DNA from: a bacterium
Lineage (GTDB): Bacteria; Patescibacteriota; Dojkabacteria; JAKAPS01; JAJZLI01
DNA: 64,000 nt
Reading direction: 5' to 3'
Assembly: GCA_027371855.1 (NCBI GenBank)
Contig: DAHXLB010000032.1
Span: 10,844 to 74,843, forward strand
In this document: one piece after another, positions 1 to 64,000 of the stretch
Layout of the letters: each line of letters starts with the position of its first letter
How positions within the stretch are numbered: position 1 is the stretch's first letter
Program-made: the position numbers and the translations under genes
Notes under the pieces: model-generated
The model's database searches: none
Seen by the model: only the letters and a program-made list of their open reading frames with translations
Told to the model about the DNA's origin: nothing

Positions 1-1047
1 TGTTATCTTCTTTAAAAAAGGGTTCCTTTCTAAAAACCTAGTATATTGATTAACTTCTGGGTCCTTTGAAAAAAATCCAAGGCCCATGAGTAACCCAACA
101 TCTCTTCCCATAACCCAAGTTTTTGGAAGAGAAAATATTTTTCTCTTATTCCTTTTTTTATCATCATTAAGGATGTATTGGAGAAAATATCTTGCATGAA
201 AACTCCCATCGTTAACAATGGGCGTAACCCTTGCTCTTCCATTATTATCCTCTAGTATGTCTACTGCAGTTGTTTTTTCAAGAATCCTTGAATATACATC
301 TTGCGCTATATTCTCAGGATATTGATATCTTCTAATAATTGCTTTTATAGCAGCCTCTTTTGATAATCCCCTTACAAGAGAGTATGCTTCTTCTAGACTT
401 ACCGTTTCCCATACATTTAATCTTTTTCTTGTTTTTAATTGAGGATTATCTCCTTCTCTTCTTCTTAATGCCACGAAAGAAAGATTGACTCTTCTAACCT
501 CAAGCTTTTCATCTAAAGCGGGCATATAACCTTGGGTTCTATATGTATAAAGTTGTCTTTCAATAACATCAATATATTTCTTATTTTGAAACCTTTCTAT
601 CATCAATTTAACTGTGGCTATATCCCCTACCGTTCCAGCATATGGGCCCATTTGTGAAGGAAGGAAATATTGAGCTATTGACAGAGCCAAGGATTTGGCA
701 AGAAGCCTAGCTTCTCTATCTTTGTACTTTCTCTTATAGGATTTAGACTCAGTAATAGAGAACCTTTTGTATAGATTTTCTTCTACTGCTACATTTACAT
801 ATCTTCTATATTGGCCTTCTAGAACTTTATCTCTAAAGGTAAATTTTCTTTTTTTATCTAAAACTTCTCCAACTAATCCACTAGGCAGTCCATTTAAATC
901 ACAGTTTCTTTGGTCTACAAAATCTTGAATATATCTACTAAGATCAATTCTGGCCACGGATAGATCTCTGTTTAGGTCCTCTTCTGTGTATATAAGGTCA
1001 CAATAGGACCGATATAGAGCATTTTTTAATTCTTGTATTTTATCCAT
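1..1047 (-). CDS. hypothetical protein, 3' end truncated by window start. It is absent from the ORF track because there is no in-window stop.
   Basis: Manual minus-strand translation from the ATG at 1047 (MDKIQELKNALYRSYCDLIYTEEDL...) stays open to position 1, giving more than 349 aa. No recognisable motif and no TM segment. It is co-directional with and immediately downstream of the 1050..1727 and 1733..3325 genes, so an operon is likely. Confidence 0.5.
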   Translation of the reverse strand, partial: MDKIQELKNALYRSYCDLIYTEEDLNRDLSVARIDLSRYIQDFVDQRNCDLNGLPSGLVGEVLDKKRKFTFRDKVLEGQYRRYVNVAVEENLYKRFSITESKSYKRKYKDREARLLAKSLALSIAQYFLPSQMGPYAGTVGDIATVKLMIERFQNKKYIDVIERQLYTYRTQGYMPALDEKLEVRRVNLSFVALRRREGDNPQLKTRKRLNVWETVSLEEAYSLVRGLSKEAAIKAIIRRYQYPENIAQDVYSRILEKTTAVDILEDNNGRARVTPIVNDGSFHARYFLQYILNDDKKRNKRKIFSLPKTWVMGRDVGLLMGLGFFSKDPEVNQYTRFLERNPFLKKIT

Positions 1048-1049
1048 AA

Positions 1050-1727
1050 CTAAAGTTGTACATTTAAGTCTAAATTAAAATCAAAAATGTCTTCATATTT
1101 TGATATACTAGAAATCACCAGATCTTTATCAGAGAGCCTCAGAATTCCTACAGACAAAATGCTCCAAAGTTTTTTTATAAAAAGATTTTCATCTGCATTA
1201 TTAAGATAAGCAAAAGATCCTCCATATTCCAAAAATTTTCGTATGATAAAAAAAGTCTTTGTTTCCTTTAAATACTTAATTTTCACAATATCTTCATCGT
1301 GATCAATAAAATAAAAGTAGTTTGGATCAAGAATATGTGGGGAGAAAGACAAGTCTTCATAATTTTCCTCCCCTATCAAAGCATCATTTTTTATTGAGAC
1401 CTCCTCTCCTTTTTCATTCTTTAGTCCTTCATAAAAAAGGAAATCTCTCCCTTTTTGAGAAGAAAAAAACTCTATAAAATCTTTGTCTATGACCCTATAA
1501 AGAAATTTCAGGTCTGGAATAACAGGCGTTTTTAATAACTCATACAAAGAGGAATATAAGTAATCATAAAGGGGCAGAGTTCTGTCATCGCAATATTCGT
1601 CAAAAATTTTAATATCCAGAGTCAAAAAATTATCTACATCACTACTATAAGAGAATTTTCTTATAAACTCCTCATACAATGAAAAATCGTCCTTATATTT
1701 GTCATAGTAAAATTGTCTTAAATCCAT
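1050..1727 (-). CDS. hypothetical acidic, Tyr/Phe-rich protein
   Basis: 225-aa ORF with no TM segment and no recognisable catalytic motif. There is a 2-bp gap to the downstream ORF and a 5-bp gap to the upstream VirB6-like gene, suggesting co-transcription. Confidence 0.45.
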   Translation of the reverse strand: MDLRQFYYDKYKDDFSLYEEFIRKFSYSSDVDNFLTLDIKIFDEYCDDRTLPLYDYLYSSLYELLKTPVIPDLKFLYRVIDKDFIEFFSSQKGRDFLFYEGLKNEKGEEVSIKNDALIGEENYEDLSFSPHILDPNYFYFIDHDEDIVKIKYLKETKTFFIIRKFLEYGGSFAYLNNADENLFIKKLWSILSVGILRLSDKDLVISSISKYEDIFDFNLDLNVQL

Positions 1728-1732
1728 ATGTT

Positions 1733-3325
1733 TTATCTTGCCAGCCCAGTAAGATTCCTTGCTCCTCTTCTAAGGCTAGCCCAAGGTCCAGCAACATTCT
1801 TTTTAAGTTCTGTTCCATAATCTCCAAAATCCCTTGATATAGCATTTTGCACATCACTAACAAGTTTTGGTATCAAAACAAAAAGTCCTACTGCTATAAA
1901 TGCCGCAATTACTGAGGTGGATCCGGCGCTAGAGATGCTTTGAAATCCTATTAAGGGAAGAGCGTTGCCGTTTCCAAAAGATATAGGGAGTCCTCCGTTA
2001 CCATACTCTAGATAATACATTATCAGGAAAATCACATACACTACGACAAATGCCATAATAGCCTTAAACATTCCTATGAAAAACTTCCAATAAAATTTGC
2101 CCTGACCAGGAAATGCCCCAAATAAGAACATAAACGGTGCCGCAACAGGAAGAAAAATAAGAATAATGTAAGAAGCTAACAGTTTCATAAAAATCTTTAT
2201 AGCGGTAAAAAGTAAGATAATGGCAATAATAAAGGCAATTATGGAAGAAAATGGTCCTTTCAGAAGATGTCCAAGCATACTAAGCAAGGTTCCATAAATC
2301 CCTGGGTGAGAGCTTGATATTGGTCCAAGTACTGTGTTGGCACCCTTTAGTGCCGATTGTAAATTTCCTTGTATGGTACCAAAAACATTAAAAATATACA
2401 TGTTGCTAGAGAAGGCTGACGAGAAGCTTTTCCCTCCCAAGTTTGGTCCTAAATAATTAAATGTAAAGAATACAAAAGAAAGTAATATATTCATGAGGTC
2501 TATCATAAATCCCGCCAAGGCATAAGAAAATTCAATCAGTATTACTGCTGCAACAATATTAGGCAATGCAGACATAAATGTAATAGGTATTTGCCCTCCA
2601 ATTTTTCCACCTATTATTATCATAATTCCTGTCATTATTATTATTAGAATAAGAAGGAAATATGCCACATTTCTAGTTAATGCCCACAAGGGTTCAATGG
2701 GAGAAAGAAAGGAAAATCCATAAATTGGCCCTCCAGAATTTGATGTTGTTGCTGCATAGGTATTATTTATAAATCCAGCCTTCTCTCCTAAATATGCAAA
2801 ATATCCAACCCCCGATTCTGGCCTTGCTGCATACATACTTCCCATAAGTGATGCCATAGTCCCCATTGCTCCATATCCTCCAGTATATTTAAAATTCTGG
2901 GCTGTAGTATTTGAATATTGAGTATAGTTCCCAAGTATTGCTATAGCGCCAGATTGAAAAATGGAAGGAGTAAACCCACAAGAATTCCAAGTTGAAAGAC
3001 CAGACCCATTAACTGGAGCACACTGACTTAAGGTTGAGGTAGAAGAAGGAATGGTTTGCGCAAAAACATACCCTCCAGATAATACTCCAAAAACCAAAAG
3101 TAAGGCAAAAATATTTTTTATATTTATTGAACTTTTTTGTTTTAGGTTTGCATTTGTAGTTCTCTCCACAAGGTCAACCAAATCTCTTTTATACGAAAAA
3201 ATGTGTCTTAAAAAAATTCTTACCTTCAACAATAAAATTTGCGTCTTTAATTTTTTTTCTTTGAAAGGTAATACTGTGTGTCTTTCTATAAAATGCATAT
3301 TTAAAAAAATATAGTATATAAACAT
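1733..3325 (-). CDS. polytopic membrane protein, VirB6/TrbL-like candidate, with signal peptide and Cys-containing ectodomain
   Basis: A signal-peptide-like segment (IFALLLVFGVLSGGYVFAQ) is followed by an extracellular Gly/Ser/Thr-rich domain of about 130 aa with two Cys, then at least six hydrophobic helices. The helices include the stretch FLPVAAPFMFLFGAFP...FKAIMAFVVVYVIFLI, whose pattern parallels the VirB6-like gene at 57248..58168. The first ~55 aa of the annotated ORF (MFIYYIFLNMHFIERH...) are probably not translated. An in-frame GTG near 3163 would give a conventional signal peptide. Confidence 0.5.
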   Translation of the reverse strand: MFIYYIFLNMHFIERHTVLPFKEKKLKTQILLLKVRIFLRHIFSYKRDLVDLVERTTNANLKQKSSINIKNIFALLLVFGVLSGGYVFAQTIPSSTSTLSQCAPVNGSGLSTWNSCGFTPSIFQSGAIAILGNYTQYSNTTAQNFKYTGGYGAMGTMASLMGSMYAARPESGVGYFAYLGEKAGFINNTYAATTSNSGGPIYGFSFLSPIEPLWALTRNVAYFLLILIIIMTGIMIIIGGKIGGQIPITFMSALPNIVAAVILIEFSYALAGFMIDLMNILLSFVFFTFNYLGPNLGGKSFSSAFSSNMYIFNVFGTIQGNLQSALKGANTVLGPISSSHPGIYGTLLSMLGHLLKGPFSSIIAFIIAIILLFTAIKIFMKLLASYIILIFLPVAAPFMFLFGAFPGQGKFYWKFFIGMFKAIMAFVVVYVIFLIMYYLEYGNGGLPISFGNGNALPLIGFQSISSAGSTSVIAAFIAVGLFVLIPKLVSDVQNAISRDFGDYGTELKKNVAGPWASLRRGARNLTGLAR

Positions 3326-3367
3326 ATTATCTTATCACATCCCTATATTTTTACAATAAAAAAGACT

Positions 3368-4072
3368 CTATATTAAATCTGGCCTATTTTTATGTGTTTT
3401 TTCAATACTTTTTTTCCTCCTCCATTCTTTTATTTTTTCATGATTTCCGGACAACAATACTTTTGGAACGCTAAAACCATTAAACTCTTCTGGTCTTGTA
3501 TATTGGGGATGCTCTAATAAGCTCCTTCCCCTTTCAACTCCTTCAAGAAAAGACCTAGGTCCAAAAGATTCCTCTTTTAAAGACTCATTGTTTCCCAAAA
3601 CGTTTGGTAGGAGTCTTGATATTGAATCAATAATAACTAGGGCTGCTGGTTCCCCACCAGAGAGAACAAAGTCCCCTATTGAAAGCTCTATGTTCGTGTA
3701 ATTTACAATTCTCTCATCAAAACCTTCGTATCTTGAGCATATAATTGTAATTTCTTTTAGATTTGCTAAAAATTCTGCCACACTTTGAGTATACTTCTCT
3801 CCGGAGGCAGACAGCATTACAGAATAACTATCGGGGCTAGATGTTTTTTTTGTTGACTCCAAAGCCTTATACAAAACATCCGCTCTTAATATCATGCCCG
3901 CTCCCCCTCCATAAGGGGAATCATCTACTGATCCTCGTTTGTCATATGCAAAATCTCTTAGATTTATAATATTTAAAGAGAAAGCCTTTATATCTAAAGC
4001 TTTTTTTATAGCACCAAAAAGGATATTTGATCTAAAATACTCAGGATAGAGGGTAATTATATTAATTTTCAT
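3368..4072 (-). CDS. trmD: tRNA (guanine37-N1)-methyltransferase
   Basis: MKINIITLYPEYF...SVDDSPYGGGAGMIL is the canonical TrmD SPOUT-fold N-terminus with its AdoMet-binding glycine loop. 234 aa. Confidence 0.9.
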   Translation of the reverse strand: MKINIITLYPEYFRSNILFGAIKKALDIKAFSLNIINLRDFAYDKRGSVDDSPYGGGAGMILRADVLYKALESTKKTSSPDSYSVMLSASGEKYTQSVAEFLANLKEITIICSRYEGFDERIVNYTNIELSIGDFVLSGGEPAALVIIDSISRLLPNVLGNNESLKEESFGPRSFLEGVERGRSLLEHPQYTRPEEFNGFSVPKVLLSGNHEKIKEWRRKKSIEKTHKNRPDLI

Positions 4073-4079
4073 TAATTTT

Positions 4080-4418
4080 TTATAAAAGAGAATCTATCTG
4101 ATTTGAAAAATCAGTTTTAGGTCTGACACCTATTAGCCTTGCAACTTCTTTTCCACCTTTAAAAAATAACACAGCAGGGATACTCATAATCTCATATTTT
4201 GCTGCAATATCAGGATTTTCGTCAGTATTAAGTTTACCAACCTTTATCTTGTCCTTGTAATCCTCTCCAATCTCTTCGATTACAGGAGATAACATATGGC
4301 AAGGCATACACCAGTCTGCCCAGAAATCTACTATATAAAGCATCTCTGACTTTAAAACTTCTTGGTCAAAATTTGAGGATGTTATTTCTTGGTGAGCCAT
4401 AACATTAATAATTAACAA
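4080..4418 (-). CDS. trxA: thioredoxin with non-canonical CMPC active site
   Basis: 112 aa with WADWCMPCHMLSP at the position of the canonical WCGPC. It is thioredoxin fold and length. Confidence 0.85.
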   Translation of the reverse strand: MLIINVMAHQEITSSNFDQEVLKSEMLYIVDFWADWCMPCHMLSPVIEEIGEDYKDKIKVGKLNTDENPDIAAKYEIMSIPAVLFFKGGKEVARLIGVRPKTDFSNQIDSLL

Positions 4419-4498
4419 ATATTAGTACTCTGAGTATACCACCAACCTTTGGGGACGACAACATAAAAATATTCGTCGTCGCCCCACAACATTACCTA

Positions 4499-5095
4499 TT
4501 AGTTATAACTCCATACTACTGGATAACCTTTAGCATCAACAGTTACGCCTTGTTGCATTCCTGTTGCGAAAACAACAAATCTTGTTCCTGTTGAATTTTC
4601 TGCCATATAGATGTTACCTGAAGGGAAAGAACTTAGATATTGTGAAAGTTCATTACCAACGGCAGATCCTTGTGTTAATAGTATACAAGACGAGGATACT
4701 GTAACTGTAGCTGAAGGTACTGTTCCTGTCCCTGTAACACAATTAGGAACTCCAATTGAAGATCCTGTTAGTGAATATCCGTAAGCTGCAGCCGTGTTTA
4801 TCAATGGAGATGTAAGCTGTGTCAAACCACCTGGGTATTGACCTTGGTGATCGTTAGTATACATCAAAATTGCATGTGCAACTTGCTGAACATCTGTCTG
4901 CCTAGTAGAGTTATTTGCATCTGCAATTCTCCCTACTGGGTTAATTGCTACAAACACAACAAGTGCAAGTATTGCAATAATAACTATAACTATTAATATT
5001 TCAATCAAAGTGAAACCTTTGGAGCTGGCTCCTTTAGATCTAGATAAAGCTTTTGCTTCTTTGGGGCTAGCCCCTTTAAAATTAGTTTTTATCAT
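4499..5095 (-). CDS. pilA: type IV (major) pilin, prepilin with 27-aa leader
   Basis: The class III signal is ...SSKG|FTLIEILIVIVIIAILALVVFVAINP, with Gly at -1, Phe at +1 and Glu at +5, followed by a hydrophobic alpha1 helix and a C-terminal Cys pair. Confidence 0.8.
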   Translation of the reverse strand: MIKTNFKGASPKEAKALSRSKGASSKGFTLIEILIVIVIIAILALVVFVAINPVGRIADANNSTRQTDVQQVAHAILMYTNDHQGQYPGGLTQLTSPLINTAAAYGYSLTGSSIGVPNCVTGTGTVPSATVTVSSSCILLTQGSAVGNELSQYLSSFPSGNIYMAENSTGTRFVVFATGMQQGVTVDAKGYPVVWSYN

Positions 5096-5109
5096 AATTC
5101 TCTTTCACC

Positions 5110-5175
5110 CCCTTTATCTGACTTATTATCAATTTATATTAGTATAAAATTTTTGTCAATCGTGATTGTCAAGCG
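5110..5175 (-). promoter_or_regulatory. putative sigma70-type promoter and SD for the downstream pilin. The -35 hexamer lies inside a tandem 14-bp direct repeat.
   Basis: The minus strand reads TTGACAATCACGATTGACAAAAATTTTATACTAATATAAATTGATAA...AAAGGGGGTGAAAGAGAATTATG. Two TTGACA hexamers fall within the tandem TTGTCAAKCGTGAT repeats at 5152-5179 (+ strand). An A/T-rich -10 candidate (TATAAA/TAAATT) follows, and a GGGGGTG SD lies 8 nt before the ATG. Confidence 0.45.
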
Positions 5176-5197
5176 TGATTATAAACCCGAAACCTTT

Positions 5198-5770
5198 TTA
5201 CCTGAATGCGTACAGCATATATGAAACTCCGTACCCCTTTGTGTCTGTTGTGATTCCTTGTTTTAGTCCCACAGCAAAAACAACAATATTGCTACCACTG
5301 CTATCTTGTCCCACATAATAAGGGCCTCCAGATGGAGCAGATGATAGATATGCTTGGATTTCGTTATATAATAAACTGCCTGAGGATACCTGAGCGCAGG
5401 TTCCAGCCGATGCTCCAGCCTGAACACAGTCAGGCAACCCTGGATTTCCATTTTCTATGTTATAGCCGGATCCTATGCCAGAACTCGAAACATTTGTCGT
5501 TATTAGAGGGGGAGGTAAAACTGGAATAGAAAGAGGAATTGTTCCATTGTGATCAATTGTATATATCTCTAAGGCGTGAACTATAGCTTTTACATTTTTC
5601 AAGCTTGTGGTGTTTTGGGAATCACTTATTCTACCTGCAGGGTTTATAGCAATAAACACAACAAGTGCAAGTATTGCAATAATAACTATAACTATTAATA
5701 TTTCAATCAAAGTGAAACCAGAATATCCACTAGTGTATTTTTTTAAATACTTAGTACTTTTCATTTGCAT
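5198..5770 (-). CDS. type IV pilin paralogue with 18-aa leader
   Basis: Carries YSG|FTLIEILIVIVIIAILALVVFIAINP. 66 nt (5654-5719) are identical to 4952-5017 of the neighbouring pilin gene. The C-terminal domains have diverged. Confidence 0.8.
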   Translation of the reverse strand: MQMKSTKYLKKYTSGYSGFTLIEILIVIVIIAILALVVFIAINPAGRISDSQNTTSLKNVKAIVHALEIYTIDHNGTIPLSIPVLPPPLITTNVSSSGIGSGYNIENGNPGLPDCVQAGASAGTCAQVSSGSLLYNEIQAYLSSAPSGGPYYVGQDSSGSNIVVFAVGLKQGITTDTKGYGVSYMLYAFR

Positions 5771-5879
5771 ATAATTAATAATACATTAACATTGTTTTTT
5801 TTAAAATACCAAAGGCTTATTATTTTTATAGATTAAAATATCACTATAAAACTAGGGGTTTATTTAGTTGCTTGAAAAG

Positions 5880-5888
5880 TTATCCACA
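5880..5888 (+). promoter_or_regulatory. perfect consensus DnaA box (TTATCCACA) upstream of dnaA
   Basis: AAAGTTATCCACAATTTG lies about 100 bp upstream of the dnaA start. It is an exact match to the E. coli R-box consensus. Confidence 0.55.
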
Positions 5889-5984
5889 ATTTGATACCCT
5901 TACATGTTACCGGCCCCTTAAAGGATTACCGTCCTTGAATTTTATTTTTTATGCCTAATATACTTAGACTTTTTATTTTTAACT

Positions 5985-7415
5985 ATGCATAAAAATTTAG
6001 AGAAGATTCAAGATTCAAATTCAAAAGACCACAAAAATGGCTTAAATTCAAAAGATTCACTTCCTGGAGTTTGGAAGGTTGCTGTTTCTCAAATAAGATT
6101 AAATATCTCTGAAAAAAATTATCATATTTGGTTTTCAAAAACAAAACTACTTCAAATAAAAGACGGTATAGCAAAAATATCTTGCCCAAATTCTTTTACT
6201 TTAGATTATATTAATCTAAATTATCTAAACATTACAAGAAAGGTCTTATCTGAGGCTTATGGGAGCCCGGTGGATATAACATTGTTTGTAAAAAAGAGTG
6301 ACTTTGTTGAAAACACACCTTTGTTTAATTCAATGAACGAACAAACATCAAAAGAAGTTTTGAAAAAAAATCTTGATGCAGAGAAAAATTCTTCTTTAAT
6401 AAAGGCCGGTCTAAACCCTAAATATTCACTAGAAAATTTTATTGTGGGCTCGTCTAATAGGCTTGCACATGCTGCTGCATGCGCGATTATAGATAAACCA
6501 GGAGAAATATATAATCCATTTTTTGTATTTGGAGGAGTAGGCCTTGGAAAAACACATCTTATGCAGGCAATAGGAAATTCTATACTAGAAAAGAATCCTG
6601 ACTATAAGGTTGCTTACGTAAGCAGCGAAACATTTCTAAATGAACTTATTAATTCTATAAAAAAAGGTAAATCTGAAAACTTCAGAAAACAATATAGAGA
6701 AAATGATGTCCTTATAATTGACGATATTCAGTTTATATCTGGAAGAAAAGGGACTCAGGAGGAATTTTTCCACACCTTCAATACACTTCATCAGGCAAAC
6801 AAACAAATTATTTTAGCGTCTGATAGACATCCGCGGGATATAGAAAATTTAGAAGAAAGACTTGTATCTAGATTTGAAGGAGGGATGGTGGCAGATATTT
6901 CTCTTCCAGATGAAGAAACAAGGGTAGCAATTTTAAGAAAAAAATGCGAAGAACGTAATATAAAAATAAATGATGAGGTATTATCAATGATTGCAATTAG
7001 TATTGAGTCTAATATAAGGGAATTAGAGGGTGTTTTAACAAAGGTAATTGCTCTACAAACTTCACTAAATAAAGAGTTGACTCCAGAAGATATATCAAAA
7101 TATATAGGAATATCTAGAAAAAAAAGACAGAAAAGGTTGAGACCAAAAGATGTTATAGATTCTATTTGTGAAAAATATGAAGTTTCAAGAAAAGATATAT
7201 TTGGAGAAAGAAGAACTGTAAAAGTTGTACTCCCCAGACAAATTGCTATGTATATTCTACGTACAGATTTAAATCTTTCACTTGTAGAAGTTGCATCAAT
7301 ACTCAAAAGAAAAGACCACACAACAATAATGCACGGTGTGGATAAGATTGAGAATTTAATAGATATAGATTTACAAATTAAGGACCAAATAGCAGAGATA
7401 AGACATCAATTATAG
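5985..7415 (+). CDS. dnaA: chromosomal replication initiator protein DnaA
   Basis: Walker A GVGLGKTHLMQAIGN and an AAA+ domain III are present. The C-terminal domain IV helix-turn-helix reads VLPRQIAMYILRTDLNLSLVEVASILKRKDHTTIMH. Synteny is dnaA-dnaN. Confidence 0.95.
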   Translation: MHKNLEKIQDSNSKDHKNGLNSKDSLPGVWKVAVSQIRLNISEKNYHIWFSKTKLLQIKDGIAKISCPNSFTLDYINLNYLNITRKVLSEAYGSPVDITLFVKKSDFVENTPLFNSMNEQTSKEVLKKNLDAEKNSSLIKAGLNPKYSLENFIVGSSNRLAHAAACAIIDKPGEIYNPFFVFGGVGLGKTHLMQAIGNSILEKNPDYKVAYVSSETFLNELINSIKKGKSENFRKQYRENDVLIIDDIQFISGRKGTQEEFFHTFNTLHQANKQIILASDRHPRDIENLEERLVSRFEGGMVADISLPDEETRVAILRKKCEERNIKINDEVLSMIAISIESNIRELEGVLTKVIALQTSLNKELTPEDISKYIGISRKKRQKRLRPKDVIDSICEKYEVSRKDIFGERRTVKVVLPRQIAMYILRTDLNLSLVEVASILKRKDHTTIMHGVDKIENLIDIDLQIKDQIAEIRHQL

Positions 7416-7764
7416 CTCTTTTAAAGAATGTTTTTTATATGTGTATATTATGAATATTGTGTGTGTACAATATGTTCATAATTATTAAATTTTGTGTGTA
7501 TTTTAGAAAAACGATAATTTAACAGTACACAAAGAATAAACATTTTATGTTAATTATACACATAAATAACTATTGGTTTTTATTGTGGTATGTATAAAAA
7601 ATATGAGTGTTTTTGCAATTTATAAGATAATTTTATATTATAAACAGGAAATACACCAAGATTTAATTAGATAGAATATGTGTTTTATTAATTATATCTA
7701 ACTTATAAACAATACCTAATAAGACTACTAAATTTATATATTATTAAAAGAAGAAGATAGGTCT
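7416..7764. other. candidate oriC: AT-rich dnaA-dnaN intergenic region with DnaA-box-like motifs
   Basis: The 349-bp spacer is very A+T-rich. It contains TTATACACA (7553-7561, which fits TTWTNCACA) and several TGTGTRTA and TGTGGTATG variants on both strands. A perfect box also lies upstream of dnaA at 5880. Confidence 0.6.
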
Positions 7765-8943
7765 ATGGAAATAAACGTAGTTCGTGAAAATTTATTAGAA
7801 TCTTTAAATTTTACAAGCAAGGTTCAAAACGTGAGATCTAGTATTCCAATACTATCTAATGTTCTTCTAAAAACAGAAGAAGGAAAAATTAAAATTTGTG
7901 CAACTGATATGGAGCAAACAATCGTCTCATATTGTGGAGTTGAAATTATAAAAGAAGGCTCTATTACAGTTAATTTAAAGAATTTATATGATTTTCTATC
8001 AAATCTTAAATCTGAGGCTATAAATATAAAGGTTGAAGATTTCAAACTTGTAATTTCAGATTTGAAGAATGAGATTTCTCTAAATACTATACCTTCAGAT
8101 GAGTTTCCTGAGTTTAAGGATAAAAAGAATGACTATTTTATAAAAATAAATGCACTAGATTTTTCAAATGCTGCTGACAAAGTAACATTTGCTTCATCAA
8201 CAGATCCAACTAAAACAATACTAAATGGTATCTTGTTTGAGACAGGTATATCATTAAAAGATGTAGACTCAAAATCTTTAGGTAAAGAAAAAAAAGATTC
8301 TTTAAAATTAATTGGAATAAATGGTTTTAGGTTTGCAAGTTATAAAATATCAGGGGTTGAGGTAAAAAAGGAAACTGATAGAGATATTATAATCCCAACA
8401 ACCTCTGTTGACAGTATTTCTAAAATAATAAAAGAACTTAATGTAGATGAAGAAACATATATATACATCTCTGAGACTGAGAATAAAAACCAGTTAATAT
8501 TTGAGATATTGAATGTAAAATTTATATCTAGAATTATTGATGGAAAATATCCAGATTATAAAAAAATATTTCCAGAATCTTTTGACAATAAATTTACTAT
8601 TAATTTTGAAGAATTTAAAGACGTAGTTAAACTTTCTAATATTTTTAAATTCAAAGACATATCAAGGATATACTTAGATTTTAATCCTTCTAAAGATGAA
8701 ATAAAAATATATTCTTCGCTTGCCGAGGTTGGTGAGAGTGTAAGTTTTATAAGTACTAAAATAAAAGGAGAAAAGGGTGTTATTTGTTTTAATTCTAAAT
8801 ACCTTATGGATTTTTTAAACCATGTTGAGGGTAATGAACTTCAAATACAAACAAATAACCCTCAAAAGAAGAAAGTCTCTCAATTTGAAGATACCTCAGA
8901 CCCTAATTTTACATACCTTATGACCCCACTCCAAGAGAGATAG
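7765..8943 (+). CDS. dnaN: DNA polymerase III beta subunit (sliding clamp)
   Basis: 392 aa. MEINVVRENLLESLNFTSKVQ...IPILSNVLL matches the DnaN domain I start. It has three-domain length and sits immediately after dnaA and oriC. Confidence 0.9.
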   Translation: MEINVVRENLLESLNFTSKVQNVRSSIPILSNVLLKTEEGKIKICATDMEQTIVSYCGVEIIKEGSITVNLKNLYDFLSNLKSEAINIKVEDFKLVISDLKNEISLNTIPSDEFPEFKDKKNDYFIKINALDFSNAADKVTFASSTDPTKTILNGILFETGISLKDVDSKSLGKEKKDSLKLIGINGFRFASYKISGVEVKKETDRDIIIPTTSVDSISKIIKELNVDEETYIYISETENKNQLIFEILNVKFISRIIDGKYPDYKKIFPESFDNKFTINFEEFKDVVKLSNIFKFKDISRIYLDFNPSKDEIKIYSSLAEVGESVSFISTKIKGEKGVICFNSKYLMDFLNHVEGNELQIQTNNPQKKKVSQFEDTSDPNFTYLMTPLQER

Positions 8944-8958
8944 TATTAATCTGGGATT

Positions 8959-9273
8959 TTAATCCAAGGATTTAATTTTAACCCTTATATCTTTTACCTT
9001 GATAGTTTTATCTTTATTATTAACAAGTATGGCATTAATACTATCTATTATTAAATTCTTTTGAAGAATAATTTCTTGAGCAATAACAGAACTTGGCGTT
9101 ACTATTATGATTTTACCTTTACGTATATATTTATATTCTAGATTGGGATTTTTATTATTAAGACCTAATTCTTTTTCAAATAAATCCATGAGTGTTTTTT
9201 CCACAGCATCTCTTAATTTTATACTTTTTTTTACAACAAGGATTTTTCTTTTAAAATTTATTTGCTCAAGCAT
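8959..9273 (-). CDS. hypothetical small protein
   Basis: 104-aa ORF convergent with dnaN, with no TM segment. A DUF721/DciA-like role is conceivable from its position but not supported by motifs. Confidence 0.35.
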   Translation of the reverse strand: MLEQINFKRKILVVKKSIKLRDAVEKTLMDLFEKELGLNNKNPNLEYKYIRKGKIIIVTPSSVIAQEIILQKNLIIDSINAILVNNKDKTIKVKDIRVKIKSLD

Positions 9274-9280
9274 TTAATGG

Positions 9281-9709
9281 TCAACCTATTTTTGATAATT
9301 CATCAATAAGATCTTTTGCTTTATTTATTTTTTTTGACTTTACACTTGAATATATATCCAAAATATCATCAGTATTAATACTTTTTGATCCAGCAAATTT
9401 TTTTATTTCATTTGATTCTAAGTCCACATTTATTACAGTTTTATTTATTACATTTAATGGTTTTATAACATACATAATATTTTTAGAAAGACAATTTTCA
9501 CACATCATATATATTATTGTAAGGTTTTCGTTTTTATCGATTATCTCTATACTCTCTTTGTCGTGTAGTGCACCACATTTATCACAGTATAAAGGTATTG
9601 ATCCTATAATATCATCTAATTTTAAGACATCTTTTTTTGAGATGGTTTCATTTTGCTCGGATTTTTTTGTTTTATTAATTTTTTCTTTCATACAATTATT
9701 ATACAACAT
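9281..9709 (-). CDS. hypothetical zinc-ribbon protein
   Basis: CDKC...x24...CENC four-Cys arrangement in a 142-aa protein. Confidence 0.4.
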   Translation of the reverse strand: MLYNNCMKEKINKTKKSEQNETISKKDVLKLDDIIGSIPLYCDKCGALHDKESIEIIDKNENLTIIYMMCENCLSKNIMYVIKPLNVINKTVINVDLESNEIKKFAGSKSINTDDILDIYSSVKSKKINKAKDLIDELSKIG

Positions 9710-9741
9710 TGTCTTCTAGTCTCAAAACAACCACAAAATAT

Positions 9742-10842
9742 CTAAGAGGAGTATTTTTTAGTCCTCATACTTATTGTAAAAATAAGGATAAATATTATAA
9801 GGGCAAATATTGCTAAGAATATAAGTTTATGGAAACCGGTTGCTATAAGAGCAATTATTCCTATAATTCCAGTGAAAGTATACTCAATAAGGGCTATTTT
9901 CTTTTGTGAATAACCAAGCTGTAACAACCTATGATGCAGATGCCTCTTGTCATTGATTTTCATTAAAGATAAAACCCCCTTAGGCCTCTCTTCTTTGATC
10001 CTTGTAAAAATGACCCACACAGCATCGATTATAGGGATAGATAACACCATAATAGTAGACCCTAATTTTGCTCCAGAATAAATAGCTAGTACTGCAATAA
10101 TAAAACCATAAACACTTTTTCCTGAAGATCCCGAGAATATTTTTGAAGGGTAGAAGTTAAAAAATAAGAACCCTAACATTAGTCCTGCAAAAATAAAACC
10201 CATAACTGCAGTATCGTAGGTTTGAAATCGTATAGAAACAAGGGCTATTATAATTACAGCAATAGAAACATTTCCTTCTGCGAGTCCATCTGTACCAGCC
10301 ATCCATTTTACTGCATTTATAATAAAAAGTATCCATATACAAGTAATTATGAATGATATTAGATATATTTTGGTACCTCCTACAGAGAATGGGATGAAGC
10401 TTAAAGAAGATATGCCCCCCAATGGTTTTGATACATAACTTATATCTATTCCTACCAGTGTTACACACAACGTTGCTATTATTTGCATTACAATTTGGAA
10501 TTTTGCAGATATATCATAAAAATCATCAATTATTCCTGTTATAACTAAAATCAAGATGCCTAAAATAAAGACCAATAGTTGTTTTGTTATTGGAACATTT
10601 ATCAAAGTTAATAGTACAAAAGGAAAAATAATTGCAGTTCCTCCAAGCTTTAATTTTTTAATGGCATGTATCCTTCTTGGTGCAGTAGGGTCAGTTCTTT
10701 CTGAAGGAGGATTGTCATAAACATGTAATTTTTCTGCAACCACCCTAACAATAGGAGTTAGAAAAAGTGAAATTAAAAAAGACTCTATAAAAAGGGGTAA
10801 ATAAATAAGGTATTTTAAATATTCAAAAGGTACAGATATCAT
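9742..10842 (-). CDS. glycosyltransferase family 4 polyprenyl-phosphate sugar-1-phosphate transferase (WecA/TagO/MraY family)
   Basis: About 10 TM helices, with the motif VKWMAGTDGLAEGN matching the DGLDGLA signature of MraY/WecA. At 366 aa and located outside any dcw cluster, it is more likely WecA-like than MraY. Confidence 0.6.
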   Translation of the reverse strand: MISVPFEYLKYLIYLPLFIESFLISLFLTPIVRVVAEKLHVYDNPPSERTDPTAPRRIHAIKKLKLGGTAIIFPFVLLTLINVPITKQLLVFILGILILVITGIIDDFYDISAKFQIVMQIIATLCVTLVGIDISYVSKPLGGISSLSFIPFSVGGTKIYLISFIITCIWILFIINAVKWMAGTDGLAEGNVSIAVIIIALVSIRFQTYDTAVMGFIFAGLMLGFLFFNFYPSKIFSGSSGKSVYGFIIAVLAIYSGAKLGSTIMVLSIPIIDAVWVIFTRIKEERPKGVLSLMKINDKRHLHHRLLQLGYSQKKIALIEYTFTGIIGIIALIATGFHKLIFLAIFALIIFILIFTISMRTKKYSS

Positions 10843-11327
10843 AGTGACATTTGCATAGTTTTATAAAAAGTTAAAAATAATAGAACACTAAATACCAAGT
10901 TTAATATGATAACAAGATATGCAATTTCTTTTATTCTATAATAAATTTTTAAATATATAAATATTGACACTAAGAAGAATAATATGTCGGCAAATATAAG
11001 AAAAAATAAAACATACTTAGATATTAGCTGTGGAACCCGATTAAAAAATAATACGGGAACCAAAGAGGGTACAGACAAAAAATATTTTACTATGAAAAAT
11101 AGCAAAAGCAAGATTATATAGAAGCTAACTATGCTATAAAATAGGAATAAAGGTCTTTTCCATAGTAAAAGCCTTTTTTGCACTCTAATACCTTCCTTTA
11201 TTTTTGAACCTAGGGACCCTGATCTTGGGTACCCGTATTTTAGGGATGTAAAAATATTATCTTTCACATTCCCAACCTCTAGTGGTATGGCCCCATATGA
11301 AGAATTTTGGTTTTTATTATCTTCCAT
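10839..11327 (-). CDS. hypothetical 4-TM membrane protein
   Basis: Hydrophobic helices. It overlaps the upstream gene by 4 bp, so it is co-transcribed. Confidence 0.4.
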   Translation of the reverse strand: MEDNKNQNSSYGAIPLEVGNVKDNIFTSLKYGYPRSGSLGSKIKEGIRVQKRLLLWKRPLFLFYSIVSFYIILLLLFFIVKYFLSVPSLVPVLFFNRVPQLISKYVLFFLIFADILFFLVSIFIYLKIYYRIKEIAYLVIILNLVFSVLLFLTFYKTMQMSL

Positions 11328-11349
11328 AATGATTTGAGTATATCATAAG

Positions 11350-13449
11350 CTACTTTATAAGAAGGTTTATATACTGATACTTAGGGTTTGTTATATACAA
11401 GTTAAGGGTGTTATTTTTTATGTCTTGTCCAACAGTTTTAATTATAACAACTTTTTCTGTTTCATTGGAGTTTGTATATGCGCCAACAATGTTTTGTCCT
11501 AGAGGGGTAAGGTTATTTTGTGCATTTTTTGTTATGTATATAACGCCGGTATTATTTACTTTAAATGCTCTGTTAACGAGATTTGATATATTTGTTGATG
11601 TTACAGCTAAAGATGCACTTTTTGGTATTTGATTTAAATCACCTGCATTGTTTGGATTTATAACACTCATAATCTTTCCATCAGAAATTGTTACATACAC
11701 ATATTTTGTAATATTCCCTTGTATGTTAGACAGTGAGTTATTGTTAAGATAAATAAGAGTATAGGATTTACCCCCAGACAAGAGAGCGTAGTATGTTTGA
11801 GCCCTATTTTGGATATTTAAAAAACTGCTGTTTGCAAAACTAATTTCCAAAGACAGTCTTTGATACAAAGCAGACATTAACGAATGAGGACTTAACTCTA
11901 ATGCTGCAGTCTTTGCCTGCATTGATCCAAAAGAAGGAGAAGAGAGTGTCTGCATGTTTGAAATGAAGGCAGAATTTGTAGTAGTTAAATTTAGGGTATT
12001 TATAGAATTTATACTTTTAGTTGCATTTATTAAATAATACATAGCATTATTAAGGTTTAAAGCAGAAAGGGTCGTTTGTTTGGTAGGGGTAAAAAGACCA
12101 AATATTGACAATACTGGAGCATACATCCCAACATACGTTTTAAGAGTAGATATGTTGGATTGGGCATTTTTGTTATATAACAATGCTTCGCTGTATTGTC
12201 TAGAAGATAAATATTGTTGTTGTAGGGAAAGATTTGACAAAAGAGATTCATAGTTTATATAGGAATCTATTAATGGTGCAAGAATAAAAATAACGATAAG
12301 TATTACTATTAGGTATTTTAGGCCCTTCTTCTTTCTCCTTGTTTTTGTTAATTGTTTTTTTCTCTCTGGAGTAAACACTCCTTGATTAATATATTCGTTT
12401 TTTAAATATTGCTCCTTTATTTTATCAAAGTTAGAAAGATTAACTTTTTTAAAGGATCTGGATCCGAATGGATTTTTTACCTCTTCGTTTTTTGGAATAA
12501 CAGGTGCAGAATTTTCATCTTTAAATATAGAGGTAGGAACAATTTTACTAGTTACTTTTTCTCTTACGGTTTTTATTATTCCGTTCTCGAAACTAGTGTC
12601 GGGGGTCCAAGAGTCAAGGTTTCCAATGGTTGTTTTTATTCTATCCTCGGGCATATTTAACTCTTGGTCATTTTTTTCTTCTTCTTCAACTTTAAATCCG
12701 GTAAGGTCTGAAATTCTAAATGCCAGAGAAATATTAGACACATCTTCCTTGTTTGAAATCTTATATTCGCCCTCAAGGTCAGAGAACAAAACTTTAATAA
12801 TTGCATTCACAGCATCATCTTCGTACAAATAGTGGTAAAATCTATTTCTATTTTTAACTTTTATGATTTTATCTTCATCTATGCTTTTCAATATTGAATT
12901 TATAGGATTATTCAAAAATGCATCCATTGTTTCCCCGTAAACTTCCCCCATCTCTACAAGGCTACCAGTGGCGAGAGTTCCATTTCCCTCCCGCATTTCT
13001 TTTCTAGTTTTTGTTTTCAAACCTTCCTCTACTTCGTTAAATTGTTCATCGTCTGTTTTATTTATATTTGTAACAACTAAATACCTGCTATGGTTTTTTA
13101 GGGCTATCTCAAAAAATAGATCTATGTTTTTAAGTATTCTTGCTGGAGTTATTCCATAAATGCTATTAAACCCTCCAAAAAAAATTGCAAAATTTATTTC
13201 CTCTAGTATTTCTACTAAGTCTGAGTTAGATGCTATGTCTAGTATTTTTATTTCTCCTTTACTATGTTTATCTTTTATTAGTTTTAATTTTCTTACGCTC
13301 TCTGAGTTGTTTTTTGAAAATTCGTCTAATATTATTACATTGCCTCCTTCTTCTACTATATTTTCGGCCAATTTAATTGCGCAAAAATTTCCGCCATTGA
13401 ATATCAGCGTGGTAGGAAGTTTTTTTGCAAATGTAATTTTTGTAGTCAT
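11350..13449 (-). CDS. large membrane-anchored protein with a cytoplasmic Rossmann-like N-domain and an S/T/N-rich extracellular C-domain
   Basis: 699 aa. The N-terminus has IFNGGNFCAIKLAENIVEEGGNVIILDE, which is possibly NAD(P)-binding-like, though only weakly. A single TM (LKYLIVILIVIFILAPL) occurs around aa 375, followed by a long low-complexity ectodomain. Confidence 0.45.
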   Translation of the reverse strand: MTTKITFAKKLPTTLIFNGGNFCAIKLAENIVEEGGNVIILDEFSKNNSESVRKLKLIKDKHSKGEIKILDIASNSDLVEILEEINFAIFFGGFNSIYGITPARILKNIDLFFEIALKNHSRYLVVTNINKTDDEQFNEVEEGLKTKTRKEMREGNGTLATGSLVEMGEVYGETMDAFLNNPINSILKSIDEDKIIKVKNRNRFYHYLYEDDAVNAIIKVLFSDLEGEYKISNKEDVSNISLAFRISDLTGFKVEEEEKNDQELNMPEDRIKTTIGNLDSWTPDTSFENGIIKTVREKVTSKIVPTSIFKDENSAPVIPKNEEVKNPFGSRSFKKVNLSNFDKIKEQYLKNEYINQGVFTPERKKQLTKTRRKKKGLKYLIVILIVIFILAPLIDSYINYESLLSNLSLQQQYLSSRQYSEALLYNKNAQSNISTLKTYVGMYAPVLSIFGLFTPTKQTTLSALNLNNAMYYLINATKSINSINTLNLTTTNSAFISNMQTLSSPSFGSMQAKTAALELSPHSLMSALYQRLSLEISFANSSFLNIQNRAQTYYALLSGGKSYTLIYLNNNSLSNIQGNITKYVYVTISDGKIMSVINPNNAGDLNQIPKSASLAVTSTNISNLVNRAFKVNNTGVIYITKNAQNNLTPLGQNIVGAYTNSNETEKVVIIKTVGQDIKNNTLNLYITNPKYQYINLLIK

Positions 13450-13462
13450 AATTATGAATTTG

Positions 13463-13511
13463 TAGATGTTAACCTCCCAGAGGCTGACCTCCAGAGGTTG
13501 GTCTCCAGAGG
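13463..13511. repeat. GC-rich tandem array of four ~14-15 bp CCTC(C)NGAGG hairpin units
   Basis: AACCTCCCAGAGGCTG ACCTCCAGAGGTTG GTCTCCAGAGGCTAG CCTCCCGAGGCCAG. Each unit carries inverted CCTC/GAGG arms. The array sits between the stop of 13512..14132 and the start of 11350..13449. Confidence 0.7.
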
Positions 13512-14132
13512 CTAGCCTCCCGAGGCCAGTCTTAAAGGTATTTCAAAAAGTTGAACCTTAACATAAACATCATACCCTTCTTTGAGATTAACTTCTATAC
13601 TCTTTTGAATATACCCTGGAGAGGCCAATGTTATATTATAAGCTCCAGGAGGTAATATTTTTTCTAGGAAAGAAGAGGTTTTTATATATTTTTTATTAAT
13701 AAAAATTTCAGACTTTGTATTCACACTAAGATTTATTGAGGATGAACTAGAAAAGTTATTTTTAAAATAGAATATTGCACCAGAAGAAAAATTTGATGAA
13801 GGACCCATGTTCCATTCAATTATTGTCGCGTTGTTCCCTTCAAAAGGGATTGTCTCTAGAAATGGAGAGTAAAAATTTGAGGTAGATGCTAATCTTATTA
13901 TTTTTACAGAGTGTACCCCAGAACTTATATTGTGTACGGACAAAGGAGTTGTTCCATAATATTTGTTGTCAATATATACTTTTCCTTCTCCGCTTTTCAG
14001 GGTTACCACCAAAGAAGAAGTTCCTCCTTTTCGGTATATATTAAATATTTGTTTTGTTACTGTTGGCTCAATTATTATAACAATTAGGGCCAAAAGGAGG
14101 ACTAACATTATTTCGGGCAGTTTTCTTTTCAT
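13512..14132 (-). CDS. PEGA-domain secreted/anchored protein
   Basis: N-terminal TM/signal (IMLVLLLALIVIIIEP). Two PEGA-like segments: GKVYIDNKYYGTTPLSVHNISSGVHSVKI and SEIFINKKYIKTSSFLEKILPPGAYNITLASPGYIQKSIEV. Confidence 0.5.
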   Translation of the reverse strand: MKRKLPEIMLVLLLALIVIIIEPTVTKQIFNIYRKGGTSSLVVTLKSGEGKVYIDNKYYGTTPLSVHNISSGVHSVKIIRLASTSNFYSPFLETIPFEGNNATIIEWNMGPSSNFSSGAIFYFKNNFSSSSSINLSVNTKSEIFINKKYIKTSSFLEKILPPGAYNITLASPGYIQKSIEVNLKEGYDVYVKVQLFEIPLRLASGG

Positions 14133-14162
14133 TTGTCTAAATTATACTTTCTCTTTAGGTTC

Positions 14163-14219
14163 TTGACAAGACGTAGGAGGAGTGATAAGATATTGGCAGT
14201 TAATATTAAGCTTTGCTAA
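14163..14219 (+). promoter_or_regulatory. hrcA promoter (TTGACA-N17-TAAGAT) followed by a CIRCE-like 9-N9-9 inverted repeat
   Basis: TTGACA at 14163-14168 and TAAGAT at 14186-14191. TTGGCAGTT-AATATTAAG-CTTTGCTAA at 14193-14219, compared with the CIRCE consensus TTAGCACTC-N9-GAGTGCTAA. The arms are partially complementary (TTGGCA/TGCTAA) with an exact 9-nt spacer. The motif ends 7 bp before the hrcA ATG. Confidence 0.5.
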
Positions 14220-14225
14220 AAACAT

Positions 14226-14948
14226 ATGACTCCAAGGCAAGAAAGAATATTGGAATGTATAATCTTGGAGTTTATGCAGACAGCACAAGCCGTAGGATCG
14301 GTTTCTGTTGCAGATAAGTATAATATAAAAGCTTCTCCTGCAACTATTAGGAATGAAATGGCCGACCTTATAGGGCTTGGGTTCATTGAAAAAGAACATT
14401 TTTCTGCTGGTAGAGTTCCTACTTCCGTAGGATTTCGATACTACATAGAACATATGTTAAAAGAAGACGAAATGGGCTATGTGCAGGAGATGAATATAAA
14501 GGAAGGCTTCCATGATGCTAGATTTCAAAGAGACAAACTTTTAAGGACTGCGGTGGAAACGTTGTCTTCAAGTCTGAAATATGCAGCAGTGGCTCTGTTT
14601 GAGGATGCACTTTTTTACTCAGGTATTTCCGAAATTTTGGATTATCCTGAATTTGAAGATATCTCTGTTTTAAAAAATGTTGTTTCAGTGTTAGAGAATT
14701 ATAATATCTTGGAGTCTATTTTTGAAAAAGGGGTCGCATATGAGGCAGACGTGAAGGTTTTAATAGGAGAGGAATCTGGATTTAATAGTTTTAAAAATTC
14801 AGCAATTGTCTTCTCTGGGTTTAGACTTCACAGAGGAGAGCAGGGGTACATAGCAGTGATAGGGCCTTATAGGATGGATTACAAAAGGGTGTTTCCTGTT
14901 TTAAGATTTGTTACTGATTCCCTAGAAGAAGTAACCGCAGGATGGTAA
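14226..14948 (+). CDS. hrcA: heat-inducible transcription repressor HrcA (short form)
   Basis: N-terminal winged helix RQERILECIILEFMQTAQAVGSVSVADKY...SPATIRNEMADLIGLGFIEKEHFSAGRVPTSVGFRYY matches the HrcA family. It sits directly upstream of grpE-dnaK. At 240 aa it is shorter than the typical ~340 aa. Confidence 0.75.
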   Translation: MTPRQERILECIILEFMQTAQAVGSVSVADKYNIKASPATIRNEMADLIGLGFIEKEHFSAGRVPTSVGFRYYIEHMLKEDEMGYVQEMNIKEGFHDARFQRDKLLRTAVETLSSSLKYAAVALFEDALFYSGISEILDYPEFEDISVLKNVVSVLENYNILESIFEKGVAYEADVKVLIGEESGFNSFKNSAIVFSGFRLHRGEQGYIAVIGPYRMDYKRVFPVLRFVTDSLEEVTAGW

Positions 14949-15034
14949 CCGTCTAGACGGGGACCTTTCAGGCGGAGGGCATCTTGGTGGTAATAAAAAA
15001 TTAATTTAAACATAAAATTTTAATAAAAAACATT

Positions 15035-15634
15035 ATGACAGAGAAAAAACAAAAAAAAGACCTAGGTCAAAAAGATTTAGATCCAAAGGGTCTGGACCCA
15101 AAAGTAGGAGATGTAACAGAAGAAGTTCTTGAGGAGATTGACAAAAGAGATGGAGAAATAAAATCTTTAAAAGAGGAACTGGAAAAAACAACAAATTTAC
15201 TAAAGAGTGCATTGTCTGATTATCAGAATTTAAAAAAGAGAACGGAAACGGAGAAGGATAATATGGTTGGGATAACGAATAGTTTGCTACTTCGTCAATT
15301 TTTAGAAATATCTGATGATATTTATACATACATTTCTCATCTTGAAAAGAGTGAGAAAGATGGGAATGAAAAAGTTAGTATCTCTGAAATAAAAAATGGA
15401 ATAAAGCTTATTTTTGATAAATGTAATGATATTGTCAAAAGTCAGGGGGCTCAGATTATGGAAGTTGCAGAAGGAGATACGTTCTCTCCTTTGCATCATG
15501 AAGTAATAGGGACAGTAAATGTTGAAGACCCAGAGAAAGAGAACAAGGTAATCCAAGTAGTAAGGGTTGGGTATGAGCAGAACGGAAAAGTTATAAGGGC
15601 AGCAAGAATAATTGTTGGAAAAAAAGAATCTTGA
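15035..15634 (+). CDS. grpE: nucleotide exchange factor GrpE
   Basis: Coiled-coil N-terminus and a GrpE C-terminal beta domain (VIQVVRVGYEQNGKVIRAARIIVGK). Position is hrcA-grpE-dnaK. The N-terminal KDLGQKDLDPKGLDPK is encoded by palindromic mini-repeats. Confidence 0.85.
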   Translation: MTEKKQKKDLGQKDLDPKGLDPKVGDVTEEVLEEIDKRDGEIKSLKEELEKTTNLLKSALSDYQNLKKRTETEKDNMVGITNSLLLRQFLEISDDIYTYISHLEKSEKDGNEKVSISEIKNGIKLIFDKCNDIVKSQGAQIMEVAEGDTFSPLHHEVIGTVNVEDPEKENKVIQVVRVGYEQNGKVIRAARIIVGKKES

Positions 15635-15692
15635 TTCAAGAATCTTGATTCAAGAATCTTGATTTAGAAATTAGTTTAGAAATTTAATTTAG
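15624..15692. repeat. tandem 14-bp palindromic repeat (AAGAATCTTGATTC x3) followed by a TTTAGAAATT(A) x3 repeat
   Basis: AAGAATCTTGATTCAAGAATCTTGATTCAAGAATCTTGATTTAG AAATTAGTTTAGAAATTTAATTTAG. It overlaps the grpE stop and lies upstream of dnaK. Confidence 0.7.
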
Positions 15693-15705
15693 TTAATATA
15701 TCGTT

Positions 15706-17676
15706 ATGGCAAAAATATTAGGAATAGATTTAGGGACAACAAATTCAGCAATGGCTGTTATGGAAGGAGGGACACCTACTATAATAGAAAATAGCGAGGG
15801 TGCACGTACAACCCCTTCTGTTATAGCAATATTAAATGATAAATCTAGGGCAGTAGGTGTTACGGCAAAAAATCAGATGGTTCTAAATCCGAAGAATACT
15901 TTTTATTCTATAAAAAGACTTATAGGAAGAACATTTGACGACCCAGAGGTTCAGAGAGATGTAAAATTACTCCCATTTGAGATAAGAAAATCCGGAGGTG
16001 GAGGGATAGAAATTAAATTTGGAGATGAATGGTTGGCTCCAGAGGCAATTTCAGCAATGGTTTTGTCTAAACTAAAACAGGACGCAGAAAGTTTTCTTGG
16101 AGAAAAAATAACAGAAGCTGTAATTACAGTTCCTGCATACTTTGACGATTCTCAAAGGCAGGCAACCAAAAATGCCGGCAAAATAGCAGGCTTGGATGTA
16201 AAGAGAATAGTAAATGAACCTACTGCCGCAGCATTAGCTTATGGTTTTGATAAAAAAGGGGAACAGACAATTGCAGTATATGACCTTGGTGGAGGAACTT
16301 TTGATATTTCAATATTAGAACTTGGAGATGGAGTTTTTGAGGTTATATCAACGAATGGGGATACCCATCTTGGAGGAGATGATTTTGACAGAAAAATAAT
16401 TGATTACTTGGCTGAAGATTTTAAAAAAACTAACGGCGTTGATCTAAGGAAAGACTCTTCTGCGCTACAAAGACTTAAAGAGGCTGCTGAAAAAGCAAAG
16501 ATAGAACTTTCTTCTACGGCTCAAACACAAATAAATATTCCTTTCATAACCGCAGACGCATCTGGCCCAAAACATTTAAACATAACTATGACAAGAGCTC
16601 AGCTTGAGAATCTGGTGGGCGACTTAGTAAAAGAAACTATGGAGCCAGTAAAAAAAGCCTTGGCTGATGCAAAAAAGACTCCTTCTGACATTGATGAAAT
16701 TATTCTTGTAGGAGGGATGACTAGAATGCCAGCGATAGTTGATGCAGTAAAAGAATTTTTTAAGAAGGAGCCAAATAAAAGCGTGAACCCAGACGAAGTT
16801 GTTGCTGTTGGAGCAGCAGTTCAAGCTGGAGTCCTAGCAGGAGATGTTAGAGATGTAACATTACTTGACGTAACACCCCTATCTTTAGGACTTGAAACGT
16901 TGGGAGGTGTATCCACAAGACTTATAGAAAGGAATTCTACAATCCCTATTCAAAAAAAACAGGTATTTACTACTGCCGCAGATAGCCAGACTTCCGTTGA
17001 GATACATATATTGCAAGGAGAAAGGGAGATGGCAGCAGATAACAAAACATTGGGGAGATTTATTCTTGACGGTATTGCTCCCGCTCCAAGAGGTATTCCT
17101 CAAGTAGAGGTGGCCTTTGATATAGATGCAAACGGTATATTAAAAGTATATGCTTCTGATAAGGCTACTGGTAAAAGTCAGCATATTACTGTAACGGCAA
17201 ATACTGCTTTATCAGACGAAGAGGTTGAGAAACTCCTTAAAGAAGCAAAGGAACATGAAGAAGAAGACAGGGCAAAGAAAGAGGGTGTTGAGATTAAAAA
17301 TACTGCAGAAACGGTAATATTTTCATCTGAAAAATTTGTAGATGAAAACAAAGATAAAATTCCGGAAGATAAAAAAACTCAACTAGCCGATAAAATTGCA
17401 AATCTAAAAGAAGTTTCTTCAAAAGAACCGGTGTCAAAGGAAGAAATTCAAACTGCAATAAATGAGCTTGAAACTTTGATGCAAGAGATTGGAAGTTCTA
17501 TGTATCAACAGTCTGAGCCTCAAGGAGGAGAGCCTCAAGGAGGCGAACCACAGGGTGGAGAGCATCAGGAAGGTGACCCAGAATCAGGATCTTCAGAAGG
17601 GGGGCAAACTCCGGGGGAGCAAACTCCACCAGAAGATGGAGGAGAACCTGTTGCTAAAGAAGGAGAGGTGCTTTAG
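15706..17676 (+). CDS. dnaK: molecular chaperone DnaK (Hsp70)
   Basis: [26 protein letters not shown] and the full Hsp70 architecture are present. The C-terminal tail carries EPQGG pentapeptide repeats. Confidence 0.97.
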
Positions 17677-17692
17677 GAAAATAGGAAAATAA

Positions 17693-17722
17693 AAAAAGGG
17701 GGAATAAACTCCCCCTTTTTAG
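17693..17722. terminator. rho-independent terminator, candidate bidirectional
   Basis: AAAAAAAGGGGGAATAAACTCCCCCTTTTT has a G5/C5 stem with flanking A-run and T-run. It lies between convergent dnaK and 17733..17948. Confidence 0.75.
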
Positions 17723-17732
17723 GTCTTGGTAG

Positions 17733-17948
17733 TTATAAGGACTCTCTTTTTAAAAATGCATTGAGTTTTATCGCCACATTTTCTGTTAGAGGTTTAACTT
17801 TTTTTGTATTTTTTTGCTGTATAACCATTACAGAGAATTGATCATCTTCAAATGATAACAAAGATAGATCGTTTACAAAATTATCTTTTTCATTTTCGGG
17901 CATTACATCTTCTAGTCCTAATTGTGAAATTATATTTTTATCTCTCAT
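17733..17948 (-). CDS. hypothetical small acidic protein
   Basis: 71-aa ORF with no motifs. It is the only candidate coding sequence in this gap. Confidence 0.3.
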   Translation of the reverse strand: MRDKNIISQLGLEDVMPENEKDNFVNDLSLLSFEDDQFSVMVIQQKNTKKVKPLTENVAIKLNAFLKRESL

Positions 17949-18175
17949 TGAATCAAGATCCTATTAATTTATAAAATAAATGCAATATTATCTATGTTAA
18001 TTATATAACATTAAAGTTACATTATATAATATACTAATAAACAAATGTTACACAATGAGTATATTAGAATTCATTAGTATTAACAACCTTTAGCAAAATC
18101 ACCTAAGGGTTATATAATTGAGTGTTATGCATATAATCATTTGCAATAGACACATTTAAGGGGTATAGTTATAAC

Positions 18176-18805
18176 ATGAAAATCTTTGATGTATCTCAAC
18201 TTTTAGATGACAATACTCCCATCTATCCAGGGAACCCAATATTTGATACGACCTTCCAGTCAACTTTAACTACAGGAAAATCTAATGTTTCAAAGATCAC
18301 AATGGGATCTCATTTTGGTACACACATAGACGCTCCTTTGCATATGAAAGATAAAGGATTGTCTATTTCTGATATTCCCCTAGATACCTTCATAGGAAAA
18401 TGTACAGTTCTTGATTTAACTGATGTTGAAATCTCAATAACAGAAGATGACATTAAAATGGCTAGTCCTGAGAATACAGAGCCTAATAAAATATTAGTTC
18501 TAAAGACTAAAAATTCTATTAGAGGGTTTGAGGAGTTTCATCCTGATTTTATATACCTAGAGCCTAGTGCGGCAGAATATATTGTACAGAAAAAAATAAA
18601 ACTTCTGGCTACAGATGGCCCATCAGTAAAAAAATTTCATAGTGAAGATTTAATACATAAATTTTTGTTTGATCACAATGTTATTATTGCAGAAGGATTG
18701 GTGTTGCAAAATGTAGAAAATGGAGAGTATACTTTTATTGGAGCACCATTAAAATTTGAAGGCCTTGATGCTTCGCCTTGTAGGATTTTTTTAATTAAAG
18801 AATGA
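18176..18805 (+). CDS. cyclase-family protein (kynurenine formamidase-like metal hydrolase)
   Basis: The HFGTHIDAPLH motif (HxGTHxDAPxH) is characteristic of the cyclase/arylformamidase family. 209 aa. Confidence 0.6.
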   Translation: MKIFDVSQLLDDNTPIYPGNPIFDTTFQSTLTTGKSNVSKITMGSHFGTHIDAPLHMKDKGLSISDIPLDTFIGKCTVLDLTDVEISITEDDIKMASPENTEPNKILVLKTKNSIRGFEEFHPDFIYLEPSAAEYIVQKKIKLLATDGPSVKKFHSEDLIHKFLFDHNVIIAEGLVLQNVENGEYTFIGAPLKFEGLDASPCRIFLIKE

Positions 18806-18836
18806 TTTTGAAATATTTAGACAAAAAAAGGACCTA

Positions 18837-19826
18837 ATGGATAAACATGAAATAGCAATAATTGGACTTGGAAAAATGGGATTAAATCTAGCCTTGAATC
18901 TTCAGGATAAGGGGATGTATGTTTACGGTTATAATAGAAGTGAAGATGGTCGGGTTGAGGCATCAAAAAATGGTATAAAGACAGCTACTTCAACAGAAGA
19001 GCTAATTTCTTTTTTTGAAGGGAGAAAAAAGGTTATCTGGATAATGGTTCCTCAGGGAGCGCCTGTAGAGGCAGTTTTATTTGATGACAATGAGGGTATA
19101 GTTAAACAACTAAAAACCGAAGATTTAATAATTGATGGGGGAAACTCATATTTTAGAGATTCAATTTCAAGGCATGAAAAACTTGAAGCTGCAGGTATTG
19201 ATTTTTTAGATTGTGGAACTAGTGGTGGAATGCTTGGAGCAAGATCAGGTGCATGTTTGATGATTGGGGGAGACCAAAATGTTTTTGATAGTCACAAATG
19301 GATTTTTGAGGCAGTTGCAGAGAAAAATGGATATTTATATATTGGACCTGCCGGGTCTGGACATTATGTTAAGATGATCCACAACGCTATAGAGTATGGG
19401 ATGATGCAGTCAATAGCAGAAGGACTTAATCTTATAAAAAATGGGGAGTACAAAGATATAGACATAAAAAATCTCTTAGGCGTATGGAATCATGGCAGTA
19501 TTATAGAATCATATCTAACAAAGATTACTCAAGAACAGATGGGTCAATATTCTCCAAATTTGGATGAAATTGAAGGCATAGTAGAGGACAATGGAGAGGG
19601 GGCATGGACGTTGAAAGAGGCCATTGATAAAAGGGTGCCTTTTGAGACAGTATCTCACGCATTGTTTTCTAGATTTTCATCAAAAGGGAATAGTCTTTAT
19701 GCAAATAAAGTTTTGGCTCTAATGAGAAATGGCTTTGGGGGGCATAGGCTGATCAAAGAGAATAATGGTTCTCCCGTCTTAGGTCCAATAGACCAAGATC
19801 CAAAGGACCAAGAACTAAGAGTCTAG
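18837..19826 (+). CDS. gnd: 6-phosphogluconate dehydrogenase-like (short, decarboxylating, NAD(P)-binding form)
   Basis: IAIIGLGKMGLNLALNL Rossmann motif, followed by IIDGGNSYF and a GTSGG...GACLMIGGD block typical of the short 6PGDH family. The 3' end carries an in-frame palindromic repeat. Confidence 0.75.
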   Translation: MDKHEIAIIGLGKMGLNLALNLQDKGMYVYGYNRSEDGRVEASKNGIKTATSTEELISFFEGRKKVIWIMVPQGAPVEAVLFDDNEGIVKQLKTEDLIIDGGNSYFRDSISRHEKLEAAGIDFLDCGTSGGMLGARSGACLMIGGDQNVFDSHKWIFEAVAEKNGYLYIGPAGSGHYVKMIHNAIEYGMMQSIAEGLNLIKNGEYKDIDIKNLLGVWNHGSIIESYLTKITQEQMGQYSPNLDEIEGIVEDNGEGAWTLKEAIDKRVPFETVSHALFSRFSSKGNSLYANKVLALMRNGFGGHRLIKENNGSPVLGPIDQDPKDQELRV

Positions 19827-19873
19827 GCTCAAAGGACCTAGGCCCAAGGATCTAGATCCAAGGGGTCTGGACC
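19791..19873. repeat. cluster of CTAG/CTGG-centred palindromic mini-repeats with 15-bp period
   Basis: GACCAAGATCC AAA GGACCAAGAAC ... GGACCTAGGCCC AA GGATCTAGATCC AAG GGGTCTGGACC. It spans the stop codon of the 6PGDH-like gene and the following intergenic region. Confidence 0.7.
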
Positions 19874-19915
19874 TAAGCATCTATATGCAAAATTAATTTT
19901 ATTAAAAAAAGTATT

Positions 19916-20581
19916 ATGAAAATTTTTATTGATAGTGCAGATACAAAAGAGATAAAGAAACTTGTAGCTTTAAAGGTTATAGATGGGTTAACCACTAATC
20001 CTACATTGGCATCAAAAAGTGGGAAGAAATACGCTGATCTTGTAAATGAAATATTTGGAATTATGCCGGAAGACAGTATTATAAACTTAGAGGTTATAAA
20101 TACAGACTATGAAGGCATTTTATCCCAAGCAAGACTTCTTGCATCCCTAGATAAAAGAGTTGTGGTAAAAATACCATGTATACCCGAGGGATTAAAAGCT
20201 TGTAAAACTTTATCTTCTGAGGGTATACGTGTGAATATAACCTTAGTTTTCTCTTCTATGCAGGCATTGCTCGTAGCAAAGGCTGGAGCATATTTTGTTT
20301 CCCCTTTTGTAGGGAGATTAGACGATATATCTGAAGATGGAGTTGGTGCTGTAGAAGACATGGTTCAAGTTTATGATAATTATGATTTCAAGACACAAAT
20401 ACTTTTTGCATCTATAAGATCAGTAGAACACATAAGACAAGCTTGTCTTATGGGGGTTGACGCTATAACATCTCCCTACCAGTTTATTATGGAGATGTAT
20501 AATCACCCCTTAACAGACAAAGGCTTAAAACAGTTCCTTGATGACTGGCACAATTCTGGAGAAGAATTTATAACAAAATAA
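19916..20581 (+). CDS. tal: transaldolase / fructose-6-phosphate aldolase (short Tal/FSA family)
   Basis: MKIFIDSADTKEIKKL...GLTTNPTL is the canonical start of the ~220-aa Tal/FSA family. Confidence 0.85.
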   Translation: MKIFIDSADTKEIKKLVALKVIDGLTTNPTLASKSGKKYADLVNEIFGIMPEDSIINLEVINTDYEGILSQARLLASLDKRVVVKIPCIPEGLKACKTLSSEGIRVNITLVFSSMQALLVAKAGAYFVSPFVGRLDDISEDGVGAVEDMVQVYDNYDFKTQILFASIRSVEHIRQACLMGVDAITSPYQFIMEMYNHPLTDKGLKQFLDDWHNSGEEFITK

Positions 20582-20585
20582 AATC

Positions 20586-21911
20586 ATGATTAAATACGAT
20601 TACACCAATATGCTTTATCCTAAGGTACAGGATAAGGCTATAAAAAAAGAAGATCTCTTTGATTTTGTATCACCCACATTTAGAAAGGAGGACCTTACAT
20701 TTAGGGACTTGATATATAAAGATACTGCAGATATTAAGGCTCTTGGGGAGCATATAAAAGAAAAATTTAAAAAATATGTAGTTGTAGGAATTGGAGGGTC
20801 AGATTTAGGGTCAAGGGCAATAGTTGGGGCCTTAAAACAAAAAAGTGATACTAAGGTTGATTTTATAGGTGCAAATACGGATCCTGATCAGGTTTCGGAT
20901 TTTTTTAATAATCTTGATGATCTAGATAAAACAGTTTTTAATATTATCTCTAAGTCCGGAGAGACAGTGGAAGTAATAGCTATATTTTTATATATTATAA
21001 ATTTCATTAAAGAGAAATTGGGTGCTCAATATGTGAGCAAAAATATTTATGTAACAACAAGTTCTCCCACTGGAGGGGCCAAAGAAAGTTCTCTTTATAA
21101 AGTTGCACAAAAAGAAGGCATTAATATAATAGAAGGTGTTTCTGATGTAGGAGACAGATTTTCTGTATTATCAGTCATAGGGATGTTAACAGCCGAAGTG
21201 ATGGGTCTAGATTCAGAAGAATTCCTTTCTGGTGCAAGAGAAGTTGATGATAAATGTTCAAGTTTAAGTCCATATTCCAATGATGCATTGATGTTTGCAG
21301 AGCTTAATTTTTTATCTCATAAATTATATGGTAAAAATATAGGCGTAGTTATGCCATATGCTGAAAAGCTAAGGAGTTTTGCTTTTTGGTATAGGCAACT
21401 TTGGGCAGAAAGTTTGGGGAAGAAACTTGATATAAACGGGAGTATTGTAAATACTGGAATAACCCCAATAGCATCGCTCGGGTCGACAGACCAACACTCT
21501 CAATTACAATTGTACAATGAAGGACCAAATGATTTAATAGTAACCTTTATTTTTGGAGAAATCTTTGATACTGATCCACGAATAAAAACAGATATAAAAG
21601 AACTTGAATATCTTAATGGGAAAGGCTTCAGAGAATTAATTTCTATAGAAAGAGAGGCTACAGCATTGTCATTGCGCGAAAACCAAAGATCAAACGGAAC
21701 AATTATCTTAGATAATATGTCTCCAAAGACTATGGGTAGACTTTTTTATTTTTTTGAACTTGCATGCTCGTATCTTGGGAGTATGTTGGAAATAGATACT
21801 TTCAATCAACCAGGGGTTGAGAAAGGAAAGGAATACATGTATGCCTTACTTTCAAAACCAGGATTTGAAGAAGAAAGGCAAGTTTTGGATAAGAATTTAA
21901 AAGATGATTAA
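20586..21911 (+). CDS. pgi: glucose-6-phosphate isomerase
   Basis: VVVGIGGSDLGSRAI matches the SIS-domain signature GIGGSxLG, and the 441-aa length fits PGI. Confidence 0.85.
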   Translation: MIKYDYTNMLYPKVQDKAIKKEDLFDFVSPTFRKEDLTFRDLIYKDTADIKALGEHIKEKFKKYVVVGIGGSDLGSRAIVGALKQKSDTKVDFIGANTDPDQVSDFFNNLDDLDKTVFNIISKSGETVEVIAIFLYIINFIKEKLGAQYVSKNIYVTTSSPTGGAKESSLYKVAQKEGINIIEGVSDVGDRFSVLSVIGMLTAEVMGLDSEEFLSGAREVDDKCSSLSPYSNDALMFAELNFLSHKLYGKNIGVVMPYAEKLRSFAFWYRQLWAESLGKKLDINGSIVNTGITPIASLGSTDQHSQLQLYNEGPNDLIVTFIFGEIFDTDPRIKTDIKELEYLNGKGFRELISIEREATALSLRENQRSNGTIILDNMSPKTMGRLFYFFELACSYLGSMLEIDTFNQPGVEKGKEYMYALLSKPGFEEERQVLDKNLKDD

Positions 21912-23328
21912 TAAGCACTGTAACAAAAACAAAAAAGAGTCTCTAGGTATTTTTGTTTTTGGCGCTACAGGGGATTTAGCACATAAAAAACTATTTCCTT
22001 CTCTCTTTAATCTCTATAAAAATATGATGATAAATCATGAAATAGAGATTTTTGCAATCGGGAGGAAAGATTTTTCTGATTCAAGTTTTAATTCTACGCT
22101 TAGGGGATACATAAAAGAAGCATTAATACATGATCATCTTAAAGAGGAGGATTTAGATAAATTTTTTTCAAAAATTCACTATATAAATCTTGATTTTCAG
22201 AATTTAGAAGATATAAAAAAACTCAAAGGAATATATCCCAATGATTGTTTTTCTAAAATTTTCTACTTAGCGGTACCACCCATATCTTATAAAATAATTA
22301 GTAAAAACCTTGAAGACTCGGGGCTAAACAAACAATGTAGCGACCATAATACATTTTCGAGGATAGTATTAGAAAAACCTTTTGGTACAGATCTAAAATC
22401 TGCAGAAGATCTTAATAAAACATTGGTATCTGGGTTTTCAGAAAAACAGATATACAGGATTGATCACTATCTTGGGAAAGAACCTGTACAAAATATATTT
22501 TCTTTTAGATTTGCAAATAATATTTTTGAGAACATATGGAATAATAAATACATAGATAGTATTCAGATACAATTATTAGAAGATATTGGGATTGGTGAAA
22601 GAGGAGCTTTTTATGATGCAACTGGGGTAATAATAGATGTTTTTCAGAATCATATTTTACAGATGTTAGCAATTTTAACTATGAATAAACCTAAGATTTT
22701 TGAAGAAGATCGTATTAGGTATGAGAAGAATTCCTTAATATCCAGAATCTTAATAACGGATGTTATTAAAGGACAATATGAAGGATATAGGGAAGAACAA
22801 AATGTTGACCCTCATTCAAAAAGAGATACTTTTGTTGCAATGAAGCTTAATATTCAAAGTAGAAGATGGGACGGAGTCCCTATCTATATAAAAACAGGCA
22901 AACTGTTAAACATAAAAAAAACCATTATCTCCGTAGTATTTAAAAATACGAAAAAAGAACTATTTAAGGGTCAATTTAAAGGGGATATACTTTCTTTTAT
23001 AATTCAGCCAGATCTTGGAATAAAATTGAATTTTGCTGGCAAGGTGCCTGGAATGGACTACCAGATTACTGATATACAAATGGAGTATAAATATTCTGAT
23101 TATTTTGGAGAGTTAAAAAGTGAGTATGAAAAATTATTAACAGACTGTATTCTTGGTAATCAAATGAATTTTACAAGAACTGACGAGATTGAAAATTCAT
23201 GGAGAATTGTAGATAAAATTGAAAGAAATATTAAAGACCGAGAGCCTTTGGTATATACAAAGAACTCTGATGGGCCCAAAGAAGCCGATGATTTAATAGA
23301 AAAAGATCATAGATCTTGGATTTTATGA
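21904..23328 (+). CDS. zwf: glucose-6-phosphate 1-dehydrogenase
   Basis: FVFGATGDLAHKKLFPSLFNL is the G6PD N-terminal NADP motif, and RIDHYLGKE is the active-site signature. Confidence 0.9.
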   Translation: MINKHCNKNKKESLGIFVFGATGDLAHKKLFPSLFNLYKNMMINHEIEIFAIGRKDFSDSSFNSTLRGYIKEALIHDHLKEEDLDKFFSKIHYINLDFQNLEDIKKLKGIYPNDCFSKIFYLAVPPISYKIISKNLEDSGLNKQCSDHNTFSRIVLEKPFGTDLKSAEDLNKTLVSGFSEKQIYRIDHYLGKEPVQNIFSFRFANNIFENIWNNKYIDSIQIQLLEDIGIGERGAFYDATGVIIDVFQNHILQMLAILTMNKPKIFEEDRIRYEKNSLISRILITDVIKGQYEGYREEQNVDPHSKRDTFVAMKLNIQSRRWDGVPIYIKTGKLLNIKKTIISVVFKNTKKELFKGQFKGDILSFIIQPDLGIKLNFAGKVPGMDYQITDIQMEYKYSDYFGELKSEYEKLLTDCILGNQMNFTRTDEIENSWRIVDKIERNIKDREPLVYTKNSDGPKEADDLIEKDHRSWIL

Positions 23329-23934
23329 AATGCTGTTTAATGTAACTATTGCATCTTTAATATTTTGAGCTTTATATATTGATGAATTAGATACGGCATA
23401 GCTAGCTCCACTGTCCATTATCATTTTTATATTATCCTCTTTTACTCCCCCGTCTACTCCTATTGTTTTTACTAGTTCTTTCTTTAGAAAAGCAACCTTA
23501 TCTAATGTAGGTTTATTAAATAATTGCCCAGAAAGTCCTATTTCAACTGACATTATTAAAAACCCATCTACTATAGGAATATATTTTTTTTGTTCTGTAA
23601 TATCAGTGTTTAAATCTACTCCAGCAAAAATTTCCCAATTACCTTTCAATTTTGTGACTTCATTTTCAAAATCTGGAATTTCTACATGGACAATAATTGT
23701 TTGAGGGTTTAGTCTTTCAATATCTTCTTTATATAAAGAAGGATTATTGACCATTAAGTGTAGTTCTAGTTTAATACCTTTAATACTGGGTATTTCATTA
23801 AGATTCAGAGTTTTCTCTTTCGTTAATGTTCCATCCATTATATCTATATGTACCTTGCTTGATAAATTCTTGGCGAAAGATATTTCTTCTAAAAGTTCTA
23901 ATTTTTTTGTTGTTAATATTGCAGGAATAACCAT
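23323..23934 (-). CDS. rpe: ribulose-phosphate 3-epimerase
   Basis: HIDIMDG, HLMV, VDGFLIMSVEIGLSGQ and VDGGV blocks line up with the RPE TIM-barrel motifs. Confidence 0.7.
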   Translation of the reverse strand: MVIPAILTTKKLELLEEISFAKNLSSKVHIDIMDGTLTKEKTLNLNEIPSIKGIKLELHLMVNNPSLYKEDIERLNPQTIIVHVEIPDFENEVTKLKGNWEIFAGVDLNTDITEQKKYIPIVDGFLIMSVEIGLSGQLFNKPTLDKVAFLKKELVKTIGVDGGVKEDNIKMIMDSGASYAVSNSSIYKAQNIKDAIVTLNSIS

Positions 23935-23935
23935 A

Positions 23936-24367
23936 TTAGCTCATTTCCTTTACTCTTCTTCTATATCTTTTAATATTTTTGAAATTTGTATTTATAAATG
24001 TTTTTACAATATCTTTGTAATCTTCGCTGCTATCAAACATCATTGCGGAAAAAACAAGAACATTCGCGTCGTCTTCTTCTCTAGATAATTTTGCAAAAGT
24101 TTTGTTATTACATAAAGCTGCTCTTATCCACTTGAATCTATTTACTGCTATCTCCATTCCTTCTCCGGATCTACACACCAATATTCCCATACTGTCTTTT
24201 TCGGCTTTCATTCTTTCTGCAAGAGACTGAGCATATAATGGATAATCGTCTTCTTTTATAAATTCAAAAGGTCCAAGGTCAAAGTAGCTAATTTTCTCTA
24301 AATTGAGAAATGATATAATCTGTAGTTTTAAATGAAACCCTGCATGGTCTGATGATAAATAAATCAT
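23936..24367 (-). CDS. rpiB: ribose-5-phosphate isomerase B
   Basis: LSSDHAGFHLK...DYPLYAQSLA...GILVCRSGEGMEIAVNRFKWIRAALC matches RpiB/LacAB family motifs. Confidence 0.85.
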   Translation of the reverse strand: MIYLSSDHAGFHLKLQIISFLNLEKISYFDLGPFEFIKEDDYPLYAQSLAERMKAEKDSMGILVCRSGEGMEIAVNRFKWIRAALCNNKTFAKLSREEDDANVLVFSAMMFDSSEDYKDIVKTFINTNFKNIKRYRRRVKEMS

Positions 24368-24463
24368 AGTTTTATTATATACTAAAATATACCAATACTT
24401 TAGTGAAAATACAAATTACAAAAGTTAGTAAATATTGATATAAAAGCTTTAAGATTAGTAAAT

Positions 24464-24492
24464 TTGCTGATAACCTATTAATACTGTATAAT
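24464..24492 (+). promoter_or_regulatory. putative rpmH promoter with extended -10 element
   Basis: TTGCTG at 24464-24469, a 17-nt spacer ending in TG, then TATAAT at 24487-24492, about 20 bp upstream of the rpmH ATG. Confidence 0.5.
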
Positions 24493-24513
24493 TTACGAGT
24501 TATATAAAATATT

Positions 24514-24696
24514 ATGAAAAGAACATACCAGCCAAAAAAACTTAAAACTCTAAGGAAATTTGGTTTTATGGCAAGAATGTCTACCCATGGTGGAAGAAAT
24601 GTTATAAAGAGAAGAAAGCTAAAAGGAAGGACAGAACTTTCAATTTCTGATGTGTTCAGGAAAATTGGGAAAAAGCCTAGAAATAAGATAAGATAA
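24514..24696 (+). CDS. rpmH: 50S ribosomal protein L34
   Basis: [39 protein letters not shown] is the L34 signature. It precedes rnpA and yidC. At 60 aa it is slightly C-terminally extended. Confidence 0.85.
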
Positions 24697-24703
24697 AGGT
24701 GAT

Positions 24704-25096
24704 ATGTTACCTTCAAGAAACAGGCTCAGAAAGGGATTTTTAAGAATCTATAAAGACAAAAAAAAGGTTGTTAATCCAATGTTCCTGCTTTTTTATAAAG
24801 AAAATGAAAAAGGGTACCCTAGGGTTGGTTTTGTTATAAGAAAAAAATTAGGGAAGGCTCATTTAAGAAATAAAGTTAAGAGGGAGTTTAGATCTATTGT
24901 AAGAGAAAAACTTACAGATGATGATAATTTTAAAAGTATGGGATGTGACTTTATTTTTCTTGTGAATCATAACCTAACCAAGCTAGATTCAACTAAGAAG
25001 GAATCGTTTGAATGGGGAGATATAAAATACATAGATATAAAAACTAATATAATAAATGCATTCACGGAGGTATCCGTACAAATAGATAAAATATAA
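24704..25096 (+). CDS. rnpA: ribonuclease P protein component
   Basis: GFVIRKKLGKAHLRNKVKREFR matches the RnpA RNR motif. Position is rpmH-rnpA-yidC. Confidence 0.85.
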   Translation: MLPSRNRLRKGFLRIYKDKKKVVNPMFLLFYKENEKGYPRVGFVIRKKLGKAHLRNKVKREFRSIVREKLTDDDNFKSMGCDFIFLVNHNLTKLDSTKKESFEWGDIKYIDIKTNIINAFTEVSVQIDKI

Positions 25097-26001
25097 TGGG
25101 ATCATTTTTTATAACAATTTGGAGCAGCATTATTTCTTTTTGGAATGTTATATTTTTTCACCCAATTTTAAATATATTGGTTGGACTATATAAAGTTTCT
25201 GGAGGAAATTTTGGTATTGCTGTAATACTTCTTACTATAATACTAAGACTACTTTTGTGGCCACTTTTAAAAGCACAAATCCAGTCTGCCAAAAATATGG
25301 CAAAAATTCAGCCAAGAATTAAGGAGATACAAAAAAAATACAAGAATGATGTTTTAAAACTTCGAGAAGAGCAGATGAAGATATTTAAAGAAGAAGGAGT
25401 AAACCCTGCAGGGAGCTGTTTATCTGTTGTCGTACAATTTCCCTTTTTAATAGGTGTTTATGAAGCTATTATTATCATGAGTCATAATGGGGCTACGTAT
25501 ATAAATAAGTTAATGTATTTTCCGTTTTTACACTACCCTTCAAATTATCATTATAATTTAAGTTTTTTTGTAATAAATGTTGGAAAGGCTGCTGCAGATT
25601 TTTCAATTTCAAACATACAAATAGTCCCATACATTATTCTTGCTCTTTTAGTAGGGTATTCTCAATATCTATCTACTAAGGTTTCTCTGCCTATCACTGA
25701 AAATAAGATAGAGGAAGAGATTACCTCTCTAGAGATTAAGGATGCAAAAGGGGCCAAGGGGAAAGAGGCCAAGAAATCTGCGTTATCAATGGATCCTTCA
25801 GATATGGGAAATATGATGACTAAGCAAATGCTTTATATCATGCCTGTATTTACAGCTGTTATATCCCTAGGAATTCTTGGAAACATACCGTCTGCATTGT
25901 CTTTGTACTGGATGGTTCAAGCATTCTTTATTTTTTTCCAGTCAAAAATTATGACAATGGGACAGAAAAAGATACTATCCTCTACTCCTAAGCTAGAATA
26001 A
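25096..26001 (+). CDS. yidC: membrane protein insertase YidC (short form)
   Basis: NFGIAVILLTIILRLLLWPL...MAKIQPRIKEIQKKYKND...GVNPAGSCL...QFPFLIGVYEAI matches the YidC/Oxa1 core. Confidence 0.85.
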   Translation: MGSFFITIWSSIISFWNVIFFHPILNILVGLYKVSGGNFGIAVILLTIILRLLLWPLLKAQIQSAKNMAKIQPRIKEIQKKYKNDVLKLREEQMKIFKEEGVNPAGSCLSVVVQFPFLIGVYEAIIIMSHNGATYINKLMYFPFLHYPSNYHYNLSFFVINVGKAAADFSISNIQIVPYIILALLVGYSQYLSTKVSLPITENKIEEEITSLEIKDAKGAKGKEAKKSALSMDPSDMGNMMTKQMLYIMPVFTAVISLGILGNIPSALSLYWMVQAFFIFFQSKIMTMGQKKILSSTPKLE

Positions 26002-26002
26002 T

Positions 26003-26749
26003 TTAGTTACTCCCTTTGTACAAATCTTTCCACTCTTCAAATGATAATTGATGAGCTCTGTATTTAGAGTACTTCTCATCAATATCTGGAATTGAAGATT
26101 TAAGCATCTTTGGTGGATTTAAAAATCCTCTTCTAATGAAGTGTTCAAAGCTAGATTCATCCAAAGATTTGCCGTGTATATTAGATATATATACAATACC
26201 AGAATCAACTTTAGGAATAGGGGTAAATTTATCTTTTGTAATTATACCTCTAAACTCTATTTTGTCTGCATAGATACGTAATGTGTTATAGAGTAGATTT
26301 CCAGGAGTTGTGTATTTTAGTGCAACCTCTTTTTGTAGGATAACAGATATTGACTGGGGCCTTATTTCTCCTTTTAGAAAAAAAGATATTATATCCTTAG
26401 ATATATAATAAGGAAGTGCTCCTATAAGCTTATAATCCTTAATTTTATTTTTAAATAAGTCTTTGAGATCTAGCGTTAATACATCCTGATTTATTATATC
26501 AATATTCTCATTTTTAAATTTCTCTTTCAATATATTAACTAACGATGAATCTATTTCTACAAGGGTTATATTTTTTGTTTTCAAAATAAGGGACGAGGTA
26601 ATGAATCCCAAGCCTGGGCCAACCTCTATAACGGTATCAGCATTCTTGATATCGGACAAGAGTGTGGTGGCAGCAGTTTTGTCTAAAAGATAATTTTGAC
26701 CTAGAGTTGAACGTGGTTTAGAACCTAAGGTCATATTTTTAAAAGCCAT
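26003..26749 (-). CDS. rsmA: 16S rRNA (adenine1518/1519-N6)-dimethyltransferase
   Basis: LGQNYLLDK...VIEVGPGLGFITSSL are the KsgA/RsmA motifs. Confidence 0.9.
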   Translation of the reverse strand: MAFKNMTLGSKPRSTLGQNYLLDKTAATTLLSDIKNADTVIEVGPGLGFITSSLILKTKNITLVEIDSSLVNILKEKFKNENIDIINQDVLTLDLKDLFKNKIKDYKLIGALPYYISKDIISFFLKGEIRPQSISVILQKEVALKYTTPGNLLYNTLRIYADKIEFRGIITKDKFTPIPKVDSGIVYISNIHGKSLDESSFEHFIRRGFLNPPKMLKSSIPDIDEKYSKYRAHQLSFEEWKDLYKGSN

Positions 26750-26752
26750 AAT

Positions 26753-27019
26753 TTATGGTCCAAAAATATTAGGTAGAGAAGGAGGCACTGCATAGCTCGT
26801 ACCTGAATAGAGCTGTTTATTTTTTATTATATTATCAAGTTTCACAAAAGATACTGTATTTATTGTAGGAGAGGAAGGAACTGTAAATGGTGTATTGTTG
26901 GGGTTGTTATAGATGGGAGATAGGATAATAAGATTTATTATGACAATTATTACCAGTGTTACTATTTTGATTATTGTAATTGTGTGGTTATTTAGATTTA
27001 TAGATTTTTTTGTTTTCAT
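26753..27019 (-). CDS. small single-TM protein at the 3' end of the pilM/N-pilO operon
   Basis: 88 aa with one TM helix. It overlaps the pilO-like gene by 4 bp. Confidence 0.35.
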   Translation of the reverse strand: MKTKKSINLNNHTITIIKIVTLVIIVIINLIILSPIYNNPNNTPFTVPSSPTINTVSFVKLDNIIKNKQLYSGTSYAVPPSLPNIFGP

Positions 27020-27576
27020 TGGGTGTAGAGTATTAATGTTATAGAGGTATTAATTATGTTAGTGGCAGGCTGTTCATCAATACTAAATGCTGTAATATCA
27101 GTATAGAAGTATGAGTTTTGGAGTAATGTCATAAATTCTATAACATTTGGAAAAGGGCCTTGGAGGTTTATATTTACAGTAAGTGCTTGAGGTCCAGTTG
27201 TTACAGGAGCTATACCTCCAGAGACAGAAATTCCAGACTTTGAAATTATTGCAGATTGAAAGACAAGTTGATTCTTTAATCCTACAAGAGCTGCCATATT
27301 ATCTTCTTGTTGAGCCCAAGTTATTATAGTATTGTTGGAAGGAAGAGTTCCTGCTAGATACTGTATTTTTTTCTTATAAGCAGTTTCATTTTTAAGCATC
27401 ATAAGGTCTTGTGTATTTTTATTTTGTAGTGTTGAAACTTGATTTGCCAATGTAGTTTTCTGTGCAATTGAAGATGTATACATATTGTAAGAAAATTGTA
27501 AGAAATACAAAACCCCTACTGTGACTATCAGATAAAATAAATATTTTTTATATTGTAATATATTTATATTGTTCAT
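27016..27576 (-). CDS. pilO: PilO-like type IV pilus assembly protein
   Basis: N-terminal TM (LFYLIVTVGVLYF), then a coiled-coil segment and a periplasmic-type domain. It sits immediately downstream of the pilM/N fusion with a 4-bp overlap. Confidence 0.5.
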   Translation of the reverse strand: MNNINILQYKKYLFYLIVTVGVLYFLQFSYNMYTSSIAQKTTLANQVSTLQNKNTQDLMMLKNETAYKKKIQYLAGTLPSNNTIITWAQQEDNMAALVGLKNQLVFQSAIISKSGISVSGGIAPVTTGPQALTVNINLQGPFPNVIEFMTLLQNSYFYTDITAFSIDEQPATNIINTSITLILYTQ

Positions 27577-29189
27577 GGTGAGACATTAAATACTATAGAA
27601 AAAGGAACGTTAAAGCTTTCTTGAAAATTGGATATAGGCATTTGAATATTAGAGAATAATGGTGCAAGACTTTGTATATTTGATGATAACAGTATTATTT
27701 GCTGTCTATTTACTGCAGTTCCAGACATAGTTATTTGCCATTGTGGGATGGATGTTTTGCTAGCATTTATGAGTTTTATATTGGAGACAACCATGTTAGC
27801 TGGGACAACTGAGGCCAGCTTTATTAGCGTAGGAGACCAAACATTTTGTGTTTGATATACCTTGGATACCGTGGATAATGTAGCGTTAAGGGTGTTAATG
27901 CTACTGGCAACTCCTTGATATTTTGGATTGTTAGTATAGGCAGTATATTGTGTAACTTGAGCTTTCTCAGAGTTTATAGTTTGCATATTTTGATAGTTTA
28001 ATGCAAGAAAAAGCAAGGCAAGAAGAAAAAAATTGAAAAGCAATATTTTTAGTGCATTTATTGTATATTGTATAAAATATTGTCTTATTGCTTTTGAGTT
28101 TTGCTCTTTTGGAATTAGATTTATATATGCTATATTTTTTATTTTATTTGCAAGTTCAACTCCAATAATTGGTATATAAGGAGAGATTTTTTCATGCTTT
28201 TCCCATTGTAGTACAGGATATACTTTTATATCTATAGTAGCCTGCTCAACCTTGATTTTAGTATTCTTTTGTACATGTTCTAGTATTCCACGTATACTTG
28301 CTGCTTCACCATAAAGGTATACCTTTGATATTTTATCTTCACCATAAAAATTTACAGCCTTTTTAAGCTCAGTATCTAGTGTTTCAAATAGGGCATTAAT
28401 ATGGGTTTGCAGTTCAGGGTCTTTTTGCTCGGTCCCATCTTTTGTGATAAATTCTTTTACCTGATCGTCGTTGAGTTTTTTATATTCTCCTATTACTTTT
28501 GTAATTTGATTCATCCCAAAATAAAAAGATGAGGAAAATTGTATGGCATCTTTTTTTGTAATTGATATATTGGTTACACTTGTTCCTATATCAATAAGAA
28601 GAAATTCTGAATTCATATCTTTTTCTGCTCGTGACCCAGTTATGGCCCTTAGAGCAGACCTTGATCTACTTTCATACATTAGTGGTGTTAAATGAACAAG
28701 GTGCAGTGTTTCAGTTATAGAGTCAGTAGTTTCTTTTGTGACTGCTGTTATTACTATTTCGTAATTTTTATCATCTTCTTGCAATATATCAAAAGTCCAA
28801 TAAATATCTTCTTCTTTCATTGGGACGAATGATGATAGTTGCAATGACAAAGCTCCTTTAATTTTTTTTCTATCTATTTTTGGAAGGTTTATTATCTGTG
28901 TGTATATTTGGTCATCTGGAAGTGTAACTACAGCGAACCTAGTCTTTATCCTTTTGGGGTTTTTTACCAGTAAAGCCTCTTTCAATTTGTTTGCAACTAC
29001 ATCTTTCTGTCTAATGACGCCTGCTACAAATGCTGTAGCAGGAAGTTCACTTTCACTTATTGAGATTAGAGAATAAAAATCTTTCTTCTTTTCAAATTGA
29101 ACAACTTTTACAGAACCTGGGGATATATCAACTCCAACAACCTTTTTACGTTTTAAAATTTCTCTGAGCAGATTTTCCATATAATACAT
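27573..29189 (-). CDS. pilM: PilM-PilN fusion (actin-like ATPase domain plus TM plus PilN-like domain)
   Basis: The N-terminus VVGVDISPGSVKVVQF matches the PilM/FtsA-like phosphate-1 motif. An internal TM (ILLFNFFLLALLFLAL) occurs around aa 375, followed by a C-terminal PilN-like region. Confidence 0.65.
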   Translation of the reverse strand: MYYMENLLREILKRKKVVGVDISPGSVKVVQFEKKKDFYSLISISESELPATAFVAGVIRQKDVVANKLKEALLVKNPKRIKTRFAVVTLPDDQIYTQIINLPKIDRKKIKGALSLQLSSFVPMKEEDIYWTFDILQEDDKNYEIVITAVTKETTDSITETLHLVHLTPLMYESRSRSALRAITGSRAEKDMNSEFLLIDIGTSVTNISITKKDAIQFSSSFYFGMNQITKVIGEYKKLNDDQVKEFITKDGTEQKDPELQTHINALFETLDTELKKAVNFYGEDKISKVYLYGEAASIRGILEHVQKNTKIKVEQATIDIKVYPVLQWEKHEKISPYIPIIGVELANKIKNIAYINLIPKEQNSKAIRQYFIQYTINALKILLFNFFLLALLFLALNYQNMQTINSEKAQVTQYTAYTNNPKYQGVASSINTLNATLSTVSKVYQTQNVWSPTLIKLASVVPANMVVSNIKLINASKTSIPQWQITMSGTAVNRQQIILLSSNIQSLAPLFSNIQMPISNFQESFNVPFSIVFNVSP

Positions 29190-29277
29190 ATTACAGTATT
29201 TTTTAGAAATTTAAAATTGTACTAAATATTTATATTTTTTGATTGAAAAAGTATTCTTAAAAGTATAAAATGGAGGT

Positions 29278-29544
29278 ATGTATTATAATAGTTGTGGATA
29301 CAATTTTATGGGACCAATAGAAGGTATTTTTATAGCCCTTGGGTGGGTTATTTTTGCTATTTTTATAATACTCATTTTTAGATATATAGGGAGAGGTTCA
29401 ACGCATCGTCACGGTCATATGTTCGACCATGGTATCTCAGATTCATCTGACCCAAAGGATATCCTAAAAACAAGATATGCCAAAGGTGAGGTAACAAAAG
29501 ATGAATACTTAGATATTTTAAAAACACTAGAATCAAAGTCTTAA
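29278..29544 (+). CDS. small membrane protein with C-terminal SHOCT domain
   Basis: TM helix followed by ILKTRYAKGEVTKDEYLDILKTL, a SHOCT-like motif. Confidence 0.5.
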   Translation: MYYNSCGYNFMGPIEGIFIALGWVIFAIFIILIFRYIGRGSTHRHGHMFDHGISDSSDPKDILKTRYAKGEVTKDEYLDILKTLESKS

Positions 29545-29570
29545 GGATTAAGATTCTAGATAAATAGAAA

Positions 29571-29882
29571 ATGCCAGTAAGAAACTTGAATGATAAAATA
29601 ATTTTTGGTGTATGTTCTGGATTATCAGAATATTACAGTATCGATGTTGTAGTTTTAAGGCTTATATTTATTGTAGGATTCCTATTTATGGGGATTACAA
29701 TAATTGTTTATCTGGTATTAGCTTTAATTATGCCTACAGAAATACAACATACCGTGGGAGACAAAAAATCTGATGATATATCATCTAAGGATAGTGCACT
29801 TAAAATATTAAAAGAGAGGTTGGCTCGTGGGGAGATAACAAAAGATGAATTTGAAGATATGAAAAAGACTTTAGGGTATTAG
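29571..29882 (+). CDS. PspC-domain membrane protein with C-terminal SHOCT domain
   Basis: DKIIFGVCSGLSEYYSIDVVVLRLIFIV...LIMP matches the PspC domain. The C-terminal ILKERLARGEITKDEFEDMKKTL is a SHOCT motif. Confidence 0.6.
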   Translation: MPVRNLNDKIIFGVCSGLSEYYSIDVVVLRLIFIVGFLFMGITIIVYLVLALIMPTEIQHTVGDKKSDDISSKDSALKILKERLARGEITKDEFEDMKKTLGY

Positions 29883-29889
29883 GTGAAAT

Positions 29890-31299
29890 CTAATTTAGTG
29901 TTTGCCAGGACAGTATAGACATTTTTGTATTTGTAAGACTGAATCCTTCTGTATTTGTTATTATACTAGAGTTTATAGTAACACCTATATTTATATTCTG
30001 TTCATCATTTCCGCTATCACCAAGTTGTATCCTATTTCCTGACCAAATAGCCCCATTCACAGTTACATCTATAGTGGCTGATGGGTCATAACCTAGGATA
30101 TTCACAGTTCCTGGAGAATATATGATTCCAGTAATGTTTATTCCAGACGGATTTTGAGTAACATCATTAGATATTGTTAGTCCTTGTTTTCCCGTAATGA
30201 TCGCAGGCAAATACTTACCTGTCGATGGATCTGTGAAAGGATCTGTTTGTACCCATCCAGCATATGTTTTTAGTTCATTTTTTACAATTATGGTTGATCC
30301 GGTAAAATTATATGTTATTACATTTCCGGAGCTATCTTGATAAGGAAGCGTTTGTTGATTAGAGCTAGAATCAATGTAATACACTCCAGAGGGAGGAGAC
30401 ATTGTATCAATTCCTCCAGAGATAGATGAGTAATTTTCAAGATATGCATAAAATTGGGTAGCATTTGAGAAATAAGTCCCATTAGTTTGGGAATAGGATA
30501 TCCAGGGAGAAGTATTAAATGTTGGCAAATTAATTTGTGGGGAGGGAGATACCTGGCTTTCTGATCCGATGGTATCATTAGATAGATAGCAGAGCGGGAA
30601 ACCAAAGAAGCTTGTTCCGTAACCTAGTTCTCCAGAAATACTACTGTTGGTGATCCAACATGATAGAAAATTACCATTCAAATTGACAATTCCTCCTGTG
30701 TTAGAAATTGTCATACTATTAAAATAGTTACTCCAACCCCCTCCATTGCCGACTGCATTTATTGCCTGTGCAGTAATAGTCCCGTTAGTAAAATACAAAA
30801 GATTGTTAGATTGTATATCTCCTTGATCCTGGAAATAATTTCCATAAATAGAGTTGTTTGCAAACATTCCATAGTTATAAATACTAGGGTTTACTCCTAA
30901 AGATGTGACCACCTGTATTGTTTTTTCTGTTAAAATTGAGCCTGAAGGAGACGTTATTATAGCTTTAGATGTTATGGTGGCTTGATTGGGTGTAACATCT
31001 GTATTGTATGAAACAGTAACATTGTCAGTCCCATTTAAAGTAGTATTTATGGGTGATACAAATGATCCTCCTGTATAAGAATTAGAGCTTTCTCCTATCT
31101 GAAGTAATGCATTCTCAATTCCTGATTCTGCAAAATATTTTACCTGTCCAGATAAAATATCGTTTGATGATAAGATATATTCATTTACAGCAATTGAACT
31201 TATAGTCGTAATTGTTGCAAGAAGTATTGCAGATAGTATTATTACTGATATTAGGGCAGCTTGCCCTTTTTTATTTTCTTTGAGTTGCTGCAGTTTCAT
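29890..31299 (-). CDS. large pilus-associated protein (ComGG/PilY1-like tip or minor pilin candidate)
   Basis: N-terminal pilin-like hydrophobic helix KKGQAALISVIILSAILLATITT that lacks Glu at +5, followed by a 430-aa S/T/N/G-rich extracellular domain. It is the last gene of the pilC-minor pilin operon. Confidence 0.45.
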   Translation of the reverse strand: MKLQQLKENKKGQAALISVIILSAILLATITTISSIAVNEYILSSNDILSGQVKYFAESGIENALLQIGESSNSYTGGSFVSPINTTLNGTDNVTVSYNTDVTPNQATITSKAIITSPSGSILTEKTIQVVTSLGVNPSIYNYGMFANNSIYGNYFQDQGDIQSNNLLYFTNGTITAQAINAVGNGGGWSNYFNSMTISNTGGIVNLNGNFLSCWITNSSISGELGYGTSFFGFPLCYLSNDTIGSESQVSPSPQINLPTFNTSPWISYSQTNGTYFSNATQFYAYLENYSSISGGIDTMSPPSGVYYIDSSSNQQTLPYQDSSGNVITYNFTGSTIIVKNELKTYAGWVQTDPFTDPSTGKYLPAIITGKQGLTISNDVTQNPSGINITGIIYSPGTVNILGYDPSATIDVTVNGAIWSGNRIQLGDSGNDEQNINIGVTINSSIITNTEGFSLTNTKMSILSWQTLN

Positions 31300-31885
31300 A
31301 TGTTAATGATGTTTTAATACCTGTTGTTCCAACATTAGTTTCAGTTAAAGTTATAAACACAGTAGGTGAGATTCCAGTATTTGCTTCCTCAATAAATTGT
31401 AGGTTAAATGTGTAGACATTAGAAGAGGACAAAGCTAATGCTGGTTGATCATTTATTTGAGAATAAATAACTCCATTTTGTGAATAGAAGCTTATGGTAT
31501 CTCCGCTTGAATCTGTTTGTACTGTAAGTTCAGAAGAGGTAACATTCCCAGAATTTGGAAGTGTTACCTGGTATCCATACTCAATATTTTGTGTCATTTC
31601 TTTCATTGCTATTCTTACTGTATCATTTGCATTAGCTGTAGTTGTTATAGTATTTTGGAATATAGATAGATTGAATAGTATTATTGTAACAGTAACTAAT
31701 ATTATTGATAGAAGTGTTATATATAACAATAGCTCTATTAGAGTATCACCTTGGGTCCAGATCCCTTCATTATTTTTTAATTGTTTTTTTAGATATGAAA
31801 TCTTCATGTTAAAATTGTTGCCAATCTGTAAAATATTCACTTTCTTGGTAAGTATATGTTTGTCCCAAAGAGGTGAAAGATACAA
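31271..31885 (-). CDS. prepilin-type minor pilin
   Basis: G|DTLIELLLYITLLSIILVTV has the class III signal with Glu at +5. Confidence 0.6.
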   Translation of the reverse strand: MYLSPLWDKHILTKKVNILQIGNNFNMKISYLKKQLKNNEGIWTQGDTLIELLLYITLLSIILVTVTIILFNLSIFQNTITTTANANDTVRIAMKEMTQNIEYGYQVTLPNSGNVTSSELTVQTDSSGDTISFYSQNGVIYSQINDQPALALSSSNVYTFNLQFIEEANTGISPTVFITLTETNVGTTGIKTSLTYETAATQRK

Positions 31886-32303
31886 CTGCTGTTGCCTCTC
31901 TAGTATTAGGATCTTGTGGATATGTACTTGAAGAAGAAAGTGTATTTGTATTTACTCTATAAGCATAAGATACTGTTACATATTCTGTATATATACCGTA
32001 ACTTGTTTGTCCTGGGTATAAAGCCCATCCTTGTGTTTGTAACGGAGGATTATTTGTTGCCGTATATGCAAGGTAATATTGTCCTGGGATAAAGTCAGAC
32101 CAAGATTGATTCTGTAACGCATAAAGGTTTTCTAATTCTAGTGATAAAAGATATTTTGCCTCTAGTCTCTGATTTGATAATTCTATTGGTTTTTCTATCG
32201 GTGTTATTAAAAATAATGATGAAGTTAACAGTATGCCTATTATTGTTATAGATATTAGAAGTTCAATTAGAAGTTGTCCAGAATTGTTAGTATATTGCCC
32301 CAT
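31809..32303 (-). CDS. prepilin-type minor pilin
   Basis: SG|QLLIELLISITIIGILL has the class III signal with Glu at +5. Confidence 0.6.
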   Translation of the reverse strand: MGQYTNNSGQLLIELLISITIIGILLTSSLFLITPIEKPIELSNQRLEAKYLLSLELENLYALQNQSWSDFIPGQYYLAYTATNNPPLQTQGWALYPGQTSYGIYTEYVTVSYAYRVNTNTLSSSSTYPQDPNTREATAVVSFTSLGQTYTYQESEYFTDWQQF

Positions 32304-32769
32304 TTTGATTTATGCTAATTATTTTAGAAGAGAATGAATTTCCGAGGGTAAAACTTATTCCAGAATTTTGCAACATACCATTTTGTGCACTAAACACAAT
32401 TGGGTTGTTATTTGAGGGTAAAATATTGGTTATATTAAGACTGAATGGAAGATAATATACTTGGTTTGAGGGATTAGAGCTTGAATATAAAGACCCAGGG
32501 AACAGTGTTACTGTAGTTTGAGTAAAGTAAACTCCATATGTAGAAACACCGCCAGTATTATTCATTGCATCATCTTGGGATTGTTTTACTATTGAAGAGA
32601 TGGTTTGTGTTGCATTATTGGTATTAGTATCTGCAAGTAGTACAAAATAAGCAATGCTTGAGGCTGTTGCAAGAATAGCAGTTATAGTTATGGTTATGAG
32701 CAGTTCAATTAGAGTGAATCCAAGGGATCCGGATCCCTTTAAGTTTAGTTTGTTTGAGGTAGTTTTCAT
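32287..32769 (-). CDS. prepilin-type minor pilin
   Basis: SLG|FTLIELLITITITAILA has the class III signal with Glu at +5. Confidence 0.65.
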   Translation of the reverse strand: MKTTSNKLNLKGSGSLGFTLIELLITITITAILATASSIAYFVLLADTNTNNATQTISSIVKQSQDDAMNNTGGVSTYGVYFTQTTVTLFPGSLYSSSNPSNQVYYLPFSLNITNILPSNNNPIVFSAQNGMLQNSGISFTLGNSFSSKIISINQNGAIY

Positions 32770-32791
32770 TGGTTTTAAATTATAAATATTA

Positions 32792-34039
32792 CTAACCGCC
32801 TGATCCAGATCCGCTTGATTGAGTGGTTCCTGTTGTAGAATTAATAGATCCTGTCATTTGATAGATAGGCATTATTACCGATAAGGCTATAAGAAGGACT
32901 CCACCTCCCATAACAAGAAGCATTATAGGTTCTATTATTGTAGACAGATTGGAAAGTGTATCGTCTATTTGTTCTTGATAAAATTGAGCGACAGACAGTA
33001 GCATCTCTGATGTATTCCCAGTTTTATCTCCAACCGCTATCATTCTTACTGAAATCTTTGGAAACAAAAAAGGATATTTATCTAGAGTCTCAGCAATACC
33101 CCCTCCTTTTTCTACTTCTCTAGATAATTCATCAATGGCTGATTTGTAGGCTTCATTTTCAATTGTATCCCCGGTTATTTTTATAGCTTGATTTATTTGA
33201 ATTCCACTCTTAATTAAATTTCCAAGGGTTCTTGTAAAGCTCGTGATATTGATTTTTTTTATTATTAACCCAAATATAGGTATACGTAAAGATATTTTAT
33301 TCCAATACAATTTGAATTTTTTTAGTTTTAATAATCTTCTAAATGTAATTATTAGTGCTATAACAATAACTACAACTTCAGCTCCATAATGAGTTAGGAC
33401 ATAGGATATTCCAAGCATGATTTGTGTTGGTGGGGGTAAAGTCTCTTTTGATTGTTTAAACATTGCTCCAAGCTGTGGAAATATGAATATAATTAATCCA
33501 ATACTTACAATTATCATGACTGAGAATATTACAGTAGGGTATAACATAGCACCCTTAACTTTTTTGTGTAATTCATAGGCTTTTTGAACTTGGTCCCTAA
33601 TTAGTGCTGCATTTTCAGGTAAGGTTCCACTAGTTTCTCCGATTTCTATCATCTTCACAGCTAATGGAGAGAAGACATTTTCATATTTTGACATTCCTTT
33701 GGACAGAGAATTCCCAGTTTCTATTTCATATTTTAGATCTCCAATTATTTTTTTAAAATTTGGAGATTGTGCATCGTCAACAAGTACAGTAAGTGTATCT
33801 GATAATGATAATCCTGCGGTTATCATTTTTTCAAGATGATCAAAAAACACTAGTTTTTCAAGTATGCTGATTTTCTTTTTACTTATTTTGCCTTTTTGAT
33901 CTTTTGGATCAGAAATATCTAGTACGGTTTTCCCCCCATCCTTAAGTATGTTTATAGCTTCTTCTCTTGAGGAGGCCGTTATTATGGCATTCTCAATAGT
34001 TCCATCTTCCTTTGTTGCTTCATATTTAAATTCGGACAT
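32792..34039 (-). CDS. pilC: type IV pilus assembly platform protein PilC (GspF family)
   Basis: 415 aa with two cytoplasmic GspF-like repeats and three TM segments. It heads the minor-pilin operon. Confidence 0.8.
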   Translation of the reverse strand: MSEFKYEATKEDGTIENAIITASSREEAINILKDGGKTVLDISDPKDQKGKISKKKISILEKLVFFDHLEKMITAGLSLSDTLTVLVDDAQSPNFKKIIGDLKYEIETGNSLSKGMSKYENVFSPLAVKMIEIGETSGTLPENAALIRDQVQKAYELHKKVKGAMLYPTVIFSVMIIVSIGLIIFIFPQLGAMFKQSKETLPPPTQIMLGISYVLTHYGAEVVVIVIALIITFRRLLKLKKFKLYWNKISLRIPIFGLIIKKINITSFTRTLGNLIKSGIQINQAIKITGDTIENEAYKSAIDELSREVEKGGGIAETLDKYPFLFPKISVRMIAVGDKTGNTSEMLLSVAQFYQEQIDDTLSNLSTIIEPIMLLVMGGGVLLIALSVIMPIYQMTGSINSTTGTTQSSGSGSGG

Positions 34040-34077
34040 ATACTAAATATATAAAGAATCTGATATAAAGGCAATAG

Positions 34078-34149
34078 GATCAGATCTTGAGATTTTAATC
34101 CTAGGATTAAAATCATAGGGTTGCACTCCTAGGGTCTAGGTCATAGAGT
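34078..34149. repeat. palindromic mini-repeat cluster including a perfect 24-bp palindrome
   Basis: GGATCAGATCTTGAGAT, then the perfect palindrome GATTTTAATCCTAGGATTAAAATC at 34091-34114, then CTCCTAGGGTCTAGGTC. It lies in the divergent pilC/GGDEF intergenic region. Confidence 0.7.
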
Positions 34150-34189
34150 GTGGATGTGTATATATTTAATGTTTTGATATAATAATCTT

Positions 34190-34780
34190 ATGGAAGATAA
34201 AGTCGTAGCTCAAGAACATAAGGTTCAAGGGAAAACTGAATTATCGGAGCTTCAATATACAGTTGAGGCACTAAGAAGAGAAATTTCTTCGCTTAAAGAA
34301 GAAAACGAAAGGTTGCAAGAAGAATCAGTCACAGATGGTCTTACCGGGGCATATAATAAAAAGTTTTTACAAAGCCATGAACTTAAAAGAGAGTTAGATT
34401 CAAGATTTGAAAGGGGTGAGTTGTTTGCTATAGTTGTATCAGACCTAGATCATTTAAAAGCTGTTAATGATAGCATGGGGCATGAGGAAGGGGATTTATA
34501 TATTAAAAAATTTACAGAACTTTTAAGGGGGGCTTCCCGTCCTTATGATAGAGTTATAAGAATGGGGGGGGATGAATTCGTTGTAATTTTGTATGGAGTT
34601 CCCAAAGATGATAACGAGATTGTAAAAATGCGTCAAAGGATAAGAGAGGTTGTAGAAAAAGGAGGGTGTGAAGCCTCTTTTGGAATTGCAATTGCAACAA
34701 AAGATGTTCATGATTTAGAGGAAATGATTAATATAGCAGATAAAAATATGTATGATGACAAAAACAGTAGGAGAAAATGA
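34190..34780 (+). CDS. GGDEF-domain diguanylate cyclase with N-terminal coiled coil
   Basis: DGLTGAYNKKF...SDLDHLKAVNDSMGHEEGD...RMGGDEFVV. The GGDEF active site is intact, as is a KxxD-type region. No obvious sensor domain or TM segment is present. Confidence 0.8.
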   Translation: MEDKVVAQEHKVQGKTELSELQYTVEALRREISSLKEENERLQEESVTDGLTGAYNKKFLQSHELKRELDSRFERGELFAIVVSDLDHLKAVNDSMGHEEGDLYIKKFTELLRGASRPYDRVIRMGGDEFVVILYGVPKDDNEIVKMRQRIREVVEKGGCEASFGIAIATKDVHDLEEMINIADKNMYDDKNSRRK

Positions 34781-36080
34781 ATCCGGTGTAAAAATTAGCA
34801 AAGTTGTAATTCTAGGTTCTGGATTTGGAGGTGTTAACGCTTATTTAAACCTACATAAATTAACTCACAAAAATAAATTAGTTGAATTTACCATAGTTTC
34901 TGATAAAAACTATTTTCTCTTTACTCCGTTGATCCATGAAGTTGCCACAGGAACCTTGGTCCCTGAAGATGTTATATCCCCAGTTAGAGGTAATATAGAT
35001 TGTTGTTTGACCGATTTTATTCTTGATACTGTTAAATCTATTGATTTGCAAGAAAATAAGGTTATTCTTAAAAATGGAGAGATCAAATATGACTATCTTG
35101 TTATAGCAACAGGGGCTTCATCTAATTTTAGGAATATTCCTGGTGCAAAGGAGTTTACTTTGCCTTTAAAAACATTAGAAGATGCAGTTTTAATAAAGAA
35201 TAAAATAATTGGGTTATTTGAAGAAAGAGAAGAGGAGGGAGAAAAAAAACAAATTAGGATTGCAATTGTGGGAGGAGGGCCTACTGGGATTGAAATTGCA
35301 ACTGAAATATCTGAATTTACTGATACTTTAATACCAAATTATTCCATATTTAAAAATAAAAAAACGGATATAGATATAAGAATTTTAAATGCCTCAGAGA
35401 ATTTCCTCCCTAATTTTCCTAAAAGATTAAAAAAAGAAGTATTTAATCTTTTTAGACTTGGAAAATCTCCTATATCTTTGATTTTGAATGCAAGGGCGAA
35501 AGAGGTTTTAGAAAATAAAATAATGTTAGAGGATCTAGATCCAGAGAATCTAGATTCAGAGCACCTAGGTGTAGAGAGCCTAGACAATAATATTTCTCAA
35601 AAAGAGAAAAGTGTTGATTTTGACATTGCTATTTGGGCAGCAGGTGTTAAGGCCAATGTTTCTATAATAGAGTCAAATCTTACTAAAACGGGAAGAATAT
35701 TGGTGACGGACAATCTAAATATTAGAGGGTTTGATAATGTCTTTGCAATAGGGGATGTTGCAGATTTTGAAAGTACATCCTTGTCTCAGCTCGCACAGAC
35801 AGCAGTTGACGAGTCTGAGGTTTGCGCTAGAAATATATATAATTTAATTACAGAAAAACCACTTTTACCTTTCGTATTTAAACAGAAAGGACTGATCTTA
35901 TCATTGGGGCATAATAATGCAGCTATCAGTATTGGAAAGAGTGTGTTTATGGGGAAATTCGCATGGTTTTTATGGAGGTATTTTTATCTATCTCAAATGT
36001 TTGGGAGAGGTTCTAAAGCAAAAATTCTCAGTAACTGGATACTTAATGAGTTTTCTCCTAGAGATATATCCAAAATTTAA
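34752..36080 (+). CDS. ndh: type II NADH dehydrogenase / pyridine nucleotide-disulfide oxidoreductase
   Basis: KVVILGSGFGGVNA is the first FAD GxGxxG motif, and IAIVGGGPTGIE is the second dinucleotide motif. An in-frame palindromic repeat insertion occurs at 35531-35585. Confidence 0.75.
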   Translation: MMTKTVGENESGVKISKVVILGSGFGGVNAYLNLHKLTHKNKLVEFTIVSDKNYFLFTPLIHEVATGTLVPEDVISPVRGNIDCCLTDFILDTVKSIDLQENKVILKNGEIKYDYLVIATGASSNFRNIPGAKEFTLPLKTLEDAVLIKNKIIGLFEEREEEGEKKQIRIAIVGGGPTGIEIATEISEFTDTLIPNYSIFKNKKTDIDIRILNASENFLPNFPKRLKKEVFNLFRLGKSPISLILNARAKEVLENKIMLEDLDPENLDSEHLGVESLDNNISQKEKSVDFDIAIWAAGVKANVSIIESNLTKTGRILVTDNLNIRGFDNVFAIGDVADFESTSLSQLAQTAVDESEVCARNIYNLITEKPLLPFVFKQKGLILSLGHNNAAISIGKSVFMGKFAWFLWRYFYLSQMFGRGSKAKILSNWILNEFSPRDISKI

Positions 36081-36184
36081 TGTTTGAACATAAAAATATG
36101 TAAACATTTTTATGTGGTAGTATATAATTAAATGTATATATTTAAAACTTGCAATATTATATGGTTCTCTGTTAAATATGTTGT

Positions 36185-37672
36185 ATGGCAAGTCTAGATT
36201 TAGAAGACCAGATAATAAGGAAAACTCTTGAGTTTTATAATCCTTGGTGGAAAAATAAAAACTCCTCACTAAATACTCCGCTGTTTAGAAGATTTGTATA
36301 TGACGATATATTTACAAGTGTTACCTCATTAAGGCAGATAGTATCAATCACCGGACCAAGAAGAGTAGGGAAAACTACGATTATAAAACAACTTGTTTCT
36401 GATCTTGTAATTATTGAAAATGTCTCACCTTTGAATATAGTTTATCTTTCAATGGATGATCCTTACATATTTTCAAAAAGAGGAGATCCCATATTTTTTG
36501 ATAAAATACTTTCAATTTATGAGAAATACTATCTTTTAAAAAAGATAACAGATGGGGCAACACAGATCTCTGATAAAGAAAAAGTTTATTTTTTAATAGA
36601 CGAAATTCATAAATTTGAGGACTGGGAACTTTTTTTAAAGAAGTATTATGATAACGGATCCAGATCCAATAGATATAATATAAAATTTATAATATCAGGA
36701 TCTGTTTCTTCTTCAATAGTATCAAAAAGTAAAGAATCTTTGGCTGGTAGAATAAAAAATTTTAAAATATACCCATTTTCTTTTTCTGAATTTGTATCAT
36801 TTAAAATATCTTTTGATGATACTCTAGATATTGAGGTTAAAGAACAAATTTCAAAAAACCTTGTTTTGATACAAAAGTTTGGAGAAACTTTATTTAACCT
36901 ACCATCATCTCAAATTTTAGATACATTTGAAAGAGTATCTCTGGCACTAGGCTTATTTTCCGATGAACTTTATATTCTATTTGAACAATATCTTATCATA
37001 GGAGGATTTATAGAAGGGTGGGAAATTGGTGATACTGCACTACAATATGAATATTTATATCAGACACAAATTGAAAAAGTATTGTTGGAGGATATCTACA
37101 TTCTAGAGGATATAAAAAATACATCATCTTTAGCAAATTTATTTTTTCTTTTTGCATCCATGCCTTCAGAAGAATACTCTCTAAACGAGCTTGTAAGAGA
37201 AACTGGTCTTCATAGAGAAACATTGGAAAGATATATATCTCTCCTTAGAGAATCTAACTTAATATTAACTCTTTCAAAATATGGTGCAAACATAAATAAG
37301 GTATCAAATATAAAAGTATTTTTAATTGATATGGGAATAAGGAATAGTATCTTAAAGATAAAACTTGAAGAAATACTATCAAATCCAGATCTTTTTGATA
37401 AATATCTTGAGAATATTGTTCTTCTTTCTATGTTGCAAAAATCTGATGCTGTGTCTATAGAATATTTTAGAGATAGAGAAAAGGAAGTAGACTTTATCCT
37501 TTCATATTCTGTGGATAAAATAGGTATTAATGTAAAATATAAAAGAGCTTTTTTAACTCTTTCAAAAAAATTTGGATTTTCTAAACAAATAATTCTTACA
37601 AAAGATTTTGAACCTACAATAAAAGATGGTGTTTTGTATTTACCATACATACTATTCATTCTTGCCTTATAA
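36185..37672 (+). CDS. AAA+ superfamily ATPase (COG1373/DUF4143-type)
   Basis: Walker A ITGPRRVGKTTIIKQL and Walker B FLIDEIHKF. The ~495-aa architecture is typical of stand-alone COG1373 ATPases. Confidence 0.65.
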   Translation: MASLDLEDQIIRKTLEFYNPWWKNKNSSLNTPLFRRFVYDDIFTSVTSLRQIVSITGPRRVGKTTIIKQLVSDLVIIENVSPLNIVYLSMDDPYIFSKRGDPIFFDKILSIYEKYYLLKKITDGATQISDKEKVYFLIDEIHKFEDWELFLKKYYDNGSRSNRYNIKFIISGSVSSSIVSKSKESLAGRIKNFKIYPFSFSEFVSFKISFDDTLDIEVKEQISKNLVLIQKFGETLFNLPSSQILDTFERVSLALGLFSDELYILFEQYLIIGGFIEGWEIGDTALQYEYLYQTQIEKVLLEDIYILEDIKNTSSLANLFFLFASMPSEEYSLNELVRETGLHRETLERYISLLRESNLILTLSKYGANINKVSNIKVFLIDMGIRNSILKIKLEEILSNPDLFDKYLENIVLLSMLQKSDAVSIEYFRDREKEVDFILSYSVDKIGINVKYKRAFLTLSKKFGFSKQIILTKDFEPTIKDGVLYLPYILFILAL

Positions 37673-37756
37673 AAAATAATTAATAAGACTGCTATTGTAT
37701 TTTTCTTATTCATCATGAATAATGGAGTTAGTCATTATTAGTGGTGGGGTTGTTCT

Positions 37757-40700
37757 ATGAATATAAAAAAATTTTTTTCATATATAAATATACAAAGTAC
37801 TCTAAAAAAAAGGGTTTCAATATCAAAATGGGAAATGAATTTTATTATATTGGTAGCTATTATATTAGGAATGGTTTTTGGAGTATATATAACTTTATCA
37901 GGTTTGCTACCAAAAGCTTTTGCTACATCTCAGGGGGCTGTAACATATAATACTTCAAGTCAATTCCAAACAGGGACTTTATCTCAAACACAGATTGTAG
38001 GATCTGGAACTCCTTCAAGTATTGAACTTGCTGGTGGAAGTGCAGGTCCAGATGGAACACAGTATTATATCCCAATAACAATAAACAATACTGGAAATTC
38101 GAATACACTTACCAACTATCAAGTACTAGTTACTGTTAACACGGCATCCCTTATAACAGCTGGAAAATTACAATCTGACTGTAGAGATCTCAGGTTCAGA
38201 GATTCCAATCAGACAACAAATCTTACTAATTATTGGATTGAGAATTGTAACAATACTGGAACAAAAATATGGGTACAAGTTCCTTCCATCCCGGCATCTT
38301 CTACAAAAACTATTTATATGTATTATGGGGGACCATCAACAGACGTAGCTCAATCTTCAATAACCAATACTTTTTTGGGTGAAATATCGGGATTAATAGG
38401 TGATTGGCCTATGAATGAATCTTCTGGGCAGATAATAAATGATTATTCTGGTAACTCAAATACAGGGACTGCGTATGGTACAACCGTAGTTACAGGTAAA
38501 TTTGGGAATGCGAGAAGCCTTAATGGTGGTAGTAGTGACTATATTGAAGCGCCTATAGGGACCTATTTTGGAGGGAATAATCCTCTTACTGCCAGTGCAT
38601 GGGTCGATGTTACTTCAACTACTAATGGCCCAATAGTTGGAATTACAGCTTCTGACCCTCCTGGTAATTGGAATATGCCATTTTTAAGCATTAATGGCAC
38701 TACAATCTATGGGTGGCTTTGGCAGGTTAACGGAAATATACCTTTGAGTTACACTACAACAACTGGTTGGCATTATTTAACTATTACATATACCCCAAGT
38801 GGCGGTGGAGAGGAAATTTTATATGTGGACGGAGTTGCTGTTGCCAGTGGAACAGGGCAATATTCGCCATCGGGTATCTATGATTATTGGTCAACATATA
38901 TTCCTGGGGCAAGGCCAAATGGGGTTAATGCATATTTAACTGGAATAATTGAAGATGTAAGTGTTTACTCACAAGTACTTTCTCAGACACAAATATCTAA
39001 TATTTATAACAATTATGGCTATGCCACTTTAAATTATCCGGGATATATACTTGTTCGTCAATACTCTTCTCCAGAACCTACGATAACCCTTGGAAGTGAG
39101 ACACCAACGCTAGCTTCCTCCGGATCATGGACTTCCCCTTTGGGGAGCAGTGTAATAAATACGATATGGAATGGGGGATGGGGAGATGGCTCTACTTCAA
39201 CTTCGACTGCATTTTCTGCTACAGTAGGATCTGTAGCAAGTGGTCAAACAATAACATTCCAGATAAGATCAGCTTCTACAGTATCTGCATTATCTTCAGC
39301 TTCATATTACACGCTTGGTACGGTATCTTCCGGAACCACGTTCTCAGCCACAATGTCACAATTAGATTCTTTAGGTGTACCTGCAGATCAGTATGTACAA
39401 GTTAATATAGAATTTTCTCAAAATACGGGAGTGACTCCAACGCTATCCAGCTTTACTGTCTATTATGCTCAAGATAATACTCCTCCTTCCCCGAATGCAT
39501 CGGCTATAGTTATGTCTACGTCTCCAAGCGGTGGATACAATATAGCATCTGGAGGTTGGGATAATTCTGCAGGACCATACTTTTCATGGACACCAGGAGC
39601 AGATTCTCAATCTGGGATGAAAGGATATTGTCTGTATCTTGGGACTGATCCTAGTGGGAATCCATCTATTACAGAGGGACTTTTAGGGACTTCTCCTTTA
39701 TCAACTACAGGCAATACTTGTCAATTCATAATATCTAGTTCATATATAGATCTCTCTTCGAGTGCATATCAAGGGTCTACCTGGTTAACATCATCTAACT
39801 CTCCATACTATTTTAGTATATCGGCAATAGATAACAACAATAATGTAGACACTACTCCAGTAACATTTAGTTTTTACTACGAGGGAACTCCTCCAGTAAA
39901 TGTTTCATATATTTCATGTGCAGGAGGAAATTTTTCTAATATTCAAAATATGACATTCTCTTGGCCTACGACCGGGTCTAATGCATCCTCAGATTCGTAC
40001 TCTGGAGTATTGGGGTGGCAGTATCAGATAAACTCATCTACGGGGGCTTGGGAGGGTACAACTACAGATAGTATAATAGGTGGTATTCCATATATACCTA
40101 CAAGTCAATCATCGATGAGCCTTCCAACTTCAGATAGTTCTAATATTGTTATTGGATCCAATGTCATATATTTTAGAACCGTGAGTATTGCTGGAGGTGT
40201 GTCAACACCATCTACGTATCGTACGTGTAGTATAAATTATGGGGGTGCTGCACCAACATTTACTACTAACATTGGTGTTACAATAAACCCTACAACTAGT
40301 ACAACAAACTACTTTTCTTTATCATGGTCAGGGGCTACTGCAGCAACGGGAAAGAGTGTTGCTGGTTACTACTATATGATAAATACTGTGCCTCCTCAGA
40401 CCTTAGCTACCATGCAGAGCAACCCTGGGGAGTATATAAATAACGGAAATAGCACCAATGTATCCTCTACATCTTTTGCAAATGTGAGAAGAGGAGTAAA
40501 TACAGTATATGTTGTGGCAATAGATAATTCTTCGCCACCCGACTATTCTCCTTCAAACTATATATCTGGTACTTTTACACTAAATTCAACTAATCCTGAT
40601 CCGGTTGGTAATCTAATAGCTACAGATTCATCAATTAAAGCTCAGCAAAAGTGGAATGTCACTCTTACTTGGATTGCTCCAGTGTATCAGGGAGCTGGTA

Positions 40701-42121
40701 ATCTACAATATCTAATTTACAGGTCTTCTAATAATGTGGATTTTACAGAAGTGGGATCGACCTTGGGTTTATCATATGTTGATAATACGCCTCAATCAGC
40801 GTTGTATTATTACTATGTGATTGCCGAGGATGGAGCGGGAGCATTCTCATCAGATTCTTACACAGTATCAATAACCCCAACAGGGAGATACACGACTCCT
40901 CCAATATTAGAAGCAGGACCAAATGTGTCAAATCTAACTGATCAATCTGCAACAATTTCTTGGTCTACCAATAGAGATGGTGATTCCAAGATACAATATG
41001 GCCTGTCTCCTACAAATTTTTATCAAACAGAACCTTCGGTTCCTACTCAAGTAACTTATCATAGTATAACCCTAACAAGTCTATCTCCCGGTACTACATA
41101 CTATTATAAAGCTTTATGGACAGATACTGATGGAAACACTGGTACTTCCTATGAATCTTCATTTACCACTAGTCCTCCGCCTCAGGTTAGTAATGTTCAT
41201 GTCACAAATGTATCTTTATATAGTGGGTATGTTACGTTCAGTATATCAAATGCCGTACAAGCAACTATTGAATACGGACCTACAACTTCATATGGAGGTA
41301 CTGTGAGTGTTGCAACATCTCCTACAACCAGTACATATTCTGTACCTATAACAAATTTATCATCCGGAACTTCATATAACTATAGAATAGTTATGCAGGA
41401 TTCAAGTGGAAATGTATTCTACAGTGATAATTATGCAGACTTAGTGACATTGCCGGCCCCAAAGATAACCAATGTTAGCTTGGCACAGGTTTCAGATACA
41501 GTGATTCCAACAGTAATGGTAACTTGGAATTCAAATACTCCAGTATCATCAATTATTACATATTGGCCATCAGGAAATACTTCTCAAACTCAAAATAAAA
41601 TTAATATTACATTGCAAAGTGGAGCTCATCAGATGTTTTTACAGGGCTTAAATTCAAAAACAACATACAATCTAATTGTCAAAGGTGTTGATAAGATGGG
41701 GAATCAAGCATCTTCATATACTCAAACATTTACCACAGCTACAAATACTATGCCGCCACTAATAACGGGTTTAAATGTTCAAGGAGAAGTTTCGCAGTCA
41801 TCATCATCCAATGACCAACTTGTTGTTTCGTGGACTACAGACACGCCATCGACATCTCAAGTAGAGTTTGGGGTTGGTGCTGGATCATCCTATTCTCAAA
41901 AGACTCAAGAATCTACTCGTTCAGTATTAAACCACTTAGTTGTAATATCAAATCTTATTCCTTCTCAGGTTTACCATCTAAAAGCTATATCTGTTGATCA
42001 ATCTGGTAATAGAGGATACTCTATAGATACTGTAACAATTACACCTAAGGCAGCTCAAAGTGCCTTGACACTTGTTGTATCAAATCTGGGTCAGGCCTTC
42101 GGATTTTTAGGAGGATTATAA
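37757..42121 (+). CDS. giant surface protein with N-terminal anchor, DUF2341-like domain, LamG-like jellyroll and multiple FN3-like beta-sandwich repeats
   Basis: 1454 aa with an N-terminal TM/signal. NYQVLVTVN...CRDLRFRDSNQT...YWIENCNNTGTKIWVQVPSIPASSTKTIYMYYGG matches the DUF2341 pattern. WPMNESSGQIINDYSGNSNTG...GKFGNARSLNGGS is LamG-like. The C-terminal two thirds consist of many ~90-aa S/T-rich repeats with the W...Y...Y signature of FN3 domains. Confidence 0.7.
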   Translation: MNIKKFFSYINIQSTLKKRVSISKWEMNFIILVAIILGMVFGVYITLSGLLPKAFATSQGAVTYNTSSQFQTGTLSQTQIVGSGTPSSIELAGGSAGPDGTQYYIPITINNTGNSNTLTNYQVLVTVNTASLITAGKLQSDCRDLRFRDSNQTTNLTNYWIENCNNTGTKIWVQVPSIPASSTKTIYMYYGGPSTDVAQSSITNTFLGEISGLIGDWPMNESSGQIINDYSGNSNTGTAYGTTVVTGKFGNARSLNGGSSDYIEAPIGTYFGGNNPLTASAWVDVTSTTNGPIVGITASDPPGNWNMPFLSINGTTIYGWLWQVNGNIPLSYTTTTGWHYLTITYTPSGGGEEILYVDGVAVASGTGQYSPSGIYDYWSTYIPGARPNGVNAYLTGIIEDVSVYSQVLSQTQISNIYNNYGYATLNYPGYILVRQYSSPEPTITLGSETPTLASSGSWTSPLGSSVINTIWNGGWGDGSTSTSTAFSATVGSVASGQTITFQIRSASTVSALSSASYYTLGTVSSGTTFSATMSQLDSLGVPADQYVQVNIEFSQNTGVTPTLSSFTVYYAQDNTPPSPNASAIVMSTSPSGGYNIASGGWDNSAGPYFSWTPGADSQSGMKGYCLYLGTDPSGNPSITEGLLGTSPLSTTGNTCQFIISSSYIDLSSSAYQGSTWLTSSNSPYYFSISAIDNNNNVDTTPVTFSFYYEGTPPVNVSYISCAGGNFSNIQNMTFSWPTTGSNASSDSYSGVLGWQYQINSSTGAWEGTTTDSIIGGIPYIPTSQSSMSLPTSDSSNIVIGSNVIYFRTVSIAGGVSTPSTYRTCSINYGGAAPTFTTNIGVTINPTTSTTNYFSLSWSGATAATGKSVAGYYYMINTVPPQTLATMQSNPGEYINNGNSTNVSSTSFANVRRGVNTVYVVAIDNSSPPDYSPSNYISGTFTLNSTNPDPVGNLIATDSSIKAQQKWNVTLTWIAPVYQGAGNLQYLIYRSSNNVDFTEVGSTLGLSYVDNTPQSALYYYYVIAEDGAGAFSSDSYTVSITPTGRYTTPPILEAGPNVSNLTDQSATISWSTNRDGDSKIQYGLSPTNFYQTEPSVPTQVTYHSITLTSLSPGTTYYYKALWTDTDGNTGTSYESSFTTSPPPQVSNVHVTNVSLYSGYVTFSISNAVQATIEYGPTTSYGGTVSVATSPTTSTYSVPITNLSSGTSYNYRIVMQDSSGNVFYSDNYADLVTLPAPKITNVSLAQVSDTVIPTVMVTWNSNTPVSSIITYWPSGNTSQTQNKINITLQSGAHQMFLQGLNSKTTYNLIVKGVDKMGNQASSYTQTFTTATNTMPPLITGLNVQGEVSQSSSSNDQLVVSWTTDTPSTSQVEFGVGAGSSYSQKTQESTRSVLNHLVVISNLIPSQVYHLKAISVDQSGNRGYSIDTVTITPKAAQSALTLVVSNLGQAFGFLGGL

Positions 42122-44689
42122 ATGCAAAACAAAGAGTATATTATACGTGTTAAAAATATATCTAAAAGTTTTAATGTTTTAGAACAGGAGGTTTTTGTTT
42201 TAAAGAATATAAATTTTGAACTTTTTAAAGGTGAATTTGCAGTTATATTTGGCCCATCCGGATGTGGAAAATCTACTTTACTACATACGGTATTAGGATT
42301 AGAGGCCCCTACTTTTGGAGAAATTATTTTCCTTGATCAAAATCTATATAGTTTTGATTCTGAAGATAAAATATCAGAATTTAGGAAAATGAATATAGGC
42401 GTGGTTTACCAACAAGCAAATTGGATACAGTCATTGACCGTATTAGACAATATTATATTCCCCCTCCTACTCCTTGGTATTGATAAGGAAGATGCTTTAA
42501 AAAGAGGGATGGAAATTCTAAAAGATGTCCATATGGAAGAGTGGGCAAATTATAAACCAACAGAATTGTCTTCTGGACAACAGCAAAAAATAGCCTTAGT
42601 TAGAGCAATAATTACAGACCCAGAGGTTATTATCGCAGATGAGCCAACTGGAAATCTTGACTTTAAGGCAGGAGAAGAACTAATGGAACTTATGGGACTT
42701 CTAAATAAAAAAGGTAAGACCATAATTATGGTTACTCACGATTTAGAGTATGCAAAGTATGCAGGAGTCTCGATACATATGTTTGATGGAAATATAATTG
42801 GAATGTCCAGAGGAAGGGATCAATCGGAGGTAACAAAGAGTGTTAAATCAAAGAAAGGTACCGTTGATATAGAGAGTGATAAAAATGATAAATCTTCAAA
42901 AACAGAGGAAATATTTAACTTTCAAGGTTTGGATAAATCATATAGTGTTCAAAAGGAGGAATATAACTCCGTCATACTTAAGCCTATTATGGGACTTCTT
43001 ACTATGCTACTAAAAATAATAGTTATTCCTCTAAATCTTATCATAGGATTTATAAACATCATATTGAAGATTAAAAAATCTAAAACCAGACTTAATCATA
43101 TACGGGTAGATATAAGGAAATTTATTTATATCAATACTCAAATGACGCTCTCTCTTTTACTACTTTTCTTTTATATTATTGGAATTGGTATTAAAAAAAT
43201 ACTATCATTGAAATTTTTCCCTAGGTTCATTTCTTCTCCAATATACAATGTACTATCAAATATTTATAAGAAAACTACAAATATTTTTGATAGAAATAAA
43301 AATGGGGAAATTAGTAAACTTTCTCTAATATCTCTGTCAATGAGCAATTTGAAAGCAAAGAAGACAAGAACTTATGTAACTATTGGGGGAATGGTAGTTG
43401 GTATTGGAGCCATAGTATTTCTTGTGTCTTTAGGGTATGGACTTCAGAGGCTTGTTATATCGAGGGTTGCTAAATTAAATCAATTAAAACAAGCAAATGT
43501 AACAACTCAGGTTGGAGGAAAAGAGCAGATCAATGATAAATCTATATATGATTTTAAAGCGATTCCTAATGTTACAGAAGTACTTCCTATAATATCTGTT
43601 GTTGGAGGAGTTAACTATAAAGGGTCAATTTCAAATATGGCAGTCTATGGAGTTACAAGTAATTATTTTAAAGCATCAAATATCCAACTTCTAGATGGTA
43701 AGTTTTTTTTGAGTACTCAGACAGTAAGAAATGTTAATCCTATTGTTATAACTACAAAACCAAGTACCCCTTTAGGAACTAATATACAGAATTCACCTAT
43801 AATTAACAATAAATCATCTCTACCTTTTGTTAATATCCCATCCCTTGCGGCGCCTATTCAAGGACAGGTAACCTCTAAAGTTATCATTCCTAAAAGTTTG
43901 CCTAAAGATATAGTAGTTAATCAGGCAATGCTTAGAGTGTTAGGGATCACAAATACTAAATCAGCTATAGGGGAAAAGATACAATCTTATTTTATTGCTA
44001 CCCCTAATCTTTTAACGAACTCTAATCAAAAATTAGAATCCACTCCAACTTTGTATACAATTGTTGGGGTAATCTCTGGGAATACCACTCCTCAGATTTA
44101 TGTACCTTTTATTAATCTTAGATCTATGGGCATAACTAATTATTCTGAAGCTATAGTAATAGTATCAAATACACAGGTTTTGGCTAAAGTTAGAAAACAG
44201 ATTGAATCTGCAGGTTTTACTACAAGTTCTGTGGCAGATACTGTATCTCAAATCAACGGTGTTTTTGGGACAGCACAGATTATTCTCGCATTATTTGGAT
44301 TTATTGCTCTTATGGTAGCAGCATTAGGAATGTTTAATACTTTGACAATATCACTTTTGGAGAGAACCAGAGAAGTGGGATTAATGAAGGCTATGGGAAT
44401 TCAATCTTCAGATATTAAGAATTTATTTCTTCTTGAATCAATGATTATTGCAGTATTTGGAGGAATATTAGGTCTTTTGGCAGGATTCCTTGCAGGAAAA
44501 CTCTTAGGACTTGTTCTTTCTATTATAGCTATCAATAAGGGACTAGGATATATAGATGTTTCATATATCCCTATTACCTTTATATTAGTTATTGTAATAA
44601 TATCTGTTATTATTGGTCTTATTACGGGTATTTATCCAGCTAGAAGAGCTACTAAAATATCTGCATTGAATGCGTTAAGATATGAGTAA
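42122..44689 (+). CDS. MacB-type ABC transporter, fused ATP-binding and FtsX-like permease
   Basis: Walker A GPSGCGKSTLLH, signature LSSGQQQKIALVRAI and Walker B IIADEPTGNLD. The C-terminal FtsX/MacB permease has four TM helices (GMFNTLTISLLERTREVGLMKAMG). The start codon directly abuts the stop of the giant surface protein gene. Confidence 0.85.
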   Translation: MQNKEYIIRVKNISKSFNVLEQEVFVLKNINFELFKGEFAVIFGPSGCGKSTLLHTVLGLEAPTFGEIIFLDQNLYSFDSEDKISEFRKMNIGVVYQQANWIQSLTVLDNIIFPLLLLGIDKEDALKRGMEILKDVHMEEWANYKPTELSSGQQQKIALVRAIITDPEVIIADEPTGNLDFKAGEELMELMGLLNKKGKTIIMVTHDLEYAKYAGVSIHMFDGNIIGMSRGRDQSEVTKSVKSKKGTVDIESDKNDKSSKTEEIFNFQGLDKSYSVQKEEYNSVILKPIMGLLTMLLKIIVIPLNLIIGFINIILKIKKSKTRLNHIRVDIRKFIYINTQMTLSLLLLFFYIIGIGIKKILSLKFFPRFISSPIYNVLSNIYKKTTNIFDRNKNGEISKLSLISLSMSNLKAKKTRTYVTIGGMVVGIGAIVFLVSLGYGLQRLVISRVAKLNQLKQANVTTQVGGKEQINDKSIYDFKAIPNVTEVLPIISVVGGVNYKGSISNMAVYGVTSNYFKASNIQLLDGKFFLSTQTVRNVNPIVITTKPSTPLGTNIQNSPIINNKSSLPFVNIPSLAAPIQGQVTSKVIIPKSLPKDIVVNQAMLRVLGITNTKSAIGEKIQSYFIATPNLLTNSNQKLESTPTLYTIVGVISGNTTPQIYVPFINLRSMGITNYSEAIVIVSNTQVLAKVRKQIESAGFTTSSVADTVSQINGVFGTAQIILALFGFIALMVAALGMFNTLTISLLERTREVGLMKAMGIQSSDIKNLFLLESMIIAVFGGILGLLAGFLAGKLLGLVLSIIAINKGLGYIDVSYIPITFILVIVIISVIIGLITGIYPARRATKISALNALRYE

Positions 44690-45550
44690 ATTATCTTTTT
44701 GTTCAAGTATAAAAATTTCATTTTTTTTTGTGAAAGCTAAAAAGAAAGGTTTTATAAGTTTTACTTGAGTTTTGTGTGAGAGTAGCGATTTTTTCTTTAT
44801 AATAATTTCTTCATCTTTAAGTTCAATATTTAGAAAATACCCTGTATCTTTAATTCTTCTTGGGATAGTGGCATATTTTTGATGGTTATTTAATCTGTAC
44901 TGTGGCCACCTCGGAAAATGTATAAGATAAGTTAGCTCTTTTACTTTGATACCCTCTTTTTCTATGGCTTTTTTTACAAACAAATAAGTATATGAATGGT
45001 CTTTATGGGTGTCTTTAAAGTTCGGATATATTATATATGTTGGGGTGTAAGACCTTATTATTTTGGACAAACTATTTAAAAGGTTTTCTCCGGTAAATTT
45101 ATCTTCATATTTATAGGAATTTCTATATGACACCTTATTTTCTTTTGTAGTTTTTGATGTAAAAGGGTTTTTGAAATTTGATCTATATAGGGATTCTAAT
45201 CCATCATCTGGAAATCCAAGAAATATAATATTATCCTTTTTAACTCCTAACTTAAGAAGTGCTATGGTACCCTCATTTTGTCTTAGCAAAGCAAAATTTT
45301 TATATGCATTTGGGGATAGTTTTCTTGTTAAATTACTTCTTTTTGCTGCTATTTTAAATCCATCACCATTGGTTATAAATACTACAATTACATTGCTGCC
45401 ATTTGATATTGCTCTTTGTATTATTCCTGCGGAAGAAAGACTTTCATCATCTGGATGAGGTGCTATTAAAAGAAGTGTATCTGTGCTTTTAAATATATTC
45501 TCTTCTTTTTTTATGATTATACAATAGTCACTATCAATATAATTTCTCAT
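44675..45550 (-). CDS. PIG-L/LmbE family N-acetylglucosaminyl deacetylase
   Basis: LLIAPHPDDESLSSAGII...VVFITNGDG matches the PIG-L zinc-binding motif. Confidence 0.75.
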   Translation of the reverse strand: MRNYIDSDYCIIIKKEENIFKSTDTLLLIAPHPDDESLSSAGIIQRAISNGSNVIVVFITNGDGFKIAAKRSNLTRKLSPNAYKNFALLRQNEGTIALLKLGVKKDNIIFLGFPDDGLESLYRSNFKNPFTSKTTKENKVSYRNSYKYEDKFTGENLLNSLSKIIRSYTPTYIIYPNFKDTHKDHSYTYLFVKKAIEKEGIKVKELTYLIHFPRWPQYRLNNHQKYATIPRRIKDTGYFLNIELKDEEIIIKKKSLLSHKTQVKLIKPFFLAFTKKNEIFILEQKDNLLIS

Positions 45551-45590
45551 AGTAATTAATATTTATGGTAGATCATTTATATTTCCGGGT

Positions 45591-47258
45591 TTATTCTTTT
45601 ACGACTCTTAATACTTCTTCAAGAGAGGTTATTCCCTCTTCAGCCTTTCTCATCCCATCTTCTATCATTAAACTCATCCCACTTTCTTGTGCTGCTTTTT
45701 GTATCACATTTGCGTTTTCCCTTCTTGCTATGAGAGTCTTTATATCATCCGTTACTTCTAAAACCTCATATATGCCAATCCTTCCCTTATATCCGTTTGT
45801 ACAATACTCACAACCTTGAGGTTTAAAAAACTTAGCTTGTGTGATTTTTTTAGTAACACCTTTTTTAGTATATTGCTCTTCTAATATACCTATTAGTTTT
45901 TTATCTAAAGAATATTCCAGTTTACAATTATTACAGAGTTTTCTAACTAATCTTTGAGCTATTATAACATTTAAGGTGGAAGATACTAAAAATGATTCAA
46001 TATGCATATCTATAAGTCTTGGTATAGCCCCAGATGAATCATTAGTGTGAAGTGTTGATAAAACTAAATGTCCTGTCATTGCTGCATTTATTGCAATATC
46101 TGCAGTCTCAGTATCTCTAATCTCTCCTACCATTATTACATCAGGATCTTGCCTTAAAAATGATCGTAACCCAGATGCAAAAGTAAGCCCTATATTTGCA
46201 TTTACCTGGGTTTGGTTTACCCTTGGCATAGAATATTCAATAGGGTCTTCAATAGTATCTAAGTTCACTTCTGGTGTATTTAATTCTGATAATACTGTAT
46301 ATAATGTTGTACTTTTCCCTGACCCAGTTGGTCCTGTTACAAGAATCATTCCAACAGTTCTTTTTATTGCATCTTCAATAACCGACAGATCTCTCCCGGT
46401 CATACCTAAACTCTCTAAGCTATATTCTTTTGCATTATCTTCAAGTAATCTCATAACTAATACTTCTCCAGAATATACAGGCATGATAGAGACTCTAAAA
46501 GATATATCTCTATCACTTATTGTTGATTTGAATCTTCCATCTTGAGGGAGTCTGTGTTCATCAATTTTTAAATTTGCTAGAATTTTTATCCTTGCAAGTA
46601 CTGCTTGGTGTACCGCAAGGGGATAAGTAGCCTGATCATGAAGTATACCATCTATTCTATACCTTACTATTGCCTCAGTTTCCATTGGTTCTATATGAAT
46701 ATCAGATGCTCCCATGGTTTTTGCATACTCAAGTATGGTATCAGTAATATTTATAATGGGTAGAGCTTCAGTCTCTCCTGACTTGACGTTTTTAGATTCT
46801 TTGGCATTCTTTTCAATTATATCTTTAAGCTCTTCTTTTATGGATGTTTTGTAGAACTTAAGTCCTTCATAAAAAGATTTTTCTGTTATAAAATATGGGT
46901 CTATGTTATATCCAGTACCTTTTTTTATAAACTCGATGGTATTTATATCTCTTGGATTTGTCATCCCTATTTTTAAAGTTGAAGTTGTTTTGTCAAATGC
47001 TACTATCTTTTTTTCTATTGCTGTTTTTTCAGGAATTATCTTTACAACCGCCGGGTCTATGGTTTTATGTGCTAGGGAGATATAAGGAATACTAAGTTCA
47101 GTCTCTACTATCTCGCCCAATTTATCTTCCGTGATAGTATTTTGAGCTATCAATAAATCCTCAACAGAAGTATTTAACTGTTTTGCCTTTTCTTCTAATT
47201 CTGTATAAAGGCTTTCTGATATATAATTTTTAGATATTAATATATTTTTTAGATTCAT
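45591..47258 (-). CDS. pilB: type IV pilus assembly ATPase PilB (GspE family)
   Basis: Walker A VTGPTGSGKSTTLYTVL, with Asp box, His box and a tetracysteine motif (CNNCK...CEYCTNGYKGRIGIYEVL). It has an N-terminal GSPII-like domain. Confidence 0.9.
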   Translation of the reverse strand: MNLKNILISKNYISESLYTELEEKAKQLNTSVEDLLIAQNTITEDKLGEIVETELSIPYISLAHKTIDPAVVKIIPEKTAIEKKIVAFDKTTSTLKIGMTNPRDINTIEFIKKGTGYNIDPYFITEKSFYEGLKFYKTSIKEELKDIIEKNAKESKNVKSGETEALPIINITDTILEYAKTMGASDIHIEPMETEAIVRYRIDGILHDQATYPLAVHQAVLARIKILANLKIDEHRLPQDGRFKSTISDRDISFRVSIMPVYSGEVLVMRLLEDNAKEYSLESLGMTGRDLSVIEDAIKRTVGMILVTGPTGSGKSTTLYTVLSELNTPEVNLDTIEDPIEYSMPRVNQTQVNANIGLTFASGLRSFLRQDPDVIMVGEIRDTETADIAINAAMTGHLVLSTLHTNDSSGAIPRLIDMHIESFLVSSTLNVIIAQRLVRKLCNNCKLEYSLDKKLIGILEEQYTKKGVTKKITQAKFFKPQGCEYCTNGYKGRIGIYEVLEVTDDIKTLIARRENANVIQKAAQESGMSLMIEDGMRKAEEGITSLEEVLRVVKE

Positions 47259-47269
47259 ACTCGCATAAC

Positions 47270-48769
47270 TTATTCTTGAGGGGGCATTTTATATGTCCCG
47301 TTATAAATGTCAACTAATATTTTTAAAACTTCTGATTGTGCCTGTTTCAAAGTTATTGTTTGCTCAATCACGTTATCTAAAATTCCTGATACATTTGCAT
47401 AATCTCCCATAAGCCAAGAGTGAGAAGTGGGCGCCATTTTTACGAATGCAGACATATAATTATATGTTGTAGCAAGAGATGCCATATCTGCCCTTGGGAA
47501 GACATTTGCTATTGGTTCGTTCTCAATCTTTGTTTCTGTATTTGCAAGTGAGAGTAGACTTTGTTTTTGTTCTAAAAATTTTATAAATTTCCATGCTGTG
47601 TTAGGGTGTAAAGATCCACGAGGTACAGCTCTTGCAAAATATAATGAGAGGTTTACCGTTTGTCCAGGTAGCTGAGGAGGTTCCATGACCCCCAAGTTAA
47701 GATTCTTGTTTATAGTTAATATATTTGATATTTGCCAATAAGGAGCATAGACCATAGCAACTGTACCATTTGCAAAAGCAGATATTGCAGATGGAAATTG
47801 TGATGACCACCCGTCAATTTTTGATATTTGAAGATATTCATTTAGAGCATCAGCTCCATTAACTCCATTTGCAAAAGTTACTTGGTTTTGTGAAGTCATT
47901 TTTGTTCCTGACATTAACATAAATAAGGTTAAAATATTTGAAGCATTGTATACATTTGATGTATTTGAACCTATATCAATAGCAGCTTGAGTAACTTGAC
48001 CAGAGCTATTTTGAACTACAAGTTTAGGTATCTCTGATACAAATGTATTGAAGTTTGAAGATGGTGCAGTTAATCCCGCACTTTGGAATTCAGTCTTGTT
48101 GTACAGCAGTGCTAAGCCATCATAGGAGTTGGGTGCAGCATAAATTTGATTATTCAAAGTTAAATCTTGGGTTGCTGTGCTATAGAATTCATTTTGGAAA
48201 TTACTCATATTGTATATCGAAGATGGTGCAGGATATAGATAATTCTTAACCAGGGGAAGGTAAGTATTCCCTATAGTTACTATATCAGGAAGACTTACGC
48301 CACTTTTTAATTTATTTACAAGAAAACTCTCATAGTATTGATCTGGTATTTGCACATAATTAATTGAAACATTAGGATTCTGTTTCTCAAATTGGGAGAT
48401 TAGGGATGTATACGATGACCCTGGTTGGCTAATTCCCCACATAGTTAGACTTATTTTATTATTAGTTTTAGTAATTGAAATTCTTCCCATACCTATCATG
48501 TATATGTATATAGCACCTACTATTATAATGACTAAAGACACTATTATTAGTACCCAAACCAATGTTCTTATCTTATGTTTTATCTTAGCCACCTCCTCTT
48601 CTGTAGGAAGGTTACTTTGGAATTGGATATTCCCAGTATCTTGAGGTATTGGAGCACTTTGCACAAATGTACTTGGAGCTTGCCCTGGAGTTTGCTCGGG
48701 AGTTTGCTCGGGAGTTTCATTAGAGTTTTGTGTTGGTATAGTTTGTTCTCCTATTTGTTGGGTTTCCAT
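47270..48769 (-). CDS. membrane-anchored extracellular solute-binding-protein-like protein with a disordered N-terminus
   Basis: A TPEQ-repeat N-terminus is followed by a TM (VWVLIIVSLVIIIVGAIYIYMI) and a ~400-aa domain resembling family-1 sugar SBPs (LALLYNKTEF..AGL, MVYAPYW). No cognate importer permease or ATPase is adjacent. Confidence 0.5.
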   Translation of the reverse strand: METQQIGEQTIPTQNSNETPEQTPEQTPGQAPSTFVQSAPIPQDTGNIQFQSNLPTEEEVAKIKHKIRTLVWVLIIVSLVIIIVGAIYIYMIGMGRISITKTNNKISLTMWGISQPGSSYTSLISQFEKQNPNVSINYVQIPDQYYESFLVNKLKSGVSLPDIVTIGNTYLPLVKNYLYPAPSSIYNMSNFQNEFYSTATQDLTLNNQIYAAPNSYDGLALLYNKTEFQSAGLTAPSSNFNTFVSEIPKLVVQNSSGQVTQAAIDIGSNTSNVYNASNILTLFMLMSGTKMTSQNQVTFANGVNGADALNEYLQISKIDGWSSQFPSAISAFANGTVAMVYAPYWQISNILTINKNLNLGVMEPPQLPGQTVNLSLYFARAVPRGSLHPNTAWKFIKFLEQKQSLLSLANTETKIENEPIANVFPRADMASLATTYNYMSAFVKMAPTSHSWLMGDYANVSGILDNVIEQTITLKQAQSEVLKILVDIYNGTYKMPPQE

Positions 48770-48780
48770 ATTTTAGTTTT

Positions 48781-49647
48781 TTAAATTTGTAATTTTAGGT
48801 ATTCTCTAAAATCTCCCCATAAATCTTCCCTGTCTTTTATATATTCCACGGTTGTTTTTAGAAAGTTTAATGGGTCTCCTGTAGTAAGCCATTTTCCGTT
48901 TATTTTAGTTGCTATAACTTTATCTTCTTTTGCTAATTTTGATATTGCATCTATAAGCCACAATTCATTATTTTTACCGATTATTTTTTTATCAAGTTCA
49001 GTTAATACATCTCTATTTAATATAAATCTACCAAAGGTTGCAAGGGTAGAAGGGCTCTCTTGGACATTGGGTTTCTCAATTATTGATTCTACTGTGAGAC
49101 CATCTTCTTTGAGTTTAATTATTCCATATTTTGATACATCAGATTTTGCTACTTCTTGTGCCGCAAGTACAATTTTACCAGGATGCTCATTTGCAAATTC
49201 AATTAATTGTTTTGTTGCCGGAACTTGAGATTTTACAAGATCATCTCCAAACATGTATATGAATTGTTCCTCATCCTTTATTAGGTTTCTTGCAACTATG
49301 AGAGGAGTTCCATTTCCATAAGGGAGGTGTTTTTTCTGTCTTACATATATATAATTTGCTTTTTTAGGCAAACTCTTAATCTCTTCTAGGGCCTTTGTTT
49401 TACCTTCTTTTCTAAGGTGTTCTTCAAGGTCTACATTATTATCAAAGTGACTCTCCAGAGTATATTGACCACGGGTTACCATTATTATATCTTCTATTCC
49501 TGATTGTATTAACTCTTCTACAAGATACTGTATAACAGGCTTATCTATAATTGGAAGCATTTCTTTAGGTTGAACTTTTGTTGCAGGTAGAAACCTAGTA
49601 CCATATCCAGCCAAGGCTATTACAGCTTTTGTTATTTTTCTTTTCAT
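48781..49647 (-). CDS. galU: UTP-glucose-1-phosphate uridylyltransferase
   Basis: KAVIALAGYGTRFLPATKVQPKEMLPIIDKPVIQYLVEE is the GalU signature. Confidence 0.85.
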   Translation of the reverse strand: MKRKITKAVIALAGYGTRFLPATKVQPKEMLPIIDKPVIQYLVEELIQSGIEDIIMVTRGQYTLESHFDNNVDLEEHLRKEGKTKALEEIKSLPKKANYIYVRQKKHLPYGNGTPLIVARNLIKDEEQFIYMFGDDLVKSQVPATKQLIEFANEHPGKIVLAAQEVAKSDVSKYGIIKLKEDGLTVESIIEKPNVQESPSTLATFGRFILNRDVLTELDKKIIGKNNELWLIDAISKLAKEDKVIATKINGKWLTTGDPLNFLKTTVEYIKDREDLWGDFREYLKLQI

Positions 49648-49743
49648 ATTAGTAAATTTTGATCCTATACTATATTAGAGATACAAGTACCTTTATACAT
49701 TATTCATATTATATATAATTAGGGTAAAAAACAATGCGTTGAG

Positions 49744-50412
49744 TTATATAGGAAGAATTTCAAGTAGCTCTTTAAATTTTTGTATGTTTTTAAATTGAGG
49801 AGTTTTTTTATTAAAAAGTATTAAATTCTCTATCCCGGCATTTTTTGCACCTTCTAACATTTTAATGTTATCATCTATAATTAATATCTGTTCAGGTGAA
49901 ACTCCAGATTGGGATATTGCGTATTGGTATATATTTAAGTCTGGCTTCATATAACCTATTTCTGGAGATAATATAATAACATCAAAAAGATCAGACAATT
50001 TATATTTATCTAGTACTGCCATTTTTCTTGATGGATAGGAATTTGATAGTATACCAAGCTTATATTTTTCTTTTAACACTGATAAAACCAACTTTGCATT
50101 TTCCTTGAGTTCAAAGTTTTTATGAGTTTCTAGATAAATAAGGACGTTTATAAATTCTTTATTGTAAGCTCTTCCTACTTTTTTACATAGTTTGGTGAAT
50201 AATTCTTTAAAAAATAATTTTTCAGATTCAATATCTTTAATTAACTTTCTTTCATCTTGGTGTTTTTTTATATAGTTTTTATATTCTTTTATGAAGACTT
50301 CTTTATTAATACCTATTATGCCTGCCATAGTTTTCTTATCTATAGAATTTTTTTCGACAATAACACCTATAAGGTCGAAATATATAAATTTTATATTTTT
50401 AAAATTTTCCAT
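49744..50412 (-). CDS. HAD-superfamily hydrolase
   Basis: Motif I FIYFDLIGVIV (DxxG variant), with motif III and IV residues (K...LIIDDN). Confidence 0.5.
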   Translation of the reverse strand: MENFKNIKFIYFDLIGVIVEKNSIDKKTMAGIIGINKEVFIKEYKNYIKKHQDERKLIKDIESEKLFFKELFTKLCKKVGRAYNKEFINVLIYLETHKNFELKENAKLVLSVLKEKYKLGILSNSYPSRKMAVLDKYKLSDLFDVIILSPEIGYMKPDLNIYQYAISQSGVSPEQILIIDDNIKMLEGAKNAGIENLILFNKKTPQFKNIQKFKELLEILPI

Positions 50413-50419
50413 AAATAAC

Positions 50420-50998
50420 TTATTCCCCTATAAAACCTTTGTCAGTTCTTTTAGGATATTGCCGTGGAAATACCCCAAAGATGTTACCTTGGAATTCTGA
50501 GTTTGAATGATCTACATTTGGTTCACGGCTCCTATTTTCAATAAATGAATTAAATACATCATTTCTTACTACAATTGCATCTCTGGAGTTATTCCTTATC
50601 CTAGATAGATAAACCTTTCCAATAAGATGCTTTTTAGTTTCATCGTTTAGTATAGTGAGAACTGAGTATTGAAAATCTTCTTCTATTCTTCTTATGGTAG
50701 CAAGTTTCCGAGTTAAGAATCTTTTTTTGATTTCATTCGGAGATATTGTTATGTACCCTTCTGGGATATCCATAGCCGATATTCTATCAAGTCCGTTTAG
50801 GCCATCTCTTATCATGGCTGCTCTCTCTGCAATTTGTCTCCACTTAGTATATAGAGTTTGATCTTTTGGTCCAGTTCTTAAATCTATTATTGGTGGGGTT
50901 ACAGGCCAATATATTTCAGCTTCACATAATTGTTCTTGTGGTATTTCTTCATTCATTACGATAAAGACATTATAGTATATATTATAATTTAACGTCAA
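50420..50998 (-). CDS. hypothetical protein
   Basis: 192-aa ORF with no TM segment and no recognisable motif. Confidence 0.35.
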   Translation of the reverse strand: MTLNYNIYYNVFIVMNEEIPQEQLCEAEIYWPVTPPIIDLRTGPKDQTLYTKWRQIAERAAMIRDGLNGLDRISAMDIPEGYITISPNEIKKRFLTRKLATIRRIEEDFQYSVLTILNDETKKHLIGKVYLSRIRNNSRDAIVVRNDVFNSFIENRSREPNVDHSNSEFQGNIFGVFPRQYPKRTDKGFIGE

Positions 50999-51076
50999 GA
51001 ATAGTTGTTTCTATAATGAATAAAACAACAATAAAGACTTTTATTAGATGGCATTTTATGCTATCTTAATATCAAG

Positions 51077-52852
51077 ATGAACGAGAAACAACATTCAATT
51101 CCTCAAAATATAATGAGTATACAATTTAAGCTTATAGGGAATATGTCTATGAGGCAATTTCTTATAATCGCCACTCCTTTATTTATTGGTTTTATAATGT
51201 ATGTTATAAAAATAAGTAATTATATAACGGTACCGTTTACTGCCATATTTCTTCTTTCAGCTCTTGCTATAGCATTTGTTCCTCTTGATGACAGACCTTT
51301 AGATGAATGGATTACAAACTTTATAGTCGCAATAAGAAACCCTACACAAAGAATTTGGAAAAAAAATGAAGTAGTCCCTAATATTCTTAAGATCGACAAG
51401 CCTAGTGTTAGTAAAACTAATAATAAAAAAGATATTGCAATGTTTCTATATCAGTCTCCCTTTGATAATTCACTAAACTCAGTTAATGAAGATGCTGTAG
51501 ATAACGCCCTTGATGTAAAGGAGAAGACTTTAATTGCAAATATTGATAAGATAAATAGTATGATATCTAGTGGATCTACAAGTGCCTCTGTGCCTACTAA
51601 AACTTTGGGGAGTGATTTGTTTCAGCAAGAATCTCATTCGAGTGGAGTAGGAAGCTCCGTGCCTTCTCCTTCACCTATATCTGGAAATTCAGCACAAAAT
51701 GGTGATTTTAAAGAAACAACTCCTATAGAGGATCTCGTAAGTCCAATTATTCCAGAAAGTCCTACACCTAAAACTTCAAATGACCGGGATAAAGATAGTG
51801 AAGATAGTAAAATACCTCAATATAATCCTTTTAACATAAGCAATATCACTCCAGTCTCTGCAGCAGAAGAAGTCAAAGCTGCTGGCAATCCAAATATTAG
51901 AGAAGATTTTCTAAATACAGGGATTCAACAAGAAGCATCTGTCCCCGGTCAGATGGAGAATCCTTTTCAAGATATTATTAATCAAATTAATCCTCAAAAT
52001 ACATCATCTTCCAAGGTAATATCACAAGAACAAACTACAGAGTCTGAGACTATGCCATCAGGGGATACTCCGGAAATAAAAGCACCAAGCGTAGTCTTGA
52101 ATGGTGGGACTAAGGATGACAATGATTCTCAAAGTCCTGATTTATCTCAAAATACATCAAGTAACACTCAAGTTGAGCCACCTCCCGAATTCCAAACAGG
52201 TACAACTGCTAACTCTGAGAATAATTCTAGAGAAGAAGAGCTTAATAAAATATTAACAAGGATACAATCATTAGAAGAAGAAAACCAAAAGCTTAAATCT
52301 GAACTTGCAGGGCAATCTGTCTCAACAGAACAAGCTGAATCAAAAGTTTCAAATTTGTCTCCAAAAGAAACTCCTGTACAAACTCAAGAACCAGTTCAAG
52401 AACCAGTTCAAGAACAAATTGCTGAGTCAACACAAACCCAAACTGTAATACAAAAAGGAGATAATAATCCTGCTCAAGAAAATCCCAATCAAGCTAGCCA
52501 AGACCAATCCATTAGTCTTACTAGGCAGCAGTTAATTGATCACCTTCCAGAATTTACAAAAGTCCCTAATGTTGTAGCAGGGGTAGTTATTACTGGTGAT
52601 GGGAAGATATTAAATAATGCTATTGTTATAATCAAAGATACAAATCAAAAACCAGTTAGGGCCGTAAAAACAAATCAACTAGGACAATTTTTTACAAGAA
52701 CTCCCTTACCATCTGGAAGATATGATATCGAAGTTGATGCAGCAGGGTATAAATTTAATACTGCAACAATAGAACTTAATAATCAAGTAATACCTCCTTT
52801 TATGTTTATACCTACATCTGAGGGGGAGCAAAAAAATATTAGCGGAATGTAA
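51077..52852 (+). CDS. PrgI/VirB3-like two-TM N-domain fused to a long S/T/P/Q-rich linker and a C-terminal CarboxypepD_reg-like beta-sandwich domain
   Basis: The N-terminus IQFKLIGNMSMRQFLIIATPLFIGFIMYVI...VPLDDRPLDEWITNFIVAIRNPTQRIW parallels the PrgI family (F.GLT.RQF...P.. and FW..P..R.Y). The C-terminus GVVITGDGKILNNAIVIIKDTNQKPVRAVKTNQLGQFFTRTPLPSGRYDIEVDAAGYKF matches a carboxypeptidase-regulatory-like domain. A PVQE x3 repeat lies in the linker. Confidence 0.5.
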   Translation: MNEKQHSIPQNIMSIQFKLIGNMSMRQFLIIATPLFIGFIMYVIKISNYITVPFTAIFLLSALAIAFVPLDDRPLDEWITNFIVAIRNPTQRIWKKNEVVPNILKIDKPSVSKTNNKKDIAMFLYQSPFDNSLNSVNEDAVDNALDVKEKTLIANIDKINSMISSGSTSASVPTKTLGSDLFQQESHSSGVGSSVPSPSPISGNSAQNGDFKETTPIEDLVSPIIPESPTPKTSNDRDKDSEDSKIPQYNPFNISNITPVSAAEEVKAAGNPNIREDFLNTGIQQEASVPGQMENPFQDIINQINPQNTSSSKVISQEQTTESETMPSGDTPEIKAPSVVLNGGTKDDNDSQSPDLSQNTSSNTQVEPPPEFQTGTTANSENNSREEELNKILTRIQSLEEENQKLKSELAGQSVSTEQAESKVSNLSPKETPVQTQEPVQEPVQEQIAESTQTQTVIQKGDNNPAQENPNQASQDQSISLTRQQLIDHLPEFTKVPNVVAGVVITGDGKILNNAIVIIKDTNQKPVRAVKTNQLGQFFTRTPLPSGRYDIEVDAAGYKFNTATIELNNQVIPPFMFIPTSEGEQKNISGM

Positions 52853-52855
52853 ATT

Positions 52856-53539
52856 ATGTCAATATTATCAGATCCTAAAAGGATACCAATAGTAGCAACA
52901 ACTCAAGACCATCTTGATATAGAGGATATAAAAGATAATCTTCTTATTTTAAAGAATGGGAATGTATGTATCGTTATTGAGACTTCTGCTGTAAATTTTT
53001 ATCTTTTATCTGAGATTGAACAAGAGAGTAAGATATATGCATTTGCAGGGTTACTAAACTCTCTAGGCTTTTATATTCAAGTTATGATACACACTGAGAA
53101 TATTGATATATCTAGGTATTTAAAACACCTTGATGAATATAAGTTAAAACAGAAGGACCCTAAAATTAAATACCAGATAGATATTTATAGAAAAAATATT
53201 AAGGATCTGATTGTGAAAAATAATGTTTTGGATAAACATTTTTATATAGTGATACCGTACCTTGCATCTATGCCTAAGAAACCTTCTTTCATAAAACAAT
53301 TTTTTGGTAAACAGGCTAAATTAGGAGATACTACTAAATTGGTTGAAGCTGCAAAAATTAGACTTTATCCAAGAAGAGATCATATAATAAAACAACTTTC
53401 TAGAATGGGCCTTAGATCTAGACAGTTAGAAAGTGCAGATTTGATAAAACTTTTTTATAGTATATATAATCCTATGAATGCTAAAATTAGAGGAGATTTT
53501 GATGAATATACAGGTCCAATAGTTTCTGGATCAAAATAA
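52856..53539 (+). CDS. stand-alone VirB4 N-terminal-domain-like protein (split VirB4, part 1)
   Basis: IPIVATTQDHLDIEDIKDNLLILKNGNVCIVIETSAVNFYLLSEIEQESKIYAFAGLLNSLGFYIQVMIHTENI parallels the extreme N-terminus of proteobacterial VirB4/TrbE (YLPYIGHLSDHIVLLEDGSIMSIARIDGVAFELEEIEMRNARCRAFNTLFRNIADDHVSIYAHLVRH in A. tumefaciens VirB4). No TM segment. An 18-bp gap separates it from the ATPase ORF. Confidence 0.5.
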   Translation: MSILSDPKRIPIVATTQDHLDIEDIKDNLLILKNGNVCIVIETSAVNFYLLSEIEQESKIYAFAGLLNSLGFYIQVMIHTENIDISRYLKHLDEYKLKQKDPKIKYQIDIYRKNIKDLIVKNNVLDKHFYIVIPYLASMPKKPSFIKQFFGKQAKLGDTTKLVEAAKIRLYPRRDHIIKQLSRMGLRSRQLESADLIKLFYSIYNPMNAKIRGDFDEYTGPIVSGSK

Positions 53540-53556
53540 TTATTATAGATGAATAT

Positions 53557-55746
53557 ATGAATCTACCATTTAAGAAACAACAAGGAAACAAAAATAATCA
53601 AGCAGGGGTAGCTAACCAAGAGGTCACTACACAGCCTAGTGATACTCAGACTCCATACACACAGGGAAGCTGGTCTCAAGGGGATTTGCCTCAAGGGGGT
53701 TTGCCTCAAGGAGGCTTACCTCAAGGGATGGGAAGTCTTGATGATCAAACAGCGAAAGATCCGTTGATAGAATTTGGGAATGGAATCAATTCAATTAAAG
53801 ATATTATAGCTCCAGCATCAATTGAAGTAGATTTTTCTCATATTAAAATAGGTGAGAAATACTATAAAACGTATTTTGCAATCGCATATCCAAGATATGT
53901 TGTTCCTAACTGGTTATCGCCATTAATAACATTTGAACACTCTATTGATATAAGTATGTTCTACTATCCTATAAGTTCCAATACCGTTCTTATACAACTA
54001 AGGAGGAAAATTGCTGAAATGGAGGCTACTACAAATACTATGATAGATTCAGGTAAAGTTTTAGACCCTAATTTAAAAGTTGCTCTAGAAGATGCAAAGC
54101 AATTGCAGGATGATCTTGCAAAAGGGTCTGAAAGGTATTTCCATTTTGCTTTGTATGTATCAATAAGAGCAGACACCTTAGAGGAGCTTAATGATATATC
54201 TAAAAATCTTGAGGCTACCTTAGGAGCGATGTCTCTTATTATTAAGCCAGCAACTCTGCAAATGGAAGAAGGTTTCAAATCTACTCTGCCTGAGGGTAGC
54301 GACAAAATGTACTATACGCATAATATGGATACTACATCTATAGCTACAACCTTTCCTTTTGTATCTTCAGAGCTAACATCAGACAGGGGTGTTTTATATG
54401 GTATTAATAAGGCTAATAAGAGTCTTGTGGTTTTTGATAGATTTGATCTTGAAAATGCAAATTCTGTAATTTTTGCAAAGTCTGGAGCAGGTAAAAGTTT
54501 TCTTGTAAAACTTGAAGCTTTAAGATCTCTTATGTTAGGAACCCAGATTATAATAATAGACCCAGAAAGGGAATATGAGACTTTATGTAAGGCAATGAAT
54601 GGATCATATATTTCTTTTTCACAAGATGGAGATTCAAAAATCAATCCATTTGATTTGTCTGGGGTTTATGAAGAAGGAGAAGATGAATTAAGGTTCAAAA
54701 TTCTTTCCTTACATGGACTTTTTAAGGTTATGCTTGGAGGAGAAGAGGGTGGGTTGACTAATATGGAAAATGCTATTTTAGATAAAGCATTAATTTTAAC
54801 ATATAGAGATAAGGGGATAACTTTTGATCCTTCAACGCAGGTAAAGGATCCTCCATTGATGGAAGATTTGTACAAAATCCTTCTTTCAATGGAAGAGGAA
54901 GAGGCTCATTCTTTAGCACAAAGATTAGAGAAATTTGTCAAAGGTTCTGCTTCTGGAATCTTTGATCAACATACAAATGTAGATATAAATAATCAATTTA
55001 TGGTGTTTTCAATAAGAGATTTATCAGATGAATTAAGACCAATAGCCATGTTTTTAATGTTGGACTTCATATGGACAAGAGTTAAAAAAGAACTAAAGAG
55101 AAGATTATTCATAATAGATGAGGCTTGGATATTAATGCAATACCCAGATTCAGCACAATTTGTTTATGCAGTATCAAAAAGAGCAAGGAAGTATTATCTT
55201 GGTCTTACTACTGTATCCCAAGATGTGGATGACTTTTTATCTAATGATTATGGAAAGGCTGTTGTTACAAATTCATCGATACAGATTTTATTAAGACAAT
55301 CTCCTACTGCTATAGACCACCTTTCTGATGTGTTTTATTTATCTGCAGGGGAGAAGAATTTATTGTTGTCTGCAGAAATTGGAGAAGGTATATTTTTTGT
55401 TGGAGCAAACCATGTAGCAATACAAATATATTCTTCAGAGTATGAATATACATTAATAACTACAAATCCAGAAGAAATATTAAAGATGAGAGCAGAAGGG
55501 GCATCATTGGATAGGATAGTTCCAAACACAATAGCAGAAGAAGATAGTAAAACTGTATTAGACGATGATGAAGATGTTAAACCTCAACCTCAAGAGCAAT
55601 CAGAAATATCTCAAAGTAAAGTGTCAGAGCCTCCCAAGGATGTTGAAACTAAAGAGGTATCTGATGAGGATATAGGTAAGGAAACATTAGCTCCAGATAG
55701 TGATGGAGAAAATACACAGGTACAATATAACAGCATTGTTAGTTAG
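53557..55746 (+). CDS. virB4: VirB4/TraC/TrbE-family T4SS ATPase (split VirB4, part 2)
   Basis: APASIEVDFSHIKIGEKYYKTYFAIAYPRYVVPNWLSPL is the VirB4 central-N motif. Walker A VIFAKSGAGKSFLVKLEA, Walker B RRLFIIDEAWILM and ARKYYLGLTTVSQDVDDF are present. LPQGG repeats occur in the N-terminal tail. Confidence 0.85.
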   Translation: MNLPFKKQQGNKNNQAGVANQEVTTQPSDTQTPYTQGSWSQGDLPQGGLPQGGLPQGMGSLDDQTAKDPLIEFGNGINSIKDIIAPASIEVDFSHIKIGEKYYKTYFAIAYPRYVVPNWLSPLITFEHSIDISMFYYPISSNTVLIQLRRKIAEMEATTNTMIDSGKVLDPNLKVALEDAKQLQDDLAKGSERYFHFALYVSIRADTLEELNDISKNLEATLGAMSLIIKPATLQMEEGFKSTLPEGSDKMYYTHNMDTTSIATTFPFVSSELTSDRGVLYGINKANKSLVVFDRFDLENANSVIFAKSGAGKSFLVKLEALRSLMLGTQIIIIDPEREYETLCKAMNGSYISFSQDGDSKINPFDLSGVYEEGEDELRFKILSLHGLFKVMLGGEEGGLTNMENAILDKALILTYRDKGITFDPSTQVKDPPLMEDLYKILLSMEEEEAHSLAQRLEKFVKGSASGIFDQHTNVDINNQFMVFSIRDLSDELRPIAMFLMLDFIWTRVKKELKRRLFIIDEAWILMQYPDSAQFVYAVSKRARKYYLGLTTVSQDVDDFLSNDYGKAVVTNSSIQILLRQSPTAIDHLSDVFYLSAGEKNLLLSAEIGEGIFFVGANHVAIQIYSSEYEYTLITTNPEEILKMRAEGASLDRIVPNTIAEEDSKTVLDDDEDVKPQPQEQSEISQSKVSEPPKDVETKEVSDEDIGKETLAPDSDGENTQVQYNSIVS

Positions 55747-56894
55747 ATTGTCCTTGCTATATAATTTTTAATTATTAAGCTAAATGCTCCAAATATAATA
55801 ATTCCTACGAATATATTGTACAACCCGCCTATTACTGGGATAATACTTATTAAGGATGATATAAATATTCCTGCGAATGCTGATCTGAATCTTATACCTG
55901 CATCCATTCTATATAAATATTTTGTAATGAATGCCCCTAATATTAATCCATTTAACATATATGATAAGAACAATAGTAGCATATAAATTCCCATCAGGAA
56001 TATAGAGATAGGGATTCCTATTATTGTTAGTAATAATATTACTACAACCACAGGCGTTACTATTATCTCTATAAACCCATACCCAAAACTTTTCCATGTT
56101 TTTTCAGTAGTATTTTTTACTACAGATAAAGATAGTTTTGGAAATATCCTTATAAATAATAATACAAATATTATCATAGCAAGGAACATAAGTACTGTCC
56201 TTGCTATGGTAAAGGTAATTTCTCTTTGGTCTTGGTTTGTATAATATCTATATATATGACCTTTGATACTACTTTTATTGACATGGGAGTTTTTATTATC
56301 TGATCCTGTATATGAAAAATATCCTTTTACAGACGATCCTTTGTTTATTTCAACATTATTGGATGATAACTTTAGATTCCCACCAATAATCCCATCTAAG
56401 ATAAAATGCCCAGTATTAACGTATGCATTATGCATTACTTTCCCACCAATGGAGACTTCTCCTCCTAATGCATAGAGGTTGCCATACACAGTAGCATTTT
56501 TTGATATATCTATATTGCCTCCTAAGGAAATCAGGTCTTCTTTAATAATGCCGTTTATAGTAATATTTCCAGAGACAATATAAGCATTATTTAAAACAGT
56601 TCCATTTATTACTGTAGTTCCTGAAAAATCAATAAAATCCTGAAGTATAGTACTATTTATTATAGAATTACTTCCAAAAAATACTGTATCACCTAAAACT
56701 TTATTGTTAACAGAAAGTGAGTTCCCAGCAACATATAAATTACCAGACGATTTTTTATATACATTTACATTTTGGTTATATTGAAGACTTGAGGCATGAG
56801 ATTTTTTAGAAAATAGAAAAGATGCCGAAAAAATACCTGCTGTTACAAATACCAATGCTAATAATACAGAAAATGTTGCTACTTTATTTTTCAT
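55743..56894 (-). CDS. beta-helix-repeat (bactofilin/DUF4097-like) protein with N-terminal anchor and C-terminal multi-TM domain
   Basis: A signal/TM is followed by repetitive G-x-hydrophobic segments (VAGNSLSVNNKVLGDTVFFGSNSIINSTIL...GNITINGIIKEDLISLGGNIDI), then 4-6 TM helices. Confidence 0.45.
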   Translation of the reverse strand: MKNKVATFSVLLALVFVTAGIFSASFLFSKKSHASSLQYNQNVNVYKKSSGNLYVAGNSLSVNNKVLGDTVFFGSNSIINSTILQDFIDFSGTTVINGTVLNNAYIVSGNITINGIIKEDLISLGGNIDISKNATVYGNLYALGGEVSIGGKVMHNAYVNTGHFILDGIIGGNLKLSSNNVEINKGSSVKGYFSYTGSDNKNSHVNKSSIKGHIYRYYTNQDQREITFTIARTVLMFLAMIIFVLLFIRIFPKLSLSVVKNTTEKTWKSFGYGFIEIIVTPVVVVILLLTIIGIPISIFLMGIYMLLLFLSYMLNGLILGAFITKYLYRMDAGIRFRSAFAGIFISSLISIIPVIGGLYNIFVGIIIFGAFSLIIKNYIARTI

Positions 56895-56970
56895 ATATTT
56901 AGAAAAAATTCTACTCTAATTTTGAAAAGATTGCAAATTTTCCTTTTATAAGTGTCTTTTATTTAAATAT

Positions 56971-57021
56971 TTGACATTTTTTATAACTCATCTATAATAG
57001 ACATATTTAACTCATCTATAA
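56971..57021 (+). promoter_or_regulatory. strong sigma70-type promoter (TTGACA-N16-TATAAT) upstream of the second T4SS module, with a 13-bp direct repeat AACTCATCTATAA x2
   Basis: TTGACA at 56971-56976 and TATAAT at 56993-56998. The AACTCATCTATAA repeat occupies 56985-56997 and 57009-57021. The ATG of the first gene is at 57028. Confidence 0.5.
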
Positions 57022-57027
57022 AACATT

Positions 57028-57279
57028 ATGCAAATACCTGGGCTTTCACAATTTGTTTCAAATATAGCTTCTTTACTAGTAACTACTGTAGAGACAGTGT
57101 TGTTAGTTATAGTAATAATACTTGGGATTCAATTTATTTTAAATGCAGATAACCCTCAAGAGAGGTCTAAACTTTTAAGGAGAATAATCTGGATAATGAT
57201 AGGTCTTTTTATTGTTCTTAGTGCTACTAGTTTAACGACGTTTATAAATGGGATTGTTAATTCGGGGACTGTCTATTAA
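57028..57279 (+). CDS. small two-TM hairpin membrane protein (VirB2/TrbC-like pilin candidate)
   Basis: 83 aa with two hydrophobic helices separated by NADNPQERSKLLRR. It is the first gene of the module and overlaps the VirB6-like gene. Confidence 0.35.
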   Translation: MQIPGLSQFVSNIASLLVTTVETVLLVIVIILGIQFILNADNPQERSKLLRRIIWIMIGLFIVLSATSLTTFINGIVNSGTVY

Positions 57280-58168
57280 TTTATTATTTCTTTTTCTACT
57301 AGCATCTCCTATATTTGCTCAAGGTCAAAATATTGGAGGAGGGTGCTCTGGAGAGACATCATATTCTTTTGAAGGAGTAGTTTGTTCCTTAGGCTATATA
57401 ATAGATCAATTTACAGAATATACTCCTAATATTTTAAAACCAGGGGGAGGTGCTTTTGAAGGCGCTGCTATTTCTAACTATAGAAACGGGACTCAGTATC
57501 TTGCAATTTCAATTCTGCCTGTAATAATCCTTGTTTATGTTATACATTTAATTGGAGAAGCAACTGTGGGGAAGACCAATTTATCTCCCTCTGATTTATT
57601 GGGGAGTCTTTTTATTTCTGTTATATTCCTGTTTACATCGATATACTTTTTATCTTTCTTCATAACTTTTATAAATGTTATAGACCAATTCATAGTTGTT
57701 CATATGATAGGAGGGAGCTCAAGTTTATTCTCTACTATTATAAATACCATGGGGGCTCAGTCTCTGCAAATAGGGATATTTTCAGGAATTGTATCAATAA
57801 TACTGTATATACTGCTTATTATAGCCTTATTCATATTTTCCCTGCAGTTTATTATAAGATTCATTATGTTATGGATTTTAATCCTTTTATTCCCTATTTT
57901 TGTTGTTATATCTATATATCCACCCATGAGGGATTTATTACCCAATGCTTTTTCTAAAATAGTACAGCTTTTATTTATTCAACCAGCATTTCTTATTGGA
58001 ATTTCTGTTTTTGTAGTAATAGTGAATAATTATTCCATAGGGAATTTAGAAAGATTAATACTTGGAATTATAGTACTATTTTCTCTTTCATTGGTTCCTC
58101 AATTACTTGGAGGTGTTATTAACGAAAGGATATTTTCTCTGTCATCTAAAATGAAATCTATAATATAA
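57248..58168 (+). CDS. VirB6/TrbL-like polytopic membrane protein
   Basis: Signal peptide (LLFLFLLASPIFAQG) and a Cys-containing ectodomain, followed by at least six TM helices including LILLFPIFVVISIYPPMRDLLPNAFSKIVQLLFIQPAFLIG. Confidence 0.55.
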   Translation: MGLLIRGLSINLLFLFLLASPIFAQGQNIGGGCSGETSYSFEGVVCSLGYIIDQFTEYTPNILKPGGGAFEGAAISNYRNGTQYLAISILPVIILVYVIHLIGEATVGKTNLSPSDLLGSLFISVIFLFTSIYFLSFFITFINVIDQFIVVHMIGGSSSLFSTIINTMGAQSLQIGIFSGIVSIILYILLIIALFIFSLQFIIRFIMLWILILLFPIFVVISIYPPMRDLLPNAFSKIVQLLFIQPAFLIGISVFVVIVNNYSIGNLERLILGIIVLFSLSLVPQLLGGVINERIFSLSSKMKSII

Positions 58169-58569
58169 TGGATAAGGTAAAAGTTTATAAAATAAAAAGC
58201 TTAAGAAATAATTATTTCTATATAACATCTGATATTTTTGTTGTGCTATTTTCAACACCTCCACTATTTGTTTTGATAATATCTTCTCTTGATATACATA
58301 TAAAAATATTCTTAGGTTCTTCTATTGTAGCCCTTTTTTATTTTCTAATAAAACAAAATTTTAGAGGTAGGCCTACATATTTATATATACTGGATCTACT
58401 TAAATATTTATTTAAAAATAAAAAATATATTTTCTTATACAATATTTTTGAAGTAGATTTACAAGAATCACTGATTCCAGAATCAATGATTCCCAAAATC
58501 AAAGTTCAATACTTAAAATTTTTAAATAATAAAATTAGTTTTAAAGGGGCTGGTCCCAAAGAGTCATAA
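58168..58569 (+). CDS. PrgI/VirB3-like small membrane protein
   Basis: 133 aa with two TM helices after a basic N-terminus. GRPTYLYILDLLKYLFKNKKYIF resembles the PrgI C-terminal motif. It sits directly upstream of the split VirB4. Confidence 0.4.
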   Translation: MDKVKVYKIKSLRNNYFYITSDIFVVLFSTPPLFVLIISSLDIHIKIFLGSSIVALFYFLIKQNFRGRPTYLYILDLLKYLFKNKKYIFLYNIFEVDLQESLIPESMIPKIKVQYLKFLNNKISFKGAGPKES

Positions 58570-58573
58570 TAAT

Positions 58574-59137
58574 ATGAAGAGAATTAATGAATTTTACCCA
58601 ATAATTGATGTTGTTGGAGGAACAATAATTCTAAAAGATCATTTTTATATGAGGATAATAGAAATTTTCCCTTTACATTTTGTATTATCAGAGGAAGATG
58701 TAAAGAATGATTTCATAAAAAAGTACAAAGAATTTTTAAAAGGGATACATATACCAATAGATATAACAGTAGTATCTAGGGAAATAGAAGAAAGTGAAGT
58801 TTTGAAATATATAAAAAATATTAAAGGACCTAGGGCCACAGGACCTGGGTCCAAAGGATCTAGATCTAAATCTGGAGAGATAAATTTACAAAAATTATAT
58901 AAAGACAGTTTTAAAATATTTTATAAGCAAAATAAAATTTATTCTCAAAGATTTTTTATAACGTATAAAATAAAATATCCCAGGAAACATTTATTTTTTA
59001 AAAAGGAATTAGACAATATAGACAATTCTTTGAAAATACATGATAAACAAATTTTATTCTTACTTTCTAAAACTCCACTACGTACAAAAATTATAAATAC
59101 AAGAGGAGAAATTATTAATATTTTAAGTTTTATATAA
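58574..59137 (+). CDS. stand-alone VirB4 N-terminal-domain-like protein (split VirB4, part 1, paralogue of 52856..53539)
   Basis: YPIIDVVGGTIILKDHFYMRIIEIFPLHFVLSEEDVKNDFIKKYKEFLKGIHIPIDITVVSREI is clearly alignable with 52856..53539. It contains an in-frame palindromic-repeat insertion (KGPRATGPGSKGSRSKSGE). The stop is 3 bp before the ATPase ORF. Confidence 0.5.
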   Translation: MKRINEFYPIIDVVGGTIILKDHFYMRIIEIFPLHFVLSEEDVKNDFIKKYKEFLKGIHIPIDITVVSREIEESEVLKYIKNIKGPRATGPGSKGSRSKSGEINLQKLYKDSFKIFYKQNKIYSQRFFITYKIKYPRKHLFFKKELDNIDNSLKIHDKQILFLLSKTPLRTKIINTRGEIINILSFI

Positions 59138-59140
59138 ATT

Positions 59141-60766
59141 ATGATTAAAAAGATAAGGGTAAACTTTAAAGGTTCAGAGGATGTTTTATTTCCAAGGTTA
59201 ATAACTGAAAAGCAAAAATATATAAAAATAGATAGTAGGTTTTATAAAATGTATTATCTGCATGACTTTCCTCAAGATGTTACACAATTTTATTTTTCTG
59301 ATTTTCTCAATTTGAATTCAAATATAACAATAAGACAATTTTTACAGCCCATTGATAAAAAAGCCTTACTTCAAGGTATAAAGATGAGGATTGCTGCACT
59401 ATCCACAAAAAGGCATAAAAGGATTTCTTCAGGTAAAATTAGGGATATGTCACTGGATGTTGAGATTTCAAATCTAGAAGATTTTAATTTATCTATTGTA
59501 AATCAAGAAGAAGAGGGAGTATTGTTTGGTATAGTTATTGCTATATCTGAAAATTCACAATCAAAATTAGATATTTCTTGTAAAAATTTTGAACTTTTTG
59601 CTGGATCACGTAGTTTCAAATTTTACCCATTAGATTTAAGGCAAGCAGAAGGTTATAAATCACTACTACATTCATCTTATTCCGATATATCTTTGCCAAC
59701 AATTATTAATCTTAATACAGTAGCAGCATCTACTCTGTTTACATCTAATAACCTTATTGATTTTACAGGAATAATATATGGAATAAATGTTAATACTAAA
59801 TCTATTATAGCTTTTGATATATTTAAATTTGAGAACTATAACGCAGTTGTATTTGCAAAGTCTGGAGCTGGAAAAAGTTTTTTTGCAAAAACTGTTATTC
59901 TGAGGATGGTATCAAAAGGTATAAAAACTATTGTTATAGATCCAGAAGGTGAATATTTGAATCTTGCAAAAAACCTGAATGGAAAGATACTTAAACTGAG
60001 TCATGATTCAATGTTTCATATAAATCCATTTGATTTAACTAAGAATGAGAATGTTGAAGAGAAGATACAATTTTTAAAAGGTTTTTTAAAACGTGCCTGT
60101 AGTTATTATGATAAAAACGAAATAGACAGAGCCCTAATTAAAGTATATAAGGAATATAAAACTCCTACATTTGTTGATTTATATAATATCCTTTTAAAAT
60201 CAAAGGCCCGAGTGGCAGATGAGATATACAATATAGCCTTGGGTACCAATGCTTCCTTGTATGCTCAAAAGACAAATATAAATATATCTTCCAATGACGA
60301 TTTAATTGTTTTTGATATTTCAAATTTAGATAATGAAAACATATCATTGATGATGTACCTTGTTTTAAATTTTATATGGAATATGCAAGATGGAAAAACT
60401 CAAAGAGAGATTTTTATTGATGAGGCACACAGGTTATTTGAAAATATGGATCTGGTTAATTATTTAAAAACAATTTCAAAAAGAGCAAGGAAATATAATT
60501 TTGGAATTTTCTATATAACTCAAGATGTGGAGGATTTTATTGTAACAGAACAAGGAAGGTCAATTATTGCGAATACATCACTTAAGGTATTGTTAAAACA
60601 GGAAAAAATAAACATACCTGGATTGTCACGCTCCTTCTCTCTCTCTGGTGATGAAAAAAATTCTTTATTGAAATTTGATATAGGGGAAGCTTTGATTATA
60701 GCTAAAGATATTCATATAAACAGTAAAATATTTGCATTTGATTTTGAAAAAGATTTTTTCGCATAG
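59141..60766 (+). CDS. virB4: VirB4-family T4SS ATPase (split VirB4, part 2, paralogue)
   Basis: FPRLITEKQKYIKIDSRFYKMYYLHDFPQDVTQFYFSDFL is the VirB4 central-N motif. Walker A VVFAKSGAGKSFFAKTVI, Walker B REIFIDEAHRLF and ARKYNFGIFYITQDVEDF are present. Confidence 0.8.
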   Translation: MIKKIRVNFKGSEDVLFPRLITEKQKYIKIDSRFYKMYYLHDFPQDVTQFYFSDFLNLNSNITIRQFLQPIDKKALLQGIKMRIAALSTKRHKRISSGKIRDMSLDVEISNLEDFNLSIVNQEEEGVLFGIVIAISENSQSKLDISCKNFELFAGSRSFKFYPLDLRQAEGYKSLLHSSYSDISLPTIINLNTVAASTLFTSNNLIDFTGIIYGINVNTKSIIAFDIFKFENYNAVVFAKSGAGKSFFAKTVILRMVSKGIKTIVIDPEGEYLNLAKNLNGKILKLSHDSMFHINPFDLTKNENVEEKIQFLKGFLKRACSYYDKNEIDRALIKVYKEYKTPTFVDLYNILLKSKARVADEIYNIALGTNASLYAQKTNINISSNDDLIVFDISNLDNENISLMMYLVLNFIWNMQDGKTQREIFIDEAHRLFENMDLVNYLKTISKRARKYNFGIFYITQDVEDFIVTEQGRSIIANTSLKVLLKQEKINIPGLSRSFSLSGDEKNSLLKFDIGEALIIAKDIHINSKIFAFDFEKDFFA

Positions 60767-60768
60767 AG

Positions 60769-61566
60769 TTATTTTACAAGCACAGCCTTAACTATGTATC
60801 TTTGAGTTCCAATACCTGGAGGTATACACGTCATAAGAGTAAGGTACTTTTTATTCTTTGATGCTGCTAGTACAGAAAAATCAGTAGGTTGAACTACTCT
60901 TGCTGTAAAGACCTTATACGTATATGTTATTCCTTTAAATTTTAGATAAATTAAATTTCCATTACTTAATTTTAATATGTTTGTGAAAATGCCAAGGAAA
61001 GAGCTGGGATATAAGTCGGCAAACCATTGGGGAGCAGAGTGACCATAGACATAAACATTTCCAGTTTCTCCAGGAAGAGCAGTCCCTTGCATTTGCGCAA
61101 GTGAATTTACAAGAACATGCTCATAGGCTTGTGTATTAAACCCGTCAACATTTGTTTTTACTGGGACATTATTAAGGTTTATAGTAGGAATGGAAAGGTA
61201 AAAATATCCTTTATAGCTTGAATCATTCTTTAGAGTTTGACTATTGATTATTTTTGTAAAATATGAGGATGATGGGTCTGCGTTTACTATAGCACTCTGA
61301 TATTTATGAAGAAGGTTTGTGTCTATATAATATTTAATAAGTGGAGATGCAGCTATAAACACAAAAAATCCTCCTATAACTATTAAAAATATAGATCCAT
61401 AATTAAATCGCAATTTTCTCTTCTGGAAGAGCCTTTTCTTTTTAAATCCTATCTTTGGCATTCTGAAGTATCTAGATACAAGATTCGTTTGGCCAAAAGG
61501 CATTTTAACCCTAAAAATTAAATTTTTTCTGGAGTGGATTTCTTTTACGTACATGTACTTTGCCAT
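60769..61566 (-). CDS. sortase-family transpeptidase
   Basis: N-terminal TM (IFLIVIGGFFVFIAA), a His region (NVYVYGHSAP), the catalytic TLMTC motif and a downstream conserved Arg (QRYIVKAVL). Confidence 0.7.
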   Translation of the reverse strand: MAKYMYVKEIHSRKNLIFRVKMPFGQTNLVSRYFRMPKIGFKKKRLFQKRKLRFNYGSIFLIVIGGFFVFIAASPLIKYYIDTNLLHKYQSAIVNADPSSSYFTKIINSQTLKNDSSYKGYFYLSIPTINLNNVPVKTNVDGFNTQAYEHVLVNSLAQMQGTALPGETGNVYVYGHSAPQWFADLYPSSFLGIFTNILKLSNGNLIYLKFKGITYTYKVFTARVVQPTDFSVLAASKNKKYLTLMTCIPPGIGTQRYIVKAVLVK

Positions 61567-61659
61567 AGGTGTTATTATATCATGAATATATGATATGCCT
61601 TATAAAACAAGAGGTAAAGGGCTTCGGGTGTATGCAGACTATCAGATTATTAACTTATA

Positions 61660-61668
61660 TGCTAAAAT
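61660..61668 (+). promoter_or_regulatory. extended -10 element (TGCTAAAAT) upstream of dnaJ
   Basis: TATGCTAAAATATTTTCGCCATG, with a TGn-extended -10 ending 9 bp before the ATG. No convincing -35 element. Confidence 0.35.
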
Positions 61669-61677
61669 ATTTTCGCC

Positions 61678-62814
61678 ATGGATGATTATTATAAAATTTT
61701 AGGTGTATCAAAGGATTCCGATATAAAAGAAATCAAAAGAGCATATAGGAAGCTTGCAGGAGAACACCATCCTGATAAGAATAAATCTTCAGATGATAAA
61801 AAATTTAAAGAGATTAATGAAGCATATTCAGTTTTGTCTGATCCACAAAAAAGAGCTAGTTATGATAGATTCGGGAATGCTGACTTTGCAAATCAACAAG
61901 GAGGTCCTAGTGGTGGGTATACTTCTGGAAGGCAGGCTGGTGGTGCCACTGGTGGCTTTAGGTATGAAACTTCTAGTGCTAATTTTGGAGGATTTGAAGA
62001 TATATTTTCTGATCTTTTTGGTGGAGGATTCTCACAAACTGGTACTGGGTCAGGATCACAATCTAGATCTAGGTCTGGGACTCCAGATTTATCTGGAGAT
62101 GATATGGAAATATATATCAATGTTGACCTAAAAGATATAGTTTTTGGCGCAGAAAAACAGCTTTCTTTCTATGCTATGGTAAAATGTGCAACATGTAGAG
62201 GAATTGGATCTTCAACATTTAAAACTGAAACATGCTCTACTTGTAAGGGAAGTGGGCGCATAAGGAAGGTGTCACAAAGCTTCTTTGGAAATGTTGCAGT
62301 TGAAGAGGCATGTTCCACATGTAAGGGTACAGGAAAGATAATAAGAGATAAGTGTAGAATATGTGGAGGTTCTGGAAGAGTTAAACAATTAAAAAAAATG
62401 GTTGTTAAAATTCCAAAAGGCGCAAATGATGAAAGCATTTTAAAATTTCAAAAGGATGGAGGAGCAGGATTGAATGGAGGAGAAAGTGGAGACTTATATA
62501 TTCATATTAAGGTTAACCAAGACTCTAGATTCAGGAGGGATGGTAATGATTTAAAAGTGGAATCTCATATTAGTATTTCAACTGCAGTACTTGGGGGTGT
62601 ATTAAATATTGATACTCTATATGGAGCAATAAATTTGAAAATTCCACAAGGGACACAAAGTGGGGAAGTTTTTAGAATTAAACAAAAGGGTATTCCATAT
62701 CTTCATGGAAGAGGAATTGGAGATTTATATGTTACAGTTAAAGTAAACATTCCTAAAAGACTTTCAGGGAATGAGAAAAAACTATTTGAAACCTTAAAAA
62801 CTTTAGAGTATTAA
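61678..62814 (+). CDS. dnaJ: molecular chaperone DnaJ
   Basis: J-domain DYYKILGVSKDSDIKEIKRAYRKLAGEHHPDKN, a Gly/Phe-rich linker, four CxxCxGxG zinc-finger repeats and a C-terminal substrate domain. Confidence 0.9.
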   Translation: MDDYYKILGVSKDSDIKEIKRAYRKLAGEHHPDKNKSSDDKKFKEINEAYSVLSDPQKRASYDRFGNADFANQQGGPSGGYTSGRQAGGATGGFRYETSSANFGGFEDIFSDLFGGGFSQTGTGSGSQSRSRSGTPDLSGDDMEIYINVDLKDIVFGAEKQLSFYAMVKCATCRGIGSSTFKTETCSTCKGSGRIRKVSQSFFGNVAVEEACSTCKGTGKIIRDKCRICGGSGRVKQLKKMVVKIPKGANDESILKFQKDGGAGLNGGESGDLYIHIKVNQDSRFRRDGNDLKVESHISISTAVLGGVLNIDTLYGAINLKIPQGTQSGEVFRIKQKGIPYLHGRGIGDLYVTVKVNIPKRLSGNEKKLFETLKTLEY

Positions 62815-62860
62815 TTTTTTATTGTTCAAATCATCTTGTTGGTATAGTATACTTATATTT

Positions 62861-64000
62861 ATGAGTGCTGCCTGCAAAACATCAAGTAAAAAGAAAAAAT
62901 CATTAGTAGAAAAATATGCAAAGTACTTTGTTTTAATATTGATAGCTATAATATCAATAGCTATCTTTGTTTTTATAAATAATGGTAAACATATATTTGC
63001 ATCTGGCCCAAGTGGTTTTTTAAAGGATCTAGTATATACAATAAACAATTCCGGAAATACAAATACACTTACTAATTATCAGGTAGAGGTAATCGTGAAT
63101 ACACAAGTTCTAATATCGGCTGGCCAGATGCAATCAGGATGTCAAGATATACTGTTTACTACTACATCTGGTACTAATATGTCATATTGGACAGAAGGAG
63201 GATGTAATACTACCACAACTCAAATATGGGTACTGATTCCATCTATTCCTGCATCTTCCTCTTTGAATTTTGATATGTGGTATGACAATTCTACTGCCAT
63301 AGCTGCAAGTGATGGTAGTACGACATTTAACTATTTTGATCAAGGAAATTCTTTATCTAATTGGACTACTGTAGGATCAGCTGGACAAAATACAACTACA
63401 GGGAACCCTGCTCCATCATATTATGCAAATTCCTCGAATGGTGATTATATGTATAACAATGTTGGGTTAACTCCTGGAGAAGTACTGACATTTAATATAA
63501 ATTCATCTGGGTTAGGGGATTTATTTTTTCTTACAAATTCAGCTGGTGCTGGACAGATGTATAGATCTGATACCAGGGGTGCGGGTTATTGGAGTGGTTT
63601 TGCGGCAACCAGTTCTTGGACAGCTTGGAGTGGGCCAGGAAGTGGGTTTAATTCAGTTAACAATACCTGGTATAAGTTTCAGATAGTAGTGACATCGTCA
63701 ACTTCTGCATCACTGTACTATAAACAAACTATAGGAGACTCTCCTAGTGTGAATGGAACATTAGTTGGAACGTATACCATAACAGATAATGGAGGATATA
63801 TAGGTCTTATAGGAGATGCTTTAGGATCATCATACACAACATACATAGATAATATTATTACAAGACAGTACTCTAATCCTGAACCTACTGTTGCATTGCA
63901 GGATTTAGCACCAAATTCTCCAACAACGCTTACTCAACAAAAAACCGAGGTTGGGCTTAATACCGGGACTTATTATTATGAAGTATCTGCACTAACCGCT
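62861..64000 (+). CDS. paralogue of the giant DUF2341/LamG surface protein, 3' end truncated by window end. It is absent from the ORF track.
   Basis: Manual translation from the ATG at 62861: MSAACKTSSKKKKSLVEKYAKYFVLILIAIISIAIFVFINNGKHIFASGPSGFLKDLVYTINNSGNTNTLTNYQVEVIVNTQVLISAGQMQSGCQDILFTT...TQIWVLIPSIPASSSLNFDMWYDNS... The frame stays open to position 64000. It carries the same DUF2341-like and LamG-like blocks as 37757..42121, including RQYSNPEPTV matching RQYSSPEPTI. Confidence 0.6.
   Translation, partial: MSAACKTSSKKKKSLVEKYAKYFVLILIAIISIAIFVFINNGKHIFASGPSGFLKDLVYTINNSGNTNTLTNYQVEVIVNTQVLISAGQMQSGCQDILFTTTSGTNMSYWTEGGCNTTTTQIWVLIPSIPASSSLNFDMWYDNSTAIAASDGSTTFNYFDQGNSLSNWTTVGSAGQNTTTGNPAPSYYANSSNGDYMYNNVGLTPGEVLTFNINSSGLGDLFFLTNSAGAGQMYRSDTRGAGYWSGFAATSSWTAWSGPGSGFNSVNNTWYKFQIVVTSSTSASLYYKQTIGDSPSVNGTLVGTYTITDNGGYIGLIGDALGSSYTTYIDNIITRQYSNPEPTVALQDLAPNSPTTLTQQKTEVGLNTGTYYYEVSALTA

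What the first reader, a model, noticed from the sequence alone, without database searches (positions are those of the whole stretch)
15059..15099. Palindromic mini-repeats inserted in-frame into the GrpE N-terminus (KDLGQKDLDPKGLDPK)
GACCTAGGTC-AAAAA-GATTTAGATCC-AAAG-GGTCTGGACCC-AAAA lies inside the grpE ORF with a 15-nt (5-codon) period, encoding DLGQK-DLDPK-GLDPK. The element preserves the reading frame. This implies either selection for 3n-length insertions or tolerance of a disordered N-terminal tail.
Basis: seen in the sequence. Interest (0 to 1): 0.55.

Follow-up and report, generated by a model that had tools for sequence, protein, structure and literature searches.

The report
Tandem mini-palindrome arrays inside genes
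The 45-base segment at the start of grpE is real and is one of about a dozen arrays of tiny tandem palindromes (14-15 bases per unit) scattered through this Patescibacteria genome, which survive inside genes only where the protein is floppy and the unit length is a multiple of three.

Summary
Window 15059-15103 holds three 15-nt units (GACCTAGGTC / GATTTAGATCC / GGTCTGGACCC, each followed by an A-rich spacer), in frame in grpE (residues 9-23). This part lies in a tail that AlphaFold2 predicts to be disordered and that falls outside the GrpE domain.

It is not peculiar to grpE. The same architecture recurs about a dozen times in the 64-kb window: 4-bp complementary arms, a 4-nt core (CTAG, CTGG or TTAG) and a 2-3-nt spacer.
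- Inside ORFs the period is always 15 or 12. In intergenic spacers it is 14.
- The same DNA units are translated in two different frames (DLDPK or GSRSK). The third frame gives the stop codon of two genes.
- The arms covary, including through non-synonymous compensations.
- Near-identical multi-unit blocks occur at unlinked loci.
- The arrays vary among four congeneric genomes and are absent from more distant syntenic relatives.

"Inserted" is only partly right. One unit is ancestral, and in this genome two units replace 30 nt with no net change in length.

Best explanation: a DNA-level, hairpin-prone minisatellite family that spreads by slippage, template switching or ectopic copying and is then filtered by selection. 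It is a new variant of known kinds (RPE, REP, PARCEL, Borg amino-acid tandem repeats). Interest is moderate.

The parts
15059..15103 (+). The reported array: three 15-nt units in grpE codons 9-23 (DLGQK DLDPK GLDPK), each a 10-12-nt (quasi)palindrome plus an A-rich spacer.
15035..15634 (+). grpE ORF (199 aa). The Pfam GrpE domain covers residues 33-196 and residues 1-26 are predicted to be disordered.
15626..15665 (+). Array of three 14-nt units (GAATCTTGATTCAA) that starts at the grpE stop codon (the TGA inside the first unit) and fills the grpE-dnaK spacer. Present in L005 and L009, absent from L007.
13473..13525 (-). Array of four 14-nt units (CCTCTGGAGG type on the sense strand) at the stop codon of the PEGA-domain gene and in the spacer to the next gene. 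A roughly 57-nt insertion absent from L005, L007 and L009. Its RNA fold is -38.7 kcal/mol, z = -4.9.
19767..19888 (+). 122-nt window-specific block of eight units at the 3' end of the 6-phosphogluconate dehydrogenase gene. Units 1-3 (period 15) extend the ORF, then a 14-nt step puts the TAG of a CTAG core in frame as the stop codon, and units 5-8 are non-coding. It is followed by an A/T-only palindrome, AAAATTAATTTT (19889-19900). Units 6-7 match grpE units 2-3 at 23 of 25 positions.
35529..35585 (+). Four 15-nt units inside the NDH-2 gene (EDLDP ENLDS EHLGV ESLDN): GGATCTAGATCC / GAATCTAGATTC / CACCTAGGTG / GAGCCTAGAC. They form a loop insertion relative to solved structures and distant homologues, and are 33-45 nt longer than in congeneric relatives.
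5018..5089 (-). Five 15-nt hairpin units with different arms in the prepilin leader (KTNF KGASP KEAKA LSRSK GASSK before G|FTLIE). A distant relative has an 8-residue leader.
58823..58879 (+). Four 15-nt units in ORF 58574-59137, read in the other open frame (KGPRA TGPGS KGSRS KSGE). The orthologous array in L011 is longer and its units covary with these.
58465..58493 (+). Two 15-nt units, GAATC-N3-GATTC, near the C-terminus of ORF 58168-58569. L011 has one unit with compensated arms (GAAGC-AGA-GCTTC).
58531..58560 (+). Two-unit block AAAATTAGTTTT AAA GGGGCTGGTCCC AAA at the 3' end of ORF 58168-58569. It lies within a 27-nt insertion absent from L011 and matches the pilin-leader block at 28 of 33 positions.
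62053..62100 (+). Irregular units of the same family (ATCTAGATC, GGTCTGGGAC, ATCTGGAGAT) in the Gly/Phe-rich linker of DnaJ (SQSRSRSGTPDLSGD). Includes a 21-nt insertion relative to L011.
3548..3567 (-). Single unit AAAAGACCTAGGTCCAAAAG inside the TrmD gene (read as FGPRSF). It matches grpE unit 1 plus flanks at 22 of 23 positions.
17515..17631 (+). Arrays in the DnaK C-terminal tail: EPQGG x3-4 (CCTC-AAG-GAGG hairpin units, 17515-17574) and GEQTP x2 (GGAG-CAAA-CTCC, 17599-17631). Present in all four congeneric genomes with differing copy numbers.
53677..53733 (+). LPQGG x3.5 array of period 15 (CCTCAAGG(A/G)GG units) in the N-terminal region of a VirB4/TraG-like ATPase. A looser member of the family.
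48674..48718 (-). EQTP x3.6 array of period 12 (GGGAG-CAAA-CTCCC units) near the N-terminus of a solute-binding protein. A looser member of the family.

Best explanation
The grpE segment is one array of a genus-specific family of tandem mini-palindromes. Each unit is a 12-nt palindrome (4-bp complementary arms around a 4-nt core, usually CTAG, CTGG or TTAG) plus a 2-3-nt A-rich spacer.

Shown:
- The family exists at the DNA level and takes no account of reading frame.
- Arrays are gained, lost, lengthened and partly overwritten between closely related genomes.
- Multi-unit blocks recur at unlinked loci.
- The arms stay complementary through compensatory changes.
- Arrays persist in ORFs only with periods that are multiples of three, and only in tails, leaders, linkers or loops.

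Inferred:
- Arrays arise and grow by hairpin-assisted replication slippage between the A-rich spacers.
- They are homogenised or seeded by template switching or ectopic copying between similar arrays.
- Arm complementarity is kept either because only hairpin-competent units keep amplifying or because quasi-palindrome template switching copies one arm onto the other.
- Purifying selection then removes everything except in-frame arrays in tolerant protein segments, arrays in spacers, and arrays that end an ORF at their own stop codon (the TAG in CTAG, the TGA in CTTGA).

For GrpE the consequence is a re-worded, still disordered N-terminal tail. No GrpE-specific function is required.
For: - Family and architecture.
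- A covariance model finds arrays it was not trained on, at the grpE 3' end (41.7 bits), the ORF 58168 C-terminus (34.9 bits) and the pilin leader (33.9 bits).
- Enrichment over shuffles.
- Covariation of the four arm pairs across 36 units: 78-89% paired, score 0.534 against 0.209 +/- 0.028 in shuffles (0 of 500 reach it), and at most 0.226 in slid controls.
- Non-synonymous compensations in NDH-2, DLDP / NLDS / HLGV = GGAT..ATCC / GAAT..ATTC / CAC..GTG.
- Compensations between orthologues, GAATC..GATTC against GAAGC..GCTTC and GGAC..GTCC against GGAT..ATCC.
- Two reading frames are used for the same units: DLDPK in grpE, NDH-2 and the gnd tail; GSRSK/GPRA/GASP in ORF 58574, DnaJ, TrmD and the pilin leader.
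- The third frame supplies the stop codons of gnd and the PEGA-domain gene.
- Period 15 or 12 in all 21 coding arrays, and 14 in all 6 non-coding arrays.
- Gain, loss or replacement between congeners at 6 or more loci, and absence from syntenic outgroups.
- Paralogous blocks: 15074-15098 against 19849-19873, 2 matches where 0.00 are expected; grpE unit 1 against the TrmD unit; the pilin leader against the ORF 58168 3' end.
- No asymmetry between G.T and A.C mismatches on the sense strand, 7 against 9, as expected for a DNA-level process.
- Tolerant protein contexts: the disordered GrpE tail and an NDH-2 loop absent from solved structures.
- A mutational route that homogenises inverted-repeat arms is documented (PMC8604942, PMC7202029).
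Against: - Slippage alone does not explain arrays that appear at sites with no unit in any relative (the PEGA-gene 3' end), or near-identical blocks on opposite genome strands 53 kb apart. Some copying between loci must be added, and its mechanism is unknown.
- The arms are G+C-rich (arrays are 39-57% G+C in a 32% genome). The grpE 3' array and the pilin-leader array are conserved across species that differ by about 13% in DNA. Both facts could indicate selection for a function.
- RNA folding z-scores are more negative on the sense strand in 4 of 6 arrays.
- The preferred 14-nt step is unexplained.
- Only about 64 kb of this genome plus about 100 kb of relatives was examined, and the units are not statistically independent.
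Confidence: 0.55

Rival explanations
1. The arrays are functional nucleic-acid elements in the manner of REP/BIME. Tandem hairpins in the transcript (or cruciform-prone DNA) near gene boundaries would stabilise mRNA segments, modulate coupling between adjacent genes, or bind a protein. Selection would maintain arm complementarity.
For: - Covariation of the arms.
- G+C-rich arms in an A+T-rich genome.
- Many arrays sit at or just after stop codons or in the first ~30 codons.
- The grpE-dnaK spacer array and the pilin-leader array are conserved across species.
- Neighbouring units pair into long stems with significant z-scores on the sense strand, -3.2 to -4.9.
Against: - G.T and A.C mismatches on the sense strand are equally common, 7 against 9.
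- The grpE 5' array itself folds no better than shuffles, z = -1.3.
- No T-run follows the arrays, whereas a canonical intrinsic terminator follows dnaK.
- Presence or absence differs between sister species at most loci.
- There is no Rfam match.
Confidence: 0.2
2. The arrays are copies of an ultra-small mobile element (like a MITE, RPE or REPIN) moved by an enzyme encoded elsewhere in the genome. Tandem structure would arise from repeated insertion next to existing copies.
For: - Near-identical two- and three-unit blocks at unlinked loci, one pair on opposite genome strands.
- Filled sites in the window correspond to empty sites in relatives at the PEGA-gene 3' end, the gnd 3' end, the ORF 58168 3' end and DnaJ.
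- The consensus unit GGATCTAGATCC recurs in four genomes, including a 52%-identity relative, where about 0.002 copies per 64 kb are expected from composition (my own calculation).
Against: - No terminal inverted repeats or target-site duplications were recognised.
- Unit number and unit sequence differ at every locus.
- No transposase, RAYT or HUH-type protein was found among the window ORFs scanned against Pfam (the remaining ORFs and the rest of the genome were not examined).
- A 15-nt module is far below the size of any known mobile element.
Confidence: 0.15
3. The repeat is selected at the peptide level: a DL(D/G)PK short linear motif or a spacer in the GrpE tail. The DNA palindromy would be a by-product of the codons for D-L-D-P.
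For: The DLDPK-type reading recurs in grpE, NDH-2 and the gnd tail. From general knowledge of the DnaK-GrpE system, the GrpE N-terminal tail is reported to influence substrate release from DnaK, so tail sequence could matter.
Against: - The same DNA units are read in a second frame as GSRSK/GPRA/GASP in four other proteins.
- They occur untranslated in spacers.
- Arm compensations change the amino acids, DLDP to NLDS to HLGV.
- Synonymous GAT to GAC changes pair with D to G replacements.
- Close relatives have ENKKKVLDSS in the same place.
Confidence: 0.05
4. The pattern is a chance pattern or an assembly artefact.
For: The three grpE units are only about 70-80% alike and fall below the Tandem Repeats Finder score threshold.
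Against: Identical sequence is found in four independent assemblies or read sets. The statistics argue against chance.
Confidence: 0.01

Closest known systems
Rickettsia palindromic elements (RPEs)
   Same: Both are palindromic, hairpin-capable repeats, dispersed in a reduced genome. Both are frequently inserted in frame into unrelated housekeeping genes at positions compatible with protein structure, and both also occur in non-coding DNA (PMC10969869).
   Different: RPEs are single elements of about 100-150 bp with a conserved family sequence and a conserved encoded peptide. Here the module is 14-15 nt, occurs as tandem arrays of 2-8 units, is read in two frames, and its arms differ from unit to unit. 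The host is a Patescibacterium, and there is no sequence relation.
REP / BIME / REPIN elements
   Same: Both are short palindromes, often clustered, lying between co-transcribed genes. Both are able to form hairpins and show compensatory arm evolution (PMC3733652, PMC3116915).
   Different: REPs are 20-40 nt, extragenic by definition, carry a GTAG or CGTC tag and are tied to RAYT transposases. Here the palindromes are 12 nt, commonly intragenic, carry no consistent tag, and no RAYT was seen.
[quoted passage not shown]
   Same: Both are tandem intragenic repeats whose coding DNA shows dyad symmetry. In both, distribution suggests intragenomic shuffling (PMC2996958).
   Different: The PARCEL unit is a 25-residue (75-nt) amphipathic domain in proteins of unknown function, often membrane-targeted. 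Here the units are 5 residues long, hydrophilic and disordered, and inserted into housekeeping proteins.
Borg tandem repeats (amino-acid tandem repeats, aaTRs)
   Same: Both are lineage-specific, rapidly changing tandem repeats. In both, units inside ORFs are always divisible by three while intergenic units mostly are not. Both are A-rich and both create intrinsically disordered protein segments (PMC9879509).
   Different: Borg repeat units are near-perfect direct repeats of many lengths, unique to each locus, and palindromy is not a feature. Here the units share one palindromic architecture and a preferred length of 14-15 nt, they diverge while keeping arm complementarity, and they recur between loci.
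HIP1-type highly iterated palindromes of cyanobacteria
   Same: Both involve a short palindrome, strongly over-represented, found in coding DNA in several frames (PMC4390886).
   Different: HIP1 is a fixed 8-mer (GCGATCGC), dispersed singly and linked to methyltransferase sites. Here only the architecture and a CTAG-like core are shared, and the units are tandem.

Membership tests
GrpE (the host gene) | Match to the GrpE domain model, and position in the hrcA-grpE-dnaK operon. | tested here: met
   PF01025 matches at E = 1e-27 over residues 33-196. Synteny is hrcA-grpE-dnaK. PDB GrpE chains match from residue 29-32 onward.
Rickettsia palindromic element (RPE) | A single element of about 100-150 bp with a conserved family sequence. 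| tested here: not met
   Units are 14-15 nt, arrays are 30-122 nt, and unit sequences vary.
Rickettsia palindromic element (RPE) | Palindromic, and inserted in frame into unrelated protein-coding genes at structurally tolerant sites. | tested here: met
   In-frame arrays occur in grpE, NDH-2, the pilin leader, DnaJ, TrmD and the DnaK and gnd tails.
REP / REPIN | An imperfect palindrome of 20-40 nt, extragenic. | tested here: not met
   The palindromes are 12 nt, and most arrays are intragenic.
REP / REPIN | A GTAG or CGTC tetranucleotide tag at one end. | tested here: not met
   By eye, GTAG lies near only 2 of about 10 arrays (after the grpE 5' array and before the PEGA-gene array). By my own estimate that is about what chance would give. 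No consistent tag was seen.
REP / REPIN | Association with a RAYT (IS200/IS605-like Y1 transposase). | tested here: inconclusive
   None was found among the window ORFs scanned against Pfam or among the genes called. Some window ORFs and the rest of the genome were not available or not scanned.
PARCEL | A 25-residue amphipathic repeat domain. | tested here: not met
   Units are 5 residues long and hydrophilic.
PARCEL | Tandem coding repeats whose DNA has dyad symmetry. | tested here: met
Coding/non-coding tandem repeats of the Borg aaTR type (VNTR-like minisatellites) | Head-to-tail direct repeats. Unit length divisible by three in ORFs but not in intergenic DNA. | tested here: met
   All 21 coding arrays have period 15 or 12, and all 6 non-coding arrays have period 14.
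Coding/non-coding tandem repeats of the Borg aaTR type (VNTR-like minisatellites) | Lineage-specific, with copy number differing between close relatives, and creating disordered protein segments. | tested here: met
Coding/non-coding tandem repeats of the Borg aaTR type (VNTR-like minisatellites) | Near-perfect unit identity, and unit sequences unique to each locus. | tested here: not met
   Most arrays are 70-90% alike internally, and units or blocks are shared between loci.
Intrinsic terminator | A G+C-rich hairpin followed by a T-run on the sense strand. | tested here: not met
   None of the arrays is called as a terminator on its sense strand. A canonical terminator is found after dnaK at 17693-17720.

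The most novel reading that the evidence does not exclude
These arrays may be a previously undescribed class of ultra-small dispersed genetic element. It would be a '12 + 3' palindromic module that proliferates as tandem arrays and is copied between unlinked loci in one Patescibacteria genus. It would colonise even essential chaperone genes, with arm complementarity actively maintained (by hairpin-dependent amplification or by selection on a structure) rather than inherited passively.
Probability: 0.25. Interest if true: 0.7.

Novelty: new variant of a known kind. Interest (0 to 1): 0.55.

Why it matters
If the pattern holds genome-wide, it shows how a purely DNA-level repeat process writes new disordered segments into conserved proteins of a streamlined CPR bacterium: GrpE, DnaK, DnaJ, TrmD, NDH-2 and a prepilin leader.

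It comes with an unusually clean natural control. Period 15 inside ORFs against period 14 outside demonstrates frame filtering by selection. The same units read in two frames, plus a stop in the third, demonstrates indifference to the encoded peptide.

It also has practical uses:
- It gives a compact system for testing hairpin-driven slippage and template switching in organisms thought to have reduced DNA-repair capacity.
- It warns annotators that low-complexity tails in these genomes are repeat-derived.
- It offers potential strain-typing markers for an uncultivated genus.

Tried and rejected
- A strict scan (perfect stems of 4 bp or more with at least 2 G-C pairs) found only 3 arrays against 0.33 expected and missed the grpE array. 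A scan allowing any 4-bp stem was swamped by A+T-rich noise. Including TTAG cores also added noise.
- Overall CTAG frequency is not elevated: 160 observed against about 157 expected. The signal lies in context and spacing, not in CTAG count.
- RNA thermometer or heat-shock regulation idea for grpE: the array starts 25 nt downstream of the start codon, folds no better than shuffles, and the same arrays occur in unrelated genes. No canonical CIRCE element lies upstream of hrcA within 3 mismatches.
- Terminator idea: no T-runs follow the arrays.
- Known RNA families and tRNA-derived origin: no Rfam match at gathering thresholds and no tRNA or tmRNA gene.
- Wider distribution: the two-unit pattern GGATCTAGATCC-N2-4-GRNYCTRGRNYC gave only 12 hits in the metagenome collection. 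Most are unrelated contigs of 43-69% G+C, although L015 and L018 carry arrays of their own.
- Literature searches found analogues (PARCEL, Borg repeats, RPE, REP, HIP1, quasi-palindrome template switching) but no description of 14-15-nt palindromic tandem units in Patescibacteria. The held library is incomplete, so this is absence of evidence only.
- Within-population copy-number variation: three other assemblies of the same species have identical arrays.
Full report
**1. The observation**

Window 15059-15103 reads GACCTAGGTC AAAAA GATTTAGATCC AAAG GGTCTGGACCC AAAA. It lies in the 199-codon ORF 15035-15634 (+), which is grpE: PF01025 matches at E = 1e-27 over residues 33-196, and the gene sits between hrcA (14226-14948) and dnaK (15706-17676).

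The segment encodes residues 9-23, DLGQK-DLDPK-GLDPK, preceded by K8. Unit 1 is a perfect 10-nt palindrome. Units 2 and 3 miss perfection by one T/G position next to the centre. The spacing is exactly 15 nt.

The identical sequence is found in four independent assemblies or read sets, so it is not an assembly artefact. The organism is an uncultivated Patescibacteria (CPR) bacterium with about 32% G+C.

**2. It is one member of a family**

Tandem Repeats Finder on the whole window shows that 9 of the 12 arrays scoring 50 or more have period 14 or 15, and that most units are palindromic. A consensus can be read from the arrays:
- 4-bp complementary arms;
- a 4-nt core, which is CTAG in 14 of 36 units, CTGG in 7 and TTAG in 3;
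- a 2-3-nt spacer, usually A-rich on the sense strand.

The consensus is AAA-GGAT-CTAG-ATCC-AAA.

Members in the window:

| Location | Coordinates |
|---|---|
| grpE 5' end | 15059-15103 |
| grpE stop codon and grpE-dnaK spacer | 15626-15665 |
| 3' end of a PEGA-domain gene | 13473-13525, minus strand |
| 3' end of gnd | 19767-19888 |
| a loop of NDH-2 | 35529-35585 |
| a prepilin leader | 5018-5089, minus strand |
| ORF 58168-58569 | 58465-58493 and 58531-58560 |
| ORF 58574-59137 | 58823-58879 |
| DnaJ Gly/Phe-rich linker | 62053-100 |
| TrmD, a single unit | 3548-3567 |

Looser relatives of the family lie in the DnaK tail, in a VirB4-like ATPase and in a solute-binding protein.

A covariance model built from six arrays, four of them from the window, recovers arrays it was not trained on: the grpE 3' array (41.7 bits), the ORF 58168 C-terminus (34.9 bits) and the pilin leader (33.9 bits).

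**3. More than chance**

- Arrays of at least 3 hairpins (arm of 3 bp or more, 4-nt loop, spacing 13-16 nt) number 7 in the window against 1.49 on average in shuffles, with a maximum of 5 in 100 shuffles.
- CT[AG]G cores with a neighbouring core 14-16 nt away have arms of 3 bp or more in 9 of 23 cases, against 29 of 459 for solitary cores (p = 1.7e-5). Spacing peaks at 15 and 30 nt.
- Overall CTAG frequency is normal.

**4. The palindromy is a nucleic-acid property, not a by-product of the peptide**

(a) Covariation. I took 36 units selected by array membership and register and counted pairs. The four inner arm pairs are 78-89% paired, with 4-12 double-sided changes each. The covariation score is 0.534 against 0.209 +/- 0.028 in shuffles (0 of 500 reach it) and at most 0.226 when the partner column is slid. 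The fifth pair is unpaired.

(b) Compensations override the protein. In NDH-2 the successive units GGATCTAGATCC / GAATCTAGATTC / CACCTAGGTG encode DLDP / NLDS / HLGV. In grpE a synonymous GAT to GAC change pairs with a D to G replacement.

(c) Orthologous units compensate between species. GAATC..GATTC in the window corresponds to GAAGC..GCTTC in L011, and GGAC..GTCC corresponds to GGAT..ATCC.

(d) The same units are read in two frames. They read as DL(D/G)PK in grpE, NDH-2 and the gnd tail, and as GSRSK/GPRA/GASP in ORF 58574, DnaJ, TrmD and the pilin leader. The third frame contains TAG, which is the actual stop codon of gnd and of the PEGA-domain gene. The TGA of CTTGA is the stop codon of grpE.

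(e) The units also occur untranslated in spacers.

**5. Frame filtering**

I counted arrays in the window and in four related loci. All 21 coding arrays have period 15 or 12. All 6 non-coding arrays (4 independent loci, with four different unit sequences) have period 14.

The gnd tail shows the rule in miniature. The spacing is 15, then 15, which keeps the ORF open. Then a 14-nt step puts the TAG of the next CTAG core in frame and the ORF ends.

**6. Tolerant sites**

- AlphaFold2 gives pLDDT below 50 for GrpE residues 1-26, with the first helix starting at residue 29.
- Solved GrpE structures align only from residue 29-32 onward.
- The NDH-2 array falls in a gap of the alignments to solved NDH-2 structures and to homologues at 41-55% identity.
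- The other arrays lie in a cleaved prepilin leader, the DnaJ Gly/Phe-rich linker, the stretch of TrmD just upstream of its conserved YTRP motif (an inter-domain linker, from my recollection of E. coli TrmD), and C-terminal tails.

**7. Comparative history**

Nucleotide identities of dnaK, hrcA and tal give the tree (window,(L007,(L005,L009))). Identity is 83-95% among the four genomes (83-88% between the window and each of the others). The outgroups L025, L026 and L012 are at 68-79%.

| Locus | State in the four congeners |
|---|---|
| grpE 5' end | L005 and L009 have one unit (GGACATTRGTCC) followed by ENKKKVLDSS, 199 aa in total. L007 has three units plus ENKKAKVDS, 209 aa. The window has three units and no ENKK segment, 199 aa. 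Window units 2-3 therefore occupy exactly the 30 nt that encode ENKKKVLDSS in L005 and L009. |
| grpE-dnaK spacer array | Present in the window, L005 and L009. Absent from L007. |
| PEGA-gene 3' array | About 57 nt, window only. |
| gnd 3' block | 122 nt, window only. |
| DnaK EPQGG array | Copy number varies. |
| ORF 58168, ORF 58574, DnaJ | Differ between the window and L011 by 15, 27, 21 nt and more. |
| NDH-2 array | The window has 33-45 nt more than L027 and L028. |

The outgroups keep the same synteny but have no unit in grpE, a 24-nt grpE-dnaK spacer, an 8-residue pilin leader and no G+C-containing hairpin arrays. The family is therefore genus-level and dynamic, although some arrays (the grpE 3' array and the pilin leader) have persisted since the species diverged.

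**8. Copying between loci**

The 25-nt two-unit block of grpE (15074-15098) recurs at the gnd 3' end (19849-19873) with 23 of 25 identities, where 0.00 matches are expected. The whole three-unit arrays align. Both are specific to the window lineage.

Two further pairs:
- grpE unit 1 with its flanks matches the TrmD unit at 22 of 23 positions.
- The pilin-leader block AAAACTAATTTT-AAA-GGGGCTAGCCCC-AAA matches, at 28 of 33 positions, a block on the opposite genome strand in the 3' end of ORF 58168. That block lies within a 27-nt insertion absent from L011.

The window grpE array is closer to its own paralogue than to the orthologous L007 array (20 of 25). "Replacement by copying from a paralogous array" therefore explains the unchanged length better than "insertion" does.

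**9. Mechanism**

The evidence establishes a DNA-level, frame-agnostic, hairpin-correlated repeat process followed by selection.

I infer hairpin-assisted slippage between the A-rich spacers for growth. I infer template switching or ectopic conversion between similar arrays for spread and homogenisation. Quasi-palindrome template switching is a documented way of homogenising inverted-repeat arms (PMC8604942, PMC7202029).

The equal numbers of G.T (7) and A.C (9) arm mismatches on the sense strand argue against RNA-specific selection. Several observations keep a functional, REP-like reading alive:
- more negative folding z-scores on the sense strand in 4 of 6 arrays;
- G+C-rich arms;
- two conserved arrays.

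The arrays are not intrinsic terminators and match no Rfam family. No transposase was seen among the window ORFs scanned, but some ORFs and the rest of the genome are unexamined. The preferred 14-nt step and the origin of arrays at previously empty sites remain unexplained.

**10. Comparison with known systems**

- RPEs share in-frame insertion of palindromic DNA into housekeeping genes (PMC10969869), but they are about ten times larger and are not tandem.
- REP/REPIN elements share clustered hairpins between genes (PMC3733652, PMC3116915), but they are extragenic, tagged and linked to RAYT transposases.
- PARCELs share dyad-symmetric coding tandem repeats (PMC2996958), but their units are 75 nt.
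- Borg tandem repeats share the rule of three-divisible units in ORFs and other lengths in spacers, A-richness and the creation of disordered regions (PMC9879509), but they are not palindromic.

None of these families' defining features is fully met. I found no description of this architecture in the held literature.

**11. Verdict**

The finding is a new variant of known kinds of repeat, of moderate interest (0.55). The main value lies in the genome-wide pattern rather than in GrpE itself.

Noticed in passing
window 34092-34115: A perfect 24-nt palindrome, GATTTTAATCCTAGGATTAAAATC, lies in the 150-nt divergent spacer between a T2SS-F/PilC-like gene (32792-34039, minus strand) and a GGDEF gene (34190-34780, plus strand). 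It is a candidate operator, and it also has a CTAG centre.
   Followed up: partly
window 14142-14226: hrcA is present, but no canonical CIRCE element (TTAGCACTC-N9-GAGTGCTAA) was found within 3 mismatches anywhere in the window. Upstream of hrcA there is a promoter-like TTGACA-17-TAAGAT (14163-14191), whose -35 hexamer sits in the palindrome TCTTGACAAGA, and a weak inverted repeat TTGGCAGTT-N9-CTTTGCTAA.
   Followed up: partly
window 17693-17720: A canonical bidirectional intrinsic terminator (AAAAAGGGGGAGTTTATTCCCCCTTTTT) lies between dnaK and the convergent ORF 17733-17948. It shows that this organism uses ordinary terminators.
   Followed up: no
window 5985-8943: dnaA and dnaN lie here, and the cumulative GC skew has its minimum at about 4-6 kb. 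The window therefore probably spans the replication origin.
   Followed up: no
window 51077-60766: A cluster encodes a PrgI-like protein and two VirB4/TraG-type P-loop ATPases, resembling a type IV secretion or conjugation system. Several of its proteins carry the tandem arrays or other low-complexity repeats.
   Followed up: partly
L005 13875-13931; L007 9148-9183; L011 1556-1621, 1848-1898 and 10845-10875: The related genomes have lineage-specific arrays of their own at other sites. Examples are GAACC-N-GAGGTTC x3.8 at the 5' end of gnd in L005 and TCTTGACATACATG x2.6 upstream of hrcA in L007. Some share the word TTCAAGAACC with window arrays at 15626 and 52384.
   Followed up: partly
L002 and L003 (other assemblies of the same species), dnaK: dnaK is called as two genes (327 + 199/180 aa) in these assemblies. 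Each assembly differs from the window by only one or two 1-nt gaps over the region compared. This is probably a homopolymer assembly error or a real frameshift variant.
   Followed up: no
L015 (Ga0129333_10100616) about 2470-2580; L018 about 40-110: Unrelated metagenome contigs of higher G+C (48-60%) carry tandem arrays of CTCTAGATCC(C)AAAG or GGATCTAGATCC units with a period of about 15-16 nt. Similar arrays may therefore arise independently elsewhere.
   Followed up: no
L012 11187-11204: A single consensus unit, AAGGATCTAGATCCAA, sits immediately upstream of a Shine-Dalgarno sequence (AAGGAGGTG) and a start codon in a relative at 52% identity that otherwise lacks arrays.
   Followed up: no
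window 5153-5180: A 13-nt direct repeat, TTGTCAAGCGTGA x2.2, lies in the spacer between the two adjacent pilin genes.
   Followed up: no

What the first reader, a model, noticed from the sequence alone, without database searches (positions are those of the whole stretch)
19791..19873. Dispersed family of CTAG-centred palindromic mini-repeats with 15-bp periodicity
Units such as GGACCTAGGCCC, GGATCTAGATCC, GGGTCTGGACC(C), GACCTAGGTC, GAATCTAGATTC, CACCTAGGTG and CCGTCTAGACGG are 10-12-bp palindromes centred on CTAG or CTGG. They recur in clusters of two to four separated by A-rich triplets, at positions 14949-14960, 15059-15099, 19791-19873, 34078-34149, 35531-35585 and 58826-58867. A possible relative lies at 8950-8985. 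CTAG is usually avoided in bacterial genomes, which makes its enrichment in these elements notable. The elements occur both in intergenic regions and inside reading frames, like Rickettsia RPE-type elements. Alternatively they could be recognition sites for a restriction or nicking system, or hairpin-forming regulatory motifs.
Basis: seen in the sequence. Interest (0 to 1): 0.7.

Follow-up and report, generated by a model that had tools for sequence, protein, structure and literature searches.

The report
Tiny palindromic DNA inserts in genes
A small clade of uncultured Patescibacteria (CPR) carries 14-15-base units, each a 12-base palindrome plus an A-rich spacer, inserted singly or in short arrays into spacers and in frame into housekeeping genes, where they add floppy five-residue peptides or new stop codons; this resembles the 'selfish DNA inside genes' of Rickettsia at about one tenth the size.

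Summary
The repeating unit is about AAAGGAYCTAGRTCC: a 5+2+5 dyad plus a 2-3 nt A-rich spacer. It occurs at every cited site and at several more.

- **Statistics.** Only CTAG- and CTGG-centred sites have excess complementary flanks (33 vs 12.6 and 27 vs 11.4; 0/2000 permutations each). Five-bp inverted repeats are in clear excess at a 2-nt gap (60 vs 28, z 6), weakly at 0 and 3.
- **CTAG itself** is not enriched (O/E 0.84-1.02).
- **DNA-level origin.** The same units occur in spacers and in all three reading frames. The TAG frame occurs only where it ends a gene (Gnd, PEGA). The period is 15 inside ORFs and 14 or mixed outside.
- **Comparison with relatives.** The units are lineage-specific insertions between conserved flanks. 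Of 15 lineage-specific insertions, 53% carry dyads with arms of at least 5 bp, against 7% of random segments.
- **Distribution.** Enrichment is confined to the ~80%-identity clade.
- **Dyad symmetry.** Arms co-vary.
- **Origin of units.** Inserted units have no source in their own flanks, and neighbouring units are no more alike than units at other loci.

My best reading is a dispersed, non-autonomous mini-repeat family spread by replication-linked templated copying. No transposase or nuclease was seen. The mechanism is inferred, not shown.

The parts
19775..19888 (+). Main array of about 8 units at 14-15 bp spacing: CGTCTTAGGTCC, AGACCAAGATCC, GGACCAAGAACT, GAGTCTAGGCTC, GGACCTAGGCCC, GGATCTAGATCC, GGGTCTGGACCT, GCATCTATATGC. 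It forms the C-terminal tail of the short 6-phosphogluconate-dehydrogenase-like gene (18837-19826), supplies that gene's TAG stop (19824-19826), and continues into the spacer before transaldolase.
   Evidence: The roughly 118-bp block is absent from relatives L061, L062 and L063. The closest relative, L008 (91% DNA identity), lacks three of the units.
15058..15102 (+). Three units at the GrpE N-terminus, period 15, with CTA read as a Leu codon. They encode KDLGQKDLDPKGLDPK.
   Evidence: Relative L061 has three different units plus 10 extra residues at the same place. L062 has only a degenerate version.
35528..35587 (+). Four units inside the Ndh-type NADH dehydrogenase (GGATCTAGATCC, GAATCTAGATTC, GCACCTAGGTGT, GAGCCTAGACAA) with AGA spacers. 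They encode EDLDPENLDSEHLGVESLD.
   Evidence: The insert is 33-45 bp longer than in relatives at 80% identity, and the whole segment is absent in more distant homologues. AlphaFold gives pLDDT below 50 and coil for residues 268-283.
58823..58867 (+). Three units in a 187-aa ORF of unknown function, read in the other open frame (GGA CCT AGG). They encode KGPRATGPGSKGSRSK.
34078..34149 (.). Intergenic block between the T2SS-F-like gene (minus strand) and the GGDEF gene (plus strand). It holds the 24-bp perfect palindrome GATTTTAATCCTAGGATTAAAATC, then ACTCCTAGGGTC and GGGTCTAGGTCA.
   Evidence: Between conserved flanks the window has about 78 bp, L004 has 32 bp and L006 has 11 bp. The palindrome is extended at its centre relative to L004's GATTTTAGTAAAAT.
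5018..5077 (-). Array in the leader peptide of a type IV pilin-like gene (4499-5095): GGAGCTGGCTCC, AGATCTAGATAA, AGCTTTTGCTTC, GGGGCTAGCCCC on the plus strand. It encodes KGASPKEAKALSRSKGASSK before the GFTLIE motif.
   Evidence: Flanks are about 98% identical to L061 and L062, but the units differ (GGGGCTAGCCCC vs GGAGCTAGCCCC; GGAGCCAGCTCC vs AGATCAATGTCT vs a 6-bp shorter form).
14949..14994 (+). Window-specific 46-bp G+C-rich insertion immediately after the hrcA stop codon. It begins with the perfect palindrome CCGTCTAGACGG.
   Evidence: Absent in L061, L062 and L063.
13472..13532 (-). Array of four 14-bp units with different arms (ACCTC-CA-GAGGT type). It supplies the TAG stop of the PEGA-domain gene (13512-13514) and fills the spacer before the next gene.
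   Evidence: It is a 57-bp window-specific insertion. The RNA fold is -39.5 kcal/mol, z -4.5.
15624..15664 (+). Three identical 14-bp units, AAGAATCTTGATTC (GAATC-TT-GATTC), covering the grpE stop (TGA, 15632-15634) and the grpE-dnaK spacer.
   Evidence: Present in the window and L062. Absent in L061 and L063, which have only GAATCTTAG there.
12454..12465 (.). Single unit GGATCTGGATCC, a window-specific 15-bp in-frame insertion in the 699-aa ORF 11350-13449.
21064..21078 (+). Window-specific 15-bp in-frame insertion in Pgi (CTCC-CACT-GGAG dyad), abutting CCAAAG.
11216..11230 (-). Window-specific 15-bp in-frame insertion ACCCTGATCTTGGGT (ACCC...GGGT dyad), next to a CTAG unit. Relatives carry AACTCTAGAGTT or GAGTCTAGATTT at this site.
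58464..58557 (+). GAATCACTGATTC / GAATCAATGATTC units (period 15) and GGGGCTGGTCCC near the C-terminus of the 133-aa ORF 58168-58569.
3551..3562 (.). Isolated unit aaaAGACCTAGGTCCaaa in trmD. Other isolated units lie at 36656 (GGATCCAGATCC) and 62065 (AGATCTAGGTCT, in the DnaJ G/F linker).
17515..17567 (+). DnaK C-terminal 15-bp repeats (EPQGG) whose unit GCCTC-AAG-GAGGC is also dyad-symmetric. A related array lies at 53675-53727. Same architecture, but membership in the family is uncertain.
   Evidence: family D1; L062 has two extra units.

Best explanation
These are copies of a lineage-specific, non-coding-in-origin mini-repeat family. Each unit is a 12-nt dyad (5-bp arm, 2-nt centre, 5-bp arm; consensus GGAYC-TA-GRTCC) plus a 2-3-nt A-rich spacer, and units join at CC|AAAGG.

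**Shown.**
- Units are added to the genome one or a few at a time as ready-made dyads.
- They enter spacers and genes alike.
- They persist only where they are harmless: disordered termini and loops, in multiples of 15 bp, or at gene ends where an in-frame TAG makes a new stop.
- Their arms stay complementary while changing in sequence.
- The process is confined to one shallow clade of Patescibacteria.

**Inferred.**
- Propagation needs no transposase.
- The hairpin-prone dyad stalls replication. The nascent end then re-anneals through the short A-rich junction (CCAAAG), either out of register, which grows an array, or on another copy elsewhere, which seeds a new site. It copies one 14-15-nt period and returns.
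- Template switching within a quasi-palindrome then re-perfects the arms.
- The units are most likely neutral or selfish.

**Side effects.** New pentapeptide inserts (xLDPK, GSRSK, GASPK), altered gene ends, and stable hairpins in spacers.
For: **DNA-level, not protein-level.**
- The same units occur in spacers and in two open frames.
- The third frame occurs only as a terminal stop (CTAG frames 68/68/2; Gnd and PEGA end in array TAGs).
- The period is 15 in every ORF array and 14 or mixed outside ORFs.
- Inside arrays, 6 of 10 Leu codons are CTA, against 15% elsewhere.

**Insertions.**
- Filled and empty sites sit between conserved flanks at six or more loci.
- In an unbiased three-way alignment of 20 kb, 15 lineage-specific insertions of 12-60 bp have a mean best dyad arm of 3.93, against 1.20 +/- 0.47 for random segments (0/300). 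53% have arms of at least 5 bp, against 7%.
- In-frame indel lengths peak at 15 and 30.

**Family and dyad maintenance.**
- 79.5% of arm cells pair, against 61.6 +/- 2.5 in shuffles. There are 29 double-sided changes against 11 expected (0/500).
- The repeat finder groups the GrpE, Gnd and 187-aa-ORF arrays in one family (D2).

**Not a local duplication.**
- Adjacent units are no more alike (7.57/12) than units at different loci (7.42/12).
- Inserted units have no reverse-complement or direct source in their own flanks (4.60 vs 4.78 null).

**Clade specificity.**
- Window z about 6; L061 and L063 z about 3.
- None in 50%-identity relatives, nor in 37 unrelated loci (511 vs 502; 196 vs 204).

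**Tolerated positions.** AlphaFold pLDDT is below 50 for the Ndh insert.

**Template switching as a source and maintainer of hairpins** is established elsewhere (PMC8794818, PMC8604942).
Against: - No donor copy was found for any recent insertion in the 20-64 kb available per lineage.
- The proposed trans-copying step is therefore untested.
- The sharp preference for CTAG/CTGG centres and for a 2-nt gap is not predicted by generic slippage or template switching. It hints at a sequence- or structure-specific enzyme that I could not look for without whole genomes.
- Three independent assemblies of this population are 100% identical across the arrays, so the process is slow on population time scales.
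- Some arrays (15624; the DnaK tail) are explained by plain tandem duplication.
Confidence: 0.5

Rival explanations
1. Purely local mutational hot spots. Short quasi-palindromes arise and expand in place by slipped-strand mispairing and intrastrand template switching. The resemblance between loci is convergence, not dispersal.
For: - The 15624 array is three identical 14-mers.
- The L062 Tal-end 14-bp insertion and the DnaK-tail units copy adjacent sequence (direct matches of 8 and 13 nt).
- The pilin-leader units change into better palindromes while the flanks stay about 98% identical.
- The 34091 palindrome looks grown from the centre of an older one.
- Literature on template-switch mutation: PMC8794818, PMC7202029.
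Against: - Thirteen of 15 insertions have no direct or inverted source in their flanks.
- Neighbouring units are not more alike than units at other loci.
- Near-identical 15-mers occur at unrelated sites and lineages, for example AAAGGTCTTGACCCAAAG in L061 Pgi and AAGGGTCTGGACCCAAAA in window GrpE.
- Only CTAG/CTGG centres are affected.
Confidence: 0.2
2. Functional cis-elements: hairpins in mRNA (3'-end protection or attenuation, as for REP/BIME), or cruciform or dyad sites bound by a protein or targeted by a restriction, nicking or methylation system.
For: - Array regions fold more stably than shuffles (z -2.1 to -4.5 in six of seven regions).
- Several arrays sit at gene ends or in spacers of operons (hrcA-grpE-dnaK, gnd-tal).
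- The arm end TC-NN-GA is enriched (270 vs 200).
Against: - Many copies are single in-frame insertions inside housekeeping ORFs.
- Presence or absence differs between close relatives at every site examined.
- Arm sequences vary, so no single recognition sequence exists.
- There is no Rfam match.
- No nuclease or methylase was seen nearby.
- There is no T-run after the hairpins.
Confidence: 0.1
3. Excision footprints of a cut-and-paste transposon or MITE. Each unit would be a 2-3-bp target duplication plus a few terminal bases of each inverted end, which is automatically palindromic and adds 14-15 bp.
For: - Both arms are new at insertion sites.
- Unit plus spacer adds exactly 14 or 15 bp.
- A-rich triplets flank the units on both sides.
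- From my own knowledge, IS630-type elements target CTAG/TA. This was not tested here.
Against: - No transposase or intact element appears in 64 kb of window or about 120 kb of relatives. The only trace is a weak TnpB-like hit in L005.
- Co-varying arms would need many element subfamilies.
- Centres TT, TG and CA also occur.
- Flanking repeats at the single insertions are inexact.
Confidence: 0.07
4. Ordinary protein-level low-complexity repeats (linkers such as DLDPK) selected for their amino-acid sequence. On this view the DNA palindromy is incidental.
For: - All ORF copies lie in termini, linkers or a disordered loop.
- Borg tandem repeats show that such repeats can be selected to create disordered regions (PMC9879509).
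Against: - The same DNA units occur in spacers and in a second reading frame that encodes unrelated peptides.
- In the third frame they act as stop codons.
- Leu is encoded by the otherwise minor CTA codon.
- Arm covariation is a nucleotide-level property.
Confidence: 0.04

Closest known systems
Rickettsia palindromic elements (RPE; 'selfish DNA in protein-coding genes')
   Same: A dispersed palindromic DNA family found in spacers and inserted in frame in housekeeping genes. Copies are tolerated at surface or disordered positions, are lineage-specific, and have no associated transposase.
   Different: RPEs are roughly 100-150 bp single elements. Here the unit is 12 nt plus a 2-3 nt spacer, often in tandem arrays with arms that differ between units. 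The host phylum is different (Patescibacteria). Sequence relatedness was not tested.
REP/BIME elements with RAYT transposases (PMC3733652)
   Same: Short imperfect palindromes, sometimes clustered, forming hairpins at operon spacers.
   Different: REPs are 20-40 bp, extragenic, tagged by GTAG or CGTC, and linked to a RAYT gene. Here the units are 12 nt, frequently intragenic, centred on CTAG/CTGG, and no RAYT was seen.
Quasipalindrome-associated template-switch mutation (PMC8794818, PMC8604942, PMC7202029)
   Same: Explains one-step creation and re-perfection of short inverted repeats, multi-base compensatory changes, and protein-coding consequences.
   Different: The classic events copy a neighbouring arm. 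Here the inserted units bring both arms and show no source in their flanks. They also form a sequence family with fixed 5+2+5 geometry.
Borg tandem repeats / aaTRs (PMC9879509)
   Same: A genome-specific burst of short tandem repeats. Unit length is divisible by three in ORFs but not in spacers. The repeats are A-rich, create disordered peptide inserts, and are rapidly evolving between relatives.
   Different: Borg repeats are perfect, unique to each locus, and not dyad-symmetric. Here the units are imperfectly repeated, shared between loci, and individually palindromic.
PARCELs (PMC2996958) and cyanobacterial HIP1
   Same: PARCELs are tandem coding repeats whose DNA has dyad symmetry. HIP1 is a very short palindrome abundant in both coding and non-coding DNA.
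   Different: The PARCEL unit is 75 bp (25 residues) in dedicated ORFs. HIP1 is a fixed 8-mer (GCGATCGC) thought to spread by substitution rather than insertion (my knowledge; not tested here).

Membership tests
Rickettsia palindromic elements (RPE) | Element length of roughly 100-150 bp with a family consensus | tested here: not met
   Units are 12 nt plus a 2-3 nt spacer. The largest array is about 115 bp and is built of dissimilar units.
Rickettsia palindromic elements (RPE) | Copies both intergenic and inserted in frame within protein-coding genes at tolerated positions | tested here: met
   The Ndh insert is a disordered loop.
Rickettsia palindromic elements (RPE) | Sequence similarity to RPE-1..8 consensus sequences | not tested
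   No RPE consensus was available in the tools. The Rfam scan gave no hit.
REP/BIME (RAYT-associated) | Extragenic location | tested here: not met
   Most copies lie inside ORFs.
REP/BIME (RAYT-associated) | 20-40 bp palindrome carrying a terminal GTAG or CGTC tag (PMC3733652) | tested here: not met
   The units are 12-nt dyads with G...C ends and a CTAG/CTGG centre. Only 14949 happens to contain CGTC.
REP/BIME (RAYT-associated) | A RAYT (Y1 transposase) gene in the genome | tested here: inconclusive
   None was found in 20 Pfam-scanned window ORFs or in the annotated relatives' loci. Whole genomes were not available.
MITE / transposon footprint | Terminal inverted repeats bounded by target-site duplications and a parent IS | tested here: inconclusive
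   A-rich triplets flank the units, but the flanking repeats at single insertions are inexact. No IS was seen.
Tandem repeat / VNTR (Borg-type aaTR) | Head-to-tail units whose length is divisible by three in ORFs and not in spacers | tested here: met
   The period is 15 in all ORF arrays and 14 or mixed outside ORFs.
Tandem repeat / VNTR (Borg-type aaTR) | Near-perfect unit identity within an array and copy-number variation within populations | tested here: not met
   Adjacent CTAG-type units share 7.6/12 positions, no more than units at other loci. Three assemblies are identical.
Quasipalindrome template-switch hot spot | The new arm is a reverse-complement copy of adjacent pre-existing sequence | tested here: not met
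   The longest reverse-complement match of an insertion to its own flanks averages 4.60 nt, against 4.78 for random flanks.
Quasipalindrome template-switch hot spot | Clustered or compensatory changes that keep or improve arm complementarity | tested here: met
   (covariation). In the pilin leader, GGAG->GGGG gives a perfect palindrome while the flanks are about 98% identical.
PARCEL | 25-residue (75-bp) amphipathic repeat matching the PARCEL HMM | tested here: not met
   The period is 5 residues / 15 bp. The HMM itself was not run.

The most novel reading that the evidence does not exclude
A previously undescribed class of minimal mobile DNA in CPR bacteria: a 14-15-nt 'nano-palindrome' (5+2+5 dyad plus spacer) that is actively inserted by a clade-specific enzyme or replication defect recognising CTAG/CTGG-centred hairpins. 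It would remodel essential proteins with pentapeptide inserts and create new stop codons. It would be the smallest known self-propagating repeat, and a tractable model for how selfish DNA invades genes in streamlined genomes.
Probability: 0.2. Interest if true: 0.85.

Novelty: new variant of a known kind. Interest (0 to 1): 0.62.

Why it matters
**Genome evolution.** CPR/Patescibacteria genomes are tiny and thought to be almost free of repeats and mobile DNA. A clade in which the dominant class of insertions is a 15-bp palindromic unit landing in GrpE, Pgi, Ndh, pilin leaders and gene ends would show a new route by which streamlined genomes gain sequence. It alters protein termini and creates disordered linkers and stop codons.

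**A natural experiment.** The case separates mutational from selective origins of hairpins. The geometry is sharp (5+2+5) and the centre is specific (CTAG/CTGG). This points to a definable molecular cause that can be sought by comparing gene content with sister lineages that lack the burst.

**Practical consequences.** Such units can confuse gene callers (shifted stops, frameshifted tails) and alignments of marker proteins in CPR phylogenomics.

Tried and rejected
1. **CTAG enrichment** is rejected: O/E 0.84 (mononucleotide) and 1.02 (Markov).
2. **Local template switch as the origin of units.** I tested the longest reverse-complement and direct matches of 15 insertions to their own flanks. 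There was no excess, apart from two plain duplications.
3. **Simple slippage followed by divergence for CTAG arrays.** Adjacent units are not more similar than inter-locus pairs.
4. **Genome-contig scan with Ndh** found only relatives at 37% identity or less from other phyla. I used them as negative controls only.
5. **Three-unit DNA pattern scans of viral and metagenome collections** returned mostly 7-bp microsatellites that satisfy the pattern by accident. Only L123 and the viral pair L069/L080 (the same array on opposite strands) look like the same design. Several other metagenome hits (e.g. L092, L093, L127) are arrays of one palindromic CTAG unit repeated identically.
6. **Synthetic DLDPK-repeat peptide search** returned nothing: no candidate shared three words. 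This is uninformative.
7. **BLAST of the main array** against plasmids and phages: no match.
8. **Rfam and tRNA scans:** nothing.
9. **Strain-level copy-number variation:** L001-L003 are identical to the window across the arrays (L002's only difference is a one-base gap).
10. **Donor search for recent insertions** within the available loci found none closer than 3 substitutions.
11. **Nearby nuclease, transposase or R-M genes:** none in 20 ORFs.
12. **Assembly artefact** is rejected. The arrays are identical in independent ENA, NCBI and Logan assemblies, and relatives from other projects carry their own in-frame arrays.
Full report
**What is there.**

The window is AT-rich (32% G+C). It comes from an uncultured member of the Patescibacteria (CPR). 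The closest named homologues of its Ndh and GrpE are 'Patescibacteria group bacterium' proteins. It includes dnaA-dnaN and a GC-skew switch near 6 kb.

The repeating unit is about AAAGGAYCTAGRTCC: a 12-nt dyad of two 5-bp arms around a 2-nt centre, followed by a 2-3-nt A-rich spacer. Consecutive units therefore join at CC|AAAGG.

I found further members:
- in a pilin leader (5018-5077, minus strand)
- as isolated units at 3551, 12454, 36656, 58546 and 62065
- as arrays with the same architecture but other arms at 13472-13532 (ACCTC-CA-GAGGT), 15624-15664 (GAATC-TT-GATTC) and 58464-58502

**Is it more than chance?**

The CTAG tetranucleotide is at expectation: 160 observed, against 190 from base composition and 157 from a Markov model. 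What is unusual is the context of CTAG.

- Perfect CTAG-core palindromes of at least 10 bp: 15 vs 4.7 +/- 2.2.
- GGAYCTAGRTCC with up to 2 mismatches: 24 vs 4.8 +/- 2.2.
- I permuted left and right flanks among all occurrences of each of the 16 palindromic tetramers. Only CTAG has excess complementary flanks (33 vs 12.6 +/- 3.2, 0/2000). So does its one-step derivative CTGG (27 vs 11.4, 0/2000).
- Perfect 5-bp inverted repeats are twofold over-represented at a gap of exactly 2 nt (60 vs 28.3, z 6.1). Gaps 0 and 3 are weaker (z 3.1). Gaps 1 and 4-10 are at expectation.

**DNA-level, not protein-level.**

- In GrpE and Ndh the units are read as GAT CTA GAT CCA AAG (xLDPK).
- In the 187-aa ORF, the pilin leader and DnaJ they are read one base over, as GGA TCT AGA TCC AAA (GSRSK, GPRAx, GASPK).
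- In the third frame the TAG is a stop. That frame occurs only where the array ends a gene, at the Gnd-like gene (TAG 19824-19826) and the PEGA gene (13512-13514).
- Arrays inside ORFs always have period 15. Those outside have 14 or a 14/15 mix.
- Leu in the arrays is CTA in 6 of 10 cases, against 15% elsewhere.
- Across 33 array-defined units the four arm pairs are complementary in 79.5% of cells, against 61.6 +/- 2.5% after shuffling. There are 29 double-sided changes against 11 expected (0/500).

**Comparison with relatives.**

I retrieved syntenic loci from lineages at about 80% protein identity (L004/L005/L062, L006/L007, L061/L063) and from one at 91% DNA identity (L008/L009). At every site the units lie in a variable segment between conserved flanks.

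| Site | Window | Relatives |
|---|---|---|
| Ndh insert | full array | 33-45 bp shorter at 80% identity; absent in distant homologues |
| T2SSF/GGDEF spacer | 78 bp | 32 bp (L004), 11 bp (L006) |
| Gnd tail | about 118 bp | absent in L061-L063; L008 lacks three units |
| hrcA-grpE spacer | extra 46 bp starting CCGTCTAGACGG | absent |
| PEGA gene end | 57-bp array | absent |
| GrpE N-terminus | three units | different units in L061; only a degenerate array in L062 |

In the pilin gene the flanks are about 98% identical, while the units differ by several substitutions and a 6-bp indel. One change makes a perfect palindrome.

I also made an unbiased three-way alignment of 20 kb at about 82% pairwise identity.
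- It lists 15 lineage-specific insertions of 12-60 bp across the three lineages.
- Their mean best dyad arm is 3.93, against 1.20 +/- 0.47 for random segments of the same lengths (0/300).
- 53% have arms of at least 5 bp, against 7% of random segments.
- Several are single, exactly 15-bp, in-frame insertions in housekeeping genes. Examples are Pgi in both the window and L061, and the 699-aa ORF.

The enrichment is strongest in the window lineage (z about 6) and moderate in L061/L063 (z about 3.3). In the GCA_054637875.1 lineage (L062 and L004) dyads are enriched in L062 (z 3.7) and weakly in L004, without the CTAG type. It is absent in L006. It is absent in relatives at about 50% GrpE identity (L132-L134) and in 37 unrelated control loci (511 vs 502; 196 vs 204).

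**How do they arise?**

I tested the obvious local mechanisms.
- Inserted units have no longer reverse-complement match to their own flanks than to random flanks (4.60 vs 4.78 nt).
- Only two of 15 are plain copies of adjacent sequence.
- In the CTAG-type arrays, neighbouring units are no more alike (7.57/12) than units at different loci (7.42/12).
- Near-identical 15-18-mers recur at unrelated sites and lineages.

The units therefore arrive as ready-made dyads belonging to a family.

No transposase, nuclease or R-M gene was found in 20 scanned ORFs or in the relatives' annotated loci. The junctions are almost always CCAAAG/AAAGG, including at single insertions.

I therefore favour replication-linked templated copying. 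The hairpin stalls synthesis. The nascent end re-pairs through the A-rich junction, either out of register or on another copy, copies one period, and returns. Quasi-palindrome template switching then keeps the arms complementary (mechanism known from PMC8794818, PMC8604942).

These steps are inference. No donor was found in the limited sequence available. The specificity for CTAG/CTGG centres and a 2-nt gap remains unexplained, and it could betray a specific enzyme.

**Consequences.**

- AlphaFold places the Ndh insert in a coil with pLDDT below 50, between two strands.
- The other ORF copies lie in termini, leaders or linkers.
- Array regions fold more stably than shuffles (z -2.1 to -4.5 in six of seven regions), because adjacent units pair with each other.
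- There is no terminator-like T-run and no Rfam match.
- Three independent assemblies of this population are identical across the arrays. Turnover is therefore on the scale of species divergence, not of strains.

**Elsewhere.**

A strict three-unit pattern is very rare in public viral and metagenome collections, and most hits are unrelated 7-bp microsatellites. One metagenome contig that encodes F-type conjugation proteins (L123) has GAGTCTAGACTC AAG GGGTCTAGACCC AAG GAATCTAGATTC, encoding DPRSLDSRGLDPRNLDSK. Similar arrays can therefore arise in unrelated organisms. Plasmid and phage collections have no match to the main array.

**Verdict.**

The feature behaves like a miniature, tandem-prone analogue of Rickettsia RPEs, but it is not a member of RPE, REP/BIME, MITE, PARCEL or ordinary VNTR families by their defining features. 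I rate it as a new variant of a known kind (dispersed palindromic repeats that invade genes). It is of moderate to high interest, and the mechanism is open.

Noticed in passing
window 5770-8943: The window contains dnaA (5985-7415) and dnaN (7765-8943). GC skew changes sign near 6 kb, so it probably spans the replication origin.
   Followed up: partly
window 37757-44689: This is a roughly 7-kb segment at 38-39% G+C, against 32% background. It encodes a 1454-aa DUF2341/FN3 protein and an 855-aa fused ABC-ATPase/MacB-FtsX permease. Nothing corresponds to it at the syntenic place in relative L004 (Ndh, AAA_14/DUF4143, PIG-L), so it is likely an acquired island.
   Followed up: partly
window 17515-17567 and 53675-53727: The DnaK C-terminal EPQGG repeats and the LPQGG repeats at the N-terminus of a VirB4/TraG-like ATPase share 15-bp units, GCCTCAAGG(A/G)GG, that are themselves dyad-symmetric (repeat finder family D1). 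L062 has two more DnaK units. This may be a second dispersed unit family.
   Followed up: partly
window, all perfect 5+2+5 dyads: On the plus strand the 2-nt centres are TG 11 times and CA 3 times, regardless of gene orientation. Perfect CTGG units number 9 against 4 for CCAG. This may be a replication-strand asymmetry, but the numbers are small.
   Followed up: no
L123 1470-1530 (metagenome contig SDBT01090012.1): In an unrelated contig at 43% G+C that encodes TraU/TrbC/TraN/TraF-like proteins, the TraN-like N-terminus carries three perfect CTAG palindromes with different arms and AAG spacers. This is the same design as in the window.
   Followed up: partly
L069 4028-4061 and L080 7693-7726 (IMG/VR contigs): These viral contigs carry GAATCTAGATTC plus an ATA spacer, repeated three times at 15-bp period.
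   Followed up: no
L062 13875-13988: In relative GCA_054637875.1 the Gnd-like gene is 370 aa because of N-terminal 15-bp arrays (GAACC-NGA-GGTTC and GGATC-AA-GATCC units). The window lacks these. The same gene has therefore been hit at opposite ends in different lineages.
   Followed up: partly
L005 275-1330; L002 3672-5229: In relative L005 the rRNA adenine dimethylase gene is extended by a weak Cas12f/TnpB-like C-terminal hit. In L002 a one-base gap splits dnaK into two ORFs, which is a strain or assembly variant.
   Followed up: no
window 51077-62814: This region is a CPR-type secretion/pilus cluster (PrgI-like protein, two VirB4/TraG-like ATPases, a sortase) followed by dnaJ. Several small ORFs here have no Pfam match.
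   Followed up: no

What the first reader, a model, noticed from the sequence alone, without database searches (positions are those of the whole stretch)
37757..44689. 1454-aa DUF2341/LamG/FN3 surface protein translationally coupled to a MacB-type ABC ATPase-permease fusion, with a paralogue at the window edge
The giant protein's TAA stop is immediately followed by the ATG of the ABC gene (42119-42124), indicating translational coupling. MacB/FtsX-type transporters act as mechanotransducers or exporters for extracytoplasmic partners (FtsEX with PG hydrolases, MacAB with toxins). Coupling to a huge adhesin-like protein suggests a dedicated surface-protein handling or signalling pair. A second DUF2341/LamG gene starts at 62861, next to dnaJ and the sortase, so this is a multi-copy family.
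Basis: partly seen in the sequence, partly recalled or inferred. Interest (0 to 1): 0.55.

Follow-up and report, generated by a model that had tools for sequence, protein, structure and literature searches.

The report
Giant surface protein paired with ABC motor
In an ultra-small (Patescibacteria/CPR) bacterium, a 1454-residue surface protein with a swappable binding "head" is always encoded directly in front of a MacB-type ABC ATPase; this undescribed two-gene module is probably how these host-dependent bacteria mount and power an attachment fibre.

Summary
A 1454-aa DUF2341/LamG/FN3 protein (37757-42121) ends in TAA directly followed by the ATG of an 855-aa ABC ATPase-permease fusion (42122-44689). 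The AlphaFold model of the fusion matches MacB.

The pairing is not chance. Ten of ten relatives of the ABC gene with visible upstream DNA have such a giant gene directly upstream. About 72 of 74 metagenomic loci found through the giant's C-terminus have the ABC as the next gene. Of 80 generic MacB/LolD loci from other phyla, 2 do.

The conserved partner is not DUF2341/LamG. It is a ~1000-aa beta-sandwich body that ends in an FN3 domain plus an amphipathic helix. The N-terminal head is exchangeable: DUF2341/LamG, Kelch, glycine-rich, or a C-type-lectin-like domain that diversity-generating retroelements hypermutate in relatives. The truncated paralogue at 62861 carries the head that sits on the ABC-coupled giant of a close relative.

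Best reading, inferred and not shown: a type VII ABC mechanotransducer docks the giant's C-terminal module and does ATP-driven work on it. The binding head then projects outward. I found no prior description. It is a new variant of a known kind, of moderate to high interest.

The parts
37757..42121 (+). Giant surface-protein gene (1454 aa)
   Evidence: ORF and translation. Pfam DUF2341, Laminin_G_3 and FN3/Pur_ac_phosph_N. Orthologues sit upstream of the ABC gene in 10 of 10 loci.
37757..37927 (+). Extended N-terminal signal/anchor (aa 1-57): basic/aromatic motif (SKWEMN), hydrophobic helix, AFA|TS
   Evidence: Read from the translation. The same layout recurs in most relatives as ...PRFHFSRFQFNL + TM + [VI]FA. 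Cleavage is inferred, not tested.
37928..39046 (+). Variable head (aa 58-430): DUF2341 (38177-38371) plus Laminin_G_3 (38528-38998)
   Evidence: The head aligns in only 22 of 40 relatives, at ~30% identity. Other head types are found in relatives. The head differs from that of the L002 orthologue although the body is 80% identical.
39047..41698 (+). Conserved body (aa 431-1314): ~600 aa of unannotated beta-rich repeats, then FN3/Pur_ac_phosph_N repeats
   Evidence: Aligned in 40 of 40 relatives at 47-51% median identity. No Pfam hit for aa 601-1048. Four FN3-type stretches in aa 1049-1454, the last of which lies in the next part.
41699..42118 (+). Most conserved part (aa 1315-1454): last FN3 domain plus C-terminal amphipathic helix (aa 1436-1453, 42062-42115)
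   Evidence: 61% median identity to 40 relatives. Alignment A2 has 68% mean column identity. AF2: FN3 domains with pLDDT above 94, terminal helix with pLDDT 64-72. Tail hydrophobicity and hydrophobic moment.
42110..42124 (+). Junction: GGAGG (42110-42114) inside the Gly-Gly codons of the tail, TAA (42119-42121), ATG (42122-42124)
   Evidence: In 27 of 47 tightly coupled relatives, GGAG/GAGG lies in the last 20 nt of the giant gene.
42122..44689 (+). ABC ATPase-permease fusion (855 aa), MacB fold
42122..42811 (+). Nucleotide-binding domain (aa 1-230)
   Evidence: ABC_tran E 2.8e-30. Walker A G44-K50-T52, Q97, signature L149-S150-G152-Q154-Q155, Walker B D173-E174 and H206 are invariant in 93 homologues.
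42812..43360 (+). Long family-specific linker (aa 231-413) with helices 286-317, 331-362, 368-389 and 399-412
   Evidence: AF2 secondary structure. The hydrophobic segments are not conserved in number across the family.
43361..44656 (+). FtsX-type membrane domain: TM1 (aa 414-449), extracytoplasmic domain (aa 450-703, disordered insert 546-581), TM2-TM4 (aa 704-845)
   Evidence: Pfam MacB_PCD and FtsX. AF2. Foldseek TM-score 0.82 to MacB 5nik_J, normalised by target length.
62861..64000 (+). Second DUF2341 gene (first 379 aa; runs off the window); alternative head cassette
   Evidence: DUF2341 E 2.1e-15. Aa 49-346 are 64.5% identical to the head of the ABC-coupled giant of L002.

Best explanation
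The two genes are one conserved module of Patescibacteria. The giant protein is exported by Sec through an extended N-terminal signal. It has three parts: an exchangeable N-terminal ligand-binding head (here DUF2341 plus LamG), a conserved ~1000-aa stalk of beta-sandwich domains, and a highly conserved C-terminal FN3 domain ending in an amphipathic helix.

The downstream protein is a type VII (MacB-fold) ABC ATPase-permease. Transporters of this fold do not move substrates through the membrane. They convert cytoplasmic ATP hydrolysis into movement of their extracytoplasmic domain.

Most likely the ABC dimer is the membrane dock for the giant's C-terminal module, so that the stalk holds the head away from the cell. 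The layout is like a sortase-anchored adhesin, but the anchor is non-covalent and motorised. The ATPase cycle then does mechanical work on that module: seating it, tensioning it or releasing it.

Shown: gene linkage, tight coupling, fold, intact ATPase motifs, head variability, and hypermutation of heads in relatives. Inferred: physical contact, which end is the anchor, signal cleavage, and what ATP hydrolysis achieves.
For: Linkage in both directions:
- All 10 ABC homologues (74% to 38% identity) with visible upstream DNA have the giant gene directly upstream.
- About 72 of 74 loci found through the C-terminal module have the ABC as the next gene.
- Only 2 of 80 generic MacB/LolD loci carry the module.
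- In the flanks, no other gene is universal.
- The pair moved as a unit relative to its neighbours between the window and L002.

Coupling: 47 of 69 non-redundant loci overlap or have a gap of 10 nt or less. This pattern is typical of subunits made in fixed ratio.

The last 140 aa of the giant are its most conserved part: 61% median identity, against ~40-47% for the ABC protein itself and ~30% or no alignment for the head.

The AF2 terminal helix is confidently helical but poorly placed (pLDDT 64-72), as expected for a segment that needs a partner.

The ABC has the MacB fold, a 250-aa outside domain and invariant catalytic residues. MacB-type proteins work on partners outside the membrane: FtsEX-EnvC, LolCDE-LolA, MacAB-TolC, YbbAP-TesA (PMC5985334, PMC12646458).

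The head behaves as a ligand-binding tip. Head types differ between loci. Heads are swapped between close relatives. In L087, L103, L113, L115 and L166 a DGR template matches a stretch in the giant's N-terminal part, and most or all mismatches fall at template adenines.
Against: No direct test of contact was possible, because no multimer prediction is available.

Exceptions exist. In L091 the giant is followed by a convergent gene. In L147 it is followed by 1.6 kb without ORFs.

Fifteen of 69 loci have a small ORF inserted between the two genes.

L172 has two tandem giants, both with the C-terminal module, in front of one ABC. That fits a client/handler relation as well as a fixed complex.

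Part of the tail's conservation (FLGG) may be nucleotide-level, because its Gly codons form the ABC gene's Shine-Dalgarno sequence.

The N-terminal signal/anchor is also conserved. If it is not cleaved, the head would sit next to the membrane and the polarity argument fails.
Confidence: 0.4

Rival explanations
1. Transient client rather than stable partner. The ABC works like LolCDE or YbbAP. It grips a hydrophobic segment of the giant in the groove between its membrane helices and uses ATP to extract it from the outer leaflet. The segment would be the C-terminal helix, or the uncleaved N-terminal anchor. This releases or hands over the protein to the wall or S-layer, or sheds it.
For: The C-terminal helix is moderately hydrophobic (mean H up to 0.52), ends the protein, and in many relatives is followed by KK or R, like a minimal anchor. 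The N-terminal anchor is also conserved. L172 has two giants for one ABC, which suits a handler with several clients. LolCDE and YbbAP extract hydrophobic moieties from the membrane (PMC5985334, PMC12646458).
Against: Tight translational coupling in most loci suggests stoichiometric production, which a catalytic extractor would not need. The whole last FN3 domain is strongly conserved, not only the helix. No downstream acceptor (LolA-like) gene is conserved.
Confidence: 0.25
2. Functionally linked but not in contact. The ABC is an efflux or detoxification pump, or exports a small factor used at the contact site that the adhesin creates. The two genes are simply co-transcribed.
For: CPR macB-like genes are usually annotated as multidrug or antimicrobial-peptide transporters (PMC12455944). 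The nearest NCBIfam and PDB matches are MacB.
Against: The score is far below the MacB equivalog cut-off (234 against 966). No adaptor or second component is conserved. Other MacB-type genes, including the Magasanikbacteria (CPR) locus L076, lack the giant. The specific, phylum-wide, overlapping linkage to one protein's conserved C-terminus is hard to explain by co-regulation alone.
Confidence: 0.12
3. Sensor pair. Ligand binding at the head is transmitted through the ABC to the cytoplasm, as in BceAB-type sensing, and feeds second-messenger or two-component signalling.
For: A GGDEF gene lies upstream in the window and next to the pair in L002. A response-regulator gene follows the ABC in L087.
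Against: These neighbours are not conserved: GGDEF appears in 1 of 87 other loci, and no signalling gene recurs. No kinase is adjacent.
Confidence: 0.08
4. Type IV pilus accessory. The DUF2341 giant is a PilY1-like pilus-tip adhesin, and the ABC is incidental.
For: DUF2341 has been proposed as a pilus-associated adhesin domain (PMC4858521, PMC11809585). In the window the pair lies between pilC (32792-34039) and pilB (45591-47258).
Against: Pilus genes flank the pair only in the closest relative, 1 of 87 loci. DUF2341 is present in only 12 of 35 heads. The giant has no pilin-type N-terminus.
Confidence: 0.05

Closest known systems
Type VII (MacB-superfamily) ABC systems with an extracytoplasmic partner: FtsEX-EnvC/PcsB/RipC, LolCDE-LolA, MacAB-TolC, YbbAP-TesA
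   Same: N-terminal ATPase, four-helix FtsX-type membrane domain and large outside domain between TM1 and TM2. Intact catalytic motifs. A dedicated extracytoplasmic protein encoded alongside. The expected mode of action is mechanotransmission, not transmembrane transport (PMC5985334, PMC12646458).
   Different: The partner is a 1000-6000-aa modular surface protein with a swappable or hypermutated head. It is not a hydrolase activator, chaperone, adaptor or lipase. There is a 180-aa helical linker between the ATPase and TM1. No MacA/TolC, EnvC-like coiled coil or LolA is present. Scores are below the NCBIfam cut-offs for MacB, LolD and FtsE.
Giant RTX/BIg adhesins encoded next to their type 1 secretion ABC transporter (LapA-LapBCE, SiiE-SiiCDF) [from general knowledge]
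   Same: A huge repetitive adhesin with a conserved C-terminal element, encoded beside a dedicated ABC ATPase.
   Different: Those ABCs are HlyB-type exporters that thread the unfolded adhesin through the membrane, and the adhesin has no Sec signal. Here the ABC has the MacB fold, which offers no transmembrane path (PMC5985334), and the giant has an N-terminal signal.
Sortase-anchored Gram-positive adhesins (LPXTG/MSCRAMM) [from general knowledge]
   Same: The same polarity: N-terminal signal, distal binding domain, repeat stalk, anchoring element at the C-terminus. A sortase gene is in the window (60769-61566).
   Different: The giant has no LPXTG-like motif. Its C-terminus is an FN3 domain plus a helix and is linked to an ABC gene, not to a sortase.
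DGR-diversified surface proteins with C-type-lectin/FGE-sulfatase folds
   Same: In relatives the giant's head carries the variable repeat of an adjacent DGR, with adenine-specific changes. A reverse transcriptase gene is adjacent in 16 of 87 loci.
   Different: The window has no reverse transcriptase or template repeat. The variable region lies in the N-terminal part of the protein, not at the C-terminus as is usual. Published surveys found no membrane link for CPR targets (PMC8144416).
DUF2341 proteins of type IV pilus-like loci (PilY1-like, Methanococcus Epd locus)
   Same: The DUF2341 domain, and pilus genes nearby in the window (PMC4858521).
   Different: The link to pilus genes is not conserved. 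The link to the ABC is.

Membership tests
Type VII ABC / MacB superfamily (fold level) | ABC ATPase with intact Walker A/B, Q-loop, signature and H-loop | tested here: met
   ABC_tran E 2.8e-30. K50, Q97, S150-G152-Q154, D173-E174 and H206 are invariant in 93 homologues.
Type VII ABC / MacB superfamily (fold level) | Four-helix FtsX-type membrane domain with a large extracytoplasmic domain between TM1 and TM2 | tested here: met
   MacB_PCD and FtsX Pfam hits. AF2 model pLDDT 82.6. Foldseek matches to MacB: 5gko E 1.4e-42; 5nik_J TM-score 0.82 normalised by target length.
MacB proper (MacAB-TolC pump) | Scores as MacB equivalog (NCBIfam NF007826) | tested here: not met
   234 bits against a cut-off of 966.
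MacB proper (MacAB-TolC pump) | Adjacent MacA-type (HlyD-family) adaptor | tested here: not met
   No such domain in the window ORFs scanned. No conserved third gene in 88 loci.
FtsEX | FtsE equivalog score; separate FtsE and FtsX | tested here: not met
   TIGR02673 scores 175.6 against a cut-off of 264.85. The two parts are fused here. They are split only in L007 and L039.
FtsEX | Partner is a coiled-coil regulator of peptidoglycan hydrolases, or a hydrolase (EnvC, PcsB, CwlO, RipC) | tested here: not met
   The partner's domains are DUF2341, LamG and FN3. No LytM, CHAP or NlpC domain was found.
LolCDE | LolD equivalog score; lipoprotein client and LolA acceptor | tested here: not met
   TIGR02211 scores 195.2 against a cut-off of 307.75. 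The giant's AFA|TS signal end has no lipobox cysteine. No LolA-like gene is conserved.
Type 1 secretion giant adhesin system | HlyB-type ABC (ABC_membrane domain); adhesin without a Sec signal | tested here: not met
   The ABC is FtsX/MacB type. The giant has an N-terminal hydrophobic signal.
Sortase-anchored LPXTG protein | C-terminal LPXTG-like motif, hydrophobic stretch and basic tail | tested here: not met
   No LP.[TSA]G motif anywhere in the giant.
Type IV pilus-associated DUF2341 adhesin | Conserved placement in pilus loci | tested here: not met
   pilB and pilC flank the pair in the window and in L002 only, 1 of 87 other loci.
DGR target protein | Adjacent reverse transcriptase and a template/variable repeat pair with adenine-specific differences | tested here: not met
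   No reverse transcriptase in the window. The feature is met in the relatives L087, L103, L113, L115 and L166.
Giant-ABC module proposed here | C-terminal FN3 plus amphipathic helix module directly upstream of an NBD + MacB_PCD + FtsX gene | tested here: met
   Window. Ten of 10 and about 72 of 74 related loci.
Giant-ABC module proposed here | Physical complex between the C-terminal module and the ABC's outside or membrane domain | not testable with these tools
   Only single-chain AF2 without coordinates or PAE was available.

The most novel reading that the evidence does not exclude
Patescibacteria possess a previously unrecognised surface organelle. A type VII ABC motor in the membrane carries a long FN3 fibre. 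The fibre's tip is a plug-in recognition domain, exchanged by recombination between paralogues or hypermutated by DGRs. ATP hydrolysis actively controls attachment to host cells by extending, tensioning or releasing the fibre. This would be the first ATP-powered, ABC-anchored adhesin. It would also supply the missing membrane link for the many 'orphan' DGR targets of CPR bacteria.
Probability: 0.25. Interest if true: 0.85.

Novelty: new variant of a known kind. Interest (0 to 1): 0.62.

Why it matters
Patescibacteria are a large fraction of bacterial diversity. All cultivated members live attached to other microbes, yet how they recognise and hold their hosts is largely unknown.

This is a phylum-wide, tightly coupled module. 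It joins a variable, sometimes DGR-hypermutated, binding head to an ATP-driven membrane machine, which makes it a concrete and testable candidate for that function.

It would add a fifth kind of partner to the type VII ABC mechanotransducers. The known ones are a hydrolase activator, a lipoprotein chaperone, an efflux duct and a lipase.

It would also explain why published surveys found no membrane anchor on CPR DGR targets (PMC8144416).

If it is only co-transcription, it still corrects a routine annotation. These 'macB, antimicrobial peptide transport' genes are not MacB equivalents.

Tried and rejected
1. The genome-contig scan with the ABC alignment used generic ABC peptide patterns. It returned mostly unrelated MacB/LolD genes from other phyla, which is useless for synteny. 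I re-used it as a negative control.
2. The search for homologous proteins with the C-terminal module returned mainly contig-end fragments. It gave taxon names only (Beckwithbacteria, WWE3, 'Patescibacteria group').
3. The representative-library search with A6 is inflated by multi-FN3 proteins (2376 clusters at E<=1e-30). Only about 57 of the top 150 end with the module at their C-terminus, so no reliable family size could be obtained.
4. I rejected the idea of a conserved extra transmembrane hairpin in the ABC linker. The window clade has two hydrophobic segments, but other members have one weak segment or none.
5. I rejected the type IV pilus and GGDEF associations as general features.
6. The promoter/terminator scan found nothing above the shuffled expectation.
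7. Foldseek of the C-terminal model gave only generic tandem FN3 matches.
8. NCBIfam has no model for the giant.
9. Literature searches for DUF2341, Patescibacteria+MacB, CPR+FtsX+FN3, DGR+CPR+ABC and Southlakia+ABC found no description of the pair.
10. I considered a fused-chain AF2 trick to model the complex and dropped it. The tool returns no coordinates or PAE, so an interface could not be judged.

Full report
**1. What is there**

The window is a chromosomal piece of a Patescibacteria (CPR) bacterium.
- GC content is ~32%.
- dnaA and dnaN lie at 5985-8943.
- The best ABC homologue, at 87% identity, is labelled 'Patescibacteria group bacterium'.

ORF 37757-42121 encodes 1454 aa, and ORF 42122-44689 encodes 855 aa in the same frame. 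TAA (42119-42121) abuts ATG (42122-42124). A GGAGG lies 7 nt upstream of that ATG. No plus-strand terminator-like site lies between the genes. The next gene downstream is convergent.

**2. Anatomy of the giant protein**

It starts with a long N-terminal signal/anchor...SKWEMN-FIILVAIILGMVFGVYITLSGLL-PKAFA|TS. Then come:
- DUF2341 at aa 141-205.
- Laminin_G_3 at aa 258-414. This is seen only when the segment is scanned alone, at E 5.9e-16.
- About 600 aa without any Pfam match.
- Four FN3/Pur_ac_phosph_N-type domains.

AF2 of aa 1220-1454 gives two confident FN3 sandwiches (pLDDT above 94). It also gives a terminal helix at aa 1436-1453 that is helical but loosely placed (pLDDT 64-72). The tail is amphipathic and moderately hydrophobic. 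There is no LPXTG motif.

**3. Anatomy of the ABC protein**

- The N-terminal ATPase has every catalytic motif invariant in 93 homologues.
- A 180-aa helical linker follows.
- TM1 follows, then a ~250-aa outside domain (aa 450-703) and three more membrane helices.
- The model (pLDDT 82.6, pTM 0.73) matches MacB best: 5gko at E 1.4e-42, and 5nik_J at TM-score 0.82 normalised by target length.
- Sequence search agrees with this.
- It scores far below the NCBIfam cut-offs for MacB, LolD and FtsE.
- No HlyD-type adaptor is in the window.

It is therefore a member of the type VII/MacB fold, but not an orthologue of any characterised member.

**4. Is the pairing conserved?**

From the ABC side, I looked up ten homologues from 74% down to 38% identity. 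They include Doudnabacteria and several Microgenomates-type lineages.
- Every one with visible upstream DNA has a 940-1530-aa FN3-rich gene directly upstream.
- Two contigs begin at the ABC gene and say nothing.

From the giant side, the C-terminal 140 aa of eight such proteins are strikingly alike...SQVEFGxGxGxxYSQKTQE...HLVVISxLxPSxVYHxRAxSxDxxGN...DTVTITPKAxxxALxLVxSNLxxAFGFLGG.
- A metagenome scan with that alignment confirmed 328 sites, of which 80 loci were fetched.
- Of the loci with enough downstream DNA, about 72 of 74 have the ABC as the next plus-strand gene.
- The two exceptions are L091, where a convergent gene follows, and L147, where 1.6 kb without ORFs follows.

As a control, 80 loci with generic MacB/LolD-type genes from other phyla were checked. 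Only two (L007, L039) carry the module upstream. In those two the ATPase and the permease are separate genes.

Clustering all flanking ORFs shows that only the giant and the ABC are universal.

In 69 non-redundant loci the stop-to-start distances are as follows:

| Distance | Loci |
|---|---|
| Overlap | 15 |
| 0-10 nt | 32 |
| More than 200 nt | 15 |

In the loci with more than 200 nt, a small ORF has been inserted.

Between the window and L002 the pair changed position relative to the NDH-2 and AAA_14 genes but stayed together.

**5. What exactly is conserved?**

I compared 40 relatives to the window protein.

| Region of the giant | Relatives aligned | Median identity |
|---|---|---|
| Head, aa 58-445 | 22 of 40 | ~30% |
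| Middle, aa 446-1045 | 40 of 40 | 51% |
| FN3 array | 40 of 40 | 47% |
| Last 140 aa | 40 of 40 | 61% |

The last 140 aa are thus more conserved than the ABC protein itself, which is at ~40-47%.

Head types found in the first 700 aa of 35 giants:
- DUF2341: 12
- Laminin_G_3: 7
- FGE-sulfatase (C-type-lectin-like): 5
- Gly_rich_2: 3
- No hit in the rest

L007 has a Kelch propeller head.

Most N-termini share an extended signal...PRFHFSRFQFNL + TM + [VI]FA.

The conserved unit is therefore signal + body + C-terminal module + ABC. DUF2341/LamG is one of several plug-in heads.

**6. The heads behave as exchangeable, fast-evolving binding tips**

(a) The window giant and the L002 giant are 80.4% identical over aa 431-1454, but their heads do not align. 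Instead, the head of the truncated second gene at 62861 (aa 49-346) is 64.5% identical to the L002 giant's head. Both heads end at an RQYS.PEPT-like junction.

(b) A DGR reverse transcriptase lies next to the giant in 16 of 87 loci, and in 14 of the 41 loci of 9 kb or more. In L087, L103, L113, L115 and L166 a template repeat beside the reverse transcriptase matches a stretch in the giant's N-terminal part. Differences fall at template adenines in 17 of 20, 13 of 13, 12 of 12, 14 of 14 and 16 of 19 positions. The window itself has no reverse transcriptase.

Published DGR surveys state that CPR targets lack recognisable transmembrane or conserved domains (PMC8144416).

**7. Mechanism**

MacB-fold transporters have no transmembrane substrate path. 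They use ATP to move their outside domain and so act on an extracytoplasmic partner (PMC5985334, PMC12646458). Here the outside domain and the whole giant protein are on the same side of the membrane.

Five observations point to a specific protein-protein relation centred on the giant's C-terminus:
- gene order;
- overlap of the two genes;
- the extreme conservation of the last FN3 domain plus helix;
- the lack of any other conserved gene;
- the loosely placed terminal helix in the AF2 model.

The domain order is signal, head, stalk, C-terminal element. That is the order of wall-anchored adhesins, in which the C-terminus is the anchor and the head is distal. A hypermutated head makes sense only if it is exposed.

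I therefore favour a motorised dock (confidence 0.40). The main rival is transient LolCDE-like handling of the hydrophobic helix (0.25). L172 favours that rival somewhat, because two tandem giants, both with the module, precede one ABC.

Other readings score lower:
- efflux pump merely co-transcribed: 0.12;
- sensor pair: 0.08;
- pilus-tip adhesin: 0.05.

Pilus and GGDEF neighbours are confined to the window and its closest relative.

One caveat applies to the tail. Its final FLGG is encoded by TTAGGAGG, which is also the ABC gene's Shine-Dalgarno sequence. In 27 of 47 tightly coupled loci such a motif lies in the last 20 nt of the giant gene. Part of that conservation may therefore be at the nucleotide level. 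The helix upstream of FLGG and the FN3 domain are conserved regardless.

**8. Known or new?**

Searches of the held literature found DUF2341 discussed only in two ways: as a putative pilus-associated adhesin domain (PMC4858521), and as a feature of very large CPR proteins (PMC11809585). CPR macB-like genes are treated as drug or peptide transporters (PMC12455944). Nothing was found on this pair.

The system belongs to a known kind, a type VII ABC with an outside partner. The partner class and the modular or hypervariable design are new. I file it as a new variant of a known kind.

**9. Verdict**

- The function is inferred, not shown.
- Interest is 0.62.

Noticed in passing
L087:263-387 and 3500-3624; also L103, L113, L115, L166: Diversity-generating retroelements sit directly upstream of the giant gene in 16 of 87 related loci. 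Their template repeat matches a stretch in the giant's N-terminal part, and the mismatches fall almost only at template adenines. The window has no reverse transcriptase.
   Followed up: yes
window 62861-64000 versus L002:6084-6974: The head of the truncated second DUF2341 gene is 64.5% identical to the head of the ABC-coupled giant in a close relative. The two ABC-coupled giants share an 80%-identical body but have unalignable heads. This indicates head-cassette exchange at an RQYS.PEPT-like junction.
   Followed up: yes
window 42104-42121 and the last 20 nt of the giant gene in related loci: The Gly-Gly codons of the conserved tail (FLGG, TTAGGAGG) double as the Shine-Dalgarno sequence of the ABC gene. 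GGAG/GAGG is present in 27 of 47 tightly coupled loci.
   Followed up: partly
L095, L120, L121, L124, L152, L162 (gap between giant and ABC): A ~125-aa four-helix protein is inserted between the two genes in some loci. It matches 23S_rRNA_IVP at E 1e-35 and bAvd weakly. A truncated remnant is present in L111.
   Followed up: partly
L109, L134, L138, L141, L145, L150 (gap between giant and ABC): A ~160-180-aa protein with an N-terminal membrane helix and a small beta domain is inserted between the giant and the ABC in another subgroup. It has no Pfam family and might be a third component.
   Followed up: partly
L007:2787-12841 and L039:46-6625: In these versions of the module the ATPase and the FtsX-type permease are separate genes. 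The L007 giant (2398 aa) has a Kelch-propeller head. The L007 MAG is labelled Gammaproteobacteria, possibly through mis-binning (GC 38%).
   Followed up: partly
L172:1-8379: Two tandem giant genes (1413 and 1380 aa) precede a single ABC gene. Both have DUF2341 heads and the conserved C-terminal module.
   Followed up: partly
L147:5344-6979: The giant gene is followed by ~1.6 kb without any substantial ORF where the ABC gene is expected. This could be gene decay, an RNA element or an assembly problem.
   Followed up: no
window 51077-60766: A type IV secretion-like cluster is present: PrgI-like, two VirB4/TraG-type ATPases, TrbL/VirB6-like and TcpE-like genes. A sortase gene (60769-61566) follows. 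Similar T4SS genes lie near the pair in L001, L087 and L165.
   Followed up: no
window 27016-34039 and 45591-47258; also 4499-5770: Type IV pilus genes (a PilM-domain protein of 538 aa, PilX-like, pilins, PilC; PilB further on) bracket the region that holds the pair. Two more pilin-like genes lie near the origin.
   Followed up: partly
window 5985-8943: dnaA and dnaN are here, and the cumulative GC skew reaches its minimum at about 6 kb. The window spans the chromosomal replication origin.
   Followed up: no
window 1733-3325 and 11350-13449: Two large ORFs (530 and 699 aa) have no Pfam family at E<=1e-4.
   Followed up: no
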